From Patescibacteria group bacterium (GTDB lineage: Bacteria > Patescibacteriota > JABMPQ01 > JAQVVF01): 64,000 nucleotides of DNA. The position numbers and the translations under genes were made by a program. Below are positions 1 through 64,000 of this stretch, piece after piece (the first letter of the stretch is position 1; each line of letters begins with the position of its first letter). The DNA lies in assembly GCA_041662665.1 (NCBI GenBank), contig JBAZSC010000001.1, positions 321,511 to 385,510 of the forward strand, in the 5' to 3' direction. The notes below the pieces were generated by a model. It did no database searches, was not told the DNA's origin, and saw nothing but the letters and a program-made list of their open reading frames with translations.

Positions 1-1822
1 CAGATTCAAGCTGGAAGACACCGACAGTTTGCGCTTTTTGCAACAAATCATAAGTAGTTTTATCATCCATTTCTAATTTAGTGAAATCTACTTTTACACC
101 ATGTACTGCTTCGATAATTTCCAAAGCTTTTTCAATAATTGTTAAGTTTGCTAATCCTAAAAAGTCCATTTTAAGAAGCCCCAAATTTTCAATTGCATGC
201 ATCTCGTATTGCGTTGTGATTTCTTCGTCTCCTCTTGTAGAAAATTGATATGGCGTATAAGTGTCTAGTGGATCTTTAGTAATTACAACTCCGCAAGCAT
301 GAGTTGAAGAATGTCTTGCAACACCTTCTAATTTTTTCGCAGAATCAAATAATACTTTTGCTTGTGGATCGCCATTATAAAAAGCTGTTAATTCAGGATT
401 TATCTTTAAAGCTTCAGAAATAGTTGAGCCCAATGGAATCATCTTTGCTGCTTTATCGCAATAATCGTAAGGATAGCTCAAAACTCTTCCGCAATCGCGA
501 ACTGCAGCTTTTGCAGCCATTTTTCCAAAAGTAACAATTTGAGCTACATGATCAGCTCCGTATTTTCTTTTTACATATTGCAAAACTTCGCCTCTCCTTG
601 TGTCAGCAAAATCCATATCAATATCAGGCATGCTTATTCTTTCAGGATTCAAAAATCTTTCAAATAATAAATCATTTTTAATTGGATCAAGATCAGTAAT
701 TCTCAATAAATAGGCGATTAGTGAACCTGCCGCGGAACCCCTGCCTGGGCCGACCACTATGCCAGTATCTTTTGCCCAATTCACAAAATCAGAGACAATC
801 AAAAAATAAGAAGCAAAGCCAGTTTTTTCAATAACTGACATTTCATAATCTAGTCTTTCCACAATTATTTTATCAAGCTCATTTCTTCCTTTACCAAATC
901 TCTTTGTCAAGCCTTCCTCGCATTGTTGTTTTAAATAATCCATTGGAGTCAAATCCTTTGGCACAACAAAAAAAGGAAGCTTAGTTTTGCCTAATTCTAT
1001 TTCAACATTGCATTGCTCAGCGATTTTTAAAGTATTTGAAATTGCTTCTGGAGTATTAATAAAATCTCTTTCCATTTCTTCGGTCGGTTTCATTGAAAAA
1101 TCTTCACCCATCATTGACATTCTCTTCTTATCATCAACTTTTTTTTGCAATTGAATGCATAGCAAAATATCCTGGATTCTGTCATCTTCTTTTTTTAGAT
1201 AATGAATATCATTTGTTGCAACCAATGGTGCTCCAATTTCTTTTGCAATTGCAATTAATTTTTCATTTGCTTCAGCTTGTTTTTTGATAGTCGCATGATG
1301 TTGAAGTTCAAGATAATAATTTTCTTTACCAAATATTTCTTGATATTTCAAAGCAGTTTCTTTTGCTAAATTTACATTACTTAAAGCTTCTCGAGCAATC
1401 TGTCCTTCAATGCATGCCGAAAGTCCTATCAAGCCTTTGCAATTACTTTTTAGTAATTCAAAATCAATTCTTGGTTTATAATAAAAACCTTCAACATGTG
1501 CTTTTGAAATTAATTTCAGCAAATTTTGGTATCCTTCTTGGTTTCTTGCAAGTAAAATCAAATGGTAAGGTCTTACATCAATGTGAGCGCGTTTATCACT
1601 CATTTTGTTTGGCGCAACATATGTTTCAACGCCAAGTATAGGTTTAATGCCCGCATCCTTGCAAGCTTGATAAAATTCAACAATTCCATACATTACACCA
1701 TGATCAGTCAATGCTACAGCTGGCATGCCCAATTCTTTTGCACGCGAAACCAGCTCGTCAATTTTTGGCAAGCCATCAAGTAGGGAATAGTGGCTATGTG
1801 TGTGAAGATGAACGAAAGGCAT
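1..1822 (-). CDS. dnaE: DNA polymerase III alpha subunit, N-terminal part (continues past window start)
   Basis: Reverse-complement translation from ATG at 1822 gives MPFVHLHTHSHYSLLDGLPKIDELVSRAKELGMPAVALTDHGVMYGIVEFYQACKDAGIKPILGVETYV, a canonical PHP-domain N-terminus. There is no stop before the window edge. The + strand ORFs 1093-1896 are antisense artefacts. Confidence 0.85.
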   Translation of the reverse strand, partial: MPFVHLHTHSHYSLLDGLPKIDELVSRAKELGMPAVALTDHGVMYGIVEFYQACKDAGIKPILGVETYVAPNKMSDKRAHIDVRPYHLILLARNQEGYQNLLKLISKAHVEGFYYKPRIDFELLKSNCKGLIGLSACIEGQIAREALSNVNLAKETALKYQEIFGKENYYLELQHHATIKKQAEANEKLIAIAKEIGAPLVATNDIHYLKKEDDRIQDILLCIQLQKKVDDKKRMSMMGEDFSMKPTEEMERDFINTPEAISNTLKIAEQCNVEIELGKTKLPFFVVPKDLTPMDYLKQQCEEGLTKRFGKGRNELDKIIVERLDYEMSVIEKTGFASYFLIVSDFVNWAKDTGIVVGPGRGSAAGSLIAYLLRITDLDPIKNDLLFERFLNPERISMPDIDMDFADTRRGEVLQYVKRKYGADHVAQIVTFGKMAAKAAVRDCGRVLSYPYDYCDKAAKMIPLGSTISEALKINPELTAFYNGDPQAKVLFDSAKKLEGVARHSSTHACGVVITKDPLDTYTPYQFSTRGDEEITTQYEMHAIENLGLLKMDFLGLANLTIIEKALEIIEAVHGVKVDFTKLEMDDKTTYDLLQKAQTVGVFQLES

Positions 1823-1947
1823 ACGAATTTTCAATTATCAATTTACAATTTTCAATTAATTACTCAATTTTCAATTTTCAACTCGTCGTTTACTGAAAAT
1901 TGACGTTTGAAAATTTAATGGAAATTGGTCATTGATTATTGAAAATT

Positions 1948-2550
1948 TTATTTATGCTTGCTTTGAAAATAATAAACCGTTCCAACAACAAGAATTGCGA
2001 TTCCAGCTATTAATAAAATAATAAATAGAACCCAACTAAAAATCAGGTGGGAGAGCGAGACAAAAATATCGACTAGTATTCTGCCAAAACTTGTAGAATC
2101 AAGTAAAAAGATTGTTAAGAAAAAAATAAAAAAAATTAAAATATACTTTTTAAAAAAATCTTTTGGACTTGGCAAGAAAGTCTGTAAATATAGTTTTGTT
2201 TTTTTGAATGCTGATATTTTCTTTTTTCTATAATCACTCAAATCAGTTATCGCTTGATAATAAATTTCCAAGTTTTTAATTGTCTCAATTTTTGTCAGAG
2301 TAAAATTTTCTTTTTCGACAATTTTTTTGCATAATGCTCTTGTTTTTTCTAATTCATTTGCATCTGTATAAACAAAGCTTAAAGCCGAGATTTGTCTTTC
2401 TAAATCATCGCCTGGCAAATCAAAATCAGACACTGCTTCTTTAAAAAGTTTTTCAGTTTCAACTAAAGCCATCATATTTCCAGAATCAGTTTTTTCTGAT
2501 AAATATTTTTCTACTTTTTCCCATGACAATTCTTTGTTTTTTTCAGACAT
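1948..2550 (-). CDS. hypothetical protein with C-terminal transmembrane segments
   Basis: 200-aa ORF with a hydrophobic C-terminal half; no recognisable domain. Confidence 0.5.
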   Translation of the reverse strand: MSEKNKELSWEKVEKYLSEKTDSGNMMALVETEKLFKEAVSDFDLPGDDLERQISALSFVYTDANELEKTRALCKKIVEKENFTLTKIETIKNLEIYYQAITDLSDYRKKKISAFKKTKLYLQTFLPSPKDFFKKYILIFFIFFLTIFLLDSTSFGRILVDIFVSLSHLIFSWVLFIILLIAGIAILVVGTVYYFQSKHK

Positions 2551-2651
2551 TTTTTATGTGATTTACGAATTTACCTTACAGATTATTATATAATAAAACA
2601 TACTTAAACTCAAACAAAAAGCGGACCCTTCTGATCCGCTTTTTGGGAATT

Positions 2652-5393
2652 TTATTGTGCTACTTTACTGAAATCAGCGCTATTTAGGAATTCCTTTTTT
2701 ATTTCTTGAATTGATTTTTCAGTGCTATCCCAGTAGTTAACTCCGCCAACATCCGCTGCTCTAGCGTACAAAGTTTCATATAATTCTACAATTGCAGCTT
2801 TGCGGCCACTACTTTTTTCTATAGAAGCCAATCTATCATTATATTCTTTACTCGTCGCCAGTTTTTGTCTCATTTCTTTTGCATTTGATAATTTTGTCAA
2901 TGAAGCAATTCCAGTTTGGTCACCGCCACGTTTTAACACAATTTCATATGCAAGATTAGCTTGGGCTTTTTTCTGCTCATCTGCAGGCATTGCCGAAATA
3001 TTTCCAACTGATTCAGGGCTTACTGATATTGCAAATTTTGCGCCTACTATATCAATCTTATTATCATCATCTCTTTCAACTTGCTTTAGCCAATAATCAA
3101 CGCCATTCGGATCAGAAATTTTATCTAAATTATCAGCATAGATTCTATCATGTATTTTTCGATACAGCATTTCTATCGTTTTTTTATTGCCAATCTTTTT
3201 TTCAGTTGCTTGAATACGTTTGTCAAATTCTCCAAATTTTCTGTCATTTAGCAATGTAAACTGTACTCCTTTAAGACTTAATGGCTCTTGTCCTTCTGGT
3301 TTATAGAAAAAGCTTGGACCGCCAGCTCTTAAAGAGTTATCTGGTTGTTCATATTTTTCCAATTCAAAAGTATCGCCCAAAACTAAATTATAATAATAGA
3401 GAATAGTTTGAAATCTGTTTAAAGTTTTGAATTCTGAAGAATTTGAGGATTTATCGCCAAAACTTACTTGAAAATAATATGGTTTTCTACCATTTACAAA
3501 TCCGGCATCATTTTTATCTGACAATTGACCGCCTTGTAGATTTTCTAAAACGACATAATAAAGATCTTTTGTTTTATCATAATGCGTTTGTGCAGTTGTT
3601 TGATTTTCAAGAATAACAAAGCCATTAGCATCAGTTTGAATATTTTTTGGATCAACTGTTCCGTATGTAAATATTAAATCCTGATTTTTATAACTATCAT
3701 TGCCAACTTTCCATGTAATGATCTCACGATTTTCATTTCTTGGGATTACAGTTGGATTTACCATTAGAGCAGGTTCATTTCCATTATTTAAAACCGCCTC
3801 GCATTTATCATTTACCAAAACTTGACCTTCAGGACAATTGCCTTGAACTGATGTGCATTCTTCTGTACATCCATTTCGAGTCGTTCCAATAGGACAAACA
3901 AAATTATCCAAGCATACATTTCCTCCGTCATCTGGCGGTATAGGAGCTGTGCATTCTCCATTAACTATTTCTTGACCTTCTTCGCATTGTGTTGCGATAT
4001 TTGCGACAAATTTAATGGAAGTTAAAACTAAATGTGATGGCATTGTCACAACAACTGCAGAATTTACTTGTGTTGGTGGCATGCCTGGAACATCGCCCAA
4101 AGCGCCAACACAAGTATATAATTTTTGATAATTAGTAATTCCCGGATTTTTGGAGAAAAATTCTCCCATTAAGTAATCATTAAAATATTTAATTGGTTCT
4201 TTTAAGTGTTGTCCGGCAATACAAGTGGGCGCATCAACATTAATATCGGCATTGCCTTCAACTGGCAAATAGATCGGAGAAGTTCCACCCTGTCCTTCCA
4301 AAAGCCCAAAGTTATTACTGCCAAAATTATATCTTTGATTATAAACTTGCATAAAAGGACCGCTTCCATCTTTAGAATATTTATAAATTACAGCATATTG
4401 TAATTTTTTTCCTTGAGCATTTTGAGGCACATCATAAGCAAAATGATCTATATTATTTTGCATCGGAATCAACGGAATTCTCACCCATGTATTACCTTCA
4501 TTAAAGCTTACTAAAAATTTAATATTCTCAAAGAATGTCTTTTGATTGCTCGATGGGCTATAAGCAATGTCTCCTGTAACATTTCCAAAATTATTACTTG
4601 TATTTGCTAAATTATCTGAGAAAAAAAGACCATCAGTAAATTCTTTTTTAAAAGTACTATCAAAAAATGGTTGAACAGTACCAACGTTAGCATTTGAAAC
4701 ATTATTGAAAGTATAATCAGCCGGTTTGCCCTCATCTACTGTTAAAGCAATTTTATTGCTTACAATTCCGCAGATGCCAACTTGAATTTCAGAAGATCCT
4801 TGACCTATAGGCATTACTGTTCCATTGTTATAAACAAATAAAGCATCAGGATTATTTGATGACCATCTCAATAAATCGCTCCAGGCAACTGTGTCAAAAT
4901 TTACAAAATAATTTTTAAGATCAATATCTTGTATTGTTGAAGTATTTGCATCAATATCTTGAGAATTAATTTTTATCTTTACGAATTTATCAAGGCTTGG
5001 TTCATTTATTGAATTAGAATCAATTGCGGTCTGATTATTTGCAGTGCTAATTTCGATAGAAGATATTTTTTGTTTTAATTCATTAGGACAAAGATAGCCA
5101 ATTTTATCAGGACTCAAATCTCTATCAAAACTTGATTTATTGCTGTATATCGATAAATTTTTTTGAGCGAAACCTGCTTGAGGATTTAATTTTACATCAT
5201 CCTTCAAAACCAAATGTTCAGAATTAGAAAAATCTTCATCTACAGTTATTGACTGATCTAAAACTACTGCAGCAAAATACCAAATAGTAGTTCCAATTCC
5301 AACAGCAACTAGAATTGCTAAAACGATACCAGTTACAGTTCTGACTTTGCTGCTTGATGTCGTTTTTGTTATTGTTTTCTTTTGATTATTCAT
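2652..5393 (-). CDS. large cell-surface protein: N-terminal TM anchor, Cys-rich EGF-like linker, C-terminal DUF4214-like repeats
   Basis: 913 aa. N-terminal hydrophobic helix, a Cys-rich stretch (CEEGQEIVNGECTAP...CPEGQVLVNDKCEAV), and C-terminal repeats with the YxxxLxRxxDxxGxxYW motif (ELYETLYARAADVGGVNYWDS). It is a paralog of the next two genes. Confidence 0.8.
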   Translation of the reverse strand: MNNQKKTITKTTSSSKVRTVTGIVLAILVAVGIGTTIWYFAAVVLDQSITVDEDFSNSEHLVLKDDVKLNPQAGFAQKNLSIYSNKSSFDRDLSPDKIGYLCPNELKQKISSIEISTANNQTAIDSNSINEPSLDKFVKIKINSQDIDANTSTIQDIDLKNYFVNFDTVAWSDLLRWSSNNPDALFVYNNGTVMPIGQGSSEIQVGICGIVSNKIALTVDEGKPADYTFNNVSNANVGTVQPFFDSTFKKEFTDGLFFSDNLANTSNNFGNVTGDIAYSPSSNQKTFFENIKFLVSFNEGNTWVRIPLIPMQNNIDHFAYDVPQNAQGKKLQYAVIYKYSKDGSGPFMQVYNQRYNFGSNNFGLLEGQGGTSPIYLPVEGNADINVDAPTCIAGQHLKEPIKYFNDYLMGEFFSKNPGITNYQKLYTCVGALGDVPGMPPTQVNSAVVVTMPSHLVLTSIKFVANIATQCEEGQEIVNGECTAPIPPDDGGNVCLDNFVCPIGTTRNGCTEECTSVQGNCPEGQVLVNDKCEAVLNNGNEPALMVNPTVIPRNENREIITWKVGNDSYKNQDLIFTYGTVDPKNIQTDANGFVILENQTTAQTHYDKTKDLYYVVLENLQGGQLSDKNDAGFVNGRKPYYFQVSFGDKSSNSSEFKTLNRFQTILYYYNLVLGDTFELEKYEQPDNSLRAGGPSFFYKPEGQEPLSLKGVQFTLLNDRKFGEFDKRIQATEKKIGNKKTIEMLYRKIHDRIYADNLDKISDPNGVDYWLKQVERDDDNKIDIVGAKFAISVSPESVGNISAMPADEQKKAQANLAYEIVLKRGGDQTGIASLTKLSNAKEMRQKLATSKEYNDRLASIEKSSGRKAAIVELYETLYARAADVGGVNYWDSTEKSIQEIKKEFLNSADFSKVAQ

Positions 5394-5541
5394 ATTATTT
5401 TTTTATTTTTTTTGGCATTTAAAATTAAAATCATAAATTTAGTATACATTATTTTATAAAAATCGTAAACAAATATTTAGTAACAAAGGAAAAAAATCAA
5501 AATAAAAACGGGCTTAATTCAGCCCGTAATATTTTATCAAA

Positions 5542-8500
5542 CTATTCAGAAGCTGCAGTTCTAAATTCATCGCTATTTAGGAATTCTGCTTTGATCTCTG
5601 GTATCGATTGTCCTGTACTATCCCAGTAATCAACACCTGCTTTATCAGCTGGTCTTGCATAAATTGTCTCATATAATTCTGTAATTGCGCCTTTTTTGCC
5701 AGATGCTTTTTCAATATCTATTAATCTCTGATTATATTCCTGGCTATTAAACAGATTTTCTCTCATTCCTAGTTGGCTATCAAATGTATCCATTAAGTAT
5801 TTCACGCCATTTTTATCACCAGCGCGTTTTAGTACAACTATATAGGCAAATTCTGCTTGAGCTTCATTTTCACTAGCTGCCATTTCTGCTAATTGATCTC
5901 GATATTCATTACTTACAGAAATTCCGTATTTAACTGCTGATTTGTTCAAGCGATCTGCTTCAGCAATATCAGTCATTTGACTTAGCCAGAAATCAGCTCC
6001 TTCACCAGCAAACTTGTATAAATTATCATCGTAGATTCTATCCAAAATCTTTTTATACAACCAAGTCACCAAATTCATATTTTTCTTTTTCTTGTCCAAT
6101 GTTTCATCAAAGACTTTGAATTTGCGGTCATTGATCATTGCAAATCTGATGCCAGGCAAGCTTAGATTTGTATCGTACCAGAATTTTACGCCGCCATTTT
6201 GTTCTTTATTCCAGTCATAATCTTTAGTCAAATCATAATTTCTGTCAAAGATCCAATTGTAATAGTAGAGGACTGTTCTCATGCGATTTAGCGTTTTGAA
6301 GCTTGCTAGAGTAGTTGTTTTGTTGCTATCAACATACAAGCCCTTATCTCCAACCATGAAGCGATAATAATATTTCATTCTTCCATCAGTAAAGCCATTA
6401 TCATTGAATCCTTGCTTTTCTCCACCTTCCAATTTTCTTAATACCACATAATATTGATTAGCTTTATCATCATATCTTACTTCTGCTTCTTTGTTTAAAT
6501 TATTCTTATCAGTTCCATATTTGAATGTTAAAGTCTTAGCGTCAAAAGCAGTTTTAACTTCATTTTTTGAATTATCATCATTGCCTAAAATTTTCACAAT
6601 TACGCGATCACTGCCTCTGAAAATATTAGTTGCAGTTACAGAAACATTTGGCAATCCTTGCATTCCAGTTGTATCTGTTTCAATGTCGCTCGGATTCTGT
6701 GTGCCTGGATCAACTTGATCACCAACATTTTCTCCATCACTAGTAGATTCAGCAACATTGATTTGAATAGTATTTGAACTGATAGGTGAATTACCAAGAA
6801 AAGTCAATTTTGCATTATAAACACCTGGATTTTCATATGTATGTTTTGGAGATTTCAGATTTGTGAAACTAGCTGATCCTTGCTGATCTCCAAACACCCA
6901 TCCGTAAGAAGCTGAGTTAATGCTACCTTCTTTAATACCAAATTGAACTTCGCAAGGCGCTTTATCGCATGATGTAGGGGTTGCTGTAATCGTCGCTGCT
7001 TGTCCTACTGGAGTTGGCGTTGTTGCTGTCGCTGAAGTTGTAGCTACCTTAAATTTTAAATTAGTTAAAATCAAATCAGAAGGTAACGTTACTACTGCAA
7101 TCGATCTTAACTCAAAATCACCACCAGCGATATAGTTTTCTTTTTGATAGTTTGAAATACCTGGTTCTTTAGAAGCAAAAGGGCTCATTAAAAAATCATC
7201 ATAAAGTTCTGCATTATAAGCATGTCTGGCTAATTCTTGATCAGTAATACGCGTATAGTCATTTTGAAACTCAATATTTGAAGAAACATTATTCTGATTC
7301 AAAAACAAAACTTTATTTTGAGCAAGACCATCTGTATTATTGCCTGGTGTATAAAATATCCCTTTTACTTCTTCTCCTCCAAGAAGTGGTTTACTTTTTA
7401 CAACATTAGGAAGACTCTTGGAAATATCCTTATTATATTGATATGCCACAGCCCATTTCAATTTTTTACTTTTTAGTAAGCTGTCGTCTGGAACATTATA
7501 AGAAAATGAAAAACCATCTGTCGTTTTTGTGTTAGAAATTGGCACAAAATTCCAAGACTCTCCATCGTCAAAACTAAAATATAGTTGGACTTGTGATTTT
7601 ATTACTTGATCATCATTATATTTCAAGAAACCTTCTACATTTTTTATTACATTATTTTCATTTTTTATTTTTCCTGCAAGAGTATTTATTATATTATCAG
7701 AACTAATGCTTCCTGAAATTTCACCAATGTAATCTTTTGATGTAACTAATCTATTAGTATATTTATTAGCAAAAAAACTTTTTGTTGTGCCAATTCCAGC
7801 TGTTGTAGTATTATCAAAAGTATATTTCTCAGTTGGTTGAGAAACATTTTGCCCTGGATTAACATCAATGACAATATTCAATACATCCGTGTTTGATTTA
7901 TCGCACAAATTCATAAAAACACCAGCAGCACCTGGCATAACTGGCCATACAGATCCATTATTTTGTACGATTAATTTGGTTGGATCTGTTACCCATCGTA
8001 CTAAATCTGATAATTTTACATCAGGTTTATTCTTAATTAGTGTTTTTAAATCTATATTTGATCCTTTTAAATTAAAAGTACTTGAATTCAAATCAACATT
8101 GTTGCCATTAATTTTCAGCTTTATGAAATTTTCGAATTTTGTTGCGTTATTAGATAAATCACTAGTATTTATATGATAATAATTTTGATAATCCGGATCA
8201 CTTGAATGCTGTAAGGCTTCACTATCAACATAAAGTTCTACTGTATCTATTGCATCCTTTAACTGTTTCGGACAAATATTATTTTGTTCTCTATTCGAAA
8301 AACTTTTATCCGTACTTGGTAGAATTAATTTATCATCTCTGTCGCTACTATCTCGAATATTTAATGCTTCTTTTTTCAGATTCATATGATCTACTTTTCC
8401 AAAACTTTCATTTATGTATTCAGATGAAAATGTTGGCGCGACCGCAAAATTCCAAATCGCAAAACCAATTCCAGCTAAAGCTGCTACTCCCGCGACAATA

Positions 8501-8553
8501 CCCACAATCAAGCCGGTTTTTGACCGAGTCTTGACACTTGTATCAGTTGTCAT
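5542..8553 (-). CDS. large cell-surface protein with Thr-rich linker and C-terminal DUF4214-like repeats (paralog)
   Basis: 1003 aa. N-terminal TM, TSATATTPTPVGQAATITATPTS linker, and a C-terminal ~350 aa similar to neighbours (ELYETIYARPADKAGVDYWDS). Confidence 0.8.
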   Translation of the reverse strand: MTTDTSVKTRSKTGLIVGIVAGVAALAGIGFAIWNFAVAPTFSSEYINESFGKVDHMNLKKEALNIRDSSDRDDKLILPSTDKSFSNREQNNICPKQLKDAIDTVELYVDSEALQHSSDPDYQNYYHINTSDLSNNATKFENFIKLKINGNNVDLNSSTFNLKGSNIDLKTLIKNKPDVKLSDLVRWVTDPTKLIVQNNGSVWPVMPGAAGVFMNLCDKSNTDVLNIVIDVNPGQNVSQPTEKYTFDNTTTAGIGTTKSFFANKYTNRLVTSKDYIGEISGSISSDNIINTLAGKIKNENNVIKNVEGFLKYNDDQVIKSQVQLYFSFDDGESWNFVPISNTKTTDGFSFSYNVPDDSLLKSKKLKWAVAYQYNKDISKSLPNVVKSKPLLGGEEVKGIFYTPGNNTDGLAQNKVLFLNQNNVSSNIEFQNDYTRITDQELARHAYNAELYDDFLMSPFASKEPGISNYQKENYIAGGDFELRSIAVVTLPSDLILTNLKFKVATTSATATTPTPVGQAATITATPTSCDKAPCEVQFGIKEGSINSASYGWVFGDQQGSASFTNLKSPKHTYENPGVYNAKLTFLGNSPISSNTIQINVAESTSDGENVGDQVDPGTQNPSDIETDTTGMQGLPNVSVTATNIFRGSDRVIVKILGNDDNSKNEVKTAFDAKTLTFKYGTDKNNLNKEAEVRYDDKANQYYVVLRKLEGGEKQGFNDNGFTDGRMKYYYRFMVGDKGLYVDSNKTTTLASFKTLNRMRTVLYYYNWIFDRNYDLTKDYDWNKEQNGGVKFWYDTNLSLPGIRFAMINDRKFKVFDETLDKKKKNMNLVTWLYKKILDRIYDDNLYKFAGEGADFWLSQMTDIAEADRLNKSAVKYGISVSNEYRDQLAEMAASENEAQAEFAYIVVLKRAGDKNGVKYLMDTFDSQLGMRENLFNSQEYNQRLIDIEKASGKKGAITELYETIYARPADKAGVDYWDSTGQSIPEIKAEFLNSDEFRTAASE

Positions 8554-8710
8554 TTGTTTTAATTAATTTATTATTTAAAAATTTAATAAAAAATAAAAAT
8601 TTTTATTCAAATATTTACAAATATATTTTGCAATCAAACTTAAAATTGACTGAATATATTATATCATAAAAAATGAAACATCATATCAACAGCTTTAACA
8701 ATTCGTATTT

Positions 8711-11605
8711 TTATTTTAAAACATTTGTAAATTCATCGCTCTTTAAGAAATCCTCTTTAATTTGTGGGATTGTCTTATTGCTTTCTGCCCAATAATCAAC
8801 TCCAGCAACATCAGCAGGCCTTGAATACAATGTTTCATATAGTTCAGCAATTGCTGCTTTTCTGCCATTATCTTTTTCAATTGTTTCTAGTCTATTATTG
8901 TATTCAAAACTATTTGCCAAATCTTCGCGCATTCTTTTTTGAGAATCCTTGAAAGTATCAACTAAATAATTTACACCGCCTTGATCACCACCACGTTTCA
9001 AAACAACATTGTAAGAAAATTCTGCATTCGCTTCATTTTTTGCTGCAAATAATTCTTGCAATTCATTTCTTGATTCAGTGCTTGCGCTAATTGCAAATTT
9101 TACGCCTTCTCTGGAAATTCTATCTCTGGATCTTATTTTTGTCATTTGTCGATACCAATAATTTACTCCATCATCATCTGCGAATTTATACAAATTATCG
9201 TCATAAATTCTATCTAAACTTTTTTTATATAGCCAAGTTACTAATTTTTTAGTTACTTTTTTCTTATTTAAATAATTATTAAATTCTTTGTATTTTCGAT
9301 CATTTAACATCATAAATCTAATGCCAGGCAAGGTGATATTAGTATCGTACCAGAAATTTACGCCGCCATCTTGGACTTTTGCAAAATCATATTCTTTATT
9401 TAAATCATATTTTCTATCAAAGATCCAATTGTAATAATAGAGGATTGTTCTTTTTCTATTTAAAGTTAAAAATGTACCAAGAGTTGTTTTCTTTTCGCTA
9501 TCCAAGAAAATTCCTTTATCTCCAATAGAAAAGCGATAATAATATTTCATTCTGCCATCATTAAAGCCATCTTGATTAAATCCATCTTTTTCACCGCCTT
9601 GTAAATCTCTTAATACCGCATAATATTTATTTGCTTTACTATCAAAATATACCTTTGCATTTTTATCAAGATTATTCTTGTCAGTTCCATAATTAAATTT
9701 AAGATTATTGCTATCAAGAGCATTATCTAGTTTATTATTTGCATCAGTATCATTGCCAGAAATCTCTGCAATAACTCGATTTGCGCCTCTATAGATGTAT
9801 GTTGTTGTACCGGAAATATCACCATTTGGATTTGGATCATTTGGATCAGGTAATGGAGGATTAGGATCACCAGGTCCGTCAGGTCCATCAGGATCAACTT
9901 CGTCAGTTTTTGTAGCTGTGTAAGAAATATCTAAGTTATCAATATTTAAATATGTATTTGGAATAACCAAAATAGAAAATTCTTTTCTAGCCACTAATAC
10001 AGGAATTCCACCAGATATTATATAGGAAACTCTTATTTTTCCAAAACCAGATTTTTTTCCATTCATTGATACTCCAACTAACGGAAGGTTAGAAAGTTGT
10101 CCAACACGTTGAGAAGCGCTAACATTTTTGTTTTCTTTCGTATTATCAAAGACCTGAACAATATCCGGAGTCAAGCTTTCAATCGTTACATTTGCTTTTT
10201 CAAATCGTGAATCTATGTCATTAGGACCTAAATCTGGCCAAAAAGATTTTTCTAAAAAATAAAATTCTTTAGTTGCATCAGGGCTTGCGACTAAAATTCC
10301 TCCTGGTACTAAATCTTTTTCCAGCATTGGATTTTCGTCACTATTTTGATTTATATTAAAAACTTCAGAACCTGTCATTCCAATTTCAAAATTATCAGCA
10401 GCTCCGCCATTTTCAAAATTTTCATTTTCTTGAAGATTTTCAGCTTGTGCGAGAACTTGTGAATGAAGACCAGTTTCATCAGACTGAATAATTGCTGCCC
10501 ATTTTAGTTCATTACCATCAGAATTAGTGAAATCATAACGAAAACCTTTGCCTGGCATTTTATCTATCCAATTGTCAGATTCATTTGAGATATTATTCCA
10601 GTTTGTTCCGTCATTTGAAAAACTGGATGGAGTATACCAAGTCGCTCCATTATCATTAGAAGCTAATAAAATGATTGTTCCTTTTATATTTTTAGGGCTA
10701 TTTGGCAACAAGATACCGTCAATATCTGCTATTTTTAAATTAATTTCTGCAGATTTTATATTATAATTATCATTTAAATTAGTTGAAATATTCTTTGATA
10801 CAGTCAAGCCTTGGATAAATCTAGTATCCAAAATTTGATTTGTTGGATCAAAAATATCAAAACCAGAATTTTGCACTGGAAATTTATAATTATCTTTGTA
10901 TTCTCCGCAAGCGCTTAGTTGCAAAGTTGCTTCCGAATCAGGAGAAATCGGCAAAATACGCGGTTTTTTTGTTCCATAAAAATCATTATAGACAATTGCT
11001 GAAACAGGCGTCTGTGAATCAATCATTGCTAATGCATTTGGATTATTTTCGCCGTTGTCTCTTCTTGCTGTTAAATTAAGATCATATGGTAATGTTGTAT
11101 ATTGTCCTAAATGTGCATCATCAAAATTTAAAACTTGTTCTTGAAGTTGTACATTATTTTTAGTCAAAGGACTAGCTATGATAGTGGCCATTTGCGAAAG
11201 AGAAATATCATTTGTACAAGTGTCATTTGAACAAAAGGTACCGCAAAGTTGTTTTGTGTAGTTAACATTTCGATCTAAAGGAGCATTTTGCCTTTTTAGA
11301 TTTATCAAGACATTTGGTTTTAAAACATCTCTGCCACCTTCAACAACCATTTGTGCATCAGTTTTAGTTTGATCAATATTATTATTGTTCGCAAAGCTTT
11401 CCAAAAAACTGCATTTAAATGTTCCATCATCTTGAGTCTGGCATCCAGAGGGTGGAATAATTCCAGCGAAAAAAATCGCAGTTCCAATTGCTGTTATCAC
11501 AACCAGAGCAGTAACAATACCAACTACAACTCTTGATCGAGTAGAAACTCTAGTCTTTGTTTGGATGCTTTCTATTAGATTATTCGTATTGTTTTTGTTG
11601 TTCAT
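8711..11605 (-). CDS. large cell-surface protein with Pro/Asp-rich linker and C-terminal DUF4214-like repeats (paralog)
   Basis: 964 aa. N-terminal TM, PDGPDGPGDPNPPLPDPNDPNPNGD linker, and a C-terminal region nearly identical in architecture to 5542-8553 (ELYETLYSRPADVAGVDYWAES). Confidence 0.8.
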   Translation of the reverse strand: MNNKNNTNNLIESIQTKTRVSTRSRVVVGIVTALVVITAIGTAIFFAGIIPPSGCQTQDDGTFKCSFLESFANNNNIDQTKTDAQMVVEGGRDVLKPNVLINLKRQNAPLDRNVNYTKQLCGTFCSNDTCTNDISLSQMATIIASPLTKNNVQLQEQVLNFDDAHLGQYTTLPYDLNLTARRDNGENNPNALAMIDSQTPVSAIVYNDFYGTKKPRILPISPDSEATLQLSACGEYKDNYKFPVQNSGFDIFDPTNQILDTRFIQGLTVSKNISTNLNDNYNIKSAEINLKIADIDGILLPNSPKNIKGTIILLASNDNGATWYTPSSFSNDGTNWNNISNESDNWIDKMPGKGFRYDFTNSDGNELKWAAIIQSDETGLHSQVLAQAENLQENENFENGGAADNFEIGMTGSEVFNINQNSDENPMLEKDLVPGGILVASPDATKEFYFLEKSFWPDLGPNDIDSRFEKANVTIESLTPDIVQVFDNTKENKNVSASQRVGQLSNLPLVGVSMNGKKSGFGKIRVSYIISGGIPVLVARKEFSILVIPNTYLNIDNLDISYTATKTDEVDPDGPDGPGDPNPPLPDPNDPNPNGDISGTTTYIYRGANRVIAEISGNDTDANNKLDNALDSNNLKFNYGTDKNNLDKNAKVYFDSKANKYYAVLRDLQGGEKDGFNQDGFNDGRMKYYYRFSIGDKGIFLDSEKKTTLGTFLTLNRKRTILYYYNWIFDRKYDLNKEYDFAKVQDGGVNFWYDTNITLPGIRFMMLNDRKYKEFNNYLNKKKVTKKLVTWLYKKSLDRIYDDNLYKFADDDGVNYWYRQMTKIRSRDRISREGVKFAISASTESRNELQELFAAKNEANAEFSYNVVLKRGGDQGGVNYLVDTFKDSQKRMREDLANSFEYNNRLETIEKDNGRKAAIAELYETLYSRPADVAGVDYWAESNKTIPQIKEDFLKSDEFTNVLK

Positions 11606-11721
11606 TTAATTATTTTAAAAATATAATGCTTATACAAAATTAATAAATCCAAACTAAACTAAAAGTTTGTACTAAAAAATTATTTGAGAACAAAATTTAA
11701 ATTTTTTATAAACTTTATAAA

Positions 11722-12021
11722 CTAGGAATTTTCGATAGGTTTGCTAATTTCTTTTACAACTCTTCTAGCTCTTTTTTTAAATTCATTTACTCCAGTTTTT
11801 GTTTGCTCTGAAATTTCTTGCGCTTTTTTCATGCCTGCTTCTTTTAATTCATCAGCTTTTTCCATTCCAGCTTCTTTCCATTCATTAGCTTTTTTCTTAA
11901 TATCTTCTCTAGTTTCTTTTCCTGATTTTGGCGCATATAAAATTCCTAAGGCAGCTCCAATTAAAGCGCCTAAAACGATTCCTCCGATTAAACTGCCACC
12001 GTTGCAATTGTTGCATGACAT
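11722..12021 (-). CDS. YtxH-like small membrane-associated protein
   Basis: N-terminal GxxxGxxxGxLYAPKSGKETR motif followed by a K/E-rich coiled coil. Confidence 0.6.
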   Translation of the reverse strand: MSCNNCNGGSLIGGIVLGALIGAALGILYAPKSGKETREDIKKKANEWKEAGMEKADELKEAGMKKAQEISEQTKTGVNEFKKRARRVVKEISKPIENS

Positions 12022-12143
12022 AATGTTTGTTTTAATTTTTAAATTCTAATTAATAATTTCTATCTAATTTCTAATTAATTAATTTTCAATTCAATTTAAT
12101 GTTTGTTAAAAAATTAGAAATTGAAAATTAGAAATTTAGTAAT

Positions 12144-12449
12144 TTATTCTTGTTTAAAAGCTCCTACGATATTTCTAACTTTTTTAAAAACTTGCGAAAC
12201 AGATGCAATTGGTTTTAATAAATTGTTATTGATATCTTGGATCGTTGTTGTTAAACCATTAACTGTAGTTGTCAAATCGCGAACCATTGGATCAATTTCG
12301 TTTAATTTTCTGTTGACATCTTCAACAGTTTTTTTTGATTCTTGGACAATCTTTGTAAGATTGAATACAAGATGACACAAGAATCCTGTAAATGCCAAAA
12401 TTGCTATGCTCGACGCAATAAGCAAAATGTCGTTGCTTGTTTCTAACAT
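12144..12449 (-). CDS. DUF948-like membrane-anchored coiled-coil protein
   Basis: N-terminal TM helix plus coiled coil; commonly paired with YtxH-like proteins. Confidence 0.5.
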   Translation of the reverse strand: MLETSNDILLIASSIAILAFTGFLCHLVFNLTKIVQESKKTVEDVNRKLNEIDPMVRDLTTTVNGLTTTIQDINNNLLKPIASVSQVFKKVRNIVGAFKQE

Positions 12450-12620
12450 GTGTTTAATTGTTAATTTGTTTTAATAAAACATTTATTACATATATAATAA
12501 CATGATTAAATATAGTCAACAACTGTTGATAACCCGAGATTGTTTTATTGTTTTTTTGTTTTATTGTTTTTTATGTAAAATTATGTTATTTTAAAATCAA
12601 AATAAATATAAACAAAAATT

Positions 12621-13466
12621 ATGGCCAAACAAATTCCACATGAAGAATATATAGAATATGAACAAAAGCAAGTTTCAAAAGATTTTGATCGAAAAAGAAT
12701 GATTTTGAAATATGAAAAAACTGTTATGATAGCAATAATTGTTGTAGTTGTTTTAATTGTTTCGGCAACAATTGGTTTTCTAGTCTATCGCCAAAACAAA
12801 CCAATCGAAAATCAGGCAATCAATCAAACTGTTGAAGCTCCTCCAGCAGGTTTTGCAATCACTACCAAACAAGTTGACATTATAAAAGAAAGTGAAAATA
12901 AATATGATGCTTTTCTTAGAGTTGTTGATTCTGACCAGAATTGGGGAGTGTCAAAATTAGATTATAAAATTTCGTTGAAAGGAGCTGACAAAAGTGTTGT
13001 TGGCGAAAGAACAGGAGTAACCTACATTTTGCCAAATCAAGAAAAATCAATTATTGAACTTGGAATTGATACTACAGCAGCAGCAGCCTCAGTTACAACT
13101 GATTTACAAATTAAAGAAGTTCAAAAATTAACTGAATCGCCAGCATTAAATTTTACAACCGAAAATTTAGCTTATCAGGTCGCGGATAACAAAAGCAAAG
13201 TTACTGGCACAATTGTCAATCAAACACTTTTTGGTTTTCCTGAAATTATGATTAATGTCTTAGTTTATGAAGAAAATAAATTAGTTGGCTATAATTATAC
13301 AACTGTCAATGATTTGACTCCAAATCAAAAAAGAGATTTTACAGTTTTCTGGCGCAAAGATCTCAATGTTAAAAATCCCAAAATAGTAGTTGAACCATAC
13401 GTTAATCCATTTAATTCTCAGCCATTCTTAGATATTTACAGTCAAGGACAGATGCTGGAATATTAA
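12621..13466 (+). CDS. hypothetical membrane-anchored protein
   Basis: 281 aa with a single N-terminal TM; no known domain. Confidence 0.5.
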   Translation: MAKQIPHEEYIEYEQKQVSKDFDRKRMILKYEKTVMIAIIVVVVLIVSATIGFLVYRQNKPIENQAINQTVEAPPAGFAITTKQVDIIKESENKYDAFLRVVDSDQNWGVSKLDYKISLKGADKSVVGERTGVTYILPNQEKSIIELGIDTTAAAASVTTDLQIKEVQKLTESPALNFTTENLAYQVADNKSKVTGTIVNQTLFGFPEIMINVLVYEENKLVGYNYTTVNDLTPNQKRDFTVFWRKDLNVKNPKIVVEPYVNPFNSQPFLDIYSQGQMLEY

Positions 13467-13545
13467 CCATTAACAATTAACCTTTAACCTTTAACTTTTA
13501 ACAGCTGGTGTTAACTGTTGATTGTTAATTGTTAACTGTTGAATC

Positions 13546-14646
13546 GTGCTCAAGTTTCTCCAAATTTTTAAAAAACTTGATTGGTTTTTATTTTCGTCAA
13601 TGATTTTATTGGCGATTTTAGGTTTAGCAGCAATTATTAGCACTACTTATCAGCAAGGATTGCAGGATTTTGTTATTAAGCAAATTATTGCAGTGATCTT
13701 AGGCCTAGTCTTATTTTTTATATTAATAATATTAGATTATCGAATTTTTCAAAGCTATGCATATATTCTTTATGCCTTTTTCACAATTTCATTAGTTTTA
13801 GTACTTTTTTTCGGTACAATTTTTCAAGGTACAAAAGGCTGGTTTAATCTCGGATTCTTTCAGTTTCAGCCAGCAGAGTTTATAAAAATTGCCTTGATTA
13901 TTATTTTAGCTCGATATTTTGTCTATGCAAAAAAACAAAGTATTTTGAAACATGTAATTGTTTCCGGAATTATCATGGCTATTCCTTCCTTCTTAATTAT
14001 GTTGCAACCTGATATGGGTTCAGCATTAGTTCTGGTTGTTATTTGGTTTGGCATGTTGTTGATTTCTGGGTTAAAACGTTCTTATGTTATGACAATTGCC
14101 ATTATTGGTCTTGCACTCGCATCTATTGTCTGGAATTTCTTTTTATATGATTATCAAAAAAATAGAATTACTAGTTTTATTAATCCTGAAAATGATCCAT
14201 TAGGTCAAGGTTATAACATGATTCAAGCCAAAATTGCCATTGGTTCAGGTGAATTGTCTGGTCAAGGTTTAGGCCATGGCAGTCAAAGTCAATTAAAATT
14301 TTTGCCAGCCCAGCATACCGATTTTATTTATGCTGTAATTTGCGAAGAACTTGGTTTTATTGGCAGCGCATTTTTATTAGTTTTATTTTTCGTACTTATC
14401 TTTAGAATTCTAAGAACAGCTATGAAAGCGCGCGATGAATTTGGATTAATGGTTTGTTGTGGTATTGCAATTGGTTTCACTTTTCAGATTCTTGTTAATA
14501 TTGGAATGAATTTAAGTATAATGCCAATTGCTGGAGTTCCATTGCCATTAGTTAGCTATGGAGGTAGCGCCATGATTGCCAGCATGATTTCATTAGGAAT
14601 CGTTCAAAGCATCTTTGTAAGAATTAAAGGACTAGAATTCAAATAG
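13546..14646 (+). CDS. SEDS-family peptidoglycan glycosyltransferase (FtsW/RodA)
   Basis: Polytopic membrane protein with the SEDS signature KFLPAQHTDFIYAVICEELGFIGS. Confidence 0.85.
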   Translation: MLKFLQIFKKLDWFLFSSMILLAILGLAAIISTTYQQGLQDFVIKQIIAVILGLVLFFILIILDYRIFQSYAYILYAFFTISLVLVLFFGTIFQGTKGWFNLGFFQFQPAEFIKIALIIILARYFVYAKKQSILKHVIVSGIIMAIPSFLIMLQPDMGSALVLVVIWFGMLLISGLKRSYVMTIAIIGLALASIVWNFFLYDYQKNRITSFINPENDPLGQGYNMIQAKIAIGSGELSGQGLGHGSQSQLKFLPAQHTDFIYAVICEELGFIGSAFLLVLFFVLIFRILRTAMKARDEFGLMVCCGIAIGFTFQILVNIGMNLSIMPIAGVPLPLVSYGGSAMIASMISLGIVQSIFVRIKGLEFK

Positions 14647-14716
14647 TTGTCAAAATTGTTTTATTGTTTTATTATTAAATTGTTATGGGAACTTCTAGTT
14701 TAACCGATTTTTATTT

Positions 14717-15052
14717 ATGCTAAATAACTCTAAAAAAGAATCATCATTTTTAGATAAAGTCAAATGGTTATCCATTTGTCCATTTTGTAATACAAAATTC
14801 AGTATTGATCAAGCCAGAATTATTTCTGAAAAAAAGGATTCTTTCCTTTTACATGCTTATTGCCAAAAGTGCAAATGTTCAGTTTTAGCGAGTTTAATAG
14901 CTAATCCGATGGGTATTAGTTCTATTGGCCTAGTTACTGATTTAACATATGAAGATGTCTTAAGATTCAAAAAGGCAAGTGAAATAAATTCTGATGACAT
15001 TATTTGTGCATATCAAGATCTATCAAAAACAAAATATAAATTTAAAAATTAG
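14717..15052 (+). CDS. hypothetical zinc-ribbon protein
   Basis: CPFC...CQKCKC cysteine pairs. Confidence 0.45.
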   Translation: MLNNSKKESSFLDKVKWLSICPFCNTKFSIDQARIISEKKDSFLLHAYCQKCKCSVLASLIANPMGISSIGLVTDLTYEDVLRFKKASEINSDDIICAYQDLSKTKYKFKN

Positions 15053-15200
15053 TATTGCCAAAAAAAATAAAGATGCTATACTTATTCATGATTGATTTTG
15101 CGAAAAATAGTCTTTTTATTTTTATTAAATTTATAATTGTTAGCGGTTCTTAAGTTAAACTAATTCTGTTAACTGTTAACTGTTAACTGTTTACTAATCT

Positions 15201-15902
15201 ATGTCAGAACCAAAATTAGAAGCAAAGACCAGAGACCTAAAAAAATCTTTGAATGAATCTAGAAAAAACAAGATGATTCCAGCTGTTTTGTATGGAAAAA
15301 ATTTCAAACCATTACACATTGAGCTAAAATACAATAATTTCGTTAAGATTTATAAAGAAGAAGGCGAGAGTACAATTATTGCTTTGGATATTGATGGCAA
15401 AAAAGAAAACGCTCTTATTAAGGATGTTCAATTTGATCCGATCAAAGATACTGTTATTCATATTGACTTTTTAAGAGTTGACATGAATCAAAAAATCACT
15501 GCAAATGTTGAATTAAAATTTATCGGTCTATCAAAAGCTGTTAAAGATTTAGAAGGTATTTTAGTCAAAAATATCAATGAAATTGAAGTTGAATGTTTGC
15601 CAGCTAATTTGCCAAAAGAAATAATCGTTGATATTTCATCTCTTAACACATTTGAAGACGTTATTAAAATAAAAGATCTTCCTCTTCCTCAAGATGTTCA
15701 TACAGCATTAGATCAAGAAGAAGTTGTCGCAACAGTAACTCCTCCTCGTTCAGAAGCAGAGCTTGAATCTTTAAAAGAAGATGTTGAAGAAGATGTTGAA
15801 AAAGTAGAAGGTGTTAAAAAGGAAGAGCCAGAAGCAAAAGAAGAAGCTACAGAAACAGAAAGCAAAGCTGTTCCAGAAAAAAAAGAAGCTAAAAAAGAAT
15901 AA
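15201..15902 (+). CDS. rplY: 50S ribosomal protein L25 / general stress protein Ctc
   Basis: N-terminal L25 fold (IPAVLYGK...HIDFLRV) and an acidic C-terminal tail typical of the Ctc form. Confidence 0.85.
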   Translation: MSEPKLEAKTRDLKKSLNESRKNKMIPAVLYGKNFKPLHIELKYNNFVKIYKEEGESTIIALDIDGKKENALIKDVQFDPIKDTVIHIDFLRVDMNQKITANVELKFIGLSKAVKDLEGILVKNINEIEVECLPANLPKEIIVDISSLNTFEDVIKIKDLPLPQDVHTALDQEEVVATVTPPRSEAELESLKEDVEEDVEKVEGVKKEEPEAKEEATETESKAVPEKKEAKKE

Positions 15903-15952
15903 TTAAAAAGGCAAAAGCCAGATCATGGTTTTTGCCTTTATTTTTATAAAAG

Positions 15953-16213
15953 ATGCCTCAAAAACAAATAATCACACCGAAAGAATTTTCTGCTATTCGG
16001 CTTTCATTACAGTTTGGCTATACGATTATAATTCCTTTAATAATTTTTTTACTGATTGGCATTTTTCTTGATAATCGGTTCAAGACATCACCATTATTCA
16101 TTTTTATTGGTGTTATTCTCTCGATAGTTATCTCGACAATCGGTATCTATAAAGCAATTTTACCTTTTTTGGAAATATCTAAAAAAGATAATAATCCTAA
16201 AGATAAAAAATAA
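15953..16213 (+). CDS. ATP synthase protein I-like small membrane protein (AtpZ/AtpI)
   Basis: 86-aa two-TM protein immediately upstream of atpB. Confidence 0.55.
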   Translation: MPQKQIITPKEFSAIRLSLQFGYTIIIPLIIFLLIGIFLDNRFKTSPLFIFIGVILSIVISTIGIYKAILPFLEISKKDNNPKDKK

Positions 16214-16247
16214 ATAGGGAACAAGAAATTTTGTTCCAGATAAATAT

Positions 16248-17165
16248 ATGAAGATATCTTTAGTCGCAGAAGAATTATTTCATATCGGAGGTTTTCCTAT
16301 TACTAATACTCTAATTGTTTCTTGGATTGTAATGGCTGTTTTGGTTATTGTTTCAATTTTAGCGACTAGAAACATGAAGCTTGTTCCAACTGGTTTACAA
16401 AATTTGATGGAAACAGTTATCGAAATGCTTTTCAAGCTTTTTAATACAATCACTCAAAGCGAAAAATTGACTCGCAAGTTTTTTCCACTTGTTGCAACTA
16501 TCTTTTTATTTGTAATAATGTCTAATTGGACTGAAGCTTTACCAGGATTAGATAGTATTGGTTTAAAACCACAGCACGAGGTTACAGCTGAAAAAACAGT
16601 TAGCTCTGGCTTGCCAAGTTTAATTGCTATTGTCAAAGCCAGTAAAAATGAAGGACCAGAATCAATCAATGCATACGAGAATGCTGAAAAAGCTGATACT
16701 TTAAATATTGAATCAAAGCCAGGAGAGGAAGATGCCGAAGGTGCAACAGAATCAAAAGCAGAAGAGCACATTATTCCTTTTCTTCGTTCTCCAAGTTCTG
16801 ATTTAAACTTCACTTTAGCGTTAGCTATAATTGCTGTTGTTAGTATTCAAGTTTTTGGAGTTGTCTTGGTTGGCTTTAGAAATTATTCAAAAAAATTCTT
16901 TAATTTTTCTGGCCCAATTCAGTTTGCTGTTGGATTGCTTGAGCTTGTCTCAGAATTTTCAAAATTACTTTCATTCTCTCTTCGTCTCTTTGGCAATATT
17001 TTTGCTGGTGAAGTCTTATTGATTGTTATTTCATTTTTAGTTCCGTATTTAGTTCCAATTCCTTTTATGGGAATGGAATTATTTGTTGGCTTCATTCAAG
17101 CTTTGATTTTTTCAATGTTGACCTTAGTTTTTCTTACAATGGCTGCAACAGCTGAAGAACATTGA
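16248..17165 (+). CDS. atpB: F0F1 ATP synthase subunit a, with ~60-aa acidic insertion
   Basis: C-terminal signature LRLFGNIFAGEVLL. An acidic segment (ESINAYENAEKADTLNIESKPGEEDAEGATESKAEEH) is inserted in a periplasmic loop. Confidence 0.9.
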   Translation: MKISLVAEELFHIGGFPITNTLIVSWIVMAVLVIVSILATRNMKLVPTGLQNLMETVIEMLFKLFNTITQSEKLTRKFFPLVATIFLFVIMSNWTEALPGLDSIGLKPQHEVTAEKTVSSGLPSLIAIVKASKNEGPESINAYENAEKADTLNIESKPGEEDAEGATESKAEEHIIPFLRSPSSDLNFTLALAIIAVVSIQVFGVVLVGFRNYSKKFFNFSGPIQFAVGLLELVSEFSKLLSFSLRLFGNIFAGEVLLIVISFLVPYLVPIPFMGMELFVGFIQALIFSMLTLVFLTMAATAEEH

Positions 17166-17316
17166 TTCCAAGTAATTAGCAATCAGTAATTAGTAACTAG
17201 CAACCATTAAAAGTTTTTTGTTACTAATTACGGTTTACCAATTATTAATTCCTAGCAGTCAATTGCCGACTCAAAACAAAAACTTTTAGTCGTAAGCATG
17301 GCTGTTAGACAATAAC

Positions 17317-17544
17317 ATGGATTTAGCAGTAGCAAAGGTCGTGTTCGCTGGCATTACAATTGCCATCGGCGCAGTAGGCCCAGCATTGGGTATCGGATTA
17401 TTGGCTGGAAAAGGTTTGCAAGCGATTGGTCGCAATCCTGAAGCAGCTCCAAAAATTCAAACAGCTATGATTCTAGCTATGGCTTTCACTGAAGCCATCG
17501 CTATTTATGCATTAGTTGTTGCATTGATTATCAAATTCGTTTAG
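17317..17544 (+). CDS. atpE: F0F1 ATP synthase subunit c
   Basis: 75-aa hairpin proteolipid with GRNPEAAPKIQTAMILAMAFTEAIAIYALVVAL. Confidence 0.9.
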   Translation: MDLAVAKVVFAGITIAIGAVGPALGIGLLAGKGLQAIGRNPEAAPKIQTAMILAMAFTEAIAIYALVVALIIKFV

Positions 17545-17654
17545 TAAGTTTTACAGATCAGCACAAGTAACAAGATTAGTTACTTGTGCAAATTTGTAAG
17601 AATTGCGTTGAATATTTTTAATTTTTCATTTTTACTTTTTAATTTTTTAAAAAT

Positions 17655-18167
17655 ATGGAAGTCTTTACTCAACTAGGTATCAAGCCATTACTATTAGTAG
17701 CACAAATCATTAATTTTTTAATATTAATGTTTTTATTAAAAAGATTTTTATACAAACCTATTTTAAAAATGCTTGATGACAGAAAAAAGAAAGTTGAAGA
17801 AAGCATGCAACAAGCAAAAGATATTGAACAACAATTGCAGAATGCTGAAAAAATGAAATTAGAAAAGCAGGAAGAGGCAAAAAAGCAAGCTTCCAAAATT
17901 CTTGATCAAGCCAAAAAAGATGCGGAAATGGTCAGAAAAGATATTTTGACAAAATCAGATGATGATGCAAAAAGAGTTATAAAAAAAGCAACTGATGAGA
18001 TGAAAGGCGAAAAAGAAAAAATGTTAAGTGATGTAAAAAAACAAGCTGCTGATCTTACAATGCTTGCTACTCAGACAGTTCTAAAGAAGGGCTTAGATGA
18101 ACAAAGGCAACGTGAATTAATCGGTGAAGCAATCCAAGAAATTGACAATTTTAAAATTAAGTCTTAA
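17655..18167 (+). CDS. atpF: F0F1 ATP synthase subunit b
   Basis: N-terminal TM plus long charged coiled coil, in operon position. Confidence 0.85.
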   Translation: MEVFTQLGIKPLLLVAQIINFLILMFLLKRFLYKPILKMLDDRKKKVEESMQQAKDIEQQLQNAEKMKLEKQEEAKKQASKILDQAKKDAEMVRKDILTKSDDDAKRVIKKATDEMKGEKEKMLSDVKKQAADLTMLATQTVLKKGLDEQRQRELIGEAIQEIDNFKIKS

Positions 18168-18178
18168 AGAAAAAATTT

Positions 18179-18718
18179 GTGCAAAAAGGTTTATTAGAAA
18201 TTAAACAATATGTCGAAGCATTTTACAGTCTTGCCAAGCAAGAAAATATTTTGGATAAGATAAATTTAGAATTACAACTTTTTATTGCCAAAGTATCCGA
18301 AGATTTGAAATTAAAAAAATATCTTTCTAATCCAATTGAAAATATTGCTGATAAAAAAGCAACTATTAAAGATTTATTCCAGGATCAATTATCAACTTAT
18401 ACCCATAATTTTATTTACATTTTTTTGAAAAAGAATGAATTAGAAGTTTTAGAATCAGCTCAATTATATTTAGAGAAATTGATTAAGGAAAGACAGAATG
18501 TTATTGACGCCAAAATTGTTTCTGCAATTCCTTTGACAAAAGAAGAAGAAACCCAGATCAAAGAAAAATTAGCTTCTCAAACTAACAAAAAAATTAATTT
18601 AAATATTACTGTCGATCCAAATATTTTAGGCGGCTTAGTTATCCAAACTAAAGACCAAATGATCGATGCCAGTCTTTTAGGCAAAATCAACAATTTAAGA
18701 CATTCAATAGTTGACTAG
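18179..18718 (+). CDS. atpH: F0F1 ATP synthase subunit delta (GTG start)
   Basis: OSCP-like 179 aa in operon position; C-terminal LGG..I....D.SL.G.I..L motif. Confidence 0.8.
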   Translation: MQKGLLEIKQYVEAFYSLAKQENILDKINLELQLFIAKVSEDLKLKKYLSNPIENIADKKATIKDLFQDQLSTYTHNFIYIFLKKNELEVLESAQLYLEKLIKERQNVIDAKIVSAIPLTKEEETQIKEKLASQTNKKINLNITVDPNILGGLVIQTKDQMIDASLLGKINNLRHSIVD

Positions 18719-18817
18719 GGCTTAGTTTCTTAGGTACTTAGGTTTCATTTCCCTAGGTTCCTAAGTACCCAAGCCCTAAGTATCTAAAATAAGTAACTAA
18801 TCTAACACTTTAAATTT

Positions 18818-20404
18818 ATGGCAGAAACAATATTAGAATCATTAAAAGACAAGATTAAATCTTTTGAAGCGAAAACTAAATTAGATAAAATTGGCATTGT
18901 CACAAAAATCGGTGATGGCATTGCTCAAGTTTATGGCCTTTCCGACTGTGCAAGTTTAGAAATGCTTGAATTTGTAACATCTGAAAATGAATCAGTTTTT
19001 GGTGTTGCTTTGAACTTGGAAGAAGATAATGTTGGTGTCATTATTTTGGGAGATTATCTAAAGATTAAAGAAGGCGATACTGTAAAATCAACTGGTAGAA
19101 TTCTTGAAGTTAACGTCGGCAATAATTTAGTCGGTCGTGTTGTTAATGCATTAGGCGAGCCAATTGATGGCAAAGGTGAGATTAAAGCAGATAAGAATTA
19201 TCCAATTGAAAAAATTGCTCCTGGCGTTTTGGCCAGACAAAATGTTGATACCCCAGTTCAAACTGGTATTAAAGCTATTGATTCAATGATTCCTGTTGGT
19301 CGAGGACAAAGAGAATTAATTATTGGTGATCGTCAAACTGGAAAGACAGCTATTGCTTTGGATACAATTATTAATCAAAAAGGAAAAAATTTGATTTGTA
19401 TCTATGTTGCTATCGGCCAGAAAGAATCGAAGATTGCTAGAATTGTTAACGAGTTAGAAAAGAATGGTGCTATGGAGCACACAATTGTTGTTGTTGCTGG
19501 TGCATCTGATCCAGCTCCATTATGGTATATTGCACCATACACAGGTTGCGCAATGGGCGAGTATTTTATGGATAACAAAAAAGATGCTTTAATTATTTAT
19601 GATGATTTATCCAAGCATGCTTGGGCTTATCGTCAGATTTCATTATTACTTAGACGTCCACCAGGTCGCGAAGCTTATCCAGGCGATATTTTTTATCTTC
19701 ACTCCAGACTTTTGGAAAGAGCAGCTCGTCTTAATGAAAAATTAGGCGGAGGCTCATTAACGGCTCTTCCAATCATTGAAACTCAAGCTGGTGATATGTC
19801 TGCTTATATTCCTACAAACGTTATTTCTATTACTGATGGCCAGATTATTTTGGAATCAGATCTATTTTATGCAGGTACACGTCCAGCTGTAAATCCAGGT
19901 CTTTCAGTTTCACGTGTCGGTTCAGCTGCTCAAACAAAAGCCATGAAAAAAGTTGCTGGCAAAATCAGATTGGACTTGGCTCAATTTAGAGAATTAGCTG
20001 CTTTTGCTCAATTTGGTTCTGAATTAGACAAAGAAACACAAAACAAATTAGAGCGAGGTAAAAGAGTTACAGAAATTTTGAAGCAAGGACAATATAGTCC
20101 GCTTTCAGTTGGCAATCAAGTTACAATTATTTTTGCTGCCACAAAAGGTTTATTGGATGATATTAAGGTTGAAAAAGTCGCTGAATTTGAAAGTAAATTG
20201 CATGAAAATTTCAATAATGAAAGAAAAGAATTATTAAAAAAGATTGAAGAAACAAAAGATTTCGATACTGTTGAACCAGAATTAATTTCTGCAATTGAAG
20301 ATTTCAAAAAGAATGTTGTTCCAAAAGAATGGTTTGTTGTAAAAGAATCCGCCTCCGCTGATGCTTCGGCGGACAAGGAAGAAAAGCAAGATGAGAAAAA
20401 ATAA
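18818..20404 (+). CDS. atpA: F0F1 ATP synthase subunit alpha
   Basis: Walker A GDRQTGKT plus conserved alpha-subunit blocks. Confidence 0.95.
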
Positions 20405-20430
20405 TTTTTTTAAAAAATAGCTAAAAAAAT

Positions 20431-20799
20431 ATGGGAGAAGGAGAACCAAAAGAATTACCTAAAGAAATATACTCAGAAAATAGAAAAAAGATTCTGGAAT
20501 GCAAAAAATGGATAGAGGTTTTTCGTGAGCAAATAGATGGAGTATTGCAAAAAATTGAAGAGACCCAAAATGAAATGCAACAAATGTTAGAATCTGGTAG
20601 TGAGCTTTCTATTAATACAGAAAAAGGCAAAGAAAGATTTTCAGATTATCAGCAACGTTCCATTGATGGCTTGAAAGAATTATTAGAAGTATCCAAAAAG
20701 GAAAAAGAAAATCAAGAAAGATTACTTCAATATTTAGAAGAACAAGAAAAATATCTTACGGAGTTAGCAACTAGTGTTAGCGATCAGCAGAGTAATTAA
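20431..20799 (+). CDS. hypothetical coiled-coil protein inserted between atpA and atpG
   Basis: 122-aa E/K/Q-rich ORF inside the atp operon; no homolog recognised. Confidence 0.5.
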   Translation: MGEGEPKELPKEIYSENRKKILECKKWIEVFREQIDGVLQKIEETQNEMQQMLESGSELSINTEKGKERFSDYQQRSIDGLKELLEVSKKEKENQERLLQYLEEQEKYLTELATSVSDQQSN

Positions 20800-20894
20800 T
20801 TTATTTCTTAAAATAAAGGTTTTAAGAAATTAAAAATTTGTATTTTAAATTTATTTAGGGTTTAGGATTTATAGTTTGGAATTTTTATAATAAT

Positions 20895-21809
20895 ATGGCC
20901 TCAACTAGAGATATCAAAAGAAGAATAAAATCAATTAATAACACTCGCCAGATCACCAAAGCAATGCAGATGGTTTCTGCTGCTAAGATGAAAAAAGCGC
21001 AAGTGGCTGCTTTGCGTACTCGATATTATGCAAATACTGCACTAGAAGTTTTAGGAAGCATATCAGAAAATATGCAAAAAGGAGCTCATCCATTATTGAA
21101 TAAAAGAGATGTTAAAAAAATATTGTTGATTATTATTTCTCCTGACAAAGGTCTTTGTGGCGGATTAAATTCAAATCTTTTCAAAAAAGTTTTAAAATTT
21201 TTAGACAAAGCCAAAAAAGAAAACAAAGAATTAGATTTTATTTGTGTTGGCAAAAAGGGAATTGATTTTGCTAAAAAAATTGGCAATATTATTGCTGAAT
21301 ATGAAAAAATTGGCGATAAAATTAAAATTACTGATGCCACTTCCATTGCCCAAATTCCAATCAATAATTTTACGAATTCGAAATACGATCAAGTTAATAT
21401 TATTTTTACCGAATATGTTTCGACTCTGAAGCAAGAAGCTCGAGAACAACAGATTTTGCCATTCGAAAAAGACAAATTGATTGACCTGACAAAAGCTGGT
21501 AAAAAAGAAGAAGAAAAAATTGAAGAAAAGATTTTAAATAAATCAAAAGCAGATTACCTTTTTGAACCATCAGCCAGACAAATTTTAGCAACTTTATTGC
21601 CAAGATTAGTTGATATGCAAGTTTATCAAGCAATTGTTGAATCAAATGCTTCAGAACATTCTGCCAGAATGGTTGCCATGCAAAATGCGTCTGAAAATGC
21701 AAAAGACATGATTGCAGATTTAAGCTTCACATATAATCAAGCTCGCCAAGCAAACATTACTCGCGAATTATCAGAAATCACTGCTGGTGCCGAGGCATTG
21801 AAGAAATGA
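20895..21809 (+). CDS. atpG: F0F1 ATP synthase subunit gamma
   Basis: N-terminal MASTRDIKRRIKSINNTRQITKAMQMVSAAKMKKAQ and a conserved C-terminal helix. Confidence 0.9.
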   Translation: MASTRDIKRRIKSINNTRQITKAMQMVSAAKMKKAQVAALRTRYYANTALEVLGSISENMQKGAHPLLNKRDVKKILLIIISPDKGLCGGLNSNLFKKVLKFLDKAKKENKELDFICVGKKGIDFAKKIGNIIAEYEKIGDKIKITDATSIAQIPINNFTNSKYDQVNIIFTEYVSTLKQEAREQQILPFEKDKLIDLTKAGKKEEEKIEEKILNKSKADYLFEPSARQILATLLPRLVDMQVYQAIVESNASEHSARMVAMQNASENAKDMIADLSFTYNQARQANITRELSEITAGAEALKK

Positions 21810-21909
21810 TGTGTTAGTCACTAATATCTTAATATCCGAATTTCCGAATATCTTCGTGTTTAAATAATGAGATATTAAGAAATTCGGAAATTAAGAAATT
21901 ATAATTTAA

Positions 21910-23292
<1,383 letters not shown>

Positions 23293-23400
23293 CTAAATCC
23301 CAAATTACAAATTCCAAACAAATTACAAATAACAAGCCACAAAATAATTTTTGTAATTTGTATTTTGGATATTGTAATTTGTTTGGGATTTGAAATTTGT
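23293..23400. repeat. long imperfect palindrome, ATTACAAAT/CCCAAAT word family
   Basis: The left arm CCCAAATTACAAATTCCAAACAAATTACAAAT mirrors the right arm ATTTGTAATTTGTTTGGGATTTGAAATTTGTAAT. Related copies at 23842-23950, 46228-46330, 53930-54040 and 62160-62320. Confidence 0.8.
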
Positions 23401-23413
23401 AATTTTTTATAAA

Positions 23414-23839
23414 ATGTCTAAATTAATTTTAGAAATCATCAGTTTAGAAAAGCAGGTTTTTAATAACGAAGTTGACTCCGTTATTTTGCCAACCGAAGAA
23501 GGTGAGATCGGAATTTTGCCAAACCATGTCCATTTAGTTACCTCATTAGCTCCTGGAGAAATCAAAATTAAGCAAGGCAATGAAGAAACGGTTTTGGCTT
23601 GTTCTGGAGGTTTTGCGCAAATTAATCCAGATAAGGCAATTGTTTTAGCTGATGCTGCCGAACACGCCGAAGAAATTGATGAACAAAAAGCAGAAGAAGC
23701 GATAAAAAAAGCCAAAGAAACAATGGCAAAGAAAGATTTGAAAAAAGAAGAATATGAAGAAGCAGCTGCTGAAGTTCGTCGTTCATTGGCTAGACTTAAG
23801 GTTGTCAAGAAAAGAAGATCAAAGAAAGCCTATCGTTAA
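23414..23839 (+). CDS. atpC: F0F1 ATP synthase subunit epsilon
   Basis: MSKLILEIISLEKQVF... N-terminal beta-sandwich plus C-terminal helices. The track ORF starts 24 nt upstream at 23390; ATG at 23414 is preferred. Confidence 0.8.
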   Translation: MSKLILEIISLEKQVFNNEVDSVILPTEEGEIGILPNHVHLVTSLAPGEIKIKQGNEETVLACSGGFAQINPDKAIVLADAAEHAEEIDEQKAEEAIKKAKETMAKKDLKKEEYEEAAAEVRRSLARLKVVKKRRSKKAYR

Positions 23840-23965
23840 AATCCCAAATAACAAATCCCAAAAAACAAACAAATCACAAATTCCAAATCACAAACCTTCG
23901 CAGTCAACTTTTGTAATTTGTTTTTTGTAATTTGTTTGGGATTTGGGATTTGTAATTTTATTTTT

Positions 23966-24403
23966 ATGCCATACAATTTTATCAACGAACATCACGCCGA
24001 AGCAGCTGCATTATTTTGCATAGATTTTAGATTTAAAGATGCAGTAATCAAATTCTTAAGTCAAGAATTAAAATTAAAAAAAGCAGATATTATTGTTTTG
24101 GCTGGCGCTTCAAAAAATTTTGCTGATCCAAAAGATTTGGCCAATAAAAAAACAGCTTTGACTCAATTAGAAATTTCAGCAAAATTGCACGGCATTAAAA
24201 AAATTATTTTAATTGATCATGCTGATTGCGGTGCTTATGGCGGATTAAAAGCTTTTAACAATGATGCAGAATTAGAAAAAAAAGCTCATCTCAAAAATCT
24301 AAAAAAAGCGCAGAGCATTTTATCAAAGAAATTTAAAAGCATTGAAATAATTTTGTATTTCGCAAATCTTAAAAACAAAAAAATAATATTTGAGAAAGCC
24401 TAG
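23966..24403 (+). CDS. hypothetical protein with CxDxR...HxxCG metal-site-like motifs (possible minimal beta-carbonic-anhydrase-like fold)
   Basis: CIDFRF and IDHADCGAYGG spaced ~67 aa apart. Start taken at MPYNF (23966), not the upstream track start. Assignment is weak. Confidence 0.35.
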   Translation: MPYNFINEHHAEAAALFCIDFRFKDAVIKFLSQELKLKKADIIVLAGASKNFADPKDLANKKTALTQLEISAKLHGIKKIILIDHADCGAYGGLKAFNNDAELEKKAHLKNLKKAQSILSKKFKSIEIILYFANLKNKKIIFEKA

Positions 24404-24511
24404 TTACAGAAACTTATAACTGTCAACTGTTAACTTATAACTTTGCGGTTATTAACACCTGACAAAAAGTAATAAATATGTTATTTTAAATTTATCTACA
24501 AAGATAATTTT

Positions 24512-25096
24512 ATGTTAACAAAAAAAGACCTAAAAGAAATACTTAAAGAAGAATTTGATAAAAGAGATAAAAAATTAGATCAAAAGTTTGAAAAATCAGA
24601 AAATAAATTTGATCAAAAACTTAGTATTTTAGAAAAAAATTTTGATAACAAGCTAGATCTATTTGAGAAAAATATTGATATAAAATTAGGCGTTTTTCAG
24701 AAAAATGTTGATAAGAAGCTAGGTGTATTTGAGAATAAGATGGACAACAAAATTGATAATTTAGCTTTAATTGTCAAAAAAGGCTTTGATCAAGTTGATG
24801 AAAATTTCAAACTAGTATACAAAAAATTTGAACAAATTGATAAAGAATTTAGGCAGATCAGTAAACGATTTGACAATATGAACGTAGAGATATCTGAAAT
24901 TAAACAAAAAATAGAAATTATCGAATTAAGATTAACAAGTATTTCAAGCAAATTAGAACAATTAGAACGAGATGATTATAGAATCTCAAAAACAGAACAA
25001 GACGATGTTGATGTCTTAGCTTCAGATTTAGAGAATGTAAAAGGCAAAGTCAATGGTTTGGCATTACAAGTAAAAAAAATAGCTTTAAAACAATAA
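24512..25096 (+). CDS. hypothetical coiled-coil protein with tandem ~11-aa repeats
   Basis: Repeats of K(F/L)DxKLxxFEKN across residues 20-90. Confidence 0.5.
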   Translation: MLTKKDLKEILKEEFDKRDKKLDQKFEKSENKFDQKLSILEKNFDNKLDLFEKNIDIKLGVFQKNVDKKLGVFENKMDNKIDNLALIVKKGFDQVDENFKLVYKKFEQIDKEFRQISKRFDNMNVEISEIKQKIEIIELRLTSISSKLEQLERDDYRISKTEQDDVDVLASDLENVKGKVNGLALQVKKIALKQ

Positions 25097-25113
25097 TTAA
25101 TAAATTTTAAAAC

Positions 25114-26316
25114 ATGGACAAAAAACCAAGTTTAGACATTAAATCAGGAAAAACATTTCAAATGAAACCAACTTTAAATTCAAAAGAAGTTATTAAATCT
25201 GATCAAAAAGCTGATCCTAAAAAATCAGATCAAGTTGTAAAAAAACCAAACAAGATTATTCAATTCTTCAAAGACAATCGCTGGGCACAAATTGTCGGAA
25301 TTATCGTTGCAGTTTTATTATTAATTGGAATTGGTTTCGGTATCTATTGGCTTATTACAAAAGACAAAGGAGTAACATTCCAAGAACAGCTCAAGATGGC
25401 AAAAGATCAGCCAAAAGAAATGGCAAGACGACTTGATGGAGTTATCGTGCCAACTGCTGATGCTAATAAATATCCTGTAGCAGTAATGATTGAAAATCTT
25501 GTTGATGTCCGTCCACAGCACGCATTAAGCCAAGCTCAAGTTGTTTATGAAACAGTTGTTGAAGGTAATATTACTAGATTCATGGCGCTTTATGCTGGAA
25601 ATCAGGCCGACGAAATTCATCCTGTCAGATCAGCTCGCCCATATTACTTGCAATGGGCTTCAGAATATGATGCGCTATATGCTCATTGCGGCGGTTCTCA
25701 AGAAGCTCTTGATGCAATTCTAAGTTTTGGCATCAAAGATCTAGATCAGATTGGCGCTGGCGCTCCATATTTCTGGAGAGGCGAAGGCGAAGCTCCTCAT
25801 AATCTTTTTGCATCAACAAAAACTTTAAATTTAGCCTTGCGTGACCGAAAATTAGATACAGTCAAGCCAAAATATGATTCCTGGAAATTCAAAGATGAAA
25901 TCAGAAAAGAAAATCGTCCAACAACAATTCAAGATATTAAAATTAATTTTGCTGGCGATTATTCAGTAGAATACAAGTATGATCCAGAAACAAATACTTA
26001 TCTTCGTTTCAATCCAATTGGTGTTGAGCACAAAGACGCAGTCAATGACAGCCAGATTGCTCCAAAAAATGTTGTAATTCAATATGTTCCAAAAGAACAA
26101 GTTATGGATGATTATGGCAGATTGCAATTAGTCGTAACGGGCGAGGGCAAGGTTCAAGTTTTCCGCGATGGCGAAATGGTAGAAGGAGCTTGGAAGAAAA
26201 ATAGCAGAACTGACAGAACAAAATTCTACGATTCTACAGGTTCAGAAATAAAACTAAATCGCGGCCAGACTTGGATCACAGTTGTGCCTGACGGTTTCAG
26301 TGTCGAAGTCCTGTAA
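25114..26316 (+). CDS. DUF3048 (YerB-like) domain protein, membrane-anchored
   Basis: N-terminal TM, then PVAVMIENLVDVRPQHALSQAQVVYETVVEGNITRFMALY, typical of DUF3048. Confidence 0.7.
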   Translation: MDKKPSLDIKSGKTFQMKPTLNSKEVIKSDQKADPKKSDQVVKKPNKIIQFFKDNRWAQIVGIIVAVLLLIGIGFGIYWLITKDKGVTFQEQLKMAKDQPKEMARRLDGVIVPTADANKYPVAVMIENLVDVRPQHALSQAQVVYETVVEGNITRFMALYAGNQADEIHPVRSARPYYLQWASEYDALYAHCGGSQEALDAILSFGIKDLDQIGAGAPYFWRGEGEAPHNLFASTKTLNLALRDRKLDTVKPKYDSWKFKDEIRKENRPTTIQDIKINFAGDYSVEYKYDPETNTYLRFNPIGVEHKDAVNDSQIAPKNVVIQYVPKEQVMDDYGRLQLVVTGEGKVQVFRDGEMVEGAWKKNSRTDRTKFYDSTGSEIKLNRGQTWITVVPDGFSVEVL

Positions 26317-26321
26317 TTCGC

Positions 26322-26360
26322 GAATTGCACGAATGCCTTAAGACCACTAATCTCACGAAT
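26322..26360. promoter_or_regulatory. copy 1 (reverse orientation) of a ~36-bp motif centred on GCCTTAAG
   Basis: GAATTGCACGAATGCCTTAAGACCACTAATCTCACGAAT. Other copies at 30002-30038, 39646-39682 and 40788-40826. Confidence 0.6.
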
Positions 26361-26366
26361 ATATAA

Positions 26367-26390
26367 AACCACGCTTTAAGCGTGGTTTTT
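26367..26390 (+). terminator. rho-independent terminator after the DUF3048 gene
   Basis: ACCACGC-tttaa-GCGTGGT hairpin followed by TTTTT. Confidence 0.6.
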
Positions 26391-26411
26391 AGTTTGATTT
26401 TTGATACAAAA

Positions 26412-26440
26412 TTGACAAAAATAATGTTAAGTGTTATACT
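26412..26440 (+). promoter_or_regulatory. sigma70-like promoter TTGACA-17-TATACT
   Basis: Exact TTGACA at 26412, a 17-bp spacer, then TATACT. A GGAAGGAGGA RBS follows, 8 nt before the ATG at 26484. Confidence 0.6.
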
Positions 26441-26483
26441 CAAAAATACTGTTATCGTGGTCCAGGGAAGGAGGAAAGACAGA

Positions 26484-27383
26484 ATGGAAAAGGACGCACA
26501 ACCTCGTATCGCTCTTTTTATCGACTTTGATAATATGCTTGATTTTCTTACTCCTGATTCAATTTCCAGATTACTAAATAAGCTTCGTGATCTTGGTAGA
26601 ATAGAGCATGCAGGAATTTATACTGATGTTTGTTTTGTTGCGAACTCCGGTAAAACAAAAGACTATGGAATCATTCTTCGTGCCTATGAACAGGGTTGTA
26701 AAATCTTTCATTGCCCAAAGCTAAATGGTCGAGAAAAGCCGAAAGATACAGTGGATGAGAATATTATCACTGATATCCATACGTTGCTTGAAACTCGACC
26801 TGACATTAGTCACTTTGTTCTCGCTTCCCATGATTCAAATTTTCTTAGGTCTGCAAATGCAGTTAGTTTTCGAGGTAAAAATCTTGTTGTTGTCATGAAT
26901 GATCCAGCAGGTAATAGGAGACTAGAACAAATTGCGGATGATGTCATTTTTCTAAGTGAGCTAGAAACGCCAGAAAATAAGGAACCAGCCCCTCCGAATA
27001 ATCCCTTGGCTGAATTCTTAAACCAAAGATTTGCAGATCCAGAAAGCCTATACAAAGCTGTGAGAGAACTTGGCCTCAACAAAAACGATAGGTTAAGACT
27101 TGCCCTAGATGCTGTAATTAATATTAATAGTATGCCTCAAGGAGAATATCCTTACAAATACCTTGTAGATTACCTAGCTCATCAGGGTCAATTCACTTTT
27201 GCTCAGCGAACAGATGAAGGCGCAATTAGAGGTGCGATAAATGATTTGATCGGTTGTAACATTTTACTCAGACAAACAAAACCTGATTTCAAATTCTATG
27301 TTCTAGATCCAACTCATATGTTTGTAATCGTCGCACTCAATTCTGTACATCTTGAAGTCCTCAAAGCTCTTTTGCAAGATTAG
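26484..27383 (+). CDS. NYN (LabA-like/PIN-like) domain protein
   Basis: RIALFIDFDNM...FVLASHDSNF matches NYN nuclease-fold blocks. Start placed at the ATG after the strong SD. The gene is ~40% GC, higher than its neighbours. Confidence 0.65.
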   Translation: MEKDAQPRIALFIDFDNMLDFLTPDSISRLLNKLRDLGRIEHAGIYTDVCFVANSGKTKDYGIILRAYEQGCKIFHCPKLNGREKPKDTVDENIITDIHTLLETRPDISHFVLASHDSNFLRSANAVSFRGKNLVVVMNDPAGNRRLEQIADDVIFLSELETPENKEPAPPNNPLAEFLNQRFADPESLYKAVRELGLNKNDRLRLALDAVININSMPQGEYPYKYLVDYLAHQGQFTFAQRTDEGAIRGAINDLIGCNILLRQTKPDFKFYVLDPTHMFVIVALNSVHLEVLKALLQD

Positions 27384-27401
27384 ATCTACTCTAATCTTTT
27401 T

Positions 27402-28274
27402 TTATACCCAAATTATCATCACTCTCTCACATCCTCCTAAATCATTTTTGATTTCATATTTTGCTTCTGGCATTTTTTCTTTAACCAGATTTATCATTTT
27501 GTCTTTAAAAACTGGATCAATCTCAAAAAATATAATGCCATTTTTATTCAGATATCTTGGCGCTTGATCTAGTAATTCAGAATACAAAGTTGTTTCTTCT
27601 TTTACAATCAAAGCGGTTTTTGGTTCAAATTTTCTGACATCTTCTTCAGTTAAATCTAATTGTTCAACTGTAATATATGGTAAATTAGCGCAAATTATGT
27701 CAACTTTATTTTCAAGTAATGGTTCTAATAAATTTCCTTGCAATAACTCAACATTTGCTTTATTTTTTTCAACATTTATTTTTGCAACTTCTAGAGCATC
27801 ATAAGATAAATCAATTGCAAAAATTTTAGCATTTTCCAAATTTTTAGCCAGGCTTACAGCAATACATCCAGATCCAGTTCCGACGTCAGCAATTTTTAAT
27901 TCAAGTCTCGAAGACGCTCGGCTTTCTCCGGAAAAAGCCGAGCGTCTTAGTTTTTGTTCACGAATTACTTCTTCAACGAGTATTTCAGTTTCAGGTCTTG
28001 GAATTAAAACTCGTTTATCAACGTAAAAATTTAGTCCGAAAAATTCTTTATTATTAATAATATAGGCAATTGGCTCATGTTTCTTTCTTCTTTCTAAAAG
28101 CTGATTAAATTGTTCAATTTGTTTTTCGTTTAATTCAATTTCAGAATTCGCAAATAAATATTCTTTATTTTTTTTCAAAACAAAAGATAACAAAATTTCG
28201 CAATCCAAATCTGGAGAAGAAGAAATGCCTTTTAATTCTTTTATCGATTTATTTAATAAATTTTTTATAGACAT
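27402..28274 (-). CDS. prmC: peptide chain release factor N5-glutamine methyltransferase
   Basis: VGTGSGCIAVSLA SAM motif and NLPY(I) substrate motif; located near prfA. Confidence 0.8.
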   Translation of the reverse strand: MSIKNLLNKSIKELKGISSSPDLDCEILLSFVLKKNKEYLFANSEIELNEKQIEQFNQLLERRKKHEPIAYIINNKEFFGLNFYVDKRVLIPRPETEILVEEVIREQKLRRSAFSGESRASSRLELKIADVGTGSGCIAVSLAKNLENAKIFAIDLSYDALEVAKINVEKNKANVELLQGNLLEPLLENKVDIICANLPYITVEQLDLTEEDVRKFEPKTALIVKEETTLYSELLDQAPRYLNKNGIIFFEIDPVFKDKMINLVKEKMPEAKYEIKNDLGGCERVMIIWV

Positions 28275-28310
28275 TTTATTATTATGTTATTTTTAATTTT
28301 ATTATTCGCA

Positions 28311-29531
28311 TTATCCGATCCAATACCAGTTCGCGAGCATTACAGTAAACAAACTTAACATCATTGAAAATAGCATGATTATAAAATAATTTAACCATTC
28401 TCTTTTTATTGTAAATTTGGCAAGCAGAATAAAGACTGGAAATAAAACTAATGTAAATCTGGTCATAGAAATTAACGATCCAGTCAAGAAGGGAATTAAC
28501 AATGCCAAAAAACAATATAATCCATAAGACTTTCTTAATCTAAAAAATACAACAATAGATAAAATTAAAAAAGTTATAAAAAAGAAAAATTCAAAATCAT
28601 TTCTTAAAGAAAAAGCAAAATTTTGCGAAGGTTGAAAAATATCGTGGACATGATTTTTCAGATCAATCCATATGCCCCAAAAATCAAATCCAATCTTTCT
28701 GTCCCAAGCAGTTTGCGCCTGCATAAATAAAAAAGCATTTTTAAATTTGATCCATAAAAACAGCATATAACTTGCAAGACCAGCAGGCACCAGCAAAGTC
28801 CATAAAATATCTAATTTAATTTCTTTAAAACTAAATTTTCTTTGTTCAATATATTCTAAAATTAAAACCAGAAACAAGATAATGCCAATTGGACGACATG
28901 TGGCTACAAAAAAACCAAAGCTTGAAGCAATCGCAAATCTTCTAGTTCTCGCAAAATACAAACAAGCAACAGCTAAAAATATAAATAATGATTCAGTATA
29001 AATTGATGCCAGAAAAATCGCAGTTGGAAAAATCAAAAAATAAAAAACAGATTTTAGCGCAGAATTATTATCTTGCAATTCAATCTTAGCGAGCTTATAC
29101 AAAAAATAACAAACGCCAAAAGTAGCTAGCGTTGAAATGATTATTCCAGAAATTACTTGAGATTGAAAAACATAACTAAATATTTTAATCAACAACGGAT
29201 AAAGAGGGAAGAAAGCAGTATTGTACAAATTTTTTGCTTGATCAAAAAAATAACCAGATTTAGCAATTTCCAAATAAAAACCAGAATCCCATTTTACAAA
29301 ATACTGCAAAAATTCTGGTAGTTTATCAATAGACCAAGGACTTAAATGATCATAAGCATTATCTGTTGATAAAAAAAGTCTATATTTACCAAGAAAAGCA
29401 ATAAATTGTACAACAACACGCCAACCAATAAATAACAGAATGATGTTCCAGATTTCTTTTTTTGTTAGTTTTTGTTTCATATATTTTAAAAAAATGTTTT
29501 GACTTAATCGGTTTAGTAAAAAACTTGACAT
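28311..29531 (-). CDS. polytopic membrane protein, glycosyltransferase-like (PIG-V/mannosyltransferase-like)
   Basis: ~10 TM helices and a WDSGFYLEIAKSGY motif near the N-terminus. Confidence 0.5.
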   Translation of the reverse strand: MSSFLLNRLSQNIFLKYMKQKLTKKEIWNIILLFIGWRVVVQFIAFLGKYRLFLSTDNAYDHLSPWSIDKLPEFLQYFVKWDSGFYLEIAKSGYFFDQAKNLYNTAFFPLYPLLIKIFSYVFQSQVISGIIISTLATFGVCYFLYKLAKIELQDNNSALKSVFYFLIFPTAIFLASIYTESLFIFLAVACLYFARTRRFAIASSFGFFVATCRPIGIILFLVLILEYIEQRKFSFKEIKLDILWTLLVPAGLASYMLFLWIKFKNAFLFMQAQTAWDRKIGFDFWGIWIDLKNHVHDIFQPSQNFAFSLRNDFEFFFFITFLILSIVVFFRLRKSYGLYCFLALLIPFLTGSLISMTRFTLVLFPVFILLAKFTIKREWLNYFIIMLFSMMLSLFTVMLANWYWIG

Positions 29532-29553
29532 TTACATAGCTGTATGCTATAAT
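29525..29553 (+). promoter_or_regulatory. consensus sigma70-like promoter TTGACA-17-TATAAT
   Basis: Exact -35 and -10 hexamers with 17-bp spacing; GAGGAGGAAAG RBS before the ATG at 29594. Confidence 0.65.
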
Positions 29554-29593
29554 TAAAAAAGTTCAATCCAGCTGCAGCAGAGGAGGAAAGAAG

Positions 29594-29968
29594 ATGAGAA
29601 GAACACTAATAGCAGTGATTTTCTTCAATCTCATTGGATTTGGTTTTGGTTGTACTCTCAAACCACAGCAATGCCCGTCACAAGGTCTTAAGATTGATGA
29701 AGGACAAGAAAAAAAAAGCTTGCTCATTGTTGAAGAAGCAAAAACTAGCGATTGTTGTGATCCCATTACCCATGGATTGATGAGTACGATTCACGGACGA
29801 GAAACCTATTTCTTTGATAGTTGTCATGGAGACAAGCCATTATATCCTCTTTGCAAGTTTTCTGCAAAGCGCGAATGTTGCGACCGTGCAACAGGACGAT
29901 GGGTTGGTTCTGACGGTTATCTTTCGACGCTTGTAACATGTAGTGGAACAGTTTTTTGTACTTTGTAA
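29594..29968 (+). CDS. small secreted cysteine-rich protein (signal peptide, 12 Cys)
   Basis: MRRTLIAVIFFNLIGFGFGC signal/lipobox-like N-terminus; CC and CxxxxC pairs; strong RBS and promoter. Confidence 0.6.
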   Translation: MRRTLIAVIFFNLIGFGFGCTLKPQQCPSQGLKIDEGQEKKSLLIVEEAKTSDCCDPITHGLMSTIHGRETYFFDSCHGDKPLYPLCKFSAKRECCDRATGRWVGSDGYLSTLVTCSGTVFCTL

Positions 29969-30001
29969 GGGCCAATGTGGCTCTTTTTTTCTATAAAAAT
30001 T

Positions 30002-30038
30002 GGTGCAATTCGAGGCCTTAAGGCATTAGTGAGATTAG
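30002..30038. promoter_or_regulatory. copy 2 of the GGCCTTAAGGCATT motif
   Basis: GGTGCAATTCGAGGCCTTAAGGCATTAGTGAGATTAG. It shares the AATTGCAC and TAATCTCAC arm words with copy 1, each reverse-complemented in place. Confidence 0.6.
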
Positions 30039-31099
30039 TTTATCCCCATTTTGAGACGCTGATCTTCTTCTTTCAATTTATCAATTATTGGATCTAGGTC
30101 ACCGCCCAAAACATAGGGTATACCGTTAGTCGTAAATTTGATTCTATGATCAGTAACTCTATCTTGTGGAAAATTATAAGTTCTAATTTTTTCTGATCGA
30201 TCACCAGTTCCGATTTGCATTTTTCTTTCAGCTCCAGCTTTTTTTGTTCTCTCTTCTTCCTGTTGTGCTAGTACTCTTGATCTCAAAACTTTCATCGCTT
30301 TTGCTTTATTTTTTTGTTGAGATCTTTCATCTTGGCAGGAAGCAACAATGCCAGTAGGTAAGTGTGTAATTCTAATTGCTGAATAAGTTGTATTAACACT
30401 TTGTCCGCCAGCGCCTTGAGAACAAAAAGTATCAATTCTTAAATCTTTCGGTTCTATTTTAAATTCAACTTCTTCTACTTCTGGCAAAACAACAATTGTT
30501 ACAGTTGATGTTTGAATTCTACCTTGTTTTTCTGTTACTGGCACTCTTTGAACGCGATGAACGCCACTTTCATATTTTAAATCTCGATAAACATTATCGC
30601 CTTTGACCGCAAAAATAATTTCTTTAAAACCTCCAATACCTGTTCGATTAGAATTCATTATCTCAATTTTCCAACCTTTTTTTTCAGCAAATCTGGAATA
30701 CATTCTAAATAATTCTGCTGCAAATAAGGCAGCTTCCTCTCCACCAGCTCCAGCTCGAATTTCCATAATCGCATTTTTTGAATCATTTGGATCTTTTGGC
30801 AATAGCTCAACTTCTAAATCTTTCTTCAATTTTTCAAATTCTATTTTTAAATTAGTTAAATCTTCATTTGCCATTTCAATCAATTCTTTATCATTTTCAG
30901 ACTTAATTAATTCTTCATTATCTTTAATTTGTTTCGTTATTTCCTCATATTTATTTATCAAATCAACAGTATCTCTTAATTCAGCAGCTCTTTTAGATAA
31001 TTTTGTCAATTTTAAACTGTCTGAAACTATTTCAGGAGAGCTTAATTCTTGATTTATTTTATTATATTCTTCTTTAATCTTTTTTAATTTTTCTTCCAT
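30035..31099 (-). CDS. prfA: peptide chain release factor 1
   Basis: GGQ motif (SQGAGGQSVNTTYSAIRITHLPTG) and the RF1 domain layout. Confidence 0.9.
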   Translation of the reverse strand: MEEKLKKIKEEYNKINQELSSPEIVSDSLKLTKLSKRAAELRDTVDLINKYEEITKQIKDNEELIKSENDKELIEMANEDLTNLKIEFEKLKKDLEVELLPKDPNDSKNAIMEIRAGAGGEEAALFAAELFRMYSRFAEKKGWKIEIMNSNRTGIGGFKEIIFAVKGDNVYRDLKYESGVHRVQRVPVTEKQGRIQTSTVTIVVLPEVEEVEFKIEPKDLRIDTFCSQGAGGQSVNTTYSAIRITHLPTGIVASCQDERSQQKNKAKAMKVLRSRVLAQQEEERTKKAGAERKMQIGTGDRSEKIRTYNFPQDRVTDHRIKFTTNGIPYVLGGDLDPIIDKLKEEDQRLKMGIN

Positions 31100-31223
31100 A
31101 TAATTTAATTATTTTATTTATCTGTGTCTCTGTGTGCATCTGTAAAGTATCTGTGTAAGATTTGTGACACATTAATTATAACAAAAAACAGAGTATTAAT
31201 AAAAACACTCTGCTTTAAAATCG

Positions 31224-31490
31224 CTATTTATTTGCTGCTTTTTCTTTTCTAATTCTTGGCTTTTTTTCTTTCTTGTCTTGTGTAAATTTCAAGAATTTTT
31301 CTTGTCTTGCCTTGAATTTGTCAAGCATTCCAGCTGTATCAACAAATTTGGCTTTGCCAGTAAATGTTGGATGGCAAGCTGAGCAAATTTCAACATGCAT
31401 CTCCGGAATTGTAGATGCTGTTTTGATTGTATTCCCGCAAGCACATTTGATTGTTGCAGGACCAAATTTAGGATGGATTTTTTCTTTCAT
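31224..31490 (-). CDS. rpmE: 50S ribosomal protein L31
   Basis: MKEKIHPKF...CxCG...CSACHP zinc ribbon typical of L31. Confidence 0.85.
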   Translation of the reverse strand: MKEKIHPKFGPATIKCACGNTIKTASTIPEMHVEICSACHPTFTGKAKFVDTAGMLDKFKARQEKFLKFTQDKKEKKPRIRKEKAANK

Positions 31491-31600
31491 GAGCTTAAAA
31501 ATATAAAAACCTAAAAATATAAAAATTTAGATTTATAAAACAATTATACACAAAACACAGAAAAATGCAAGAGTAAATAAAAAAACCGCTTCAAAGCGAT

Positions 31601-31819
31601 TTAAAATCCGAAAGATCTTGATTTCTTTTTATCAAGGTACAATCGTACTTGTTCAGGGGTAACAAGAGAAACTTTCACAGCCATATCTGCGACACATGCA
31701 CCACAAAATATTTTATTGCCCAAGTTTTTTAATTGTACGCCACATTCAAAATGAAAACCGTTTCCACAAATTGAACATGTCATTGCCGAGTTACTGCCAC
31801 AAACTTTGCACAATGCCAT
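31601..31819 (-). CDS. small zinc-ribbon protein (paralogous to the N-terminal extension of Prs)
   Basis: MALCKVCGSNSAMTCSICGNGFHFECGVQL...FCGACVADM. Start placed at the ATG preceded by AAGGAGGAAAGGG. Confidence 0.5.
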   Translation of the reverse strand: MALCKVCGSNSAMTCSICGNGFHFECGVQLKNLGNKIFCGACVADMAVKVSLVTPEQVRLYLDKKKSRSFGF

Positions 31820-31917
31820 CCCTTTCCTCCTTTTCCTCTGCCAAAAGAACATTTATATTATACAAAAAATGCAAAGAATCGCAAGAGTAAATAAAAAAAC
31901 TGCCAAAAAGCAGTTAT

Positions 31918-33039
31918 CTAGTCAAAAAGTGCAGAAACAGAACCATACTCATAAATAGCCTTAATCGCATCAGCAATTAATTTATCAACAGACACAACTC
32001 TTATTTTTTCATGTAACTTTCTTTCTGGAATATGAACAGTATCAGTAACAGCTAGAAAATCTAGACAAGATAGTTGAATTCGTTCTGCTGCTCCTTCTGT
32101 CAATTCACCATGGATCCCACCTCCAACAACTTTTATTGCTCCATTTTTTAAGCAAGCTTGACCCATTTTAATCATTGTTCCAGCTGATTTCACAATATCA
32201 TCAATAATCAAAACAACTTTACCAGATACATTTCCAATAATCGTTATCTGATCAACTCTATCATCTGTAGTATCTCGACCTTCCTTGTGAGCAACGGCAA
32301 AGCCAACTCCGAATTTCCTAGCATAAGCGCCAACTACTTTGGCATAGCCTGCATCAGTCAAAAAAACAGTTCGATTAGAATCGATCAAATCAGCAAAAGC
32401 TTCTTTCAAAAGCAATGGTGTTGCCCAAAGATGATCAACCGGCTTGTTCGTAAAGCCTTGAATCGCACCAGCATGCAGATCCACAAAAACAAATCTATCG
32501 GCACCAGCTGTTTCAAACAAATCAATCATTAATCTTGCTGAAATAGCAATTCTTGGTTGAGTTTTTCTCTCTTGCCGTTGATAAGCAAAATCAGGAATCA
32601 CTACGCAAACTTCTTGAGCTGAAGCTTGTTTTGCGGCCCTTATCATTATTAGCAATTCTTCTCTAACCTTTGCACCAAGTTCATCTTCGCTAGCAACGGT
32701 TGGCTGAATAATAAAGACTCTTCTTCCTCTTAAGTTCTCAAGAAACTGAGGTCTCATTTCACTGCCTTCAAAATCAGTAAATCTCATTTTTCCAAGTTCA
32801 ACGCCCAGCTTATTACAAACTCTTTGTGCCAAAAGCTCATTAGATCTGCCAGAAAAGATTGCTAATTGATGAGGAGTAACAGATCTATAGAGAGTTTTGC
32901 CACAATCGCGACAAATAAATTTTTTTCCAATTTTTGTCAGGCATTGCGAACAAAAACATTGATCGCAGAACATACAAATTCCTTCTGCCGAATTTTCTTG
33001 ATGCAAGATGCAATGAACTCCAAAACTTTTTTCTGTCAT
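31918..33039 (-). CDS. prs: ribose-phosphate pyrophosphokinase with N-terminal Cys-rich zinc-ribbon extension
   Basis: PRPP synthetase blocks (VVLIIDDIVKSAGT, DLHAGAIQGF). An extra ~60 N-terminal residues carry CxxC...CxxC...CxxC. Start placed at MTEKSF after a GGAGGAG RBS. Confidence 0.8.
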   Translation of the reverse strand: MTEKSFGVHCILHQENSAEGICMFCDQCFCSQCLTKIGKKFICRDCGKTLYRSVTPHQLAIFSGRSNELLAQRVCNKLGVELGKMRFTDFEGSEMRPQFLENLRGRRVFIIQPTVASEDELGAKVREELLIMIRAAKQASAQEVCVVIPDFAYQRQERKTQPRIAISARLMIDLFETAGADRFVFVDLHAGAIQGFTNKPVDHLWATPLLLKEAFADLIDSNRTVFLTDAGYAKVVGAYARKFGVGFAVAHKEGRDTTDDRVDQITIIGNVSGKVVLIIDDIVKSAGTMIKMGQACLKNGAIKVVGGGIHGELTEGAAERIQLSCLDFLAVTDTVHIPERKLHEKIRVVSVDKLIADAIKAIYEYGSVSALFD

Positions 33040-33196
33040 TCTCTCCTCCTTGGCAAGGATTTCTCCTTGCATTAAACGGAATGAACTTCATTTCATAATC
33101 TACCTATTTTGTAACAATCAAAAAAGAAACAACCTAGAATTTATTGTCCGCCGTAGTCCCGCAGGACGAAGGCGGATTGAATTTTAAGGAACAAAA

Positions 33197-34843
33197 TTAT
33201 TTTATTTTTTTAATCATGTAGCTATCCTGAAATTTATATCCTTGTTTTCGATAATAATCTCTAACACCGACACCAGAAATAACTGCAATTTTGTTTAATC
33301 TAAATTCTTTTTTAACAATTTTTTCTGCTTCTTTCATCAAACTTTTACCTAAGCCCATGTGTTGTGAAGCCTTCAAATTTTTCTTATCAATTTCAACCAT
33401 TTGTCCTAAACTTTTCAATTCTCTAATTATAGCACAATTATTTAATACATTAATATAATGTTTTTCATGAGTAAAATATTGTGATGGAATTCTTAATCTA
33501 AGATAAGCTAATATTTTATTATTTTTTTCATCCTCATAGCTTAGAAAAATTTCTTTTCCATTTGAGGCATTATAATCCATCCTGGTTAATTTTATATCTC
33601 CCATTTCCCATTTCCCATTTCTCACTTCACGACATCGAATGCATTTGCACAACAAATTTTGTTCAATCATTTTTGCATGAACAACTTGTCTAATATTTGA
33701 CATTTTATTTCCAGCCACAATATCTGGAGCCGGAATATCTCGACCAAGTCTCATTATTCTAACATATTTTGGAATTTTTTGTTTAATTTTAATTAGCAAT
33801 TCAACAATTTCTTTATCGCTGTATGGTTTATATTTTCCTGCTTTCCAAACTTTATATAATTTAGAATTCTTCGTCAAAACACAAGGATAAATTTTTAACA
33901 TATCAGGCTGAAAAGAAGAATCAGAAAATAATTCTTCAAACATTTGCAAATCTTTATTATTATTACTTTTTGGTAAATTCGGCATCATGTGATAATTGAT
34001 TTTAAAACCTGCATCTTTCAGCAATTGTGTTGCCTGTATAGTTTTATCAATCAAATGTCCGCGATTATTGAACTTTAAAACATTATCATAAATACTTTGC
34101 ACGCCTAGTTCAATTCTGGTAGCTCCAAGTTTTCGCATTCTGATTACTTCTTTCTCATCAATCAAATCAGGTCTTGTTTCAAGAGTCATTCCAATAATTC
34201 TATGTTTCGCTTTTTCATTTCGCTTTTGTTCGTCAGTTAAAGTCGTTTGTTTATTTGTTTTATTGTTTTTTTGTTTATTAAAATGATTAGCCGTTTTAAA
34301 ACATTTTAACACAAAATTATTTTGATAATTTTTTGGTAGGGCAGTCCACGATCCTCCCATAATAATCAGCTCAATTTTATCAGTTTTATGTCCGCAAATA
34401 TTTAATGCTTCTAATCTTGTTTCAATCTGTTTTTTTGGCGAGTAATTACAAAGAATTGCTCTCATTACAGCTGGCTCATCATTCAAGTAGCTTTTTGGCA
34501 TTTTTGGTTGACTCGGACAATACAAACATTTTCCAGGACATTTGTATGGCTTTGTAAAAATTGCAATTGAAGCAATGCCAGATAATGTTCTGGTCTTTTG
34601 TTTTTTTAATAATTCCTCAAAATTTTTGTCTTGCTTAATCTTTTTCTCTTTGATTAAATTTCTATAAACTGATAAAATATTAATATTAGTTAGTAAATTG
34701 CATTTATATTTTTTCGAAATCTTTCTTTTTTCCAATTCAAATTTGGATCTTAAAAAAGATTTTTGCTTCAAAGTTTTAATTATAAGTTCTTCAACTGGTT
34801 TCATAAGACTAATTATATTATAATAATAAACCATTTTTGTCAA
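33197..34843 (-). CDS. Elp3-like radical SAM / GNAT acetyltransferase
   Basis: Radical SAM CxxxxCxxC (CPGKCLYCPS) and a C-terminal GNAT motif (QHMGLGKSLM). The true start may be an internal Met. Confidence 0.75.
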   Translation of the reverse strand: MTKMVYYYNIISLMKPVEELIIKTLKQKSFLRSKFELEKRKISKKYKCNLLTNINILSVYRNLIKEKKIKQDKNFEELLKKQKTRTLSGIASIAIFTKPYKCPGKCLYCPSQPKMPKSYLNDEPAVMRAILCNYSPKKQIETRLEALNICGHKTDKIELIIMGGSWTALPKNYQNNFVLKCFKTANHFNKQKNNKTNKQTTLTDEQKRNEKAKHRIIGMTLETRPDLIDEKEVIRMRKLGATRIELGVQSIYDNVLKFNNRGHLIDKTIQATQLLKDAGFKINYHMMPNLPKSNNNKDLQMFEELFSDSSFQPDMLKIYPCVLTKNSKLYKVWKAGKYKPYSDKEIVELLIKIKQKIPKYVRIMRLGRDIPAPDIVAGNKMSNIRQVVHAKMIEQNLLCKCIRCREVRNGKWEMGDIKLTRMDYNASNGKEIFLSYEDEKNNKILAYLRLRIPSQYFTHEKHYINVLNNCAIIRELKSLGQMVEIDKKNLKASQHMGLGKSLMKEAEKIVKKEFRLNKIAVISGVGVRDYYRKQGYKFQDSYMIKKIK

Positions 34844-34856
34844 AGGTAATTAATTT

Positions 34857-34940
34857 AACTTATCTAATTAGTCTAACTAATCTAACTTATCTAATTAGTC
34901 TAACTAATCTAACTTATCTAATTAGTCTAACTAATCTAAC
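34857..34940. repeat. tandem repeat, 27-bp unit x3 (AACTTATCTAATTAGTCTAACTAATCT)
   Basis: Three perfect head-to-tail copies read directly in the sequence. Confidence 0.85.
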
Positions 34941-34954
34941 TCGTATTTTAAACT

Positions 34955-35671
34955 ATGGACAAAGAATACGCTCAAAAATTAATAGATAAAACCAAGCAGG
35001 ACTACAAATCCTTGGCTAAAGAGTTTTCCGCAACTCGTGCTTTTTCATGGCAAGAATTAGAAGATCTCGTAAAATTTATAAAGCCAAATCAAAATGTTCT
35101 TGATGCGGGCTGTGGCAATGGACGTCTTTATCAATTACTGAAAAATAAAAATATTAAATATTTAGGTATTGATAATAGCGAGGCATTAATTAATGAAGCT
35201 AAAACAAAATATCAATTTGGAAATTTCAGACAAATGGATTTGTTAGATCAACATTTTGAAGCAGAAACTTTTGACATAATTTTTTGCATTGCTGCTTTGC
35301 AACATATTCCATCTAAAGAATTCCGCTTGCAAGTTTTGCGAGATTTTTATCACATCTTAAAACCAAATAGTTATTTATTAATGACTAATTGGAATCTTTG
35401 GCAAGCAAAATATTTTTGGCAAACTATTAAATATTCATTTTTAAGTATTGCTGGCAAGCACAAAGAATTAGATTTGAAAGATGTTTATATGCCATGGAAA
35501 GCAAGATTTGGCGTTGTTGATCGTTATTATCATGCTTTCACCAAAAAAGAATTGGCAAGTTTATTGCAAGAAGTTGGTTTTAAAGTAGAAGATCAGTATT
35601 ATGTTAAAAAAGGTGAAAAATCAAATTGGCGAAATGGATATAATCTAATTACGATTGCTAAAAAAATATAG
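34955..35671 (+). CDS. class I SAM-dependent methyltransferase
   Basis: VLDAGCGNGRL motif I. Confidence 0.75.
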   Translation: MDKEYAQKLIDKTKQDYKSLAKEFSATRAFSWQELEDLVKFIKPNQNVLDAGCGNGRLYQLLKNKNIKYLGIDNSEALINEAKTKYQFGNFRQMDLLDQHFEAETFDIIFCIAALQHIPSKEFRLQVLRDFYHILKPNSYLLMTNWNLWQAKYFWQTIKYSFLSIAGKHKELDLKDVYMPWKARFGVVDRYYHAFTKKELASLLQEVGFKVEDQYYVKKGEKSNWRNGYNLITIAKKI

Positions 35672-35673
35672 TA

Positions 35674-35702
35674 TTGACATTATTAGTATTTTTGTATAAA
35701 AT
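35674..35702 (+). promoter_or_regulatory. sigma70-like promoter TTGACA-17-TAAAAT
   Basis: Exact -35 hexamer with 17-bp spacing, followed by an AAGGAGGAGGAAGAG RBS. Confidence 0.55.
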
Positions 35703-35736
35703 AATTAGTCTTAATTCAGTCAAGGAGGAGGAAGAG

Positions 35737-36198
35737 ATGAGAAGAGCAGTTCTGATTGTTCTCTCTGCAATTATATTCAGTTCCAATGCCTTTGCACAAA
35801 AACAACTCACTGTTCCAAAAGAAATTGTTGTAGAAATGGAAAAAACTGGTTGTCAAGTTATCCCATCTTACGTTAGTACTCAGAGCAATTACATCAACTT
35901 TGACATTGATAACCAAAATATCCCAAAATGTGTTGTCATTCCGATCGCAGCCAATTTCTCAACGCTTACTTTCCTTGTCCAAGCGCCATACAATTATGAT
36001 GTTACGGCTGAATTTTCTGATGGCAATCTGCAATTTTACAGGCATCAGAAAGAACGAAGTAAGCTTCAAATCAATCTCTGGAATTGCTTCAATCTTGGTC
36101 GTAATAGTTGGCTATTCGTCAAAGTTTCTATCTATAATCAAGATCCCAAAGCTCAACCAAACCAGAAAATTTATTTCGGAGCTCGTGCCAGGCAATAG
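35737..36198 (+). CDS. small secreted hypothetical protein
   Basis: MRRAVLIVLSAIIFSSNAFAQ signal peptide. Start placed at the ATG after the strong RBS, not at the upstream track start 35674. Confidence 0.6.
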   Translation: MRRAVLIVLSAIIFSSNAFAQKQLTVPKEIVVEMEKTGCQVIPSYVSTQSNYINFDIDNQNIPKCVVIPIAANFSTLTFLVQAPYNYDVTAEFSDGNLQFYRHQKERSKLQINLWNCFNLGRNSWLFVKVSIYNQDPKAQPNQKIYFGARARQ

Positions 36199-36206
36199 CT
36201 CATTTC

Positions 36207-36230
36207 AGATCGGTTTACCGATCTTTTTTA
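36207..36230 (+). terminator. rho-independent terminator
   Basis: AGATCGG-ttta-CCGATCT hairpin plus TTTTTT immediately after the stop. Confidence 0.7.
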
Positions 36231-36328
36231 TTTCTCTTGCCAAAATTTTTTTCTCATGTTATATTGCTAACAGTAAACCATTAACACTTCACAGTTAACT
36301 GTTAAATGTTAAAAGTTAATTGTTAATA

Positions 36329-36456
36329 CACCACACGTTTTCCGACCACCAGCCTTCCTCTCATTAACAAATCTTGTTAAATTGAGTGGCATGGTGGAAT
36401 GACGAAAACGGCGGACTAAGGACAAATCTTCTTAGTTCGCCATGGGCGAATTTTTT
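36329..36456 (+). ncRNA. GC-enriched structured intergenic element upstream of rpsB (candidate leader/sRNA)
   Basis: About 50% GC over ~125 nt in a 30% GC background. Contains inverted repeats GGCGGACTAAG/CTTAGTTCGCC and a T-run. Confidence 0.3.
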
Positions 36457-36548
36457 AATTTTGTTATTAATTTTAGTTATTTATAATTTAGTTATTTTGT
36501 TATTTTTGTTATAATACAAAGTACTAGATTATATAATCAAATCTAATT

Positions 36549-37289
36549 ATGAAGACCCCAACGATTCAAGAGCTACTAAAGGCAGGTGCACATTTTGGCC
36601 ACAAAGCAGCAAAATGGAATCCAAAAATGAAACAATATGTCTTTGCAAAAAAAGAAGGCATTTATATTATCAACCTTTCCAAAACAAAAGAAATGCTTGA
36701 AAAAGCATTAGAATATGTTGCCGAAATTGCCAAAAAAGGCGGAAAAATTGTTTTTATCTGCACAAAAAGACAAGGCAAAGATATTGTTAAAAAAGCTGCA
36801 ATTTCTTGCAATATGCCTTATGTTACAACAAGATGGCTTGGCGGAACTTTGACAAATTTCAAAACAATTCACAACTTAATTCAAAAATTAAGAACATTGG
36901 AAAGAAAAAAAGAAACTGGTGAAATGGAAAAGAATTATACAAAATATGAAAAGCAATTAATGCTTGAAGATATTGAAAAATTAAATAACAAAATCGGTGG
37001 TTTGAAGAATTTAGACAAATTGCCAGAAGCTTTATTTTTAATCGATGTTATGGATAACAAATCAGCAGTTAAAGAAGCAAGAGTTGTCAATCTTCCAACA
37101 GTTGCATTAGTTGATGCAAATGCCAATCCAGAAATCATCAATTATCCAGTTCCTTGCAATGATGATGCTATCAAAGTTATTGATTTAATGGCAAATACAT
37201 TTGCAGAATGCATTAAAGAAAATTATAAAGAACAAAAGCCAACAGTAGGCAATGTAACAAAAGTTACAGGCCCACAAAATTTGAGATAA
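36549..37289 (+). CDS. rpsB: 30S ribosomal protein S2
   Basis: MKTPTIQELLKAGAHFGHKAAKWNPKM... canonical S2. Confidence 0.95.
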   Translation: MKTPTIQELLKAGAHFGHKAAKWNPKMKQYVFAKKEGIYIINLSKTKEMLEKALEYVAEIAKKGGKIVFICTKRQGKDIVKKAAISCNMPYVTTRWLGGTLTNFKTIHNLIQKLRTLERKKETGEMEKNYTKYEKQLMLEDIEKLNNKIGGLKNLDKLPEALFLIDVMDNKSAVKEARVVNLPTVALVDANANPEIINYPVPCNDDAIKVIDLMANTFAECIKENYKEQKPTVGNVTKVTGPQNLR

Positions 37290-37302
37290 ATAATAAAATA
37301 AA

Positions 37303-38715
37303 ATGGAAAATCAAAATCAAACATCCTATGATGCTTGGTTGAAAGAGTGTGATTTTCTAGCAAAAGTCAGAAAAGAAAACCCAAAAAAGATAGAACGACA
37401 AAACCCAATTATCGAGGATCAAAAATTACTTCAAGATTACGGAATTGAAATAATTTCTGATCTACCTTTGGGTTTTTTGCGTTTTTCGCCAGCTGATTTC
37501 ATTGTTGAAGAAATTACTCAAGATGGCAGAATTACAACTATTGATCCAGAAAATGATCCAAGCTTAGCAGATCAAGAAGGCGAGACAGTTTATGCTGATG
37601 TAGTTAAAATTGGCATTCCAACATTAGAAGCAATTGATCGTATTGCCAAAAAATTGAATGTAGGCTTAGGACAAATTGGCTATTCTGGCATGAAAGATGC
37701 CATTGCTATTACTTCTCAAAAATTTAGTTTTAGAAAAATATCCAGAGATAAAATAAAAGAATTAAAACTTCCAAATATTTATTTAAAAAATATAATTGTT
37801 AGCAAAGGCGCTTTGCAACCAGGAAATTTGATTGGTAATAGATTTAATATTTTTATCCGAACAAAAGGTTTGTACGATCCAAATTTGTTATTAGAAAAAT
37901 TAAACCATATTAAAGAAGTTGGCTTTTATAATTTTTTTGGCAGTCAACGATTTGGCGGAGCTAGGGGAATTGGCCACAAGCTTGGTATAATTTTACTTCG
38001 TGGTGATTATGAGTTAGCAGTTAAAGCATTTTTAATTGCTCAAGGCAAGAATGAAATTCCATTAATCCAAGAATTAAGAAACAAAGCCAAAGCAATTTAT
38101 GGCAATTGGAATGATATGATCAAAATTTATGAACAAATGCCATATACTTTTTCTGGCGAAATAAGAGTTTTAAAAGCTTTGACGCATGAACCAAGTGATT
38201 ATATTAATGCCTTATTAGCAATCAAAGAACAAGTCAAACTTTGGGCTTATGCTTACGGTAGCTATTTATTTAATAAAAAAATCTCACAATTAGTTCGCAA
38301 CAAAATTAATCTGCCAGCTAAATTGCCATTATTTTTGAGCAATGAAAGATCAGACAAAGATTTGTATGAAGACTTTTTAGAAAGCGATAAAACAAAAAAT
38401 TTCCGAGAATCAGCTCGTCCATTTCCATTTATCCAGTTGCGTCATTATGAAGTTCCAACATTATTATCTCCAAAAATTAATTCTTTTACTTGTACAGAAG
38501 ATGGAGTTGCCATTAATTTTGAATTACACAAAGGTGCCTATGCCACAACATTTTTATCTCATATCTTTACTTTGACAATGGGCTTGCCATTGCCAAGTTG
38601 GGTCTCACAAAAAGAAATTGATACCTTAAAAATATTAGAGCTAGGCACAATAGAAAATATCAAAAAAGTTTTTGAAGAATACTGGTCAAATGTTTTAACA
38701 AATTCTGGTAAATAA
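37303..38715 (+). CDS. truD: TruD/Pus7-family tRNA pseudouridine synthase
   Basis: GxKD motif (QIGYSGMKDAIAITSQKF) and the FxNYFGxQRFG block. Confidence 0.65.
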   Translation: MENQNQTSYDAWLKECDFLAKVRKENPKKIERQNPIIEDQKLLQDYGIEIISDLPLGFLRFSPADFIVEEITQDGRITTIDPENDPSLADQEGETVYADVVKIGIPTLEAIDRIAKKLNVGLGQIGYSGMKDAIAITSQKFSFRKISRDKIKELKLPNIYLKNIIVSKGALQPGNLIGNRFNIFIRTKGLYDPNLLLEKLNHIKEVGFYNFFGSQRFGGARGIGHKLGIILLRGDYELAVKAFLIAQGKNEIPLIQELRNKAKAIYGNWNDMIKIYEQMPYTFSGEIRVLKALTHEPSDYINALLAIKEQVKLWAYAYGSYLFNKKISQLVRNKINLPAKLPLFLSNERSDKDLYEDFLESDKTKNFRESARPFPFIQLRHYEVPTLLSPKINSFTCTEDGVAINFELHKGAYATTFLSHIFTLTMGLPLPSWVSQKEIDTLKILELGTIENIKKVFEEYWSNVLTNSGK

Positions 38716-38828
38716 TTCTGCGTTTTCTGCGTTCGATTCTGCGTATTTCTGCGGAATCGTTTTTAACGCAGACTAACGCAGAATCTAACGCAGAACGTGC
38801 AGAAAATAATCTACACGTTTTTTTTGTG

Positions 38829-38859
38829 CAAAAAAAAGACCGACTCGGACGAGTCAGTC
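38829..38859 (-). terminator. rho-independent terminator for the GC-rich gene
   Basis: GACTGACTC-gtcc-GAGTCGGTC hairpin on the minus strand followed by T8. Confidence 0.6.
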
Positions 38860-38905
38860 TAGGTAGGGTGCGAAAGGAACGGGTGTTGTGAGTGTGTGGG
38901 TAGGT

Positions 38906-39493
38906 CTATCGGGTGGGGGGGCTCAGCGTGTAGGTGTAGCGACCGGGGGCGAAGCTGATGTGCAGCTCTTCCTGGGTCACCATGCCGTCGCGGGGGACTG
39001 GCACGTTCACGGTGTCGAGCCTGTACAGCTCTTCACCCTTCTCGTTGACGTTGGCCCAGACGTTGCAGTAGGGTGTGGTCTGGTTGAAGAGGTTGACGAC
39101 ACGATCGGGCAGCTTGAGATCTTTTCCTGTCTGAGTGAGCACCAGCTGCAGGAACCTCTTCCTGCCACGCTTATCCTCACGCCAGAACCAGAAGGCATCC
39201 GTCACCTTGTAGCCAGCCATGCCGAGCTCGCTCAGGAGTGCGCTCATGTCGACCATCTGCCGATTGGCAGCGATGTTCGTGCCGGTGTCATCCATGCCGT
39301 CTCTCTTGACACCGAACTCGATTCCGAGATCCTTTGCCTCCTTGCGGTGCTTCGCAGCCACCGCCTTTGCATCGTACTCCTTCTGAGGGAGCAGAGCCTC
39401 GATCCAGCCGCCGATTCCGGCGACCTTCACGAGGATGATGAGGGGCATGAGCCCCAGACCTTCGAACTGATCAACCAGGACCGTGCGGCTCAT
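38906..39493 (-). CDS. hypothetical protein encoded by a GC-rich (~60%) gene with GC3-saturated codons
   Basis: Start at MSRTVL, preceded by AGGAGG, a 5-prime UTR and an exact TTGACA-17-TATGAT promoter. The antisense + ORF 38888-39583 is a GC artefact. No recognisable domain. Confidence 0.55.
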   Translation of the reverse strand: MSRTVLVDQFEGLGLMPLIILVKVAGIGGWIEALLPQKEYDAKAVAAKHRKEAKDLGIEFGVKRDGMDDTGTNIAANRQMVDMSALLSELGMAGYKVTDAFWFWREDKRGRKRFLQLVLTQTGKDLKLPDRVVNLFNQTTPYCNVWANVNEKGEELYRLDTVNVPVPRDGMVTQEELHISFAPGRYTYTLSPPTR

Positions 39494-39542
39494 CGGAAAC
39501 CTCCTGTCAGTGGTGGCACTCACCCCGATTCCAGGGCTTTTC

Positions 39543-39571
39543 ATCATATCACAGCACCCTATTTTTGTCAA
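39543..39571 (-). promoter_or_regulatory. consensus sigma70-like promoter TTGACA-17-TATGAT (minus strand)
   Basis: Seen as TGTCAA ... ATCATA on the + strand with 17-bp spacing. Confidence 0.6.
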
Positions 39572-39645
39572 TGGCATTTTTGAAGTGGGAAGTGGGATCT
39601 TGGGATATGAGAAATGGGAACCTTAAATAAGCCAAAAAAAGATAT

Positions 39646-39682
39646 TTGTGCGATTAGTGGCCTTAAGGCATTCGTGCGATTT
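39646..39682. promoter_or_regulatory. copy 3 of motif GTGCGATT-agt-GGCCTTAAGGCATT-c-GTGCGATT
   Basis: Direct 8-mer arms flank the palindromic CCTTAAGG core; located upstream of the promoter of the GC-rich gene. Confidence 0.6.
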
Positions 39683-39689
39683 GTAAGCA

Positions 39690-39712
39690 TAAAAAAAGAG
39701 GTAAAAACCTCT
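39690..39712 (-). terminator. rho-independent terminator for the MYG1 gene
   Basis: AGAGG-tttttac-CCTCT hairpin plus T7 on the minus strand. Confidence 0.6.
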
Positions 39713-39730
39713 ATCTAAAAGAACGCTTAA

Positions 39731-40708
39731 TTATGCTTTGAGTGCAACCTTCGCTAGTGCAATCGCTCCTTCTCTTGATTTCGCTACTACAATATGCCCA
39801 TCTTTATGGCAGTTATCAGCATCAGCAACTCCAGTCAATTTGACCAAAGTTGAGCCGCGCTGTCCATGCCATGCTTTTGGCAAGTTTTTACGATAGCGTT
39901 TGCCAGTCCCATATCCAGCATTCACAACATGTACCATCCAGCCATTGTTAACGCGATGAACAACAAATTTGATCAGCGGTAATTCTTTAACAACTGATGA
40001 CCAAGGCATCGGATCATTCAATACAACAATTCTTGGATCATCAGATTCAGGTACCGCTTTCAACACCAGCTCTTCAGCTCTGATGACGCCTGCAGCTCTT
40101 GCAATTGTCCTTTTTAGATAGACCTTGGCAAATTCCAAAGCTTCAAAAAAAGCAACATCTGGATCTCGATCATTTTCATCCCAAGCTGGATTATAATTAT
40201 CAATCACATTTGAAATAGTGTGTGCAGAGATATCTTCCACTTTTCCTTGAAAAATCTTGTAGCCATTGTCCTGTGCATCAATTGGAATCACCAGCCACTT
40301 TTCTACAAGCTTAGCTACTTTTTCATTTCCATCACAAATTGCTACTCCAAACTTTTTCCAGACCAATCCAAAAGAAGCATAGGGCAGATGTGCGGTCACT
40401 TTCTTGCCAAACAATTTCCACATCAGCAAGTTGATAATATGCTTGAAAATCCAAGCAAACCGCAAGACTTTGAAAAAGCCTTCACGTATTCCAGCTCCGC
40501 CAAACATGTGATGATCAAAGTCGCCAGTATTTGGATCATTTTCGCCGCCGACATCAACTCGAAAATCAGCCTTTTCGTAAACTTCCTGATCGCGAGTCCG
40601 AAAAATTTGAATGATAAAGAGCAATGCCAATGCTGCACACGCAAACACATCATCAGCATGAAACCTTCCATTATGCGTTGCAACAACCTTATGTTCCTTC
40701 TCAATCAT
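39731..40708 (-). CDS. MYG1/UPF0160-family metal-dependent hydrolase
   Basis: N-terminal ATHNGRFHADDVFACAALAL and C-terminal GWMVHVVNAGYGTGKRYR...HKDGHIVVAKSREGAIALA match MYG1 blocks. RBS GAGGAGGAAGAGG. Confidence 0.65.
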   Translation of the reverse strand: MIEKEHKVVATHNGRFHADDVFACAALALLFIIQIFRTRDQEVYEKADFRVDVGGENDPNTGDFDHHMFGGAGIREGFFKVLRFAWIFKHIINLLMWKLFGKKVTAHLPYASFGLVWKKFGVAICDGNEKVAKLVEKWLVIPIDAQDNGYKIFQGKVEDISAHTISNVIDNYNPAWDENDRDPDVAFFEALEFAKVYLKRTIARAAGVIRAEELVLKAVPESDDPRIVVLNDPMPWSSVVKELPLIKFVVHRVNNGWMVHVVNAGYGTGKRYRKNLPKAWHGQRGSTLVKLTGVADADNCHKDGHIVVAKSREGAIALAKVALKA

Positions 40709-40742
40709 TTCCTCTTCCTCCTCTTCGTTTTCGCAGCTAATT

Positions 40743-40771
40743 AAAATATCAGAAAATAACTAAAATGTCAA
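40743..40771 (-). promoter_or_regulatory. sigma70-like promoter TTGACA-17-TATTTT (minus strand)
   Basis: TGTCAA ... AAAATA on the + strand with a 17-bp spacer, ~35 nt upstream of the MYG1 ATG. Confidence 0.5.
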
Positions 40772-40787
40772 CTGAATGTAAAATATA

Positions 40788-40826
40788 TTTGTGTTATTTG
40801 TGGCCTTAAGGCATTTGTGCATATTC
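40788..40826. promoter_or_regulatory. copy 4 of the GGCCTTAAGGCATT motif
   Basis: TTTGTGTTATTTGTGGCCTTAAGGCATTTGTGCATATT, ~20 bp upstream of the -35 of the MYG1 promoter. Confidence 0.6.
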
Positions 40827-40847
40827 GAGAGTATAAAAAATCAGCCG

Positions 40848-42353
40848 TTATTTCGACTGATCAACTCGGTTAAAGGACATTCCAAATGCGACTCTGTAGG
40901 CCGCGTACGCAGGTTCAAGGTACTCTCTTTCATCTGAACAAATATGTTGTTCACAACAAGTCAAGAAATAGTCAGCCTGTTTTTTGTCATGTCTCTTCGG
41001 CATTGTGAAAAAGTAGACAAAAGGCAGATACATTTCTGGCCTGCGTTTGTCATCATCAACCAGCATTTCCAAAGCTTGCAAAGTCCTCAGCATTTCAGAT
41101 AGCTTTGATCTGCCAATTCTTGATTTCTCAAGATAGATGAACAGAAGATTAACAGAAATTGCAGCAATGATTTCAGTATCATCAAAGGCCTTGATTGCTT
41201 CTTTGCATGTTGTTGCAAGAACATCAAGCCTTGTTGCTTTCATTTCTGGATCCGGAAGATGAGCGATTGTATGCCGATGTTCTTTCAGATGTCCAAGAAA
41301 TGCGCGTGTTGCCTGAATTGACTTTTCATCATCAACTCCAGCTTCGCGGCATTTTACCAAGTACTCGATTGCTTTCGCAAAAGTGCTTGGCTTTCTGGCA
41401 TAGAAAAAGACAAAAGCTGCATAGATTCTTGGTGGAACTCTGACACTCAAACCTTCAGCTTTTGCAAGCAGTTCATGCATTTCTTTTGATTTATCATCTC
41501 TGAATTTCTTTGACCATTCCAGATAGACATACAACAATCCTTCTATGGCTTGAATCAAGAAAGTAGGCGAATCTTGTAGATAGCTGATCGCTTCCAAAAA
41601 GAGCATCTCAGCTTCAGCAAGCTTTAGTCTTTGTTCATCAAGATCTTCAATCTCTTTGACAGCTTTGCGTTGATGTTCAGCATAAGCAGAACAAGCAGTT
41701 CCAACAAAGCTCAAGGCCAGAGATCTATTTTCTTTGAACTGAACAAAGAAAATCAATGCATCAGCAAACTTGTCCTTGGCGATCATCACTTCAATGTAAT
41801 CTTTCACCAGATAACCAACTTGTTTATTTTCACCATAATACTTCAGTAAGTGGGCAAGTTGAACTTGCGCTTTTTCAAAATCATCTTGAGCAAGATAGAT
41901 TCTTGCCATCATGCAATTTGCCTGACAAGAGAAGGGATTGATTCTCAAGGCGTCTTCAGCGTATTGCCTTGCATCATCAAATCTCTTTTGCTCGAGGCAA
42001 GTCTTAGCCTGAATCAGATAGAAATCAGTATCTTCATCAGAATCGCTAAACAATGCAGTGAGTTCGCTGATTTTTGCATTTTCGCGATCAGGAAAGAATC
42101 TCATCAAATAGCTTAGCTTTGCCATCGCCTGATCTTTTTGACCAGATTTATGCAAAGCATGAATCTGAAGATTCATTGCCAAACCATTGCAAGGATCTTC
42201 TCCAAGAGCTTTTTCGCAATGAACTAATACACCAGCAAAATCATTCTGTCCTAAACAAGTCGCCGCTTTTGCACAAGAATCAGGTTCAAGTGTTGATGAA
42301 TCACCAAGCAATTCAAGTAAATCACCAAGATTAAGATCTTCTGGCTCAGCCAT
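40848..42353 (-). CDS. TPR-like helical repeat protein
   Basis: 501 aa of helical TPR-like repeats; RBS ACGAGGAGGAAGAGA before the ATG. Confidence 0.6.
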   Translation of the reverse strand: MAEPEDLNLGDLLELLGDSSTLEPDSCAKAATCLGQNDFAGVLVHCEKALGEDPCNGLAMNLQIHALHKSGQKDQAMAKLSYLMRFFPDRENAKISELTALFSDSDEDTDFYLIQAKTCLEQKRFDDARQYAEDALRINPFSCQANCMMARIYLAQDDFEKAQVQLAHLLKYYGENKQVGYLVKDYIEVMIAKDKFADALIFFVQFKENRSLALSFVGTACSAYAEHQRKAVKEIEDLDEQRLKLAEAEMLFLEAISYLQDSPTFLIQAIEGLLYVYLEWSKKFRDDKSKEMHELLAKAEGLSVRVPPRIYAAFVFFYARKPSTFAKAIEYLVKCREAGVDDEKSIQATRAFLGHLKEHRHTIAHLPDPEMKATRLDVLATTCKEAIKAFDDTEIIAAISVNLLFIYLEKSRIGRSKLSEMLRTLQALEMLVDDDKRRPEMYLPFVYFFTMPKRHDKKQADYFLTCCEQHICSDEREYLEPAYAAYRVAFGMSFNRVDQSK

Positions 42354-42425
42354 TCTCTTCCTCCTCGTTTTTGCCTTTGACTTTCTGCTTTCTTTCTGTT
42401 ATTCTGAATCTGGAAGTTATCAATT

Positions 42426-42494
42426 TTATCCGCGTGCAATCCGATAAATCCGCGTTATTCGAAAAGCTGATTTTAACGGATTACATGCGGATAA
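42426..42494. promoter_or_regulatory. pair of inverted 18-bp repeats TTATCCGC(G/A)TG(C/T)AATCCG (operator-like)
   Basis: Copies at 42426-42443 and, reverse-complemented, 42477-42494. They lie between the divergent TPR gene and tsf. Confidence 0.4.
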
Positions 42495-42583
42495 AACTGA
42501 AAAATTAGTTATTTTGTTAAGAGCAAGAAAAAAAGAGCACTAAACATTATATAATATAATTATTAATTTGTCAATTTAAACGT

Positions 42584-43174
42584 ATGACACAAATAAAAAT
42601 GGAAGACGTCAAAAAATTACGCGAAATGTGTGGAGCTGGTTTTATGGACTGCAAAAAAGCTCTAGATGAAGCAAACGGAAATTATAATGAAGCAGTAAAA
42701 TTATTAAAGAAAAGAGGACAAGAGATCATGGCCAAAAAAGCTGGACGTGAAGCAACAGAAGGAATTATTGATTGCTATGTTCATGCTAATAAAAAAATTG
42801 GTTCAATGGTTGAAATCTTATGCGAAACAGATTTTGTCGCTAGAAATTCTGATTTTCAAGCTATGGCTCATGATATTGCAATTCAAGTTGCAGCTTCTAA
42901 TCCAATTTGTGTTTCACCAAATGATGTTCCAGCAGAAAAGTTAGCTGAATTAAAAAAAGAATGGCAAGAAGAAATCAACAAAATGGGCAAGCCAAAAGAA
43001 ATTGCAGATAAAATTATGGAAGGCAAAATTAAAAAATATTGTGAAGAAAACGCTTTAACAACTCAAGCCTTAGTTAAAGATCCAGAAAAAACTGTTCAAG
43101 AATTGTTGACTGAAACAACTGCAAAGTTGGGAGAAAAACTCGTGATAAAACGATTTGAACGTTTTGAAATATAA
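42584..43174 (+). CDS. tsf: elongation factor Ts
   Basis: MTQIKMEDVKKLREMCGAGFMDCKKALDEANGNYNEAVKLLKKRG, a canonical EF-Ts N-terminus. Confidence 0.9.
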   Translation: MTQIKMEDVKKLREMCGAGFMDCKKALDEANGNYNEAVKLLKKRGQEIMAKKAGREATEGIIDCYVHANKKIGSMVEILCETDFVARNSDFQAMAHDIAIQVAASNPICVSPNDVPAEKLAELKKEWQEEINKMGKPKEIADKIMEGKIKKYCEENALTTQALVKDPEKTVQELLTETTAKLGEKLVIKRFERFEI

Positions 43175-43304
43175 ATTTAAAAATTAATAGTGTCATTCTG
43201 AGGCCTAAGCCGAAGAATCCCGTGATTGTTATCTGATTTACGGGATCCTTCACTGCGGTTCAGGATGACAGTATATTTTTCGTTATTACTTTTAAAACAA
43301 AATT

Positions 43305-44003
43305 ATGTACAACAGAATAATGCTCAAATTATCTGGTGAATTAATGATGGGCAACAAGGATTTTGGTATTGATCAAAAAACAGTTAGTAAATATGCTTCT
43401 CAAATTGTTGAATTAGTAAAAATGGGCAAACAAGTGATTGTTGAAATTGGAGCTGGAAATATTTATCGAGGTAGAGAAGAAAAAGAAATGAAAAGAACAA
43501 TTGCTGATAATTTAGGAATGTTAGGTAGTGTCATGAATGCAATAAATTTGCGAGAAGCTATTGATAAATTTGGCCATCAAGAAGCAAGAGCTTTGTCACA
43601 AATTTACATGCCATTTATTATTCAATATTACACTCCAGGAAAAGCAATTCATTATATGGATGAAAAAAAGATTGTTATTATGGGCGGAGGAACAGGAAAT
43701 CAATTTTTTTCAACTGACACTGGAGCAGTACTTCATGGATTGCAAACAGGATGCGATGTTGTTTTAAAAGCAACAAATGTTGATGGTGTTTATAATTCTG
43801 ATCCAAATGAAAATAAAGATGCAAAAAAATACGATACTCTTTCTTATGATGAAGTTTTGTCTAAAAAATTAGCAGTCATGGATCAAACAGCTTTTGCACT
43901 CGCTCGTGATAATGGATTGACAATCGTTGTTTTTAATGTTACAAAAGAAGGTAACTTGAAGAAAGCAGCAATGGGTGAGAAAATAGGAACGATTGTGAAG
44001 TAA
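43305..44003 (+). CDS. pyrH: UMP kinase
   Basis: MLKLSGE...VVFNV amino-acid-kinase-fold blocks. Confidence 0.9.
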   Translation: MYNRIMLKLSGELMMGNKDFGIDQKTVSKYASQIVELVKMGKQVIVEIGAGNIYRGREEKEMKRTIADNLGMLGSVMNAINLREAIDKFGHQEARALSQIYMPFIIQYYTPGKAIHYMDEKKIVIMGGGTGNQFFSTDTGAVLHGLQTGCDVVLKATNVDGVYNSDPNENKDAKKYDTLSYDEVLSKKLAVMDQTAFALARDNGLTIVVFNVTKEGNLKKAAMGEKIGTIVK

Positions 44004-44112
44004 ATTAATATAATACGAATCTACAAATGGATGCTAATCTACGAAAATACGAATACGACAATTCGCATATTTGTAGATTAGCATAAAATTCGTAGATTCG
44101 TATTACATATAT

Positions 44113-44904
44113 ATGAAAATAATTGCAGGTATCAAATTTAATGTTTTAGACAAGATCTATAATTTTGACCAAAATAATATTATACTAAATAAGGGTGATA
44201 AGGTCATTGTTGAGACAGAACAAGGTACAGAAATTGGCACCGTTGTTTTTGCTAACAAAAATGTTGATGAAACAAAGCTTGAATTTGCTTTAAAGCCAAT
44301 TTTAAGAAAAGCAACAACAACTGATACTGAAAAGCTTGATAATTATAAGATTAAGCAGGAAGAAGCTTTAAAAGTATGCAAAGAATTAGTTGGCAAACAC
44401 AATTTAGATATGAAAATAGTTGCTGCTAATTATACTTTTGATGGTTCAAAAATAATTTTTTATTTTACTGCTGAAAGCAGAGTTGACTTCAGAGAATTAG
44501 TAAAAGACTTAACAAAAAAATTTCAAAAATCAATTCGCTTGCAACAAGTAGGATCCAGAGATGTTGCTGCAAAATGCGGCGGATGCGGAATGTGCGGTAA
44601 GGAATTATGTTGCACAAAATTCTTAAAAGATTTTGCTAGCATCACAACAGATATGGCACGAGAACAACAAATGGTTCAGCGAGGATCAGATAGAATTTCA
44701 GGTTGTTGCGGAAGATTATTATGTTGTTTAGCATACGAAACAGAATTATATCAAGATTTAGCTAAAGATTTTCCAACAGTTGGCAAAAGAGTTAGAACAA
44801 AACAAGGAGTTGGAACAGTTATTGGCAGAAATCTATTAACCAGAAATTTGGATATATTGCTTGATGATAAGACAAGAATATCAGTTAAGCTCCCGGAGAG
44901 ATAA
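44113..44904 (+). CDS. PSP1-domain protein (YaaT/RicT-like) with Cys cluster
   Basis: N-terminal PSP1-like region and CGGCGMCGKELCC...CCGRLLCC. Confidence 0.55.
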   Translation: MKIIAGIKFNVLDKIYNFDQNNIILNKGDKVIVETEQGTEIGTVVFANKNVDETKLEFALKPILRKATTTDTEKLDNYKIKQEEALKVCKELVGKHNLDMKIVAANYTFDGSKIIFYFTAESRVDFRELVKDLTKKFQKSIRLQQVGSRDVAAKCGGCGMCGKELCCTKFLKDFASITTDMAREQQMVQRGSDRISGCCGRLLCCLAYETELYQDLAKDFPTVGKRVRTKQGVGTVIGRNLLTRNLDILLDDKTRISVKLPER

Positions 44905-45042
44905 TTTCTAATTATAAATTTCTAATTTCTATTAAATTCTTAATGAATTAATTTTCAAACCTAACGGCTAGTATAGACATTAGAAATTAATGCATTATTA
45001 ATTTAATAAAAATTAGAAATTAGAAATTGAAAATTAATAACG

Positions 45043-45678
45043 ATGTTTACATTGCAAACTTTAATTCCCGAAATAATTATTATTCTAGCCCTCGCTGGAA
45101 TTATTATGATTGCTGCAAAAAAATTTCCAGAAGTAGCGAAAATTAAAGTTGAGAATAAAAATAAAGAAAAATCATTATTTCAAAAAGCGGGCAAGTCAAT
45201 AATTGATTTTTCAGTAAGTGTAGCAAAAGCAGTTTTTGCTAGAATCGCTAATCTAAAAAATCTTAAAGATAAAATTAAAAAAGAAGAAAAAAAGGATGTT
45301 GATAATATCAGTAGACCAAGGCAAGAATTAAGAAAATTAATTCTCAATCGTCCAAAATCAAAACCGAAAGTTTTGCCAATTGCAAAAACGGAAACAAAAT
45401 CTCCAATCAGTTTGCGTGCAAAAGCTGAGCTTTTGACTGGAAAAAAAGAATACAAAGAAGCAGAAAAAGTTTATTTAGAATTAATTAAAAAAGATCCAAG
45501 AGATATAGTTGCATATAAAGGTTTAGGAAAAATATATTTTATTCAACAGATTTTAAGCGATGCGCAATCAGCTTATGAGCAAGCCGTAAAATTAAATCCA
45601 GATGATTTGGAATCTCAGACTGAAATTTACAAAATCAGAAATTTAAAAAAGGATTTGTCAATTAGAGGAAGGAAATAA
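45043..45678 (+). CDS. membrane-anchored TPR-repeat protein
   Basis: N-terminal TM helix; C-terminal TPR (AYKGLGKIYF...AQSAYEQAVKLNP). Confidence 0.6.
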   Translation: MFTLQTLIPEIIIILALAGIIMIAAKKFPEVAKIKVENKNKEKSLFQKAGKSIIDFSVSVAKAVFARIANLKNLKDKIKKEEKKDVDNISRPRQELRKLILNRPKSKPKVLPIAKTETKSPISLRAKAELLTGKKEYKEAEKVYLELIKKDPRDIVAYKGLGKIYFIQQILSDAQSAYEQAVKLNPDDLESQTEIYKIRNLKKDLSIRGRK

Positions 45679-45788
45679 AATTTCATTCTGTCATCGCTGG
45701 TTAAATTTGTTGGTGTCAACAAATTTAACCAGCGAAGGATCCCATGATTTATTGCTGATTAATGGAATAATTGCGTAAACTTTTAACG

Positions 45789-45971
45789 GGCCGTTGTAGC
45801 TCAGTCGGCAGACCTGCCCGCCATCGCCCGAGCCATTGTAGCTCAGTTGGTAGAGCAATTCCATGGTAAGGAGTAGGTCACCGGTTCAATTCCGGTCAAT
45901 GGCTCAGGCGAGGGCAGGCGGGGTAATTCCATGGTAAGGAGTAGGTCGGCGGTTCGATTCCGCCCAACGGC
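45789..45971 (+). tRNA. tRNA-Thr(GGT) interrupted in the D-arm by a ~109-nt insertion that carries a second complete tRNA-Thr(GGT)
   Basis: Outer acceptor GCCGTTG/CAACGGC; anticodon arm ATTCC-ATGGTAA-GGAGT; T-arm GGCGG-TTCGATT-CCGCC. The D-arm is broken after GGCAGA by CCTGCCCGCC...GGCGAGGGCAGGCGGG. Confidence 0.5.
45831..45903 (+). tRNA. tRNA-Thr(GGT), complete cloverleaf nested inside the outer tRNA
   Basis: Acceptor GCCATTG/CAATGGC, D-arm TAGCTCAGTTGGTAGAGC, anticodon loop ATGGTAA, T-arm ACCGG-TTCAATT-CCGGT. Confidence 0.7.
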
Positions 45972-46056
45972 TTTGCCCACCGAAGTTTTGCAAAGCAAAA
46001 CGAAGGAGGGCTTTGTCTTGATATTTTTTTAAAAAAAGATTAAAATATTAACAATT

Positions 46057-46139
46057 GGGTAGGTACCAAAGCGGTCAAATGGATCAGGCTGTAAACCTGA
46101 TGCCCTCGGGCTTCGCAGGTTCGAACCCTGCCCTACCCA
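46057..46139 (+). tRNA. tRNA-Tyr(GTA)
   Basis: Acceptor GGGTAGG/CCTACCC, anticodon loop CTGTAAA, long variable arm. Confidence 0.8.
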
Positions 46140-46155
46140 AACGTGAATTTAAATC

Positions 46156-46226
46156 GCCCTCTTAGTTCAGTGGCAGAACAGCAGTTTTGTAAACTGCATA
46201 TGTCAGTTCGATTCTGACAGAGGGCT
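46156..46226 (+). tRNA. tRNA-Thr(TGT)
   Basis: Acceptor GCCCTCT/AGAGGGC, anticodon loop TTTGTAA, T-arm GTCAG-TTCGATT-CTGAC. Confidence 0.75.
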
Positions 46227-46336
46227 TTCGAAAATTACAAATGTCAAATTCCAAATTCCAAACAAATTACAAATCACAATATACAAAATCTTTGTAATTT
46301 GTTTGGAATTTGTTATTTGTAATTTTATTTAATCTC

Positions 46337-47089
46337 ATGTCTCTTTTATCACAGGAGCTAATTAAATTAGGTCTATCTGACAAAGAAGCAAAAGTATATT
46401 TGGCTTCATTGGAATTAGGATATGACACAGTTTTAAATATTGCAAAAAAAGCAGGGATCAATCGACCAACTGCTTATTTTATTTTAGAGTCATTACAAAA
46501 AAAGGGGATTGTTACAACTTTTGAAAAAGATAAAAAAACTTATTTTGCATCCGAATCTCCTGACAAGTTAGTTACATTATTAAATCAGCAAAAAGAAGAT
46601 CTTAATCAAAAGCAAAAAGAATTTGAAAATATTTTGCCAGAATTTAAAGCTTTATTTAATTTGCCAACAGAAAAACCAACTGTCAGATTCTTTGAAGGCA
46701 GGCAAGGATTGTTATCAATGCGCGAGGATTTTTTGAAAACTACAGACAAAAAAATTGAGGCAATGTATTGTCTAGATGATCTTAACAAAGTTTTTACTCC
46801 TGAAGAAAATGCAAAGTTTACAGACAGAAGAGCTGAAAAAAATATTGAAACTTTCGCTATATATACTTCAATCAATGGTCCAACAAAAAGACCAAAGGCT
46901 CCAGGTGAAAGACGTTTTATTCCTTTCGATAAATTTCCTGTGACTGCTGATATTACAATATATAATAATAAAGTTGCCATTGCATCTTTGAAAGGAAAGC
47001 TATCAGGAGTAATTATTGAAAATAAAGAAATTGCTAATACAGTACGTTCACTATTTTATTTAGGTTGGGAATCAGCCAAAAAAGTATAA
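46337..47089 (+). CDS. TrmB-family HTH transcriptional regulator
   Basis: MSLLSQELIKLGLSDKEAKVYLASLELGYDTVLNIAKKAGINRPTAYFILESLQKKGIV winged-helix N-terminus. Confidence 0.7.
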   Translation: MSLLSQELIKLGLSDKEAKVYLASLELGYDTVLNIAKKAGINRPTAYFILESLQKKGIVTTFEKDKKTYFASESPDKLVTLLNQQKEDLNQKQKEFENILPEFKALFNLPTEKPTVRFFEGRQGLLSMREDFLKTTDKKIEAMYCLDDLNKVFTPEENAKFTDRRAEKNIETFAIYTSINGPTKRPKAPGERRFIPFDKFPVTADITIYNNKVAIASLKGKLSGVIIENKEIANTVRSLFYLGWESAKKV

Positions 47090-47098
47090 GAACATGCT

Positions 47099-47963
47099 AG
47101 AAACTCGGTTTTCTATTAATCAAAAAAATAAACTTATTGTAAGTAAAAACAAGGTATAAAAAATAATCATTTAATTAAGATAAAACCGAGTTTCGCGTGA
47201 ATTCAAAAATAGAAATGCGCAAAACAAATTTTACAAATGAATCATTTTATCATATCTACAATCGCGGTACTGAAAAACGCGATATTTTTTTGCAAAATTA
47301 TGATTATTTTCAATTTATTAAATTATTAAGAAAATATAAAAATAATTTAGTTGAAATAATCTGCTATTGCTTAATGCCGAATCATTTTCATTTATTGCTA
47401 AAACAATTAAATAATAATGGAATCAGCAAGTTCATGCATTTATTAACAATAAGTTATGCAAAATATTTTAACAAAAAATATGATCATAGCGGAGTTTTAT
47501 TTCAGGGAAAATTTAAAGATGTCCAGATTTTGAGCTATATTCAATTGCTAAATATTTCAAAATACATCCATATAAATCCAGCTAAAGATCAGAATATTTT
47601 ATTAAAACAAAAAATAATTACATTAGAAAATTATCCTTGGTCTTCTTATAAAGATTATATAAATATCAGAAACGGAACATTATGTAATAAAACCGAAATA
47701 ATAAATTGTGTAGAAGGTAATTTTGTAAAAGAGTATAAAGAATTAATAAAGGCACATTTGATGAATTATAATGAGAGAAATTTGGATAAATTAATACTTG
47801 AATGAGTGAAATAGAAACTCGGTTTTCTATTAATCAAAAAAATAAACTTAATGTAAGTAAGAACAAGGTATGAAAAATAATCATTTAATTAAGATAAAAC
47901 CGAGTTTCATCATGTTGTAAATAATTGACACACGAAACTCGGTTTCTTCGGAAACCGAGTTTC
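47099..47963 (+). mobile_element. IS200/RAYT-like element: Y1 transposase gene flanked by 97-bp direct repeats plus a terminal REP-like hairpin
   Basis: Copies at 47099-47194 and 47813-47908 share 94 of 97 bases. Each carries GAAACTCGGTTTT ... AAAACCGAGTTTC. An extra perfect hairpin GAAACTCGGTTTC-ttcg-GAAACCGAGTTTC lies at 47934-47963. Confidence 0.65.
47197..47805 (+). CDS. tnpA: IS200-like / REP-associated tyrosine (Y1, HUH) transposase
   Basis: FYHIYNRGTEKRDIF, HUH motif CLMPNHFHLLL, and catalytic-Tyr region YIHINP. The start is GTG at 47197 or ATG at 47215. Confidence 0.8.
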   Translation: MNSKIEMRKTNFTNESFYHIYNRGTEKRDIFLQNYDYFQFIKLLRKYKNNLVEIICYCLMPNHFHLLLKQLNNNGISKFMHLLTISYAKYFNKKYDHSGVLFQGKFKDVQILSYIQLLNISKYIHINPAKDQNILLKQKIITLENYPWSSYKDYINIRNGTLCNKTEIINCVEGNFVKEYKELIKAHLMNYNERNLDKLILE

Positions 47964-48481
47964 AAAGAATGTGTTAATTTTCGCGCAAAATAAAACCGGG
48001 CAAAAGCTCGGTTAAGGGAACAAAGGGCAAAAAATCGATTCATCCAATTGGCGTTCATTTTATTGTCTTCTCCGTCAGGAGTTGGGGGAGTCGCTTGGCA
48101 CTTATAACTGTTAACTTTCAACTGTTAACTAGTTTTCAGTCGCCCATGACGTCCTCCTCTACCAATGGGGTAGAGGTTAGCATCGCCATAGTTTCAGGCG
48201 CGCCTTCCTCGACCCAGGGAACCAAAGATCAAGATGATTTATAACAATGTATTATAGCAAGCCTGTAGTATTTGTCAATAGATTTGGACAATTTAGTGTA
48301 ATTAGTAATGAGTAACTAGTAATTAGGCGAAAAAACTTGCAAAATTATTAATACCTGATATTATCAAAATTGTCAGTAATAATAGACAAAATAAGCTAAA
48401 ATAGCTTGTTTTTATTTTGCCTTGTTTAAAGCAAAATATGTCAAAATATCGAAAAAGATAATAAATATTTGTAAAAACCTC

Positions 48482-48510
48482 TTGACATGATAAAAATAGA
48501 GTAATATAAT
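48482..48510 (+). promoter_or_regulatory. perfect consensus sigma70 promoter TTGACA-17-TATAAT
   Basis: Exact hexamers with a 17-bp spacer. Downstream lies a non-coding stretch with 32-bp tandem repeats rather than a long ORF. Confidence 0.6.
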
Positions 48511-48574
48511 GCAGAGTTCTAAGCTCAAACCAAGCTCATTCCAAAATGTCAATCAGAGCAAACTAGTTTAACAG

Positions 48575-48654
48575 TCTAACCAGTTTAGGTTAACCAGTCT
48601 AACTAGTCTAACCAGTTTAGGTTAACCAGTCTAACTAGTCTAACCAGTTTAACC
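48575..48654. repeat. tandem repeat, 32-bp unit x2.5 (TCTAACCAGTTTAGGTTAACCAGTCTAACTAG)
   Basis: Two perfect units plus a partial third. Confidence 0.8.
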
Positions 48655-48974
48655 GCATTTCCGTCTATTTATTAGAGGAGGTGAAATGGTCTCCAGGGAA
48701 TAAATCTTTTCTTTAGTCCTTGCTGAGCCACTTCGGCCTCTAATAAATGGGCAGAATGAAATTTCCAATTACCAATTTCCAATTCACAATAAATTTTCAA
48801 TAAGCAATTTTCAATGACGACAGTGACGATTTGAAAATTAGTAATTGGTCATTTATTGTAAATTGATAATTGGAAATTAGAGATATGTAATCAGTAACTA
48901 GTAATCAAAAAATTGATTCCTAAATACTGATTGCGTGCGAGAGGGGACCAAGAGTCCTCGAGGAGGAAAGGACA

Positions 48975-49196
48975 ATGGCGAATTGCATCATCTGCCACCA
49001 GCGCGTTGCGAGCGGCGGTGACCGGCATGCCAAGGGGCAGTGTCCGGCGAAGAAGAAGGAGCGCGAGCAGAAGGAGAACGAGGTGCAGGCCGGCGATCTC
49101 GCGACCCCGGGTCGCGGAGACGTCGTGCCGCTGGCCGGCAAGACCAGCACCCAGCTCTCCAACAAGGGCAAGTCCCGGGGGTCCAAGTCGGGCTGA
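48975..49196 (+). CDS. small basic protein with CCHC-like zinc knuckle, encoded by a ~65% GC gene
   Basis: MANCIICHQRVASGGDRHAKGQC... K/R-rich tail, with CGAGGAGGAAAGGACA RBS. Third codon positions are almost all G/C. Overlapping ORFs in the other five frames are GC artefacts. Confidence 0.5.
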   Translation: MANCIICHQRVASGGDRHAKGQCPAKKKEREQKENEVQAGDLATPGRGDVVPLAGKTSTQLSNKGKSRGSKSG

Positions 49197-49379
49197 GCCT
49201 GACACGACCCACAAGACGAGCCCAAGTACTAGGTTCTAGTGTCGTTCCGTTTCATCCCCAAGTTCCCCAGATTTTTCTTCAGTTTTCCGCCAGTACCTTC
49301 CATGCCAGACTCTTGTCTGGCCCCACCTGAAATAATAATGATTACATTGTTATTTGAGGCGGTACATTAAAAAATGATC

Positions 49380-49550
49380 AATTTACAATTTTTCACCCTT
49401 CGGGTGACCACCCGCAGGGTGGCAATAAATTACCAATTACCAATTTTCAAAGCGACGATGGTCGTAATTGGAAATTGTTCATTGAAAATTTATTGGAAAT
49501 TGCAAAATTGGTAATTGCCACCCTACGGGTGGTCACCCGAAGGGTGAGAA
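49380..49550. repeat. composite palindrome: CCAATTT/TTCAATT word arms with GC-rich terminal inverted repeats
   Basis: CACCCTTCGGGTGACCACCCGCAGGGTGGC on the left pairs with GCCACCCTACGGGTGGTCACCCGAAGGGTGAG on the right. Same word family at 1830-1947, 48760-48900, 49920-50050 and 50850-50940. Confidence 0.75.
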
Positions 49551-49638
49551 ATTAGGGTTTGCGGTAAAGCAAAGATCTTAAAAAAGATTTTCGCCTTGCT
49601 GCAAAGTGCAGCCTATAGCAGAGAAGGAAAAGTAAACG

Positions 49639-49815
49639 ATGAACGATCAGATGGACGCGGCGGACCGGCGGATCATGGACGAAACGACTGTTCGGCTCGA
49701 AGGCCGGCAGGTCAAGTCCAGCCAGGGAGCTGGTTCCAGGTCGGCAGAAGTGCCAATCTGGAAGATCCGCGCGAGCCGTCGTGCTCTCCCCGCCATGGCA
49801 GTCTACGGCGACTAG
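49639..49815 (+). CDS. small basic hypothetical protein (58 aa) in a GC-rich segment
   Basis: ATG preceded by AGAAGGAAAAG, with GC3-rich codons. Below the track size cut-off. Frame chosen by RBS and GC3; the alternative track frame 49596-49886 starts with TTG. Confidence 0.35.
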   Translation: MNDQMDAADRRIMDETTVRLEGRQVKSSQGAGSRSAEVPIWKIRASRRALPAMAVYGD

Positions 49816-50148
49816 ACCTACCCCCAACTCTTCAGTTTTCCGCTCGTACCCTCCTGTGGTCACTTTTCGTGGCCACCTCAGCTTAAGCAACGATGTGATC
49901 GTTGAGTAAGTAGAGAACGTTACAAAATTATCAATTTCCAATTTACAATTCTCAATAAATTTTCAATGAACGATTTCCAATGGCGATACTCGGTCTGAAA
50001 ATTGAAAATTGGTAATTTATTGGAAATTGTAAAATTGATAATTGGAAATTAAATCTAGCTTTCAGCAGTTTGCCTCAAATTATTTTGAGACACACTATTG
50101 ATAGCTACATCTCGTCCTTTCACCAACTGAAGCACACAAGGAGGAAAA

Positions 50149-50814
50149 ATGCCAAGTAAAGACAAGCCAAGACATGTTTTTGTTAATTGCTTGTTTCATG
50201 AAAACGAAAGGCTTACAGTCACCAACAAGGATGGTGAATTAAAAGCCTGGGGATTTGATGGCGATGTAATAAGTATCATCTCGGAATCCATGTTGCTTAG
50301 CATATCGGGTTCCAATCTGCAACTTGATAAAAGAAAAAAAGCATTGTGTAGATATTTAAAGCTTTTCTTCAACGAAGGAAAACAACCTCCAGCAATTTGT
50401 TTTGAGCATGCAAGGAAGTTGGAATCTGTGTTGTTGCAAATGCGACGATTTCTTCCTAAGGAAAAAGCTAATGTCCAGATTTCTATGATTCCATATCAAG
50501 AAAGTCTGGATAAATGGGCAATCTGGGTAGCCGAAGTAAAAAGAAATAGAGATATTGAAGCTACGAGATTGTGGCGTGAGATTATTTCTAAGCATTTTCC
50601 AGATGATGAAAGTATTGCAGACGAGCAAGACGCAAAAGTGCTTGCTGATCGTCTGTCTTCTGAATGTGTTAGAGAATTATTTGATAAGATACGCAATACT
50701 GCACTTTACCGCAAATCAGAAAAATCTGAATTGCTGAAACAGATCGGATTGTACTTAGCAGAAAAAGCGTATGAAGAAGCAAAAATAAAACATGAAATAG
50801 ATTCTTGGAAGTAG
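50149..50814 (+). CDS. hypothetical protein (221 aa)
   Basis: AAGGAGGAAAA RBS; ~40% GC; no recognisable domain. Confidence 0.5.
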   Translation: MPSKDKPRHVFVNCLFHENERLTVTNKDGELKAWGFDGDVISIISESMLLSISGSNLQLDKRKKALCRYLKLFFNEGKQPPAICFEHARKLESVLLQMRRFLPKEKANVQISMIPYQESLDKWAIWVAEVKRNRDIEATRLWREIISKHFPDDESIADEQDAKVLADRLSSECVRELFDKIRNTALYRKSEKSELLKQIGLYLAEKAYEEAKIKHEIDSWK

Positions 50815-51247
50815 ATGACTGCATTTTAACCTCTGTATGTTTCCAGTTTTTATCAAGTTTTTAATGAATAATTTGCAATAGTTTGAAAATTAATTCATTG
50901 AAAATTTAATAAAAATTAATAATTAGAAATTAAAAATTCGCTGTCAGCCTTTTGCCTCAAATCATTTGGAGACAAAAGATTGATAGCCTGTCCCGTACTA
51001 TGTTTCTGGTGAATATAAAAAAACATTGATTACTTTAGGAATTTAATCAATGCAACAAACAATATTTATTAGATACTTAGTATGGGATTAATGCTAGAAC
51101 ACTGACAACTTGGAAGGTAAAAATAATAGTCAAAAGTGTTAACTGTTAAGTGTTAATGGTTAACTGTTTGAAGTTGGCACATCGCGGCCAGGCAAGGCCG
51201 CGTTCGCGCGCGAGTAGATTCCGCTTGTGTCAGAGGAGGAGAGCGAC

Positions 51248-53515
51248 ATGTCGACCAACTGCGAGCCGAAGAGCGTCAGCACCGTCAACACCGTCACCGA
51301 GGAGAAGGAGGTGAAGCCCGCCCGGGTGCGCAAGCCCCGGGTGAAGGTCGAGAAGGAAGAGCAGGAGCAGTTCAACGAGGATGGCACGAAGAAGGATGTG
51401 AAGGACGAGGCCCCGCCCAAGAAGCGGAGCCACCACAAGAAGGTCGAGAAGTCCGTCGCCGTCGAGACCGAGACCGCCGAGCCCGCCCCGCCCGCCGAGT
51501 CCACCCCCAAGGTGGCGTCGGTGGCGGTGGTCGAGCAGCCGGTCCAGGTCGCCCCGCCCGCCGCGCCCCAGCCCGAGCCCCCCAAGAAGGGCGAGGTCGA
51601 GGACGTCAACGAGGACGAGGACAAGGACGGCGAGAGCGAGGGTGAGGACGAGGAGCAGGAGACCAGCGAGGAGGCGCTGGAGGACGCCCAGATCAACGAC
51701 CTGGAGTTCCAGAAGAAGATGAGCGAGCTCCCCCGGCACGAGCAGATCCGGCGGCAGAAGGCCCGCAACCGGGTCATCACGAGCAACCGGCGCAGCCGCA
51801 AGACGGCGGCGCAGGACAAGAACCGCGCGGAGCACAACGAGATGCGCGAGGCCGGGCGGCCGGAGGTGAAGATCACCATCCCGGACCCCCTGATCTGCAG
51901 CGCCCACGCCGGTGAAGTCCTGAAGCTCGAGGACGCCTACTCGCTGAACAGCAGCGTGGTCTACGAGCTGACCCAGGTGAGCCAGGAAGGCAAGACCGAG
52001 GCGCAGACCAAGATCCTGAAGTTCGTGGTGAGCAAGCTCGCTCCGCTGTTCCGGTTCAACTGCGAGACCATCCCGGCCTACTGCAAGACGGTGGTGGACG
52101 TGCTGGCGAAGAACATCGCGGCCGTCCAGCCCCTCATCGCGCACGAGAAGAAGGCGCGGTGGGAGAGCCGGATCGTCATGCCCTACGCGGCCGCGCTCCG
52201 GCACTTCGCCGAGAGCAAGGCCGCGGTCGAGGGCAAGCAGCAGAACGTCAAGGACCGGCAGAACAAGGAGGCGTGGGCCTGGTTCGACGAGAACATCGGC
52301 AAGTTTCACGCCGAGCTGGTCGGGCTGCGCAGCGTCGAGGAGATCGTCGGCAAGATCGACATCCTGAACGGCCTGAACGACAAGTGTCTCGACACCTTGC
52401 GCCACCACTTCCTCGAGACCCTGCCCGTGATGCGCTACAGCGAGCCCGGCAAGATGCTGGGTCAGCTGCTGCGCGAGCGGGGCAAGAAGTACGAGCAGGT
52501 GCAGATCGAGGAGCAGCGGGCCCGCAAGGCCGAGGCCGACGAGAAGCGCAGGAAGGAGGAAGAGAAGGCTCTGGCCGGGCTGGGCGAGCTCGAAGGGCTG
52601 TTCGGTGGCGAGGAGAAGCAGGGCGAGGAGCAGGACGAGGAGCCCAGCGAGCGTGACGAGAACGAGAAGCGGATCGGCAAGTGGCTGGAGAAGCTTGTCG
52701 GCGGGAAGATGCACAGCGCGGCCGGGCTGATGACGCCCAGCGCCCTGCGCGAGATCTTCGCCGCGGATCCGGGCGCCGAGGTCTACTCGGCCTGCCCGTT
52801 CAGCCAGCAGGCGCCGGGGACCCAGTACTCCACCTACGTGAACCGGAAGGGCGACAACGAGCCCCTCTTCGCGACGGTGACGGTCCCGACCCTCGTGGTC
52901 GAGACCGACGACGAGGGTCAACCGATCTGCGACGGCAAGGGGCGGCCCAAGCCGTGGATCAACCCCCGTACGAGCAAGACGCAGTACGAGGGGCAGATCG
53001 CGGTGCTGACGAAGCACGAGGCCCGCTGGGCCGCGTCGATCCGCATCCGCCAGATGGCCGAGGAGCAGGTGAACAACGGCCGGTACGACTCGCTGGAGGA
53101 GGCCATCAACGGCATCCATCAGGAAGTCAACCAGGCCAAGACCAACCTCTGGGCGGCCAAGAAGGAGTTCAACGAGGCCAAGGTCTCCGGCGACCAGAGC
53201 CGCATCGACGCGGCCGAGGAGCGCCTGAACCAGGCCAAGGAGGTCATGAACCATCTGAGCGACGACCGTCGTCCGTGGTACCAGGGGATGCTCGAGGGAA
53301 GCCTCGGTGTCCTCAAGTACTACGATCTCAAGAACACGGTCGAGATGCTCAACAAGCCCCGTGAAGAGCGGCCCGCCAAGCGCAACACGCGCGGCGGCGG
53401 GACCCACGGCAACTACGAGCAGGAGCAGTCCCAGGGCGCGAGCGCGGAAGAGCAGGAGGCCTTCTTCCGCAGCCAGAACAACCAGAGCTTCGCCAACAAG
53501 GCCCGCCAGGTCTGA
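51248..53515 (+). CDS. large hypothetical protein (755 aa) with K/E/P/A-rich disordered N-terminus and coiled-coil segments, encoded by a ~65% GC, GC3-saturated gene
   Basis: ATG at 51248, 6 nt after GAGGAGGAG. Codons are almost exclusively NNC/NNG. The antisense 785-aa ORF (51230-53587) is a GC artefact (L/G/R/A-rich). Confidence 0.6.
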   Translation: MSTNCEPKSVSTVNTVTEEKEVKPARVRKPRVKVEKEEQEQFNEDGTKKDVKDEAPPKKRSHHKKVEKSVAVETETAEPAPPAESTPKVASVAVVEQPVQVAPPAAPQPEPPKKGEVEDVNEDEDKDGESEGEDEEQETSEEALEDAQINDLEFQKKMSELPRHEQIRRQKARNRVITSNRRSRKTAAQDKNRAEHNEMREAGRPEVKITIPDPLICSAHAGEVLKLEDAYSLNSSVVYELTQVSQEGKTEAQTKILKFVVSKLAPLFRFNCETIPAYCKTVVDVLAKNIAAVQPLIAHEKKARWESRIVMPYAAALRHFAESKAAVEGKQQNVKDRQNKEAWAWFDENIGKFHAELVGLRSVEEIVGKIDILNGLNDKCLDTLRHHFLETLPVMRYSEPGKMLGQLLRERGKKYEQVQIEEQRARKAEADEKRRKEEEKALAGLGELEGLFGGEEKQGEEQDEEPSERDENEKRIGKWLEKLVGGKMHSAAGLMTPSALREIFAADPGAEVYSACPFSQQAPGTQYSTYVNRKGDNEPLFATVTVPTLVVETDDEGQPICDGKGRPKPWINPRTSKTQYEGQIAVLTKHEARWAASIRIRQMAEEQVNNGRYDSLEEAINGIHQEVNQAKTNLWAAKKEFNEAKVSGDQSRIDAAEERLNQAKEVMNHLSDDRRPWYQGMLEGSLGVLKYYDLKNTVEMLNKPREERPAKRNTRGGGTHGNYEQEQSQGASAEEQEAFFRSQNNQSFANKARQV

Positions 53516-53622
53516 ACCTTCCAACAACCCGCCCCCGGGACAAGTCCAAGCTTTAAGCTTGTAACCTTGCTCCCTGGCGCGCGGCACACTACCATTCCAG
53601 TTCTTTCATTCCCGTTCCTTCA

Positions 53623-53650
53623 GAAGACCCTTACCGGTCTTCTTTTTTTT
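53623..53650 (+). terminator. rho-independent terminator after the 755-aa gene
   Basis: GAAGACC-cttacc-GGTCTTC hairpin plus T8. Confidence 0.7.
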
Positions 53651-53773
53651 CACTAAGTTATCAGTTAACAGTTGAAAGTTATAAGTTACGTCAATTTACT
53701 CTTGCCATTTTTCAAGATTCCTGCTATCATTGCAGTATAGCTTATAACTTACAACTTTTAACTTATAACTTCG

Positions 53774-53929
53774 ATGCCACAAGATAATCTCATTAAATTA
53801 GAATGCACTGTTTGCAAGAGCATTAATTATTATTCTCGCAAGAACAAAAAAGTTCTTAAAAATAAAATTGAGATCAAAAAATTCTGCAAGAAATGCAAGA
53901 AACATACTCTACACAAAGAGACTAAATAA
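53774..53929 (+). CDS. rpmG: 50S ribosomal protein L33
   Basis: MPQDNLIKLECTVCKSINYYSRKNKKVLKNKIEIKKFCKKCKKHTLHKETK. Below the track size cut-off; classic L33 zinc ribbon. Confidence 0.85.
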   Translation: MPQDNLIKLECTVCKSINYYSRKNKKVLKNKIEIKKFCKKCKKHTLHKETK

Positions 53930-54043
53930 CAAATTCCAAATTCCAAACAAATCCCAAATTACAAAAAACAAACCAATAAAACAATTTTGTAGTTTGTGAT
54001 TTGTAATTTGTTTGTGTTTTTGGGATTTGGGATTTTAACACAA

Positions 54044-54114
54044 GGGGATGTAGTTAAATGGTATAACTGCGGTCTCCAAAACCGCTGTCGAGGGTTCGAT
54101 TCCTTCCATCCCCG
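54044..54114 (+). tRNA. tRNA-Trp(CCA)
   Basis: Acceptor GGGGATG/CATCCCC, anticodon loop CTCCAAA, T-arm GAGGG-TTCGATT-CCTTC. Confidence 0.85.
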
Positions 54115-54337
54115 TTCTATTTATGCTACAATATTAATATGAGCACAAATAGTCGGGAAAATTTTTTAAAGATCTATGCCAATATACCATTGAGTATTAG
54201 GCAAGAGATTGTTATAACTTTAGATGATAAGCCAATCACATGGGATGTGGCTTTTTTTTGAGATTCAAAATAGTACTAAGAAAAGCAAAATAATTTTAGA
54301 AAAATTAGAATTATTAGAAATTATTTAAGATAATAAT

Positions 54338-54616
54338 ATGAAAAATAACGACACTTTAATTAAAAAAGCTGATGTTCAAAAAATCGCTGACAACGGAACA
54401 AGAATTTACGAAAAAGTAAAAACAGAATATGATCCAAAAGAAAAAGGAAAATTTTTAGCAATTGATATTGATAGCAAAAAATTATATTTAGGAAAAACAA
54501 GCATTGAGGCAGTTGAAAAGGCAAAGCAAGTACATCCAAACAAAGTTTTTTTTGTTGTTAAAATAGGCTACGATACCGTAGAATCAATGGCAAGATTATT
54601 TTCTAAAACAAAATAA
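54338..54616 (+). CDS. small hypothetical protein (often found upstream of retropepsin-like proteases)
   Basis: 92 aa; translationally coupled (3-nt gap) to the next gene. Confidence 0.5.
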   Translation: MKNNDTLIKKADVQKIADNGTRIYEKVKTEYDPKEKGKFLAIDIDSKKLYLGKTSIEAVEKAKQVHPNKVFFVVKIGYDTVESMARLFSKTK

Positions 54617-54618
54617 AA

Positions 54619-54987
54619 ATGATTAAGGGAATTTTTATTGAAAATACGCCTTTCATTAAAATTATTATTGGCTGGGAACAATCAATACAAACGCCTTTTG
54701 CAATACTTGATACAGGATTTACCGGTGATTTACAAGTTACTCCAAAAATTGCCAAAGAATTAGGATTAGAAGTAATTGAAGTTATCAAGATGCAAATGGC
54801 AAACGGACAAATTGTTGAAATTCCAGCTGCTCATGCCGTAGTTGTAATGGAAGGCAAAAAGGAATTAGTTCAAGTTTTAATTTCTGAAAATCTGCCTTTA
54901 ATTGGCATCAGCTTATTATCGAAATTTAAGTACAAAGCTATTCTAAATTGCAAACATAAAACAGTTGAATTAGAAAAAGCTAAATAA
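54619..54987 (+). CDS. retropepsin-like (clan AA) aspartic protease
   Basis: ILDTGFTGDL contains the D-T/S-G active-site motif, inside a ~120-aa fold. Confidence 0.65.
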   Translation: MIKGIFIENTPFIKIIIGWEQSIQTPFAILDTGFTGDLQVTPKIAKELGLEVIEVIKMQMANGQIVEIPAAHAVVVMEGKKELVQVLISENLPLIGISLLSKFKYKAILNCKHKTVELEKAK

Positions 54988-55006
54988 ATTTCAATAAAAC
55001 AAAAAA

Positions 55007-55372
55007 ATGACAAAAGAAGACATAAAAGAAATGCGTAAGATAGTTTCTGAAACAACTGGAAAATTAATTAAGGATTCAGAAGAAAGAATGGAGAAAAAAA
55101 TGCGCATAGTTTTTTGCGAAGGCGCAGAAAAATTGATTTTGCCAAGTGTTAAAAGTATGATTAAAGATTCAGAAAATAAAATAGATCTTAAGTTGGAAAA
55201 ACAAAAAAAAGAAATTGTGCATGAATTACAAGATAGCAATGATGCTTTGGCTAAAGAAGTAAAAGATTTCAGAGAAGAACAGGCTTCGAAGAGTTATGTT
55301 TTGGAACAATTAGACGAAAAATATATTGATCATGAAAAGCGCATTATCGTTTTGGAAGAAAAAACAGCTTAA
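55007..55372 (+). CDS. hypothetical coiled-coil protein
   Basis: 121 aa, K/E-rich. Confidence 0.45.
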   Translation: MTKEDIKEMRKIVSETTGKLIKDSEERMEKKMRIVFCEGAEKLILPSVKSMIKDSENKIDLKLEKQKKEIVHELQDSNDALAKEVKDFREEQASKSYVLEQLDEKYIDHEKRIIVLEEKTA

Positions 55373-55391
55373 ATTTTAATATAAAACAAAA

Positions 55392-56783
55392 ATGACAAAA
55401 AAATTATCAACAATTTTAGCGCTAATTTTCGGGCTATTTTTTTTGTTTCAAAATTCTCATGCAGCTAATCCTTGGCCAGCTGGAACTGGCACTGATATTG
55501 GCACAAATTTACCGCCAGACCCTATAGTTTATGAACCAAGCGGTCTTGCGTGGCAAAGCAGATTAGGTACTTTGTTTGTCGTAGGCGATTCAGGCAATAT
55601 TACAGAAATGACTAACGATGGCAGTATTTTACATAATTGGTATTATGGCAGCGCCTTTGATTTAGAAGGCATCGCCGTTGCCAATCCAGATTCTAATTAT
55701 GTTTATGTCGGTCGTGAAGATAATCGCACAATTTATGAATTTGATTTAAATACTTGGCAATTATCTGGAAAATCTTGGGATTTGTCATCTTGGATGCCGG
55801 ATATTCCAAATCAAGGCTTAGAGGCATTAACATATGTTCCAAATGGGGATCATCCATATTCTAATTCTGCTTCAGGTGGTTTATTTTACGCCGGTCATCA
55901 AAGTGATGGCAAAATTTATGTTTTTGATGTCAATTTAAGTGCTAGCGGTTCAGTCAATTTTATCAGCACAATTACTCCTCAAGCTGGAACAACAGATTTA
56001 TCAGGTCTTGATTTTGAGCCATCAACCCAAATTTTATATGCCATTTTTGATAGTTCAGATTTATTAGTAGAAATGCAAGCAAATGGCACAGTTTTAAATA
56101 GCTATAATGTGCCAGGAACAGCACAAGAGGGAATTTCTGTACAACCAAATTGTCCAAACACAACTACAAATATTTATTTAGCAGAAGATGCTACTCCACA
56201 GATTTTTAAATATTCAAATTATCCAAATTATTATCAAAATTGTACACAAGTTATTGAAGAGGAAGAAAGACAACAAGAAGAAGAGAATCTTCAAGACGAT
56301 TCAAGAATAACTTTAGTGCAAGCTTTAAATGGCTATACTTTAACTGGTCAAAAATTAATAATTTATTTCAAGAATTTACCAAGCAATTTAACAAAAGATT
56401 CAGCCTATTGGATGAAATGGACACAATATAATAAATATCCTCCAAAATGGATTAATAAAGAAAATAAGACTCTAAAAAGATATTGGCGTCTTGAAACAAA
56501 TCTCAAAAATTACGTTCCAGCTGATTCTACACAAAAATATAAGATTCAAGTTACTTTTAAATATAATAAAAAGCTTTATAATAATTTAAAGAAAAAACAA
56601 AGTGATCTAAAAAAATCAGATTTAATTTTAAAATTTAGAACAAAAAAAACAGAATGGAAAAAATTAACTAAATACTGGAAGAACACAAAAATTGTTCACG
56701 TCAAAAATAAAAGACAAATTAAAGTTAAATATTTTACGAAATTCAAAAAGACAAATTACTATTTCGGCATTGGCGTTGAATAG
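55392..56783 (+). CDS. secreted beta-propeller-like protein with Lys-rich C-terminal tail
   Basis: Signal peptide, repeated hydrophobic/Gly/Asp blades (SdiA-regulated/SMP-30-like feel), and a K-rich tail. Confidence 0.5.
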   Translation: MTKKLSTILALIFGLFFLFQNSHAANPWPAGTGTDIGTNLPPDPIVYEPSGLAWQSRLGTLFVVGDSGNITEMTNDGSILHNWYYGSAFDLEGIAVANPDSNYVYVGREDNRTIYEFDLNTWQLSGKSWDLSSWMPDIPNQGLEALTYVPNGDHPYSNSASGGLFYAGHQSDGKIYVFDVNLSASGSVNFISTITPQAGTTDLSGLDFEPSTQILYAIFDSSDLLVEMQANGTVLNSYNVPGTAQEGISVQPNCPNTTTNIYLAEDATPQIFKYSNYPNYYQNCTQVIEEEERQQEEENLQDDSRITLVQALNGYTLTGQKLIIYFKNLPSNLTKDSAYWMKWTQYNKYPPKWINKENKTLKRYWRLETNLKNYVPADSTQKYKIQVTFKYNKKLYNNLKKKQSDLKKSDLILKFRTKKTEWKKLTKYWKNTKIVHVKNKRQIKVKYFTKFKKTNYYFGIGVE

Positions 56784-56940
56784 TTTTTTTACGAGAATTA
56801 TGAATAATGAATCAGGAATCATGACTTGAATAATGAGTAATGAATTTAGAATTCGATATTCTTAATTCATGCTTCAAATCATGATTCATAATTCGTTATT
56901 CATAATTCTTTTTTGATTGACTTTATTTTAATCTCAGAAT
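56784..56940. repeat. long imperfect palindrome, ATTCATAATTC/GAATTATGAAT word family
   Basis: A second copy of the family lies at 63410-63510. Confidence 0.75.
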
Positions 56941-56954
56941 AAACTATACCAGTT

Positions 56955-58148
56955 ATGACAAGAAAACCAGAAATAATGAGCCCAATTCGCGATTTTGCCT
57001 CACTAGCCGCCTGCAAAAATTATGCAGATGCAGTCTATTTTGGCATCTCTGATAGTCTAAGCATGCGCGCTCATTCAGGTATTAAGATAGGCTATATGGC
57101 TAAATTCATTAAAAAATGCCACTCCTTTAAGATCAAGGCCTATCTAACAATTAATAGCGCTATCTATAATAACGATTTAACTAGAGCAGAAAAACTGATA
57201 AAAAAGGCTAAGGCATCAAAAATAGATGCCATTATCATCTGGGATTTGAGTTTAATTGAAATAGCTAAAAAATACCGCCTACCTTTTTTCATCTCAACTC
57301 AAGCCAATATTTGTAATTTTAAAACAGCCCAATTTTACCAAAAATTAGGCGCCAAAAGAATCGTTTTAGCGAGAGAAATGTCTTTAAAACAAATTAAAGA
57401 ATTAAGAAAAAAAGTTAAAATTGAAATAGAAACATTTGTTCATGGCGCAATGTGTTTGGCAATTTCTGGACGCTGTATTCTATCAAGCTATTTATATGAC
57501 ACATCTGCAAATTGCGGAGCCTGTGCACAGCCTTGCCGTAAAGAATGGATTTTGCAAGATTCAGAAGGAAACAAATTAGTTAATCAAGGCCAATATTTTA
57601 TGTCTGCCAAAGATTTGTGCATGATTAAATATGTTCCAGAATTAATTAAAGCAGGTATAGATTCATTTAAGATTGAAGGCAGACGCAGAGATCCAAGATA
57701 TATTGAAGTTACTTCTCGCTGTTATAAAGAAGCAGTTGATTCATATTTTGATAAAACCTTTAGCTTAGAAAAAGTAAAAAAATGGCAATCAGAATTAAAT
57801 ACTGTTTATAATCGAGGCTATTCAACTGGTTTTTATTTTAGCAAACCAGATAAGTCAGGCATTAGTTATGAAAAAGCTGATAATGCAAGCATTGTTAAAA
57901 AAGTTTTAATTGGCTATGTCACAAATTATTATGCTAATATAAATGTTGCTGAAATTGATTTAAAACATCATTCGCTAAAAATTGGTGATAAAATTTTAGT
58001 AGAAGGCAAGACTTCTTTCTTTGAACTAAAAATTAGTTCACTTGAAAATAATCATCATAAAATTCAGAAAGCTAAAAAAGGCGAAATTGTCGCTGTTAAA
58101 ATGGATAAGAGAGTAAGAAAAAATGACAAAATTTTTATTTTAGAATAA
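56955..58148 (+). CDS. peptidase U32 family protein
   Basis: GAMCLAISGRCILSSYL...CGACAQPCRKEW, the U32 signature region. Confidence 0.75.
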   Translation: MTRKPEIMSPIRDFASLAACKNYADAVYFGISDSLSMRAHSGIKIGYMAKFIKKCHSFKIKAYLTINSAIYNNDLTRAEKLIKKAKASKIDAIIIWDLSLIEIAKKYRLPFFISTQANICNFKTAQFYQKLGAKRIVLAREMSLKQIKELRKKVKIEIETFVHGAMCLAISGRCILSSYLYDTSANCGACAQPCRKEWILQDSEGNKLVNQGQYFMSAKDLCMIKYVPELIKAGIDSFKIEGRRRDPRYIEVTSRCYKEAVDSYFDKTFSLEKVKKWQSELNTVYNRGYSTGFYFSKPDKSGISYEKADNASIVKKVLIGYVTNYYANINVAEIDLKHHSLKIGDKILVEGKTSFFELKISSLENNHHKIQKAKKGEIVAVKMDKRVRKNDKIFILE

Positions 58149-58150
58149 TT

Positions 58151-58226
58151 TGTCATTCTGAGCGAAGCGAAGAATCCCATTAATGAGCAATATAATCATG
58201 GGATCCTTCGCTTCGCTCAGGATGAC
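58151..58226. repeat. palindromic dispersed repeat, GTCATTCTGAGCGAAGCGAAGAATCC...GGATCCTTCGCTTCGCTCAGGATGAC family
   Basis: Near-perfect ~28-bp arms. Other copies at 43190-43271, 45682-45750 and 59016-59094. Confidence 0.8.
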
Positions 58227-58286
58227 CGTAATAAAAAGGTCGAACCTTACACAAATTCCCCCGTAGAAAAAAAGGAGGGACGAGCA

Positions 58287-58592
58287 ATGGAGGGAATCAA
58301 TAACAGATATGTATTGATGGCTCTAATTGCCGATCCATACAATTCATCATATGGCAAAGCATTGAAGTCAGGTTTAGAAATTGAATTTCAGCTTTGGGAC
58401 GGTCGAATTATTTCAGTTAGCAATTTCAAAGAAGAGGGAAAAATTCCTGATTTTCGCACTTCAAACTATTGGTTTCCTGACCACATTGTTGTGCCATTGA
58501 TGGACAAGCTCATTATCGAAAATCGTTCCTTTGTTCTGAGTGCTGGACGCGGCGATTTGCGTTGTACTATTATTTGGCAGGTCAAGAGTTGA
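58287..58592 (+). CDS. small hypothetical protein, paralog A (QLWDGRII motif)
   Basis: AAAGGAGGGACGAGCA RBS. Shares QLWDGRII and a C-terminal C..IIWQVK motif with the next ORF. Confidence 0.5.
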   Translation: MEGINNRYVLMALIADPYNSSYGKALKSGLEIEFQLWDGRIISVSNFKEEGKIPDFRTSNYWFPDHIVVPLMDKLIIENRSFVLSAGRGDLRCTIIWQVKS

Positions 58593-58622
58593 GCAAGTTT
58601 TCCACATACAAAGGAGTGAGAA

Positions 58623-58931
58623 ATGCTGATAAAAATGAAAGACAAGAAGGATCTGGCCTCATGGATTGTATTTCATCATGAATATCAAATAGATATAGAT
58701 AAAACTGATGAATTACAGCTTTGGGATGGTAGGATTATAGTAGGCAGACTTTTACCAGAGAATCCAGAAAAAGTTGACCTTTGGATAGAAAGAAACAACG
58801 TGCGTAGCAAGAGAAAGCTATTTAATCAACTTCTCGATCGATTGCTAAGCTCCAGATCTTCTTTTACAATCCAATGTGAAAATATTTTGAAGGTGTGCAG
58901 GTTTACTGTTATTTGGGAATTCAAAAAATAA
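58623..58931 (+). CDS. small hypothetical protein, paralog B (QLWDGRII motif)
   Basis: CAAAGGAGTGAGAA RBS; QLWDGRIIVGRLL ... CRFTVIWEFKK. Confidence 0.5.
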   Translation: MLIKMKDKKDLASWIVFHHEYQIDIDKTDELQLWDGRIIVGRLLPENPEKVDLWIERNNVRSKRKLFNQLLDRLLSSRSSFTIQCENILKVCRFTVIWEFKK

Positions 58932-59015
58932 TTAAATGTACTTTTGTATCTAAGGCTTGATCATTTTTGATAGCCTTTTTTATTTACGCAAAGTAAAATT
59001 TAAGGTAAAATAACA

Positions 59016-59094
59016 CTGTCATCCTGAGCCACAGCGAAGGATCCCGTTAATGAACAATGGTCTCGAGATTCTTCACTGCGGTTCAGAATGACGG
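59016..59094. repeat. palindromic dispersed repeat (same family as 58151-58226)
   Basis: CTGTCATCCTGAGCCACAGCGAAGGATCCC ... CTTCACTGCGGTTCAGAATGACGG. Confidence 0.75.
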
Positions 59095-59106
59095 ATTATA
59101 AATATC

Positions 59107-60573
59107 ATGAATCAAAATCCTACAGAAAATTTAAAAAAATATTTAGATTTAGCGAGAAAATCAAAAACTTTTGAATTTCTTAATATCTTAATATCAGAAT
59201 ATCCGAAGGCTAGTATCTATTTAGTCGGTGGTTTTGTGCGTGACCAAATTTTAGGTTTAGAATCCAAAGATTTAGATTTTGTTGTTACAAAAATTAAGGC
59301 AGATGATCTGAAAAAATTTTTAGGAAAATATGGTTCTGTAGAATTAGTCGGTGCTTCGTTTGGTGTTTTTAAATTTGTGCCAAAAGAATCAGAATTTATG
59401 AATCAGAAAATGGAAGCTTTTGATATTGCTCTTCCTCGAACAGAAAAATCTTTAGGAACTGGCGCATATCGAGATTTTGATGTCCAATCAGATCCAGAAT
59501 TGCCAATAGATGTTGATTTATCAAGACGCGATTTGACAATCAATGCCATTGCTTATGATATCAAAAATGATTCTATAGTTGATCCATATTTTGGTCAAAA
59601 AGATTTAGCTAATAAAATAATCAAAGCAGTTGGCGAGCCAAAACAAAGATTCCAAGAAGATTATTCCAGAATTTTAAGGGCAATAAGATTTGCTCTAAAA
59701 TTTAATTTTCAAATTGAAGATAATACTTGGCAAGCAATTAAAGATGACGCTCCAAAAATTTTAGATGCAGTTCCATTTGAAACAATTTCTAAAGAATTAT
59801 TGAAATCTTTAGACGCAAATCCAGTTAGATTTTTAGATCTTTATGATCAAAGCAAATTATTAAATATAATTTTGCCAGAAGTAGAAGAATGCAAAGGTGT
59901 TATTCAGCCAAAAGAATTTCATGAAGAAGGCGATGTTTATGAACATACAAAATTAGCGTTAACTTTTATTCCCAAAAATTCTACTGTCAGATTTAAACTA
60001 GCAACTTTATTGCATGACATTGGCAAACCAAGCACAACTAAAACTCCAGAAAAAGATGGTGTTGAAAGAGTGCGCTCTGACGAACATGCCGAAGTCGGTG
60101 CAGAAATTACTGGCTATATATGCAATCGCTTAAAATTGCCAAATAATTTATCAAACGAAATAGTTTGGCTGGTAAAATACCACATGTTTTTTGTTTCAGG
60201 AAAAGTTGAAGATATGCGTCCAAACACAATCAAAAAATATTTTATTGATAATCCAAAATTAGGTGATGAACTTTTGGATTTATATTATGTTGATACAAAG
60301 GCATCATTTGGTCCAACTCAAGAAAAAAATTTAGCAAGAATTACTGAAGTTCGCGATTATATTAATAATATGCGTGAACAATTTAGAAAATCAGAAATAA
60401 AAACTTTCCGACATGTTATCGATGGACAAGATATTATGAAAGAATTTAATTTAAAACCTGGAAAAGAAATTGGAGAATATTTGGAAAAAGCAGATAAATT
60501 TATTTTGGAATTTGTTACCAAAAATGGGGAAGAGCCTAGTAAAGAAGAAGTCCTAAAAAGTCTAAAATCCTAA
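59107..60573 (+). CDS. cca: CCA-adding tRNA nucleotidyltransferase with HD domain
   Basis: GGFVRDQILG...DLDF head motif, RRDLTINAIAYD, and an HD region HDIGK. Confidence 0.85.
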   Translation: MNQNPTENLKKYLDLARKSKTFEFLNILISEYPKASIYLVGGFVRDQILGLESKDLDFVVTKIKADDLKKFLGKYGSVELVGASFGVFKFVPKESEFMNQKMEAFDIALPRTEKSLGTGAYRDFDVQSDPELPIDVDLSRRDLTINAIAYDIKNDSIVDPYFGQKDLANKIIKAVGEPKQRFQEDYSRILRAIRFALKFNFQIEDNTWQAIKDDAPKILDAVPFETISKELLKSLDANPVRFLDLYDQSKLLNIILPEVEECKGVIQPKEFHEEGDVYEHTKLALTFIPKNSTVRFKLATLLHDIGKPSTTKTPEKDGVERVRSDEHAEVGAEITGYICNRLKLPNNLSNEIVWLVKYHMFFVSGKVEDMRPNTIKKYFIDNPKLGDELLDLYYVDTKASFGPTQEKNLARITEVRDYINNMREQFRKSEIKTFRHVIDGQDIMKEFNLKPGKEIGEYLEKADKFILEFVTKNGEEPSKEEVLKSLKS

Positions 60574-60702
60574 ATTCTAAATCCTAAACAAATTCAAATG
60601 ACTAAAATCAAAATGATCAAAAGTCGATTTGAAATTTAGTATTTGAATTTTTAATTTGTTTAGAGTTTAGGATTTAGTGCTTTGAGTTTTAATTAAAAAA
60701 AT

Positions 60703-61611
60703 ATGTTATACGATTTAATTATAATTGGTGCCGGACCAGCAGGTTACACATCAGCAATTTACGCAGCTAGATACAAAATCAATACTTTAGTTTTGGCAAA
60801 AGAAATCGGTGGTCTAGCAATGTCTGCTCCGAAAGTAGAGAACTGGCCAGGTGTTTTAGGAAAAACAGGAATTGAATTAATGGCTGATTTTAAAAAACAC
60901 GTTGAGCATTATGGTGTTAAAATTTTAATGGAAGAAATTTCAGATATTAAAAAAGAAAATAATCTTTTCACAATTTTAACAGAAACTCAACATTATCAAG
61001 CAAAGTCAATAATCTTAGCGCTAGGTTCAGAAAGACGAAAATTAAATATTCCTGGCGAAAAAGAATTAACTGGCAAAGGTGTTGCTTATTGCGCCACTTG
61101 TGATGCAATTTTCTGCAAAAATAAAATCATTGCAGTAGTTGGTGGTGGAAATTCAGCTGCTGTTTCAGCATTACTTTTATCTGAATATGTGAGCAAAGTT
61201 TACATGATTTATCGTAAATCAAAATTAAAAGCCGAACCAATATGGGTTGACCAGATTTTAAAAAATAAAAAAATAGAAATTATATATAATGCAAATGTAA
61301 TTGAAGCAAAGGGTGAAAAATTTTTAGAAAAAATTGTTTTAGACAATAAAAAAGAATTACAAGTTGGCGGATTATTTATAGAAATTGGAGCTAAACCTCA
61401 AACAGAATTAGCAAAATGTTTAAATGTTAAATTAGATAAAAATAATTTAATCATTATTGATCAAGCTTGCAAAACAAATGTTGACGGCGTATTTGCAGCT
61501 GGCGATATTACAACTGGCTCAAATGAATTAAAACAAATTGTAACTGCAGCATCCGAAGGTGCAATTTCCGCTACATCAGTTTATGAATACTTAAAGGCGA
61601 GTAACAAGTAA
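60703..61611 (+). CDS. trxB: thioredoxin-disulfide reductase
   Basis: IIGAGPAGYTSAIYAAR (FAD), CATCDA redox-active site, VVGGGNSA (NADPH). Confidence 0.9.
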   Translation: MLYDLIIIGAGPAGYTSAIYAARYKINTLVLAKEIGGLAMSAPKVENWPGVLGKTGIELMADFKKHVEHYGVKILMEEISDIKKENNLFTILTETQHYQAKSIILALGSERRKLNIPGEKELTGKGVAYCATCDAIFCKNKIIAVVGGGNSAAVSALLLSEYVSKVYMIYRKSKLKAEPIWVDQILKNKKIEIIYNANVIEAKGEKFLEKIVLDNKKELQVGGLFIEIGAKPQTELAKCLNVKLDKNNLIIIDQACKTNVDGVFAAGDITTGSNELKQIVTAASEGAISATSVYEYLKASNK

Positions 61612-61730
61612 CTAGTAACAAGTAACTAGGATGAGATAATACTGTCATTTAGTTTTTTATCGACAAAAATATTATTTTGTAATATATTTATATATCGTAC
61701 TTTTTGATCGAGCCAAAGGAGGAGGAGAAA

Positions 61731-62111
61731 ATGGAAGAACGAATAACACAAAGTCTAGTAAAAACATGTTCTCTCTGTTTAAATAATTTTGCAGATTTGG
61801 TGGAAGTTTCAAAGATAGCCGGCTATGATTTTATGCTTCCAGATGATAAAGAAAAACATGTTATTGGTTTGATTCCAGATTGTGTAACTTATTTAGTTTT
61901 CATTCTCACAGAAGGAAAGTTCGAACTCAAGTCTGCAAATCAGATCTTCTCATCTCGTGGATTAGATTTTGTCGCAAGTGTAATGGAACGATTTGCCGGA
62001 GATTTTCATATCATTTATATCAAAGACAGCAGTTTCATTTACGAATTAAAGATTGAAAAAGGCAAAAGAACAGTTGAAAGAAGAGTCGAATTAGATGAGT
62101 TCCTTCATTAG
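61731..62111 (+). CDS. hypothetical protein (127 aa) with strong RBS
   Basis: ATG preceded by CAAAGGAGGAGGAGAAA. A weak TCGACA-17-TATATT promoter lies at 61660-61688. No domain recognised. Confidence 0.5.
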   Translation: MEERITQSLVKTCSLCLNNFADLVEVSKIAGYDFMLPDDKEKHVIGLIPDCVTYLVFILTEGKFELKSANQIFSSRGLDFVASVMERFAGDFHIIYIKDSSFIYELKIEKGKRTVERRVELDEFLH

Positions 62112-62323
62112 ATGATTAATTTCATCTTTTTTTATTTCTTGTCTCAATCCGTCAAATTTGGTAAAATAACTATATAAAAATTCAATAAACAAATTCCAAA
62201 TCCTAAACAATTTACAAATTACAAAACACAAAATATCTTTGTAATTTGATTAAAAAAATTGTATTCCAATTTTTTTAATTGTGGTTTGTTTGGAATTTGA
62301 GATTTGTAATTTAATTTAACTTT

Positions 62324-63409
62324 ATGTTAAAAATTGTAATTCTAGCAGGAGGAACAGGAACTCGTTTTTGGCCACAAAGTAGAGAATCAACTCCAAAACA
62401 ATTCAGTAAAATCATTGCTGACAAGACAATGATTGAATTAACTTATGAAAGGTTTTTGGCTGATTTCAAAAAAGAAGATATCTATTTTTCAACCAATCAA
62501 AAATTCGCCAAAATTATTAAAAAAATATTTCCAAAAGTTAGCAAGGAAAATATTATTATTGAGCCAGAAAAAAGAGATACAGCACCAGCAATGGGTTTTG
62601 TTGCTGCATATTTAGACAACAAATTTCCAAATGATCCTATGGTTTTTATTCCATCAGATCATTATATTGCAGATGTTAAAAAATTTATCCAATCATTAAA
62701 GTTGGCAAGTAAATTTATTGAAAAAACTGGCAAGATGATGGACATTGCAATTACTCCAAATTTTCCAAGCACCGTTTTAGGATACACTCATATTGGCAAA
62801 AAAAGCCAAGAAACAAATGGCATTAAAATTTATGAATTTAAAGGTCATGTTGAAAAGCCAGATTACAAAACAGCAGAACGATATTTAAAAGCTGGCGATT
62901 ATTTATGGCATGCTAATTTTTATATGTGGACTCCAAAATTATTTTTAGAAGCTTACAAAAAATATTCACCAATCCATTACAAATCTTTAGCCAAAATTAA
63001 AGAATATTTAAAAAACAAAGATCTAAAAAAGGCAGATGATGAATTTAAGAAAATGCCAAAAGATTCAATTGATTATGCTATTACTGAAAAAATGGATCCA
63101 AAAGATGTCTTAATTATCAAAGGTGAATTTGGCTGGAGTGATATTGGCGCTTGGGATGTTTTGTATGATCAATTATCAAAAGAACAAGATGCTTCAAAGA
63201 ATATGGTCAAAGCAGTTTGGGAAGGTTTAGATACAACAGGCTGTTTAGTTTACGGCCCAAAGGATAAAATCATTGCCACAATTGGTGTAGATGATATGAT
63301 CATTATCGACACTCCTGATGCCTTATTAGTCTGTCCGCAAAGCAGAGCCCAAGATGTCAAGAAAATTGTGGAGAGTTTGAAAGCGAAGAAGAAGGAGAAA
63401 TATTTATAA
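62324..63409 (+). CDS. manC: mannose-1-phosphate guanylyltransferase
   Basis: MLKIVILAGGTGTRFWPQSRESTPKQF nucleotidyltransferase N-terminus. Confidence 0.85.
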   Translation: MLKIVILAGGTGTRFWPQSRESTPKQFSKIIADKTMIELTYERFLADFKKEDIYFSTNQKFAKIIKKIFPKVSKENIIIEPEKRDTAPAMGFVAAYLDNKFPNDPMVFIPSDHYIADVKKFIQSLKLASKFIEKTGKMMDIAITPNFPSTVLGYTHIGKKSQETNGIKIYEFKGHVEKPDYKTAERYLKAGDYLWHANFYMWTPKLFLEAYKKYSPIHYKSLAKIKEYLKNKDLKKADDEFKKMPKDSIDYAITEKMDPKDVLIIKGEFGWSDIGAWDVLYDQLSKEQDASKNMVKAVWEGLDTTGCLVYGPKDKIIATIGVDDMIIIDTPDALLVCPQSRAQDVKKIVESLKAKKKEKYL

Positions 63410-63510
63410 TGAAGTATGAATAATGAATTATGAATTATGACTAGAATAATGAATCTAGAATAGAGAATCATTCTTTATTCATTATTCTTAATTCATAATT
63501 CTTGATTTAA

Positions 63511-64000
63511 CATGGACATCATCAAAAAAGCAATCAGTAAAAATAATATTCAAGCAAATAAGCCATCAAAATATCTTAACCAAAAGAATTACAATCTCTC
63601 TAGGTTAATAATTGTTGCAGTTATTGCTGTTTTGTTTTTGTTTGCAATATATTTTAACCATCAATTTTATAAATCAAATAGCAAAACAAGCAAATTTATA
63701 GAATTCAATGTTTCGCAAGGAGAAAATATTTCACAAATTGCTAAAGATTTGCATAGCCAAAATTTAATTCGCAGCGAATTTTATTTTAAAACTTATGTTT
63801 CTTTGAAGCATGCAAGCCAAAAAATTAATCCAGGCAAATATGAGCTTAATCAAAAAATGAGCGTTGCTGATATTGCTGGCATGATCATCGGCAACAAATC
63901 TTCAAAGCAACAAAAAATAGTGATTATAGAGGGCTGGAATTCCAAACAAATTGCAGAATATCTTGGCGATCTATATGCAAAAATAATGCCAGCAAGAATG
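63511..64000 (+). CDS. mltG: endolytic murein transglycosylase MltG (YceG-like), N-terminal part; continues past window end
   Basis: N-terminal TM, then ...FIEFNVSQGENISQIAKDLHSQNLIRSEF..., typical of the MltG N-terminal region. Confidence 0.65.

Follow-up and report, generated by a model that had tools for sequence, protein, structure and literature searches.

Three minus-strand genes with separate predicted promoters and a GC-rich, divergent gene slot beside truD in a patescibacterial genome

In the 64-kb stretch of patescibacterial DNA analyzed here (the window), three minus-strand genes separate truD from tsf, and one of them, p196, is far richer in GC than its surroundings. We asked whether this block arrived recently from a foreign source or belongs to the lineage, and what might keep one gene of it so different in composition.

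Layout and expression signals of the block

All three open reading frames lie where the preliminary description had placed them, and the identities given there for MYG1 and TPR were borne out by Pfam (PF03690, TPR_19). The coordinates 38906-39493 of the gene described as encoding 196 aa also hold, but its product is 195 aa, followed by a stop. The features are:

36549-37289, rpsB, flank of the block (Pfam)
37303..38715, plus strand, truD (470 aa; PF01142, E=4e-65)
38716..38804, word-repeat palindrome I1 (TCTGCGT words), 38-nt arms, 82% complementary
38837..38860, minus strand, intrinsic terminator of p196, 10-bp stem plus T8
38861..38905, minus strand, 3' UTR of p196, C-rich and G-poor (C=23, G=2 in its first 45 nt)
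38906..39493, minus strand, p196 ORF, member of a CPR-restricted family by sequence
39543-39571, minus strand, p196 promoter TTGACA-17-TGnTATGAT (promoter and leader 39494..39571)
39637..39677, 41-nt intergenic element, copy 1, palindrome GCCTTAAGGC between GTGCGATT-like repeats
39697..39712, minus strand, hairpin terminator of MYG1
39731..40708, minus strand, MYG1/UPF0160 DHH-family protein (325 aa; PF03690, E=1e-55, full length)
40743-40771, minus strand, MYG1 promoter TTGACA-17-TATTTT with TG (region including the RBS 40709..40771)
40780..40820, 41-nt intergenic element, copy 2, bounding the MYG1 indel unit with copy 1
40839..40862, minus strand, terminator of TPR501, overlapping its stop codon and kept in the relatives' loci L004 and L010
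40848..42353, minus strand, TPR501 (501 aa; TPR_19, E=4e-12, above cut-off)
42414..42506, word-repeat palindrome I2, in the roughly 185-nt TPR501 leader, facing tsf
42546..42574, minus strand, TPR501 promoter TTGACA-17-TATAAT (12/12), 10 nt from the opposite-strand tsf start
42584..43174, plus strand, tsf (PF00889)

Each gene of the block was found to have its own promoter (TTGACA-17-TAxxxT), strong SD site and hairpin terminator, as had been proposed. Promoters of such quality number nine in the whole window (block-shuffle mean 5.5, sd 2.3), and three of these fall, correctly oriented, in the three short intergenic gaps of the block. The RBS GAGGAGGAAGAG precedes TPR501 and MYG1, with GAGGAGGAAGAGG in the MYG1 leader, while that of p196 is CAGGAGG. 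At locus L013 the MYG1 ortholog is built with the same promoter and RBS design, and a counterpart of the TPR501 promoter is present. Among p196-family loci, a consensus extended -10 promoter was found at 11 of 12 and an SD core at all 11 inspected. These signals support a block of three independent transcription-unit-like cassettes, with p196 probably strongly expressed.

Within the window, the SD core occurred in 9/9 cassette genes and 0/14 housekeeping genes, a split reproduced in six relatives. No rRNA lies in the 64 kb, so the window contains no 16S anti-SD region. In the Bacteroidota bS21/rpsU paradigm translation is SD-independent and few genes are SD-led. The pattern here, a few very strong SD genes among housekeeping genes lacking SD, is similar, and also recalls Parcubacteria, part of which have lost the anti-SD motif (PMC9297842). 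Unlike in the bS21/rpsU case, the SD-led set consists of accessory, GC-enriched, self-promoted cassettes rather than a ribosomal-protein autoregulatory gene.

The p196 segment might be a misassembled or contaminant GC-rich fragment, or the true gene might lie on the other strand; long shadow ORFs occur in GC-rich DNA, and gene callers picked a 231-aa plus-strand ORF in L001 and L002. However, the arrangement was found 100% identical on contigs of three further samples, which rules out an assembly chimera, and relatives keep the flanks. Codon-position conservation in the minus-strand frame follows the order pos2>pos1>pos3, the family has 88 cluster representatives, and the co-evolution-driven AF2 model is confident (pLDDT 91.7). 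An artefact is refuted by these results, and we assign it a negligible probability.

Conservation of the locus in relatives

p196 had no match in Pfam, PHROG, PADLOC or NCBIfam, and its AF2 fold had no relative in the PDB or viral fold libraries searched; the protein showed neither a signal peptide nor a TM segment nor a catalytic motif, and two metagenome scans returned nothing. Named family members come from Ca. Uhrbacteria and the Patescibacteria group and nothing else, and by these sequence relationships p196 is a member of an undescribed CPR-restricted family. Our locus counts for this family rest on 12 loci examined. In ten of them (the window, L004, L005, L006, L013, L015, L017, L018, L020 and L021) truD is convergent, tail-to-tail, with the p196-family gene, and in the remaining two, on short contigs, no truD was visible. 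In distant p196-truD pairs (about 25% identity) all other neighbors differ, so that TruD, the sole gene kept beside the family where the flank is readable, appears to be no bystander.

The other neighbors come and go. L013, whose TruD is only 60% identical, carries the full trio. A third lineage probably has it too, as the contigs that bear P0094 and P0003 match in length. L004 and L010 have TPR and p196 and lack MYG1, L006 and L015 have p196 alone, and no remnants of the missing accessory genes were found at these four loci. As a flank, tsf is conserved within the window's clade only. The view that the block was inserted into rpsB-tsf is not supported, since relatives show conserved synteny both for truD with p196 and for the accessory genes. 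The preliminary description had set out the same arrangement with ordinary composition in relatives as evidence against its reading; the arrangement does recur, but the composition is not ordinary, since the GC3 excess of p196 is conserved.

The anomaly itself was confirmed: p196 has a GC of 0.60 and a GC3 of 0.81, compared to GC3 of 0.33-0.34 in MYG1 and TPR and about 0.20 in the neighbors. GC1 and GC2 are raised along with GC3, and its codon usage mirrors, in reverse, that of housekeeping genes. The family member was the most GC3-rich among flanking genes at 12/12 loci, and the excess holds in genomes from 31% to 61% GC. The post-stop sequence TAGACCTACCC of p196 is shared with a 58-aa GC-rich ORF at 49639-49815.

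A recently acquired island from a GC-rich donor, for example an actinobacterial host, that comprises all three genes or at least the GC-rich one and has not yet ameliorated would share several of these features. As in genomic islands, the base composition and codon usage of p196 are sharply atypical, with sharp boundaries; its codons are used much as in high-GC organisms, and each gene of the block carries its own expression signals. One relative is labeled Saccharibacteria, which live on Actinobacteria. Against a recent transfer, locus and GC3 excess are conserved among relatives with 22-59% divergence at 4-fold sites, the excess persists in genomes of 58-61% GC, all named members are patescibacterial, and every sampled lineage with a readable flank pairs the family with truD. 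The block has no mobility genes, integrase included, no tRNA target and no flanking direct repeat, its boundaries match the transcript rather than att-like repeats, and searches for phage or viral homologs gave none. Given F81 distances of 0.28-1.31 at 4-fold sites, neutral decay would leave just 39-81% of the GC excess per lineage; across the deepest split it predicts a GC3 of at most about 0.59, compared to 0.74-0.88 observed. The conserved synteny, conserved GC3 excess and Patescibacteria-only named members largely refute recent transfer, which we regard as highly improbable. We favor, with some confidence, a lineage-conserved Patescibacteria (CPR) accessory region of three autonomous units with a hypervariable p196 slot, rather than a recent foreign insertion.

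Accessory genes and intergenic repeats

MYG1 aligned over its full length with the solved MYG1 exonuclease (E=2e-21), with HNGxFHxD, DHH and DNG conserved. Together with the full-length Pfam match, the catalytic DHH and the N-terminal HNGxFHxD mark it, by sequence criteria, as a bona fide DHH-motif member of MYG1/UPF0160 (PF03690, PMC6582341). As 3'-5' RNA exonuclease activity has been reported for the family (Grover et al. 2019, PMC6582341), the protein is a predicted 3'-5' exoribonuclease. That the family is mostly eukaryotic, as had been stated, is not supported: more than 2,400 prokaryotic homologs were found at E<1e-10. Many of these are assigned by name to CPR phyla, where the gene is common. 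Compared with CPR homologs, typically about 295 aa long, this bacterial copy has a ~30-residue insertion, and it lies on a repeat-bounded, self-promoted indel cassette.

That cassette is an indel of 1,143 bp with a 41-nt direct repeat (D1) at either end. The two copies of the repeat are 88% identical; L004 has a single copy at the homologous place. MYG1 may be read as an independent exoribonuclease cassette. The core of the repeat, GGCCTTAAGGCATT, was matched four times in the window (39659, 40802, 30014 and 26332; 0.53 expected), with further copies of the 41-nt element near the latter two. The repetition noted within the block is thus real, but the motif belongs to a genome-wide intergenic element and is not specific to the block. 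The same is true of the terminal palindromes. I1 (-48 kcal/mol, z=-9.4) gave only sub-threshold miRNA-hairpin matches in Rfam, it is one of at least 35 such hairpins in the window, and I2 (-38 kcal/mol, z=-7.2) is of the same generic class; no hairpin comparable to I2 was apparent in the printed tsf-p495 spacer of L013.

TPR501, whose TPR repeats span roughly residues 60-210, has just five clusters among 5.8 billion, four of them verified beside the p196 slot. It is, on this distribution, a clade-restricted orphan TPR protein confined to that neighborhood, and may serve p196 as adaptor or chaperone. Its restriction, the recurrence of the trio in L013 and probably a third lineage, and the RNA- or translation-related neighbors (truD, rpsB, tsf, MYG1) would be expected if the TPR scaffold, exoribonuclease and p196 worked alongside TruD to process RNA or tRNA, clustering as a complex or pathway. 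We consider such a module rather unlikely, as promoters, terminators and composition classes are separate, the genes are gained or missing independently of one another (both accessory genes are absent from L006 and L015, MYG1 from L004 and L010), distant p196-truD pairs have neither TPR nor MYG1 as neighbor, and CPR MYG1 is widespread outside this context.

Divergent alleles in a fixed slot

Where flanks agree at 93-100%, p196 alleles may share as little as 33% identity, and within the window's clade the transcript body is highly divergent, at 33-65% aa identity. The break points lie ~20 nt into the transcript and within the terminator. On the left, promoter and first ~20 nt of the transcript are near-invariant, in a block of ~95 nt almost unchanged across the window, L004, L006, L007 and L015. 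On the right, the anchor is the 3' arm of the terminator plus the T-run, with AGTCGGTCTTTTTTTTG shared by the window, L006, L015 and L010 and matched almost exactly in L004; two types of left arm occur. Allele relationships and terminator types form a mosaic incongruent with the species tree. From break points inside the transcript start and terminator we infer that one allele replaces another in a fixed slot, possibly through homologous recombination for which the conserved promoter and terminator serve as anchors. Within-species copies of the locus are all 100% identical, so ongoing exchange has no polymorphism support, and locally elevated mutation rather than allele import could in part cause the extreme divergence.

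Hypervariable cassettes exchanged through homologous recombination within conserved flanks are known from the Clostridioides difficile S-layer cassette, the pneumococcal capsule locus and O-antigen loci. Exchange at the p196 slot would resemble such antigen or S-layer loci, since near-identical flanks enclose very divergent alleles, alleles and species tree are incongruent, break points are mosaic and expression signals strong. It differs in that the unit is one small gene anchored by its own promoter and terminator rather than flanking genes, its product has no secretion signal, every allele is GC3-saturated and foreign to genome composition, and the slot goes with truD across the sampled lineages. 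Residues conserved among the proteins (DTG, WxN, RLDTxN and TY) argue for a fixed biochemical activity, uneasy with a purely antigen-like model.

GC richness and hypervariability could also be neutral by-products of very high transcription or of a recombination hot spot, with locally raised mutation and GC-biased conversion limited to the exchanged or transcribed segment and composition left unselected. GC-biased conversion has been reported in bacteria (PMC4450053), the swapped transcript body coincides with the GC-rich segment, the raised GC1 and GC2 of p196 fit a mutational or conversion bias, and p762, a second GC-rich family, is also hypervariable. However, a GC3 of 0.8-0.96 over a background of 0.2 demands a bias of unprecedented strength, alleles sharing 33-65% identity have diverged too far for heteroduplex to form inside them, and the small GC-rich orf58 and orf73 are conserved at 64-70% and not hypervariable. 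The strand-asymmetric, C-rich 3' UTR is not predicted by a symmetric conversion bias and fits RNA-level selection better. We therefore hold the neutral account to be possible but not likely. As a parallel in its favor, AT-rich Cryptosporidium likewise has a minority of lineage-specific genes far GC-richer than the genome, variable and associated with host interaction, most under positive selection according to the authors (PMC10438818). That system is eukaryotic, subtelomeric and regional, whereas here single bacterial genes at internal fixed loci have transcript-sharp boundaries and a distinct promoter/SD class.

Under the accessory-region reading, the GC richness of p196 would be actively maintained rather than un-ameliorated, either by selection on a stable, structured, SD-dependent mRNA or by GC-biased conversion with frequent recombination. 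The protein would be abundantly expressed under diversifying or frequency-dependent selection, and its most plausible role may be in conflict or partner recognition, tied to TruD and RNA metabolism.

Layout of the minus-strand block and its conservation in relatives

Open reading frame (ORF), promoter and terminator scans bore out the description of three minus-strand genes between truD and tsf, each with its own consensus promoter, ribosome-binding site (RBS) and terminator. The gene beside truD, p196, has the coordinates first given, but its product is 195 aa plus a stop and not 196 aa. Pfam matches in the region were S2, TruD (PF01142, 220.7 bits, E=4e-65), EF-Ts, MYG1 and TPR repeats.

Features of the block and its neighbours (window positions)
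37303-38715, plus strand, truD (Pfam TruD)
38716-38804, word-repeat palindrome I1
38906-39493, minus strand, p196, 195 aa plus stop (ORF scan)
39571-39543, minus strand, promoter with extended -10 TG, 5' of p196
39637-39677, 41-nt direct repeat, first copy
39731-40708, minus strand, MYG1, 325 aa (ORF scan and Pfam)
40771-40743, minus strand, promoter with extended -10 TG, 5' of MYG1
40780-40820, 41-nt direct repeat, second copy
40848-42353, minus strand, TPR501, 501 aa (ORF scan and Pfam)
42414-42506, word-repeat palindrome I2
42574-42546, minus strand, promoter, 12/12 consensus, 5' of TPR501
42584-43174, plus strand, tsf (Pfam EF-Ts)

The top three minus-strand sites of the promoter scan lay directly 5' of the three block genes, and promoters of this quality numbered only nine in the entire 64-kb window (shuffle mean 5.5). 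Three minus-strand terminators were found, each close behind one of the block stop codons. TPR501 and MYG1 each have a GAGGAGGAAGAG-type RBS, and that of p196 is CAGGAGG. The GGCCTTAAGGCATT motif does precede two of the three promoters but is not specific to the block, with further copies at 30014 and 26332. Leaders and untranslated regions (UTRs) of the block gave no Rfam match, only sub-threshold miRNA-hairpin noise. Because contigs from three other samples carry the block with 100% identical order and sequence, it is real, and chimera or contamination is ruled out.

The preliminary description was thus right that the locus is real and unusual, but its reading as an insertion into rpsB-tsf gave way to a stepwise series at this position in relatives, with p196 beside truD in all of them, TPR in four, and MYG1 in 2–3 lineages. 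Gene order is rpsB-truD-p196-tsf on contigs L006/L007 and L015 and p196-TPR on L004 (an NCBI MAG labelled Candidatus Saccharibacteria) and L010, and the full TPR-MYG1-p196 trio is present on the more distant L013 (TruD 60% and EF-Ts 83% identical). The arrangement therefore recurs, but not with ordinary composition, as its excess of GC at third codon positions (GC3) is kept. Distant p196 members (~25% identity; L017, L018, L020 and L021) are all four directly convergent with truD across a gap of ~55–105 nt that contains a hairpin, while their other neighbours differ (RelA/HAD; beta-CASP nuclease/RsmH; glycosyltransferase; UvrC/UvrA). Convergence with truD was found in 10 of the 12 family loci examined, the remaining two being short contigs with no truD visible. 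Since the pairing is kept while other neighbours change, the conserved unit is the truD-p196 pair, which broke up rpsB-tsf in the lineage ancestral to the window's clade. TPR501 relationships track those of the flanking genes, in keeping with a gene inherited vertically and lost on the branch leading to L006 and L015.

As for a genomic island, the block has atypical composition (GC 0.40–0.60 vs. 0.31; GC3 0.33–0.81 vs. 0.20), and the homologous site in relatives is occupied. ORFs and Pfam matches in 38716-42583 included no integrase or transposase; the closest tRNA lies at 45832, and the Y1 transposase begins at 47197. I1 and I2, which bracket the block and form very stable hairpins, were rejected as att sites or island ends, as they differ from each other and belong to a genome-wide hairpin class. 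Integron gene cassettes were likewise rejected, given that each gene has its own consensus promoter and that no integrase was found in the window ORFs examined.

The window holds at least 35 word-repeat intergenic hairpins including I1 and I2, neither of which matched an Rfam family. The class consists of long imperfect intergenic palindromes of ~80–130 nt, each composed of repeats of one short word particular to it (44902-45036, 48761-48884, 23295-23405, 46239-46325, 60565-60675 and 58152-58226, for example); a close variant of the last (GTCATTCTGAGCGAAGCGAAGAATCCCAT) adjoins p196 in L006, L015 and L010. These palindromes may be REP/MITE-like, possibly tied to IS200-like Y1 transposases (PF01797; window 47197-47805, plus strand; L006 14497-14961; L015 10411-10890 and 12800-13285), which are candidate RAYT-like mobilisers of palindromic repeats. 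In L015, one Y1 copy lies between truD and rpsB.

MYG1 and TPR501 as members of known families

MYG1 matched PF03690 over its full length (E=1e-55, 189.7 bits, cut-off 22.1), with residues 9–323 covering profile positions 2–318 of 318. Its alignment with solved MYG1 exonuclease chains likewise spans the whole protein, and both the N-terminal His/Asp metal-binding motif and the DHH motif that mark the family are present (FDHHMF and HNGRFHADD, aligned with YDHHQ and HNGTFHCDE of the solved exonuclease 24ah). The family comprises 3'-5' RNA exonucleases with a catalytic DHH motif (PMC6582341), and the window protein is a predicted exoribonuclease on a probably independent cassette. MYG1 had been taken for a mostly eukaryotic family, which is contradicted by more than 2,400 homologs from prokaryotes with E<1e-10; those with a named source include Magasanikbacteria, Paceibacterota and Taylorbacteria, and the NCBI record for the window protein, on a 645-kb contig, already reads "MYG1 family protein [Patescibacteria group bacterium]". 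It is an ordinary gene for Patescibacteria (CPR).

The two 41-nt repeat copies around MYG1 lie 1,143 bp apart. The L004 spacer between TPR and p196 corresponds to the terminator that follows TPR in the window, then a single repeat copy, then the promoter region of p196, and no MYG1 remnant was found there, such that the MYG1 unit is a discrete repeat-bounded indel. Recombination may act at the 41-nt element, a candidate site for it that bounds only MYG1 among the block genes. Two further copies of this GCCTTAAGGC element (~26320-26360 and ~30000-30040) each sit beside a terminator and consensus-promoter unit. Together with a consensus promoter and GAGGAGGAAAGA-type RBS, the element frames an NYN-domain RNase gene (start ~26484), and a lipoprotein-like 124-aa gene (29594-29968) has the same framing; both are of intermediate GC. 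Such self-contained cassettes appear to be a genome-wide class.

TPR501 carries TPR repeats at residues ~100–181, all above the Pfam gathering score (TPR_19, 46.8 bits, cut-off 25; TPR_17, 29.3, cut-off 24.4; TPR_14, 25.5, cut-off 23.5), and nothing matched its C-terminal ~290 residues. MYG1 and TPR501 each add a new member to an established family. Only five TPR501 clusters were found among 5.8 billion, four of them verified in context beside the p196 slot (its promoter-to-terminator frame); TPR501 is an orphan found only there, and may be an adaptor of p196. The L010 ortholog (895-2375) matches as two segments in separate frames with an overlap at residue 449; this is a frameshift or sequencing error, and the gene may be decaying there.

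The p196 family and probable allele exchange within its slot

Public gene calls on L001 and L002 miss p196 and report an antisense 231-aa ORF.

The antisense ORF
38888-39583, window, plus strand
4518-5213, L001
3687-4382, L002

This ORF was ruled out as a real gene by codon-position conservation in the minus frame of ortholog alignments (position 2 > 1 > 3; 0.78/0.70/0.57) and by the AF2 model of p196; it is a GC-rich shadow. p196 homologs share a conserved N-terminus, whose hydrophobic stretch is modelled as a confident beta-strand and is not hydrophobic in distant members. The structure prediction proposed at the outset for this protein reached pLDDT 91.7 from a 50-sequence alignment, against only 40 from a 6-sequence alignment, and returned a new predicted fold. 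Pfam gave no credible match for p196. A known defence-system identity was rejected, as PADLOC models matched none of the three block proteins, and so was a phage or mobile-element origin of p196, with no PHROG match, viral contig or phage tblastn match. A Prevotellaceae match (L012; 29% identity, 77 aa) was set aside as unreliable. Deeper alignments yielded no stretch conserved enough to search for more members, and neither of two scans of metagenomes, one by peptide patterns and the other by the invariant promoter, returned a match. p196 is a new family restricted to CPR, with a new predicted fold.

L006 and L015 share 95% identical EF-Ts and 91% identical TruD (4-fold p=0.22), yet their p196 proteins are 33% identical. 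Their DNA identity is 93–100% through tsf and the promoter region, falls to 0.46–0.62 in the coding sequence (CDS), and climbs again at the terminator and in truD. In all lineages a ~95-nt block comprising the promoter together with the opening ~20 nt of transcript (AAAAGCCCTGAATTCGGGG) is near-invariant, and the terminator 3' arm (AGTCGGTCTTTTTTTTG) is also conserved; between these anchors the distal leader with the RBS, CDS, C-rich 3' UTR and left terminator arm vary. Left-arm types (A in the window and L006; B in L004, L010 and L015) contradict the species tree, p196 of the distant L004 is 65% identical to that of the window but that of the close L015 only 37%, and conspecific contigs are 100% identical at the locus. 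Mosaicism and incongruence indicate recombinational allele exchange anchored in the conserved promoter and terminator, by which p196 alleles would be swapped within a fixed slot. DGR-type diversification was rejected, as divergence spans the entire CDS and UTRs and not a short C-terminal region.

23S-rRNA-IVP/Avd-like four-helix-bundle genes occur in relatives, between pyrH and tsf or near TrmB, and are absent from the window (L004 6900-7286; L015 6798-7184; L006 4769-5134).

With conserved flanks, divergent alleles, incongruence and mosaicism, the p196 slot has the same architecture as hypervariable cassette loci and is one of their kind, with an added anomaly of composition and translation signals. 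Expression of p196 is probably abundant and the selection on it diversifying or frequency-dependent, and its role is probably in conflict or recognition, connected with TruD and RNA metabolism.

GC3 excess and Shine-Dalgarno-led genes

The window is ~31% GC with housekeeping GC3 of ~0.20, against GC 0.60 and GC3 0.81 for p196 and GC3 0.33–0.34 for MYG1 and TPR501. The p196-family gene had the highest GC3 among flanking genes in 12 of 12 loci.

GC3 of p196-family genes and maximum among flanking genes
Window: 0.81 vs. <=0.34
L013: 0.88 vs. <=0.38
L017: 0.93 vs. <=0.81
L018: 0.95 vs. <=0.84
L020: 0.56 vs. <=0.36
L021: 0.49 vs. <=0.33

Codon usage in GC-rich genes is the reverse of that in housekeeping genes: CTG, CGG, GCG, CCC, CCG and GGG dominate, and are essentially absent from rpsB, tsf, truD and pyrH. 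With F81 distances at 4-fold sites of flanking genes of 0.28–1.31, a neutral model keeps 39–81% of the GC excess per lineage, and even an ancestor at GC3 = 1.0 would, in this rough model, give at most ~0.59 across the deepest split vs. 0.74–0.88 observed. The estimate and the family-wide pattern argue that the excess is maintained and not a leftover of transfer. Composition-based "foreign island" calls can thus mislead in CPR genomes, where the anomaly is inherited and maintained.

A second GC-rich island of the same style lies at 47800-53600.

Genes of the second island (window positions)
48975-49196, 73-aa ORF, GC3-saturated and Shine-Dalgarno (SD)-led
49639-49815, 58-aa ORF, GC3-saturated and SD-led
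50149-50814, p221, mid GC, GC3 0.32
51248-53515, p762, GC3 0.96

Each gene has a GAGGAGG-type RBS, with AT-rich word-repeat hairpins between them. Syntenic counterparts of p762 (p617, p654 and p686) have GC3 of 0.91–0.93 where the frame could be fixed; this family is also hypervariable (L006 vs. L015 35% identity despite ~95% identical flanks) and matched nothing in Pfam, PADLOC or NCBIfam. p221 is 30–34% identical to the middle of the GC3-saturated p617 and p654 (L004 453-1001; L006 1560-2111); it lies directly upstream of p762 and is either a fragment or a paralog of lower GC within the hypervariable family. At 48482-48690, a leader with a ~35-nt tandem repeat (CCAGTTTAGGTTAACCAGTCTAACTAGTCTAA, 48580-48650) lies behind a perfect TTGACA-17-TATAAT promoter and ahead of a GAGGAGGTGAAATG start with a very short ORF only.

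Expression signals were also distinct. In 11 of 12 family loci, those of the 58–61% GC genomes included, the gene is preceded by a perfect TTGACA, a 17-nt spacer with TG as its last bases, and a TAnnnT box. An SD core was present in each of the 11 family genes inspected (5-mer in 10). All nine self-promoted, GC-enriched cassette genes of the window carry an SD core, mostly strong GAGGAGG-type, vs. 14 of 14 housekeeping genes without even a 4-mer core in the last 20 nt before the start; the dichotomy was repeated for independently called genes in L004, L006, L015, L013, L021 and L018. Part of the Parcubacteria is reported to have lost the anti-SD motif (PMC9297842); the 64-kb window contains no rRNA. 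In several housekeeping genes the distance between a -10-like box and the ATG is only ~10–20 nt, suggestive of mRNAs with short leaders or none.

The 3' UTRs of GC-rich genes are C-rich and G-poor (e.g. C 23, G 2 of 45 nt), as are those in L004, L006, L013 and L015.

C-rich 3' UTRs in the window
38861-38905, minus strand
49816-49860, plus strand
53516-53560, plus strand

A common TAGACCTACCC directly follows the stop of p196 and the 58-aa ORF, and the pattern is reminiscent of a rut-like site or one for a C-rich-binding protein. Such strand asymmetry, together with transcript-sharp GC boundaries, favours RNA-level selection for stable, structured, SD-dependent mRNA as a candidate source of the GC richness. 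GC-biased conversion (PMC4450053; eukaryotic analogue in Cryptosporidium, PMC10438818) is another candidate, favoured by raised GC1 and GC2 and by hypervariability coupled with GC richness in two families.

We consider it very improbable that p196, p762 and the small ORFs, all GC-rich, self-promoted and SD-led, constitute an expression class of their own outside normal SD-less translation, in the extreme through host expression after DNA or RNA transfer and more mildly as a dual translation regime. Host expression could be read from the canonical sigma-70 promoter, canonical SD and host-like GC-rich codons, and, if true, would make p196-type genes a bacterial analogue of T-DNA; in the milder version, SD-less housekeeping and SD-dependent structured mRNAs may serve to switch a hypervariable conflict or host-interaction regulon.

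The locus is a conserved CPR feature with an inherited oddity. Antisense shadow calls on two contigs are annotation errors of a sort that GC3-rich genes likely provoke more often in these genomes. CPR bacteria make up a large share of bacterial diversity, and their lineage-specific genes are mostly unexplained; here a compact signature (truD adjacency, extended -10 promoter, strong SD in SD-poor genomes and GC3 saturation) flags an undescribed family with a new predicted fold. With its extreme contrast (GC3 0.8–0.96 vs. 0.2) and transcript-sharp boundaries, the system is a natural setting in which to address the long-standing question of whether mRNA selection or GC-biased conversion sustains high GC in the face of AT-biased mutation.

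Follow-up and report, generated by a model that had tools for sequence, protein, structure and literature searches.

Selfish insertions in essential RNA genes cancel their own cost: introns splice themselves out of the transcript and integrative elements rebuild the 3' end of the tRNA. Those integrative elements, phages or ICEs, insert into tRNA genes while carrying a copy of the 3' end that they displace, and the introns of groups I and II possess a catalytic core of more than ~200 nt. In archaea, e.g. in the Thermoproteales and in Nanoarchaeum, tRNA introns and split tRNAs rely on cleavage by EndA at a bulge-helix-bulge, a motif where two 3-nt bulges are separated by a 4-bp helix. Small GC-rich palindromic mobile elements of AT-rich genomes form another category: it includes the GC clusters of yeast mitochondria, the double-hairpin elements of fungi, the Rickettsia palindromic elements and the REP/REPIN sequences. 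Non-canonical archaeal tRNA introns and split tRNAs are the subject of two reviews (PMC4090602, PMC4033280). Group I introns are also found in the anticodon loop of bacterial tRNA genes, some of them with a homing endonuclease gene (PMC3984707), and the tRNA gene cluster of phage T4 contains SegB, a free-standing GIY-YIG homing endonuclease (PMC2330249).

The locus studied here is part of a 64-kb stretch of DNA (64,000 nt, referred to below as the window). Its features are as follows, in window numbering:

45790..45812, + strand: 5' part of the outer tRNA-Thr(GGT), GCCGTTGTAGCTCAGTCGGCAGA, nt 1-23
45813..45831, + strand: left arm of the cassette, CCTGCCCGCCATCGCCCGA, pairing with the right arm (RNA and DNA folds, inverted repeat I1)
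45832..45904, + strand: inner complete tRNA-Thr(GGT), 73 nt (ARAGORN; Rfam RF00005, 67.9 bits, full-length)
45905..45922, + strand: right arm of the cassette, CAGGCGAGGGCAGGCGGG, complementary to the left arm
45923..45972, + strand: 3' part of the outer tRNA-Thr(GGT), GTAATTCC...CAACGGCT, nt 24-73
45975..46011, + strand: imperfect hairpin GCCCACCGAAGTTTTGC AAA GCAAAACGAAGGAGGGC (inverted repeat I4), directly 3' of the outer gene
47197-47805: ORF with a Y1_Tnp (IS200-like) domain (Pfam E = 3e-10), 1.2 kb downstream

The initial annotation had described a complete tRNA-Thr(GGT) within a D-arm-interrupted tRNA-Thr(GGT), and the sequence, ARAGORN, Rfam, the repeat search and the folds all agree with it. 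The extent of 183 nt that it gave is correct; its coordinates (45789-45971) were one base low, and the insert is of 110 nt instead of 109. The outer gene (45790-45812 plus 45923-45972) is split between nt 23 and 24, i.e. in the 3' strand of the D stem. Its 5' part, GCCGTTG TA GCTC AGTCGGC AGA, covers the 5' strands of the acceptor and D stems, the D-loop, G22 and A23; its 3' part, which reads GTAATTCCATGGTAAGGAGTAGGTCGGCGGTTCGATTCCGCCCAACGGCT as a whole, covers the end of the D stem, the anticodon arm, the variable loop, the T arm, the 3' strand of the acceptor stem and the discriminator. Joined at 23|24, the two halves read GGCAGA|GUAAUUCC, and all the stems of the outer gene are intact. The insert (45813-45922) is made of a 19-nt left arm, the complete tRNA-Thr(GGT) and an 18-nt right arm. 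The left arm is CCTGCCCGCC ATCGCC CGA, of which the first 10 nt are an end motif found family-wide; the right arm is CA GGCGA G GGCAGGCGGG, its last 10 nt being the other end motif, recurrent in related loci. That GC-rich inverted repeats flank the inner tRNA had also been noted, and is borne out by the pairing of the arms in the folds and by a 26-nt inverted repeat, detected in the repeat search, which comprises the arms and the inner acceptor strands.

Run on the raw sequence, ARAGORN and Rfam call the inner gene only and not two complete, non-overlapping tRNAs, in line with a nested arrangement. ARAGORN calls a tRNA-Thr(GGT) from the outer halves once these are joined by hand; its intron options, proposed in the initial annotation, were of no help since the raw sequence gave only a spurious 'tRNA-Gly with intron' under -io. 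Rfam found no match besides tRNA, either at E <= 10 over positions 45500-46400 or at permissive thresholds on five related loci. The score of the inner gene (67.9 bits versus an Rfam gathering threshold of 29) and its predicted cloverleaf are those of a presumably functional tRNA; its discriminator is U73 and the CCA is not encoded.

Direct repeats between the outer and inner genes extend over 26 nt (85% identity) and 48 nt (88%). A base-by-base comparison reveals 11 differences over 73 positions, including a compensatory change in the acceptor stem (A4-T69 in the inner gene versus G4-C69 in the outer one) and two T-stem pairs changed likewise. A simple local duplication, the form of the nested duplication put forward initially, does not fit these differences or the presence of the arms in distant genomes. 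The anticodon arm is the same in both genes, down to a T28-G42 pair also present in the two nearest relatives of the window, L117 and L115.

These relatives were found by means of the PSP1 protein. The window, with a GC content of 31%, carries tsf, pyrH, a PSP1/RicT homologue and a class II tRNA-Tyr; the latter and the tsf-pyrH-PSP1 order indicate a bacterial host, and the PSP1 homologues of the window are labelled Parcubacteria or Patescibacteria. L117 and L115 have PSP1 proteins 92% and 87% identical to that of the window, and the same gene order: EF-Ts, a UMP-kinase-like gene, PSP1, a TPR protein, then the tRNA cluster (TrmB is also visible downstream in L115). At the same place, L117 has an uninterrupted tRNA-Thr(GGT), with a score of 65.6 bits, which matches the joined outer halves at 72 positions out of 73. 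The sole difference is at position 25 (C in L117, T in the window, where it generates a G10-U25 pair). The tRNA-Thr(GGT) of L115 is likewise uninterrupted, and nt 1-23 are identical in the outer gene and in both orthologues. The outer halves thus join to the L117 gene exactly, without any base gained or lost: judged by this match, the 110-nt cassette is a discrete insertion into the resident tRNA-Thr gene. The hairpin at 45975-46011 is outside the cassette and is given for context only; L115 has a different hairpin at the same place.

An assembly or strain-mixing artefact has to be considered, since the window probably comes from a metagenome assembly and close strains can give chimeric joins. 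However, the same sequence is present, over the at least 200 bases compared, on an independent contig from a JGI metagenome (L157, Ga0172379_10166637), about 90 analogous loci exist in many assemblies made with different assemblers, and the GC-rich arms match neither tRNA variant. Given the identity of L157 and the dozens of analogous loci, we regard the probability of an artefact as negligible.

When folded, the 183-nt RNA adopts a predicted cloverleaf within a cloverleaf (-85.4 kcal/mol, z = -6.3), and none of 200 shuffled sequences folded as well. In this model, the arms pair over 6+3+5+2 bp, with three 1x1 mismatches in between, and stack directly on the inner acceptor stem; the minimum-energy structure would also form the acceptor, anticodon and T arms of the outer tRNA. 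The left arm pairs with the right one and neither contains a hairpin of its own. The first and last bases of the insert pair (C-G) and the two junctions are opposite each other at the base of the 6-bp helix. No bulge-helix-bulge was found in the folds or by hand, in both possible registers of the arms: the irregularities are 1x1 mismatches, not 3-nt bulges, and the check for such a structure suggested in the initial annotation was thus negative. Sequence conservation of the arms extends, across the family, to two fixed mismatches, U-G and C-A. For the interior of the arms, the energies of own-pair and cross-pair duplexes were not significantly different (p = 0.11); because the arms are conserved in sequence, this result argues neither for nor against a structural constraint.

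The family was delineated with two scans. The genome scan, limited to one genome per species, looked for two D-arm 5' halves at most 41 nt apart and gave 114 loci. Among the sequences listed, about a dozen are nests with the architecture of the window and CCTGCCCGCC ... GGCAGGCGGG ends; their arms start directly after ..GGNAGA, and they are from MAGs of Parcubacteria, Moraniibacteriota and other Patescibacteria. The metagenome scan looked for this left junction and gave at least 120 loci. Both scans are biased by their patterns, which needed a TAGCTCAG-type D arm and, for metagenomes, a CCYGCCCGC arm end as well; the left end motif being demanded in the latter scan, its matches are no test of the recurrence of the motif. 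Among the metagenome matches listed, once chance ones in GC-rich coding DNA were removed, about 90 are insertions at 23/24 holding a tRNA; 55 of them are as compact as that of the window, their left arms measuring 13-22 nt. At the level of sequence, the scans show a large nest family, mostly in Patescibacteria, with a common junction and common arm ends.

The cargo is mostly tRNA-Thr (GGT, CGT, TGT), but Val, Lys, Ala, Ile, Met and Phe are also represented. The outer anticodon is the same as the inner one in all 27 readable cases (the script gave 26, the single exception being a register error). Nests can be two or three levels deep (L229, L009, L065, L210). Hairpins of 31-45 nt, formed by the arms only, exist at 23/24, at 35/36 and at 56/57 (T loop) of tRNA genes, as well as at a handful of intergenic sites and on two contigs with a viral classification; hairpin and cassette can be in tandem (L175, L137, L134). 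In L033, L083 and L210, cassettes located in the anticodon loop have arms in reverse complement, while their tRNA is still in the direction of the host gene. Arm families unrelated to that of the window close nests at other tRNA positions (L024, L102/L039, L104, L113, L097, L088). A phage origin was rejected: IMG/VR contained no D-arm nests, the two viral-classed contigs carry arm-only hairpins only and, these apart, the IMG/VR matches were chance ones in GC-rich DNA.

Several observations bear on what moves. Cassettes that are 88-99% identical are hosted by outer genes with divergent acceptor stems (up to seven differences over seven positions). In one lineage of cassettes, the arms and the inner acceptor stem are constant although the host genes are of the CGT, TGT and GGT types; the anticodon arm of the cargo matches that of the host gene each time, which means that the cargo is mosaic or was quickly converted by the host copy. 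The encoding of CCA by the inner gene disagrees with the neighbouring tRNAs in 12 of 40 loci, the tendency of the cargo to follow the local habit being a weak association only; the disagreement suggests a foreign origin in at least some cases. From these data, we consider it probable that a selfish cassette, encoding no protein and carrying its own replacement tRNA, invaded the resident tRNA-Thr(GGU) at 23/24. A small element targeting tRNA genes was one of the possibilities mentioned in the initial annotation and it is now the best supported, given the empty site in relatives, the ~90 recurrences, the differing hosts and the nests within nests.

The nest could also have been built in place: an arms-only palindromic mini-element, the hairpin being the mobile unit, would have inserted first and a local tRNA-Thr would later have been captured in its loop. 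This would fit with the existence of arm-only hairpins at three tRNA positions, in intergenic DNA and on viral-classed contigs, with the two orientations of the arms relative to the tRNA, and with the hairpin-plus-cassette tandems. Some of the cargo does look local: the inner anticodon arm, with its clade-specific T28-G42 pair, is that of the resident, so that part of it may result from gene conversion; the inner T stem is shared with the L115 relative; and in L205 the inner and outer genes are almost identical. Yet such a scenario requires two rare events, the first of them lethal to an essential gene, and it has to accommodate the fact that widely different host genes contain arm-plus-tRNA units which are nearly identical and share one acceptor stem, as well as the discordant CCA status. 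Nests within nests are also simpler to explain if the whole unit moves. We therefore judge assembly in place to be unlikely.

What becomes of the two tRNA genes after insertion can be approached through the state of the outer ones. Among the 92 tRNA-holding insertions of the metagenome matches listed, an automatic and approximate count gave 50 with no detectable matching 3' part; after manual review, about 26 outer genes were judged intact and about 7 had extra small hairpins, both figures being approximate. Of the 27 with a readable anticodon arm, 16 have a fully intact outer gene, the window being one of them. Damage consists in truncation, loss of the anticodon or mismatched halves, and in several cases the anticodon is replaced by a recurrent module, TCCGCC-AAA-GGCGGA-TAAACTCCA. 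For arm-only interruptions, a complete cognate tRNA was always nested or immediately downstream wherever the sequence sufficed, and among the loci read no interrupted tRNA gene was found standing alone. Decay of the outer gene together with an ever-present cognate copy is the pattern expected if the outer gene is knocked out by the insertion and its role passes to the cargo. We infer that the inner gene is presumably the working copy and the outer one a very young relic. That the outer gene of the window is still intact can be explained by a recent insertion, absent from a relative with a 92% identical PSP1. Two features of the window copy count against a dead outer gene: its stems are intact and the predicted precursor folds the outer arms too.

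The opposite possibility is that the insert is an intervening sequence acting at the RNA level: it would be excised, releasing the inner tRNA, and the outer halves would be ligated (e.g. by an RtcB-type ligase) or used as a two-piece tRNA. The intactness of the outer halves in the window and the modelled precursor, with outer arms formed around the insert, are consistent with it. So are the closing helix, flush with the junction by analogy with the intervening sequences of bacterial rRNA, and the small hairpins in the outer genes of L150 and L230, whose clean removal on paper leaves a perfect tRNA. Moreover, the use of several unrelated arm families elsewhere suggests that the closing stem itself is needed. 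Against this are the absence of a bulge-helix-bulge, with junctions facing each other at the base of a helix, the lack of an Rfam intron or ribozyme match and a length of 110 nt, too short for group I or group II. Many outer genes are truncated, lack the anticodon or have mismatched halves, and the interrupted genes read were never without a complete cognate copy. The host, in addition, has bacterial features (class II tRNA-Tyr, tsf/pyrH order), and we know of no protein-dependent tRNA splicing in bacteria. On balance, excision at the RNA level seems improbable, and we give little credence to a related proposal, according to which the arm-closed insert is a mobile tRNA-encoding intron and both tRNAs mature from one transcript. 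The intron at a non-canonical position suggested at first is weakened as well, and keeps a small probability for this young, still intact copy. Excision of the insert from the RNA, if true, would mean that Patescibacteria either cleave and rejoin tRNAs or use two-piece tRNAs that work, and splicing of the outer tRNA would be, to our knowledge, the first protein-dependent case in bacteria.

With the replacement cassette, the preferred reading, expression could proceed as follows. There are only 19 nt upstream of the inner gene and no promoter-like site was found within the insert, hence the inner gene is probably read from the resident promoter, which would drive a single transcript holding both genes. 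The arms would zip into an interrupted helix of ~16 bp, stacked on the inner acceptor stem, and this helix would keep the folding of the inner cloverleaf separate from that of the outer halves, which are near-identical to it. RNase P, 3'-end trimming and CCA addition would then release the inner tRNA, the decoding copy. The outer halves would be mere by-products of processing, which is why the outer gene can be viewed as a very young relic. Disruption of an essential gene would thus be paid for by bringing a replacement tRNA.

How the cassette moves is a separate matter. The only recurrent non-housekeeping neighbour of the nests is a small GIY-YIG nuclease gene (~85 aa, PF01541); apart from it and from housekeeping genes, no recombinase, transposase or other nuclease family recurs near them. 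The ~85-aa proteins consist of the catalytic domain only and are predicted nucleases. In L119, L216, L228 and L237 a 5' fragment of a tRNA precedes the gene, and the same tRNA follows it as a complete copy. It is inside the interrupted tRNA gene itself in L119 and L216, where the order is: 5' part with an arm-only hairpin at 23/24, nt 24 to ~37, GIY-YIG gene, complete cognate tRNA (and, in L119, relic 3' pieces as well). Among the 11 GIY-YIG ORFs near nests, nine are directly followed by a complete tRNA, and at least five have a 5' fragment of that tRNA in front of them. In all the arm-only cases at 23/24 that were read, the sequence breaks again at about nt 31-38 and the complete tRNA comes next. 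This double break, and SegB as a precedent in the tRNA cluster of T4 (PMC2330249), lead us to favour, with low confidence, a route of the homing type, in which a nuclease would cut the tRNA gene and gene conversion would follow. The window copy would then be a non-autonomous derivative. Against this route, no ORF with a GIY-YIG motif exists in the 64 kb; GIY-YIG genes are also common in these genomes, and their enrichment near nests is estimated at only about two-fold, with an assumed background copy number.

Homing alone leaves unexplained the conservation of the arm sequence, with its fixed mismatches, as well as the flipped arms at anticodon-loop sites and the rare arm-only hairpins outside tRNA genes. 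Conserved arms, used in both orientations and with rare non-tRNA copies, point to an enzyme that recognises the hairpin. Other routes were considered. No target-site duplication was found when the outer halves were compared with L117, and a MITE moved by a DDE transposase was rejected for lack of one in spite of the inverted ends. The IS200/IS605 and REP/RAYT types were rejected as well, there being no fixed flanking target and no separate hairpins near the ends: the 5' flanks of cassettes and hairpins vary (..AGA, ..TTGG, ..TTTG, ..TCGCA and, on the other strand, ..TTTA). The Y1_Tnp family, present 1.2 kb downstream of the window nest, does not recur near other nests. No long autonomous element with the same ends was found in the ~1.6 Mb examined.

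Since tRNA genes are classic integration sites, the nest might be the scar of a site-specific integration or excision by a phage or island integrase. The genome scan did return, in Clostridia and Bacteroidales, many ordinary '5' fragment plus complete tRNA' repeats that resemble attachment-site duplications, and an odd GC-rich segment (51.2-53.6 kb) is 5 kb downstream of the nest. This segment looks unrelated; its 762-aa ORF and the neighbour of that ORF have no Pfam family. On the other side, Pfam scans of four neighbouring ORFs of the window detected no integrase, related nests have no recurrent recombinase family in their surroundings, and the tRNA 3' end is not repeated at the window locus. 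The geometry is nested and not that of a large element bounded by direct repeats of one end of the tRNA, and the insert has only 110 nt, with family-wide arms and a clean empty site in relatives. An integrase scar is therefore very improbable, and the link to a genomic island and to integration made in the initial annotation is not supported.

The nest family appears to be widespread in Patescibacteria, recursive and undescribed: the full-text literature that was searched contained no description of bacterial tRNA genes nested in tRNA genes, which does not by itself prove novelty. Nests would then be a fossil record of successive tRNA gene replacements, and the tRNA genes of small Patescibacteria genomes would be turned over by mobile DNA. 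As tRNA finders report the inner gene only, the relics are missed, and the fragments and hairpins present around tRNA genes are open to misreading as introns, pseudogenes or attachment sites.

To come back to the known systems, the nests have in common with archaeal introns and split tRNAs an interruption outside 37/38, which in archaea can also be in the D arm, and multiply interrupted genes exist there too; as in split tRNAs, GC-rich complementary sequences bring the halves together. They differ from archaeal introns by the bacterial host, by flush junctions without bulge-helix-bulge and by an insert that is a complete cognate tRNA, and also by outer genes that are frequently degraded and, in every case, accompanied by an intact copy. 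The resemblance to group I introns (PMC3984707) is that of a selfish insertion in a tRNA gene that cancels its own cost and for which homing is plausible; group I introns nested in introns even parallel the nested tRNA genes. Unlike them, the cassette has no ribozyme core (73 of its 110 nt are tRNA), its site is 23/24 in the D stem, and it would offset its cost by a replacement gene and not by self-splicing. As with SegB, a GIY-YIG gene is present among tRNA genes and would spread carrying its flanks along (L119, L216, L228, L237), whereas the window copy has no nuclease gene, and the nested geometry and the conserved arms are not known to have a T4 counterpart. The short inverted repeats, GC-rich in a genome of 31% GC, the arm-only copies and the insertion into conserved genes, RNA genes among them, are reminiscent of GC-rich palindromic elements, but here the arms enclose a presumably functional gene and, in the sequence examined, are rarely found outside defined positions of tRNA genes. 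Finally, like integrative elements, the cassette would bring what keeps the target tRNA functional; in contrast to them, it carries a whole tRNA, is 110 nt long, has no integrase, uses a D-stem site and leaves both old halves in place. Besides splicing out and rebuilding the 3' end, this suggests a third way of cancelling the cost of insertion, in which a whole replacement gene is brought and the old gene is left as a shell.

Further insertions into tRNA genes are seen in relatives, among them L119, whose PSP1 is 75% identical to that of the window.

L119 7604-8180, tRNA-Thr(TGT) gene broken by several insertions
L117 3556-3622, relic 3' tRNA-Thr fragment immediately after the uninterrupted tRNA-Thr(GGT)

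In the L119 gene a compound GC hairpin lies at junction 23/24, another hairpin is inserted at junction 35/36, and the T arm carries both AT-rich and GC-rich hairpins. Its anticodon loop accommodates a GIY-YIG gene together with a complete tRNA-Thr(TGT), with GCAGCTGTTTT duplicated on the flanks. At L119 and also at L018, L228, L230, L237 and L216, a small GIY-YIG gene has a 5' tRNA fragment on one side and the intact form of that tRNA on the other, the tRNAs concerned being Trp, Tyr, Phe and Thr; a relic 3' part bearing a hairpin often comes next. The whole arrangement looks like a cassette, lodged in the anticodon loop, that combines a nuclease with a replacement tRNA.

A module about 24 nt long, in which (A)UAAACUCCA comes after a small GC hairpin, recurs in the 3' parts of interrupted (outer) genes. 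In many of these genes it takes the place of the anticodon and of the rest of its loop on the 3' side, and it is conserved across ten loci (L007, L029, L126, L128, L143, L193, L199, L208, L213 and L229).

The T loop of the L117 relic holds two small GC hairpins, inserted between TTC and GATT as CCACCCTTTGGGTGG TCCCCCGAAGGGGGA; the history of this locus, in the closest relative, therefore includes an earlier replacement. Long palindromes, AT-rich or mixed, occupy the intergenic spacer before the tRNA cluster, at 45688-45741 in the window and upstream of the tRNA in L115 and L117. They vary between close relatives (e.g. CCCGAACCAAGTTTCTG / CAGAAACTTGGTACGGGG in L115 and L117), and these spacers seem to turn over fast via palindromic repeats.

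Hairpins made of the arms without an inner tRNA were found on two IMG/VR contigs, both classed as viral.

L243 and L247, arm-only hairpins that end as the arms of the nest family do, CCTGCCCGC...GGCAGGCGGG, at about 1610-1730 and 6460-6580

There the setting is a repeated, non-tRNA one, of the form ..CTCTGTG.. - hairpin - TCTGTGGGC...

Two further ORFs of the window deserve mention.

47197-47805, + strand, IS200-like Y1_Tnp ORF (PF01797, E = 3e-10)
51227-53515, + strand, 762-aa ORF, 63-70% GC, A in strong excess over T on that strand

The first lies directly 3' of a TrmB-family gene, and the matching position in L115 is without any called gene. The second, to which no Pfam family was matched, sits in a GC-rich segment with sharp limits (about 51200-53600) within a 31% GC genome; a 785-aa ORF on the opposite strand is taken to be spurious. 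Candidate explanations for the segment are a foreign origin, a gene of an unusual kind and a chimeric join. At 48800-50000, GC content is 46-52%, and the ORFs are all short and overlap in several frames; Rfam gave nothing at the gathering threshold for this region, where a structured RNA or the remains of a decayed foreign segment may lie.

The tRNA-in-tRNA nests are to be distinguished from a repeat arrangement seen in Clostridia. At L004, L006, L021, L023 and about 30 similar loci, repeated tRNA-Phe 5' fragments (about 44 nt) precede a complete tRNA-Phe; a conserved CATCTAAAAAAA-type repeat comes next, and arms are absent. These repeats are a distinct phenomenon and look like ordinary attachment-site duplications.
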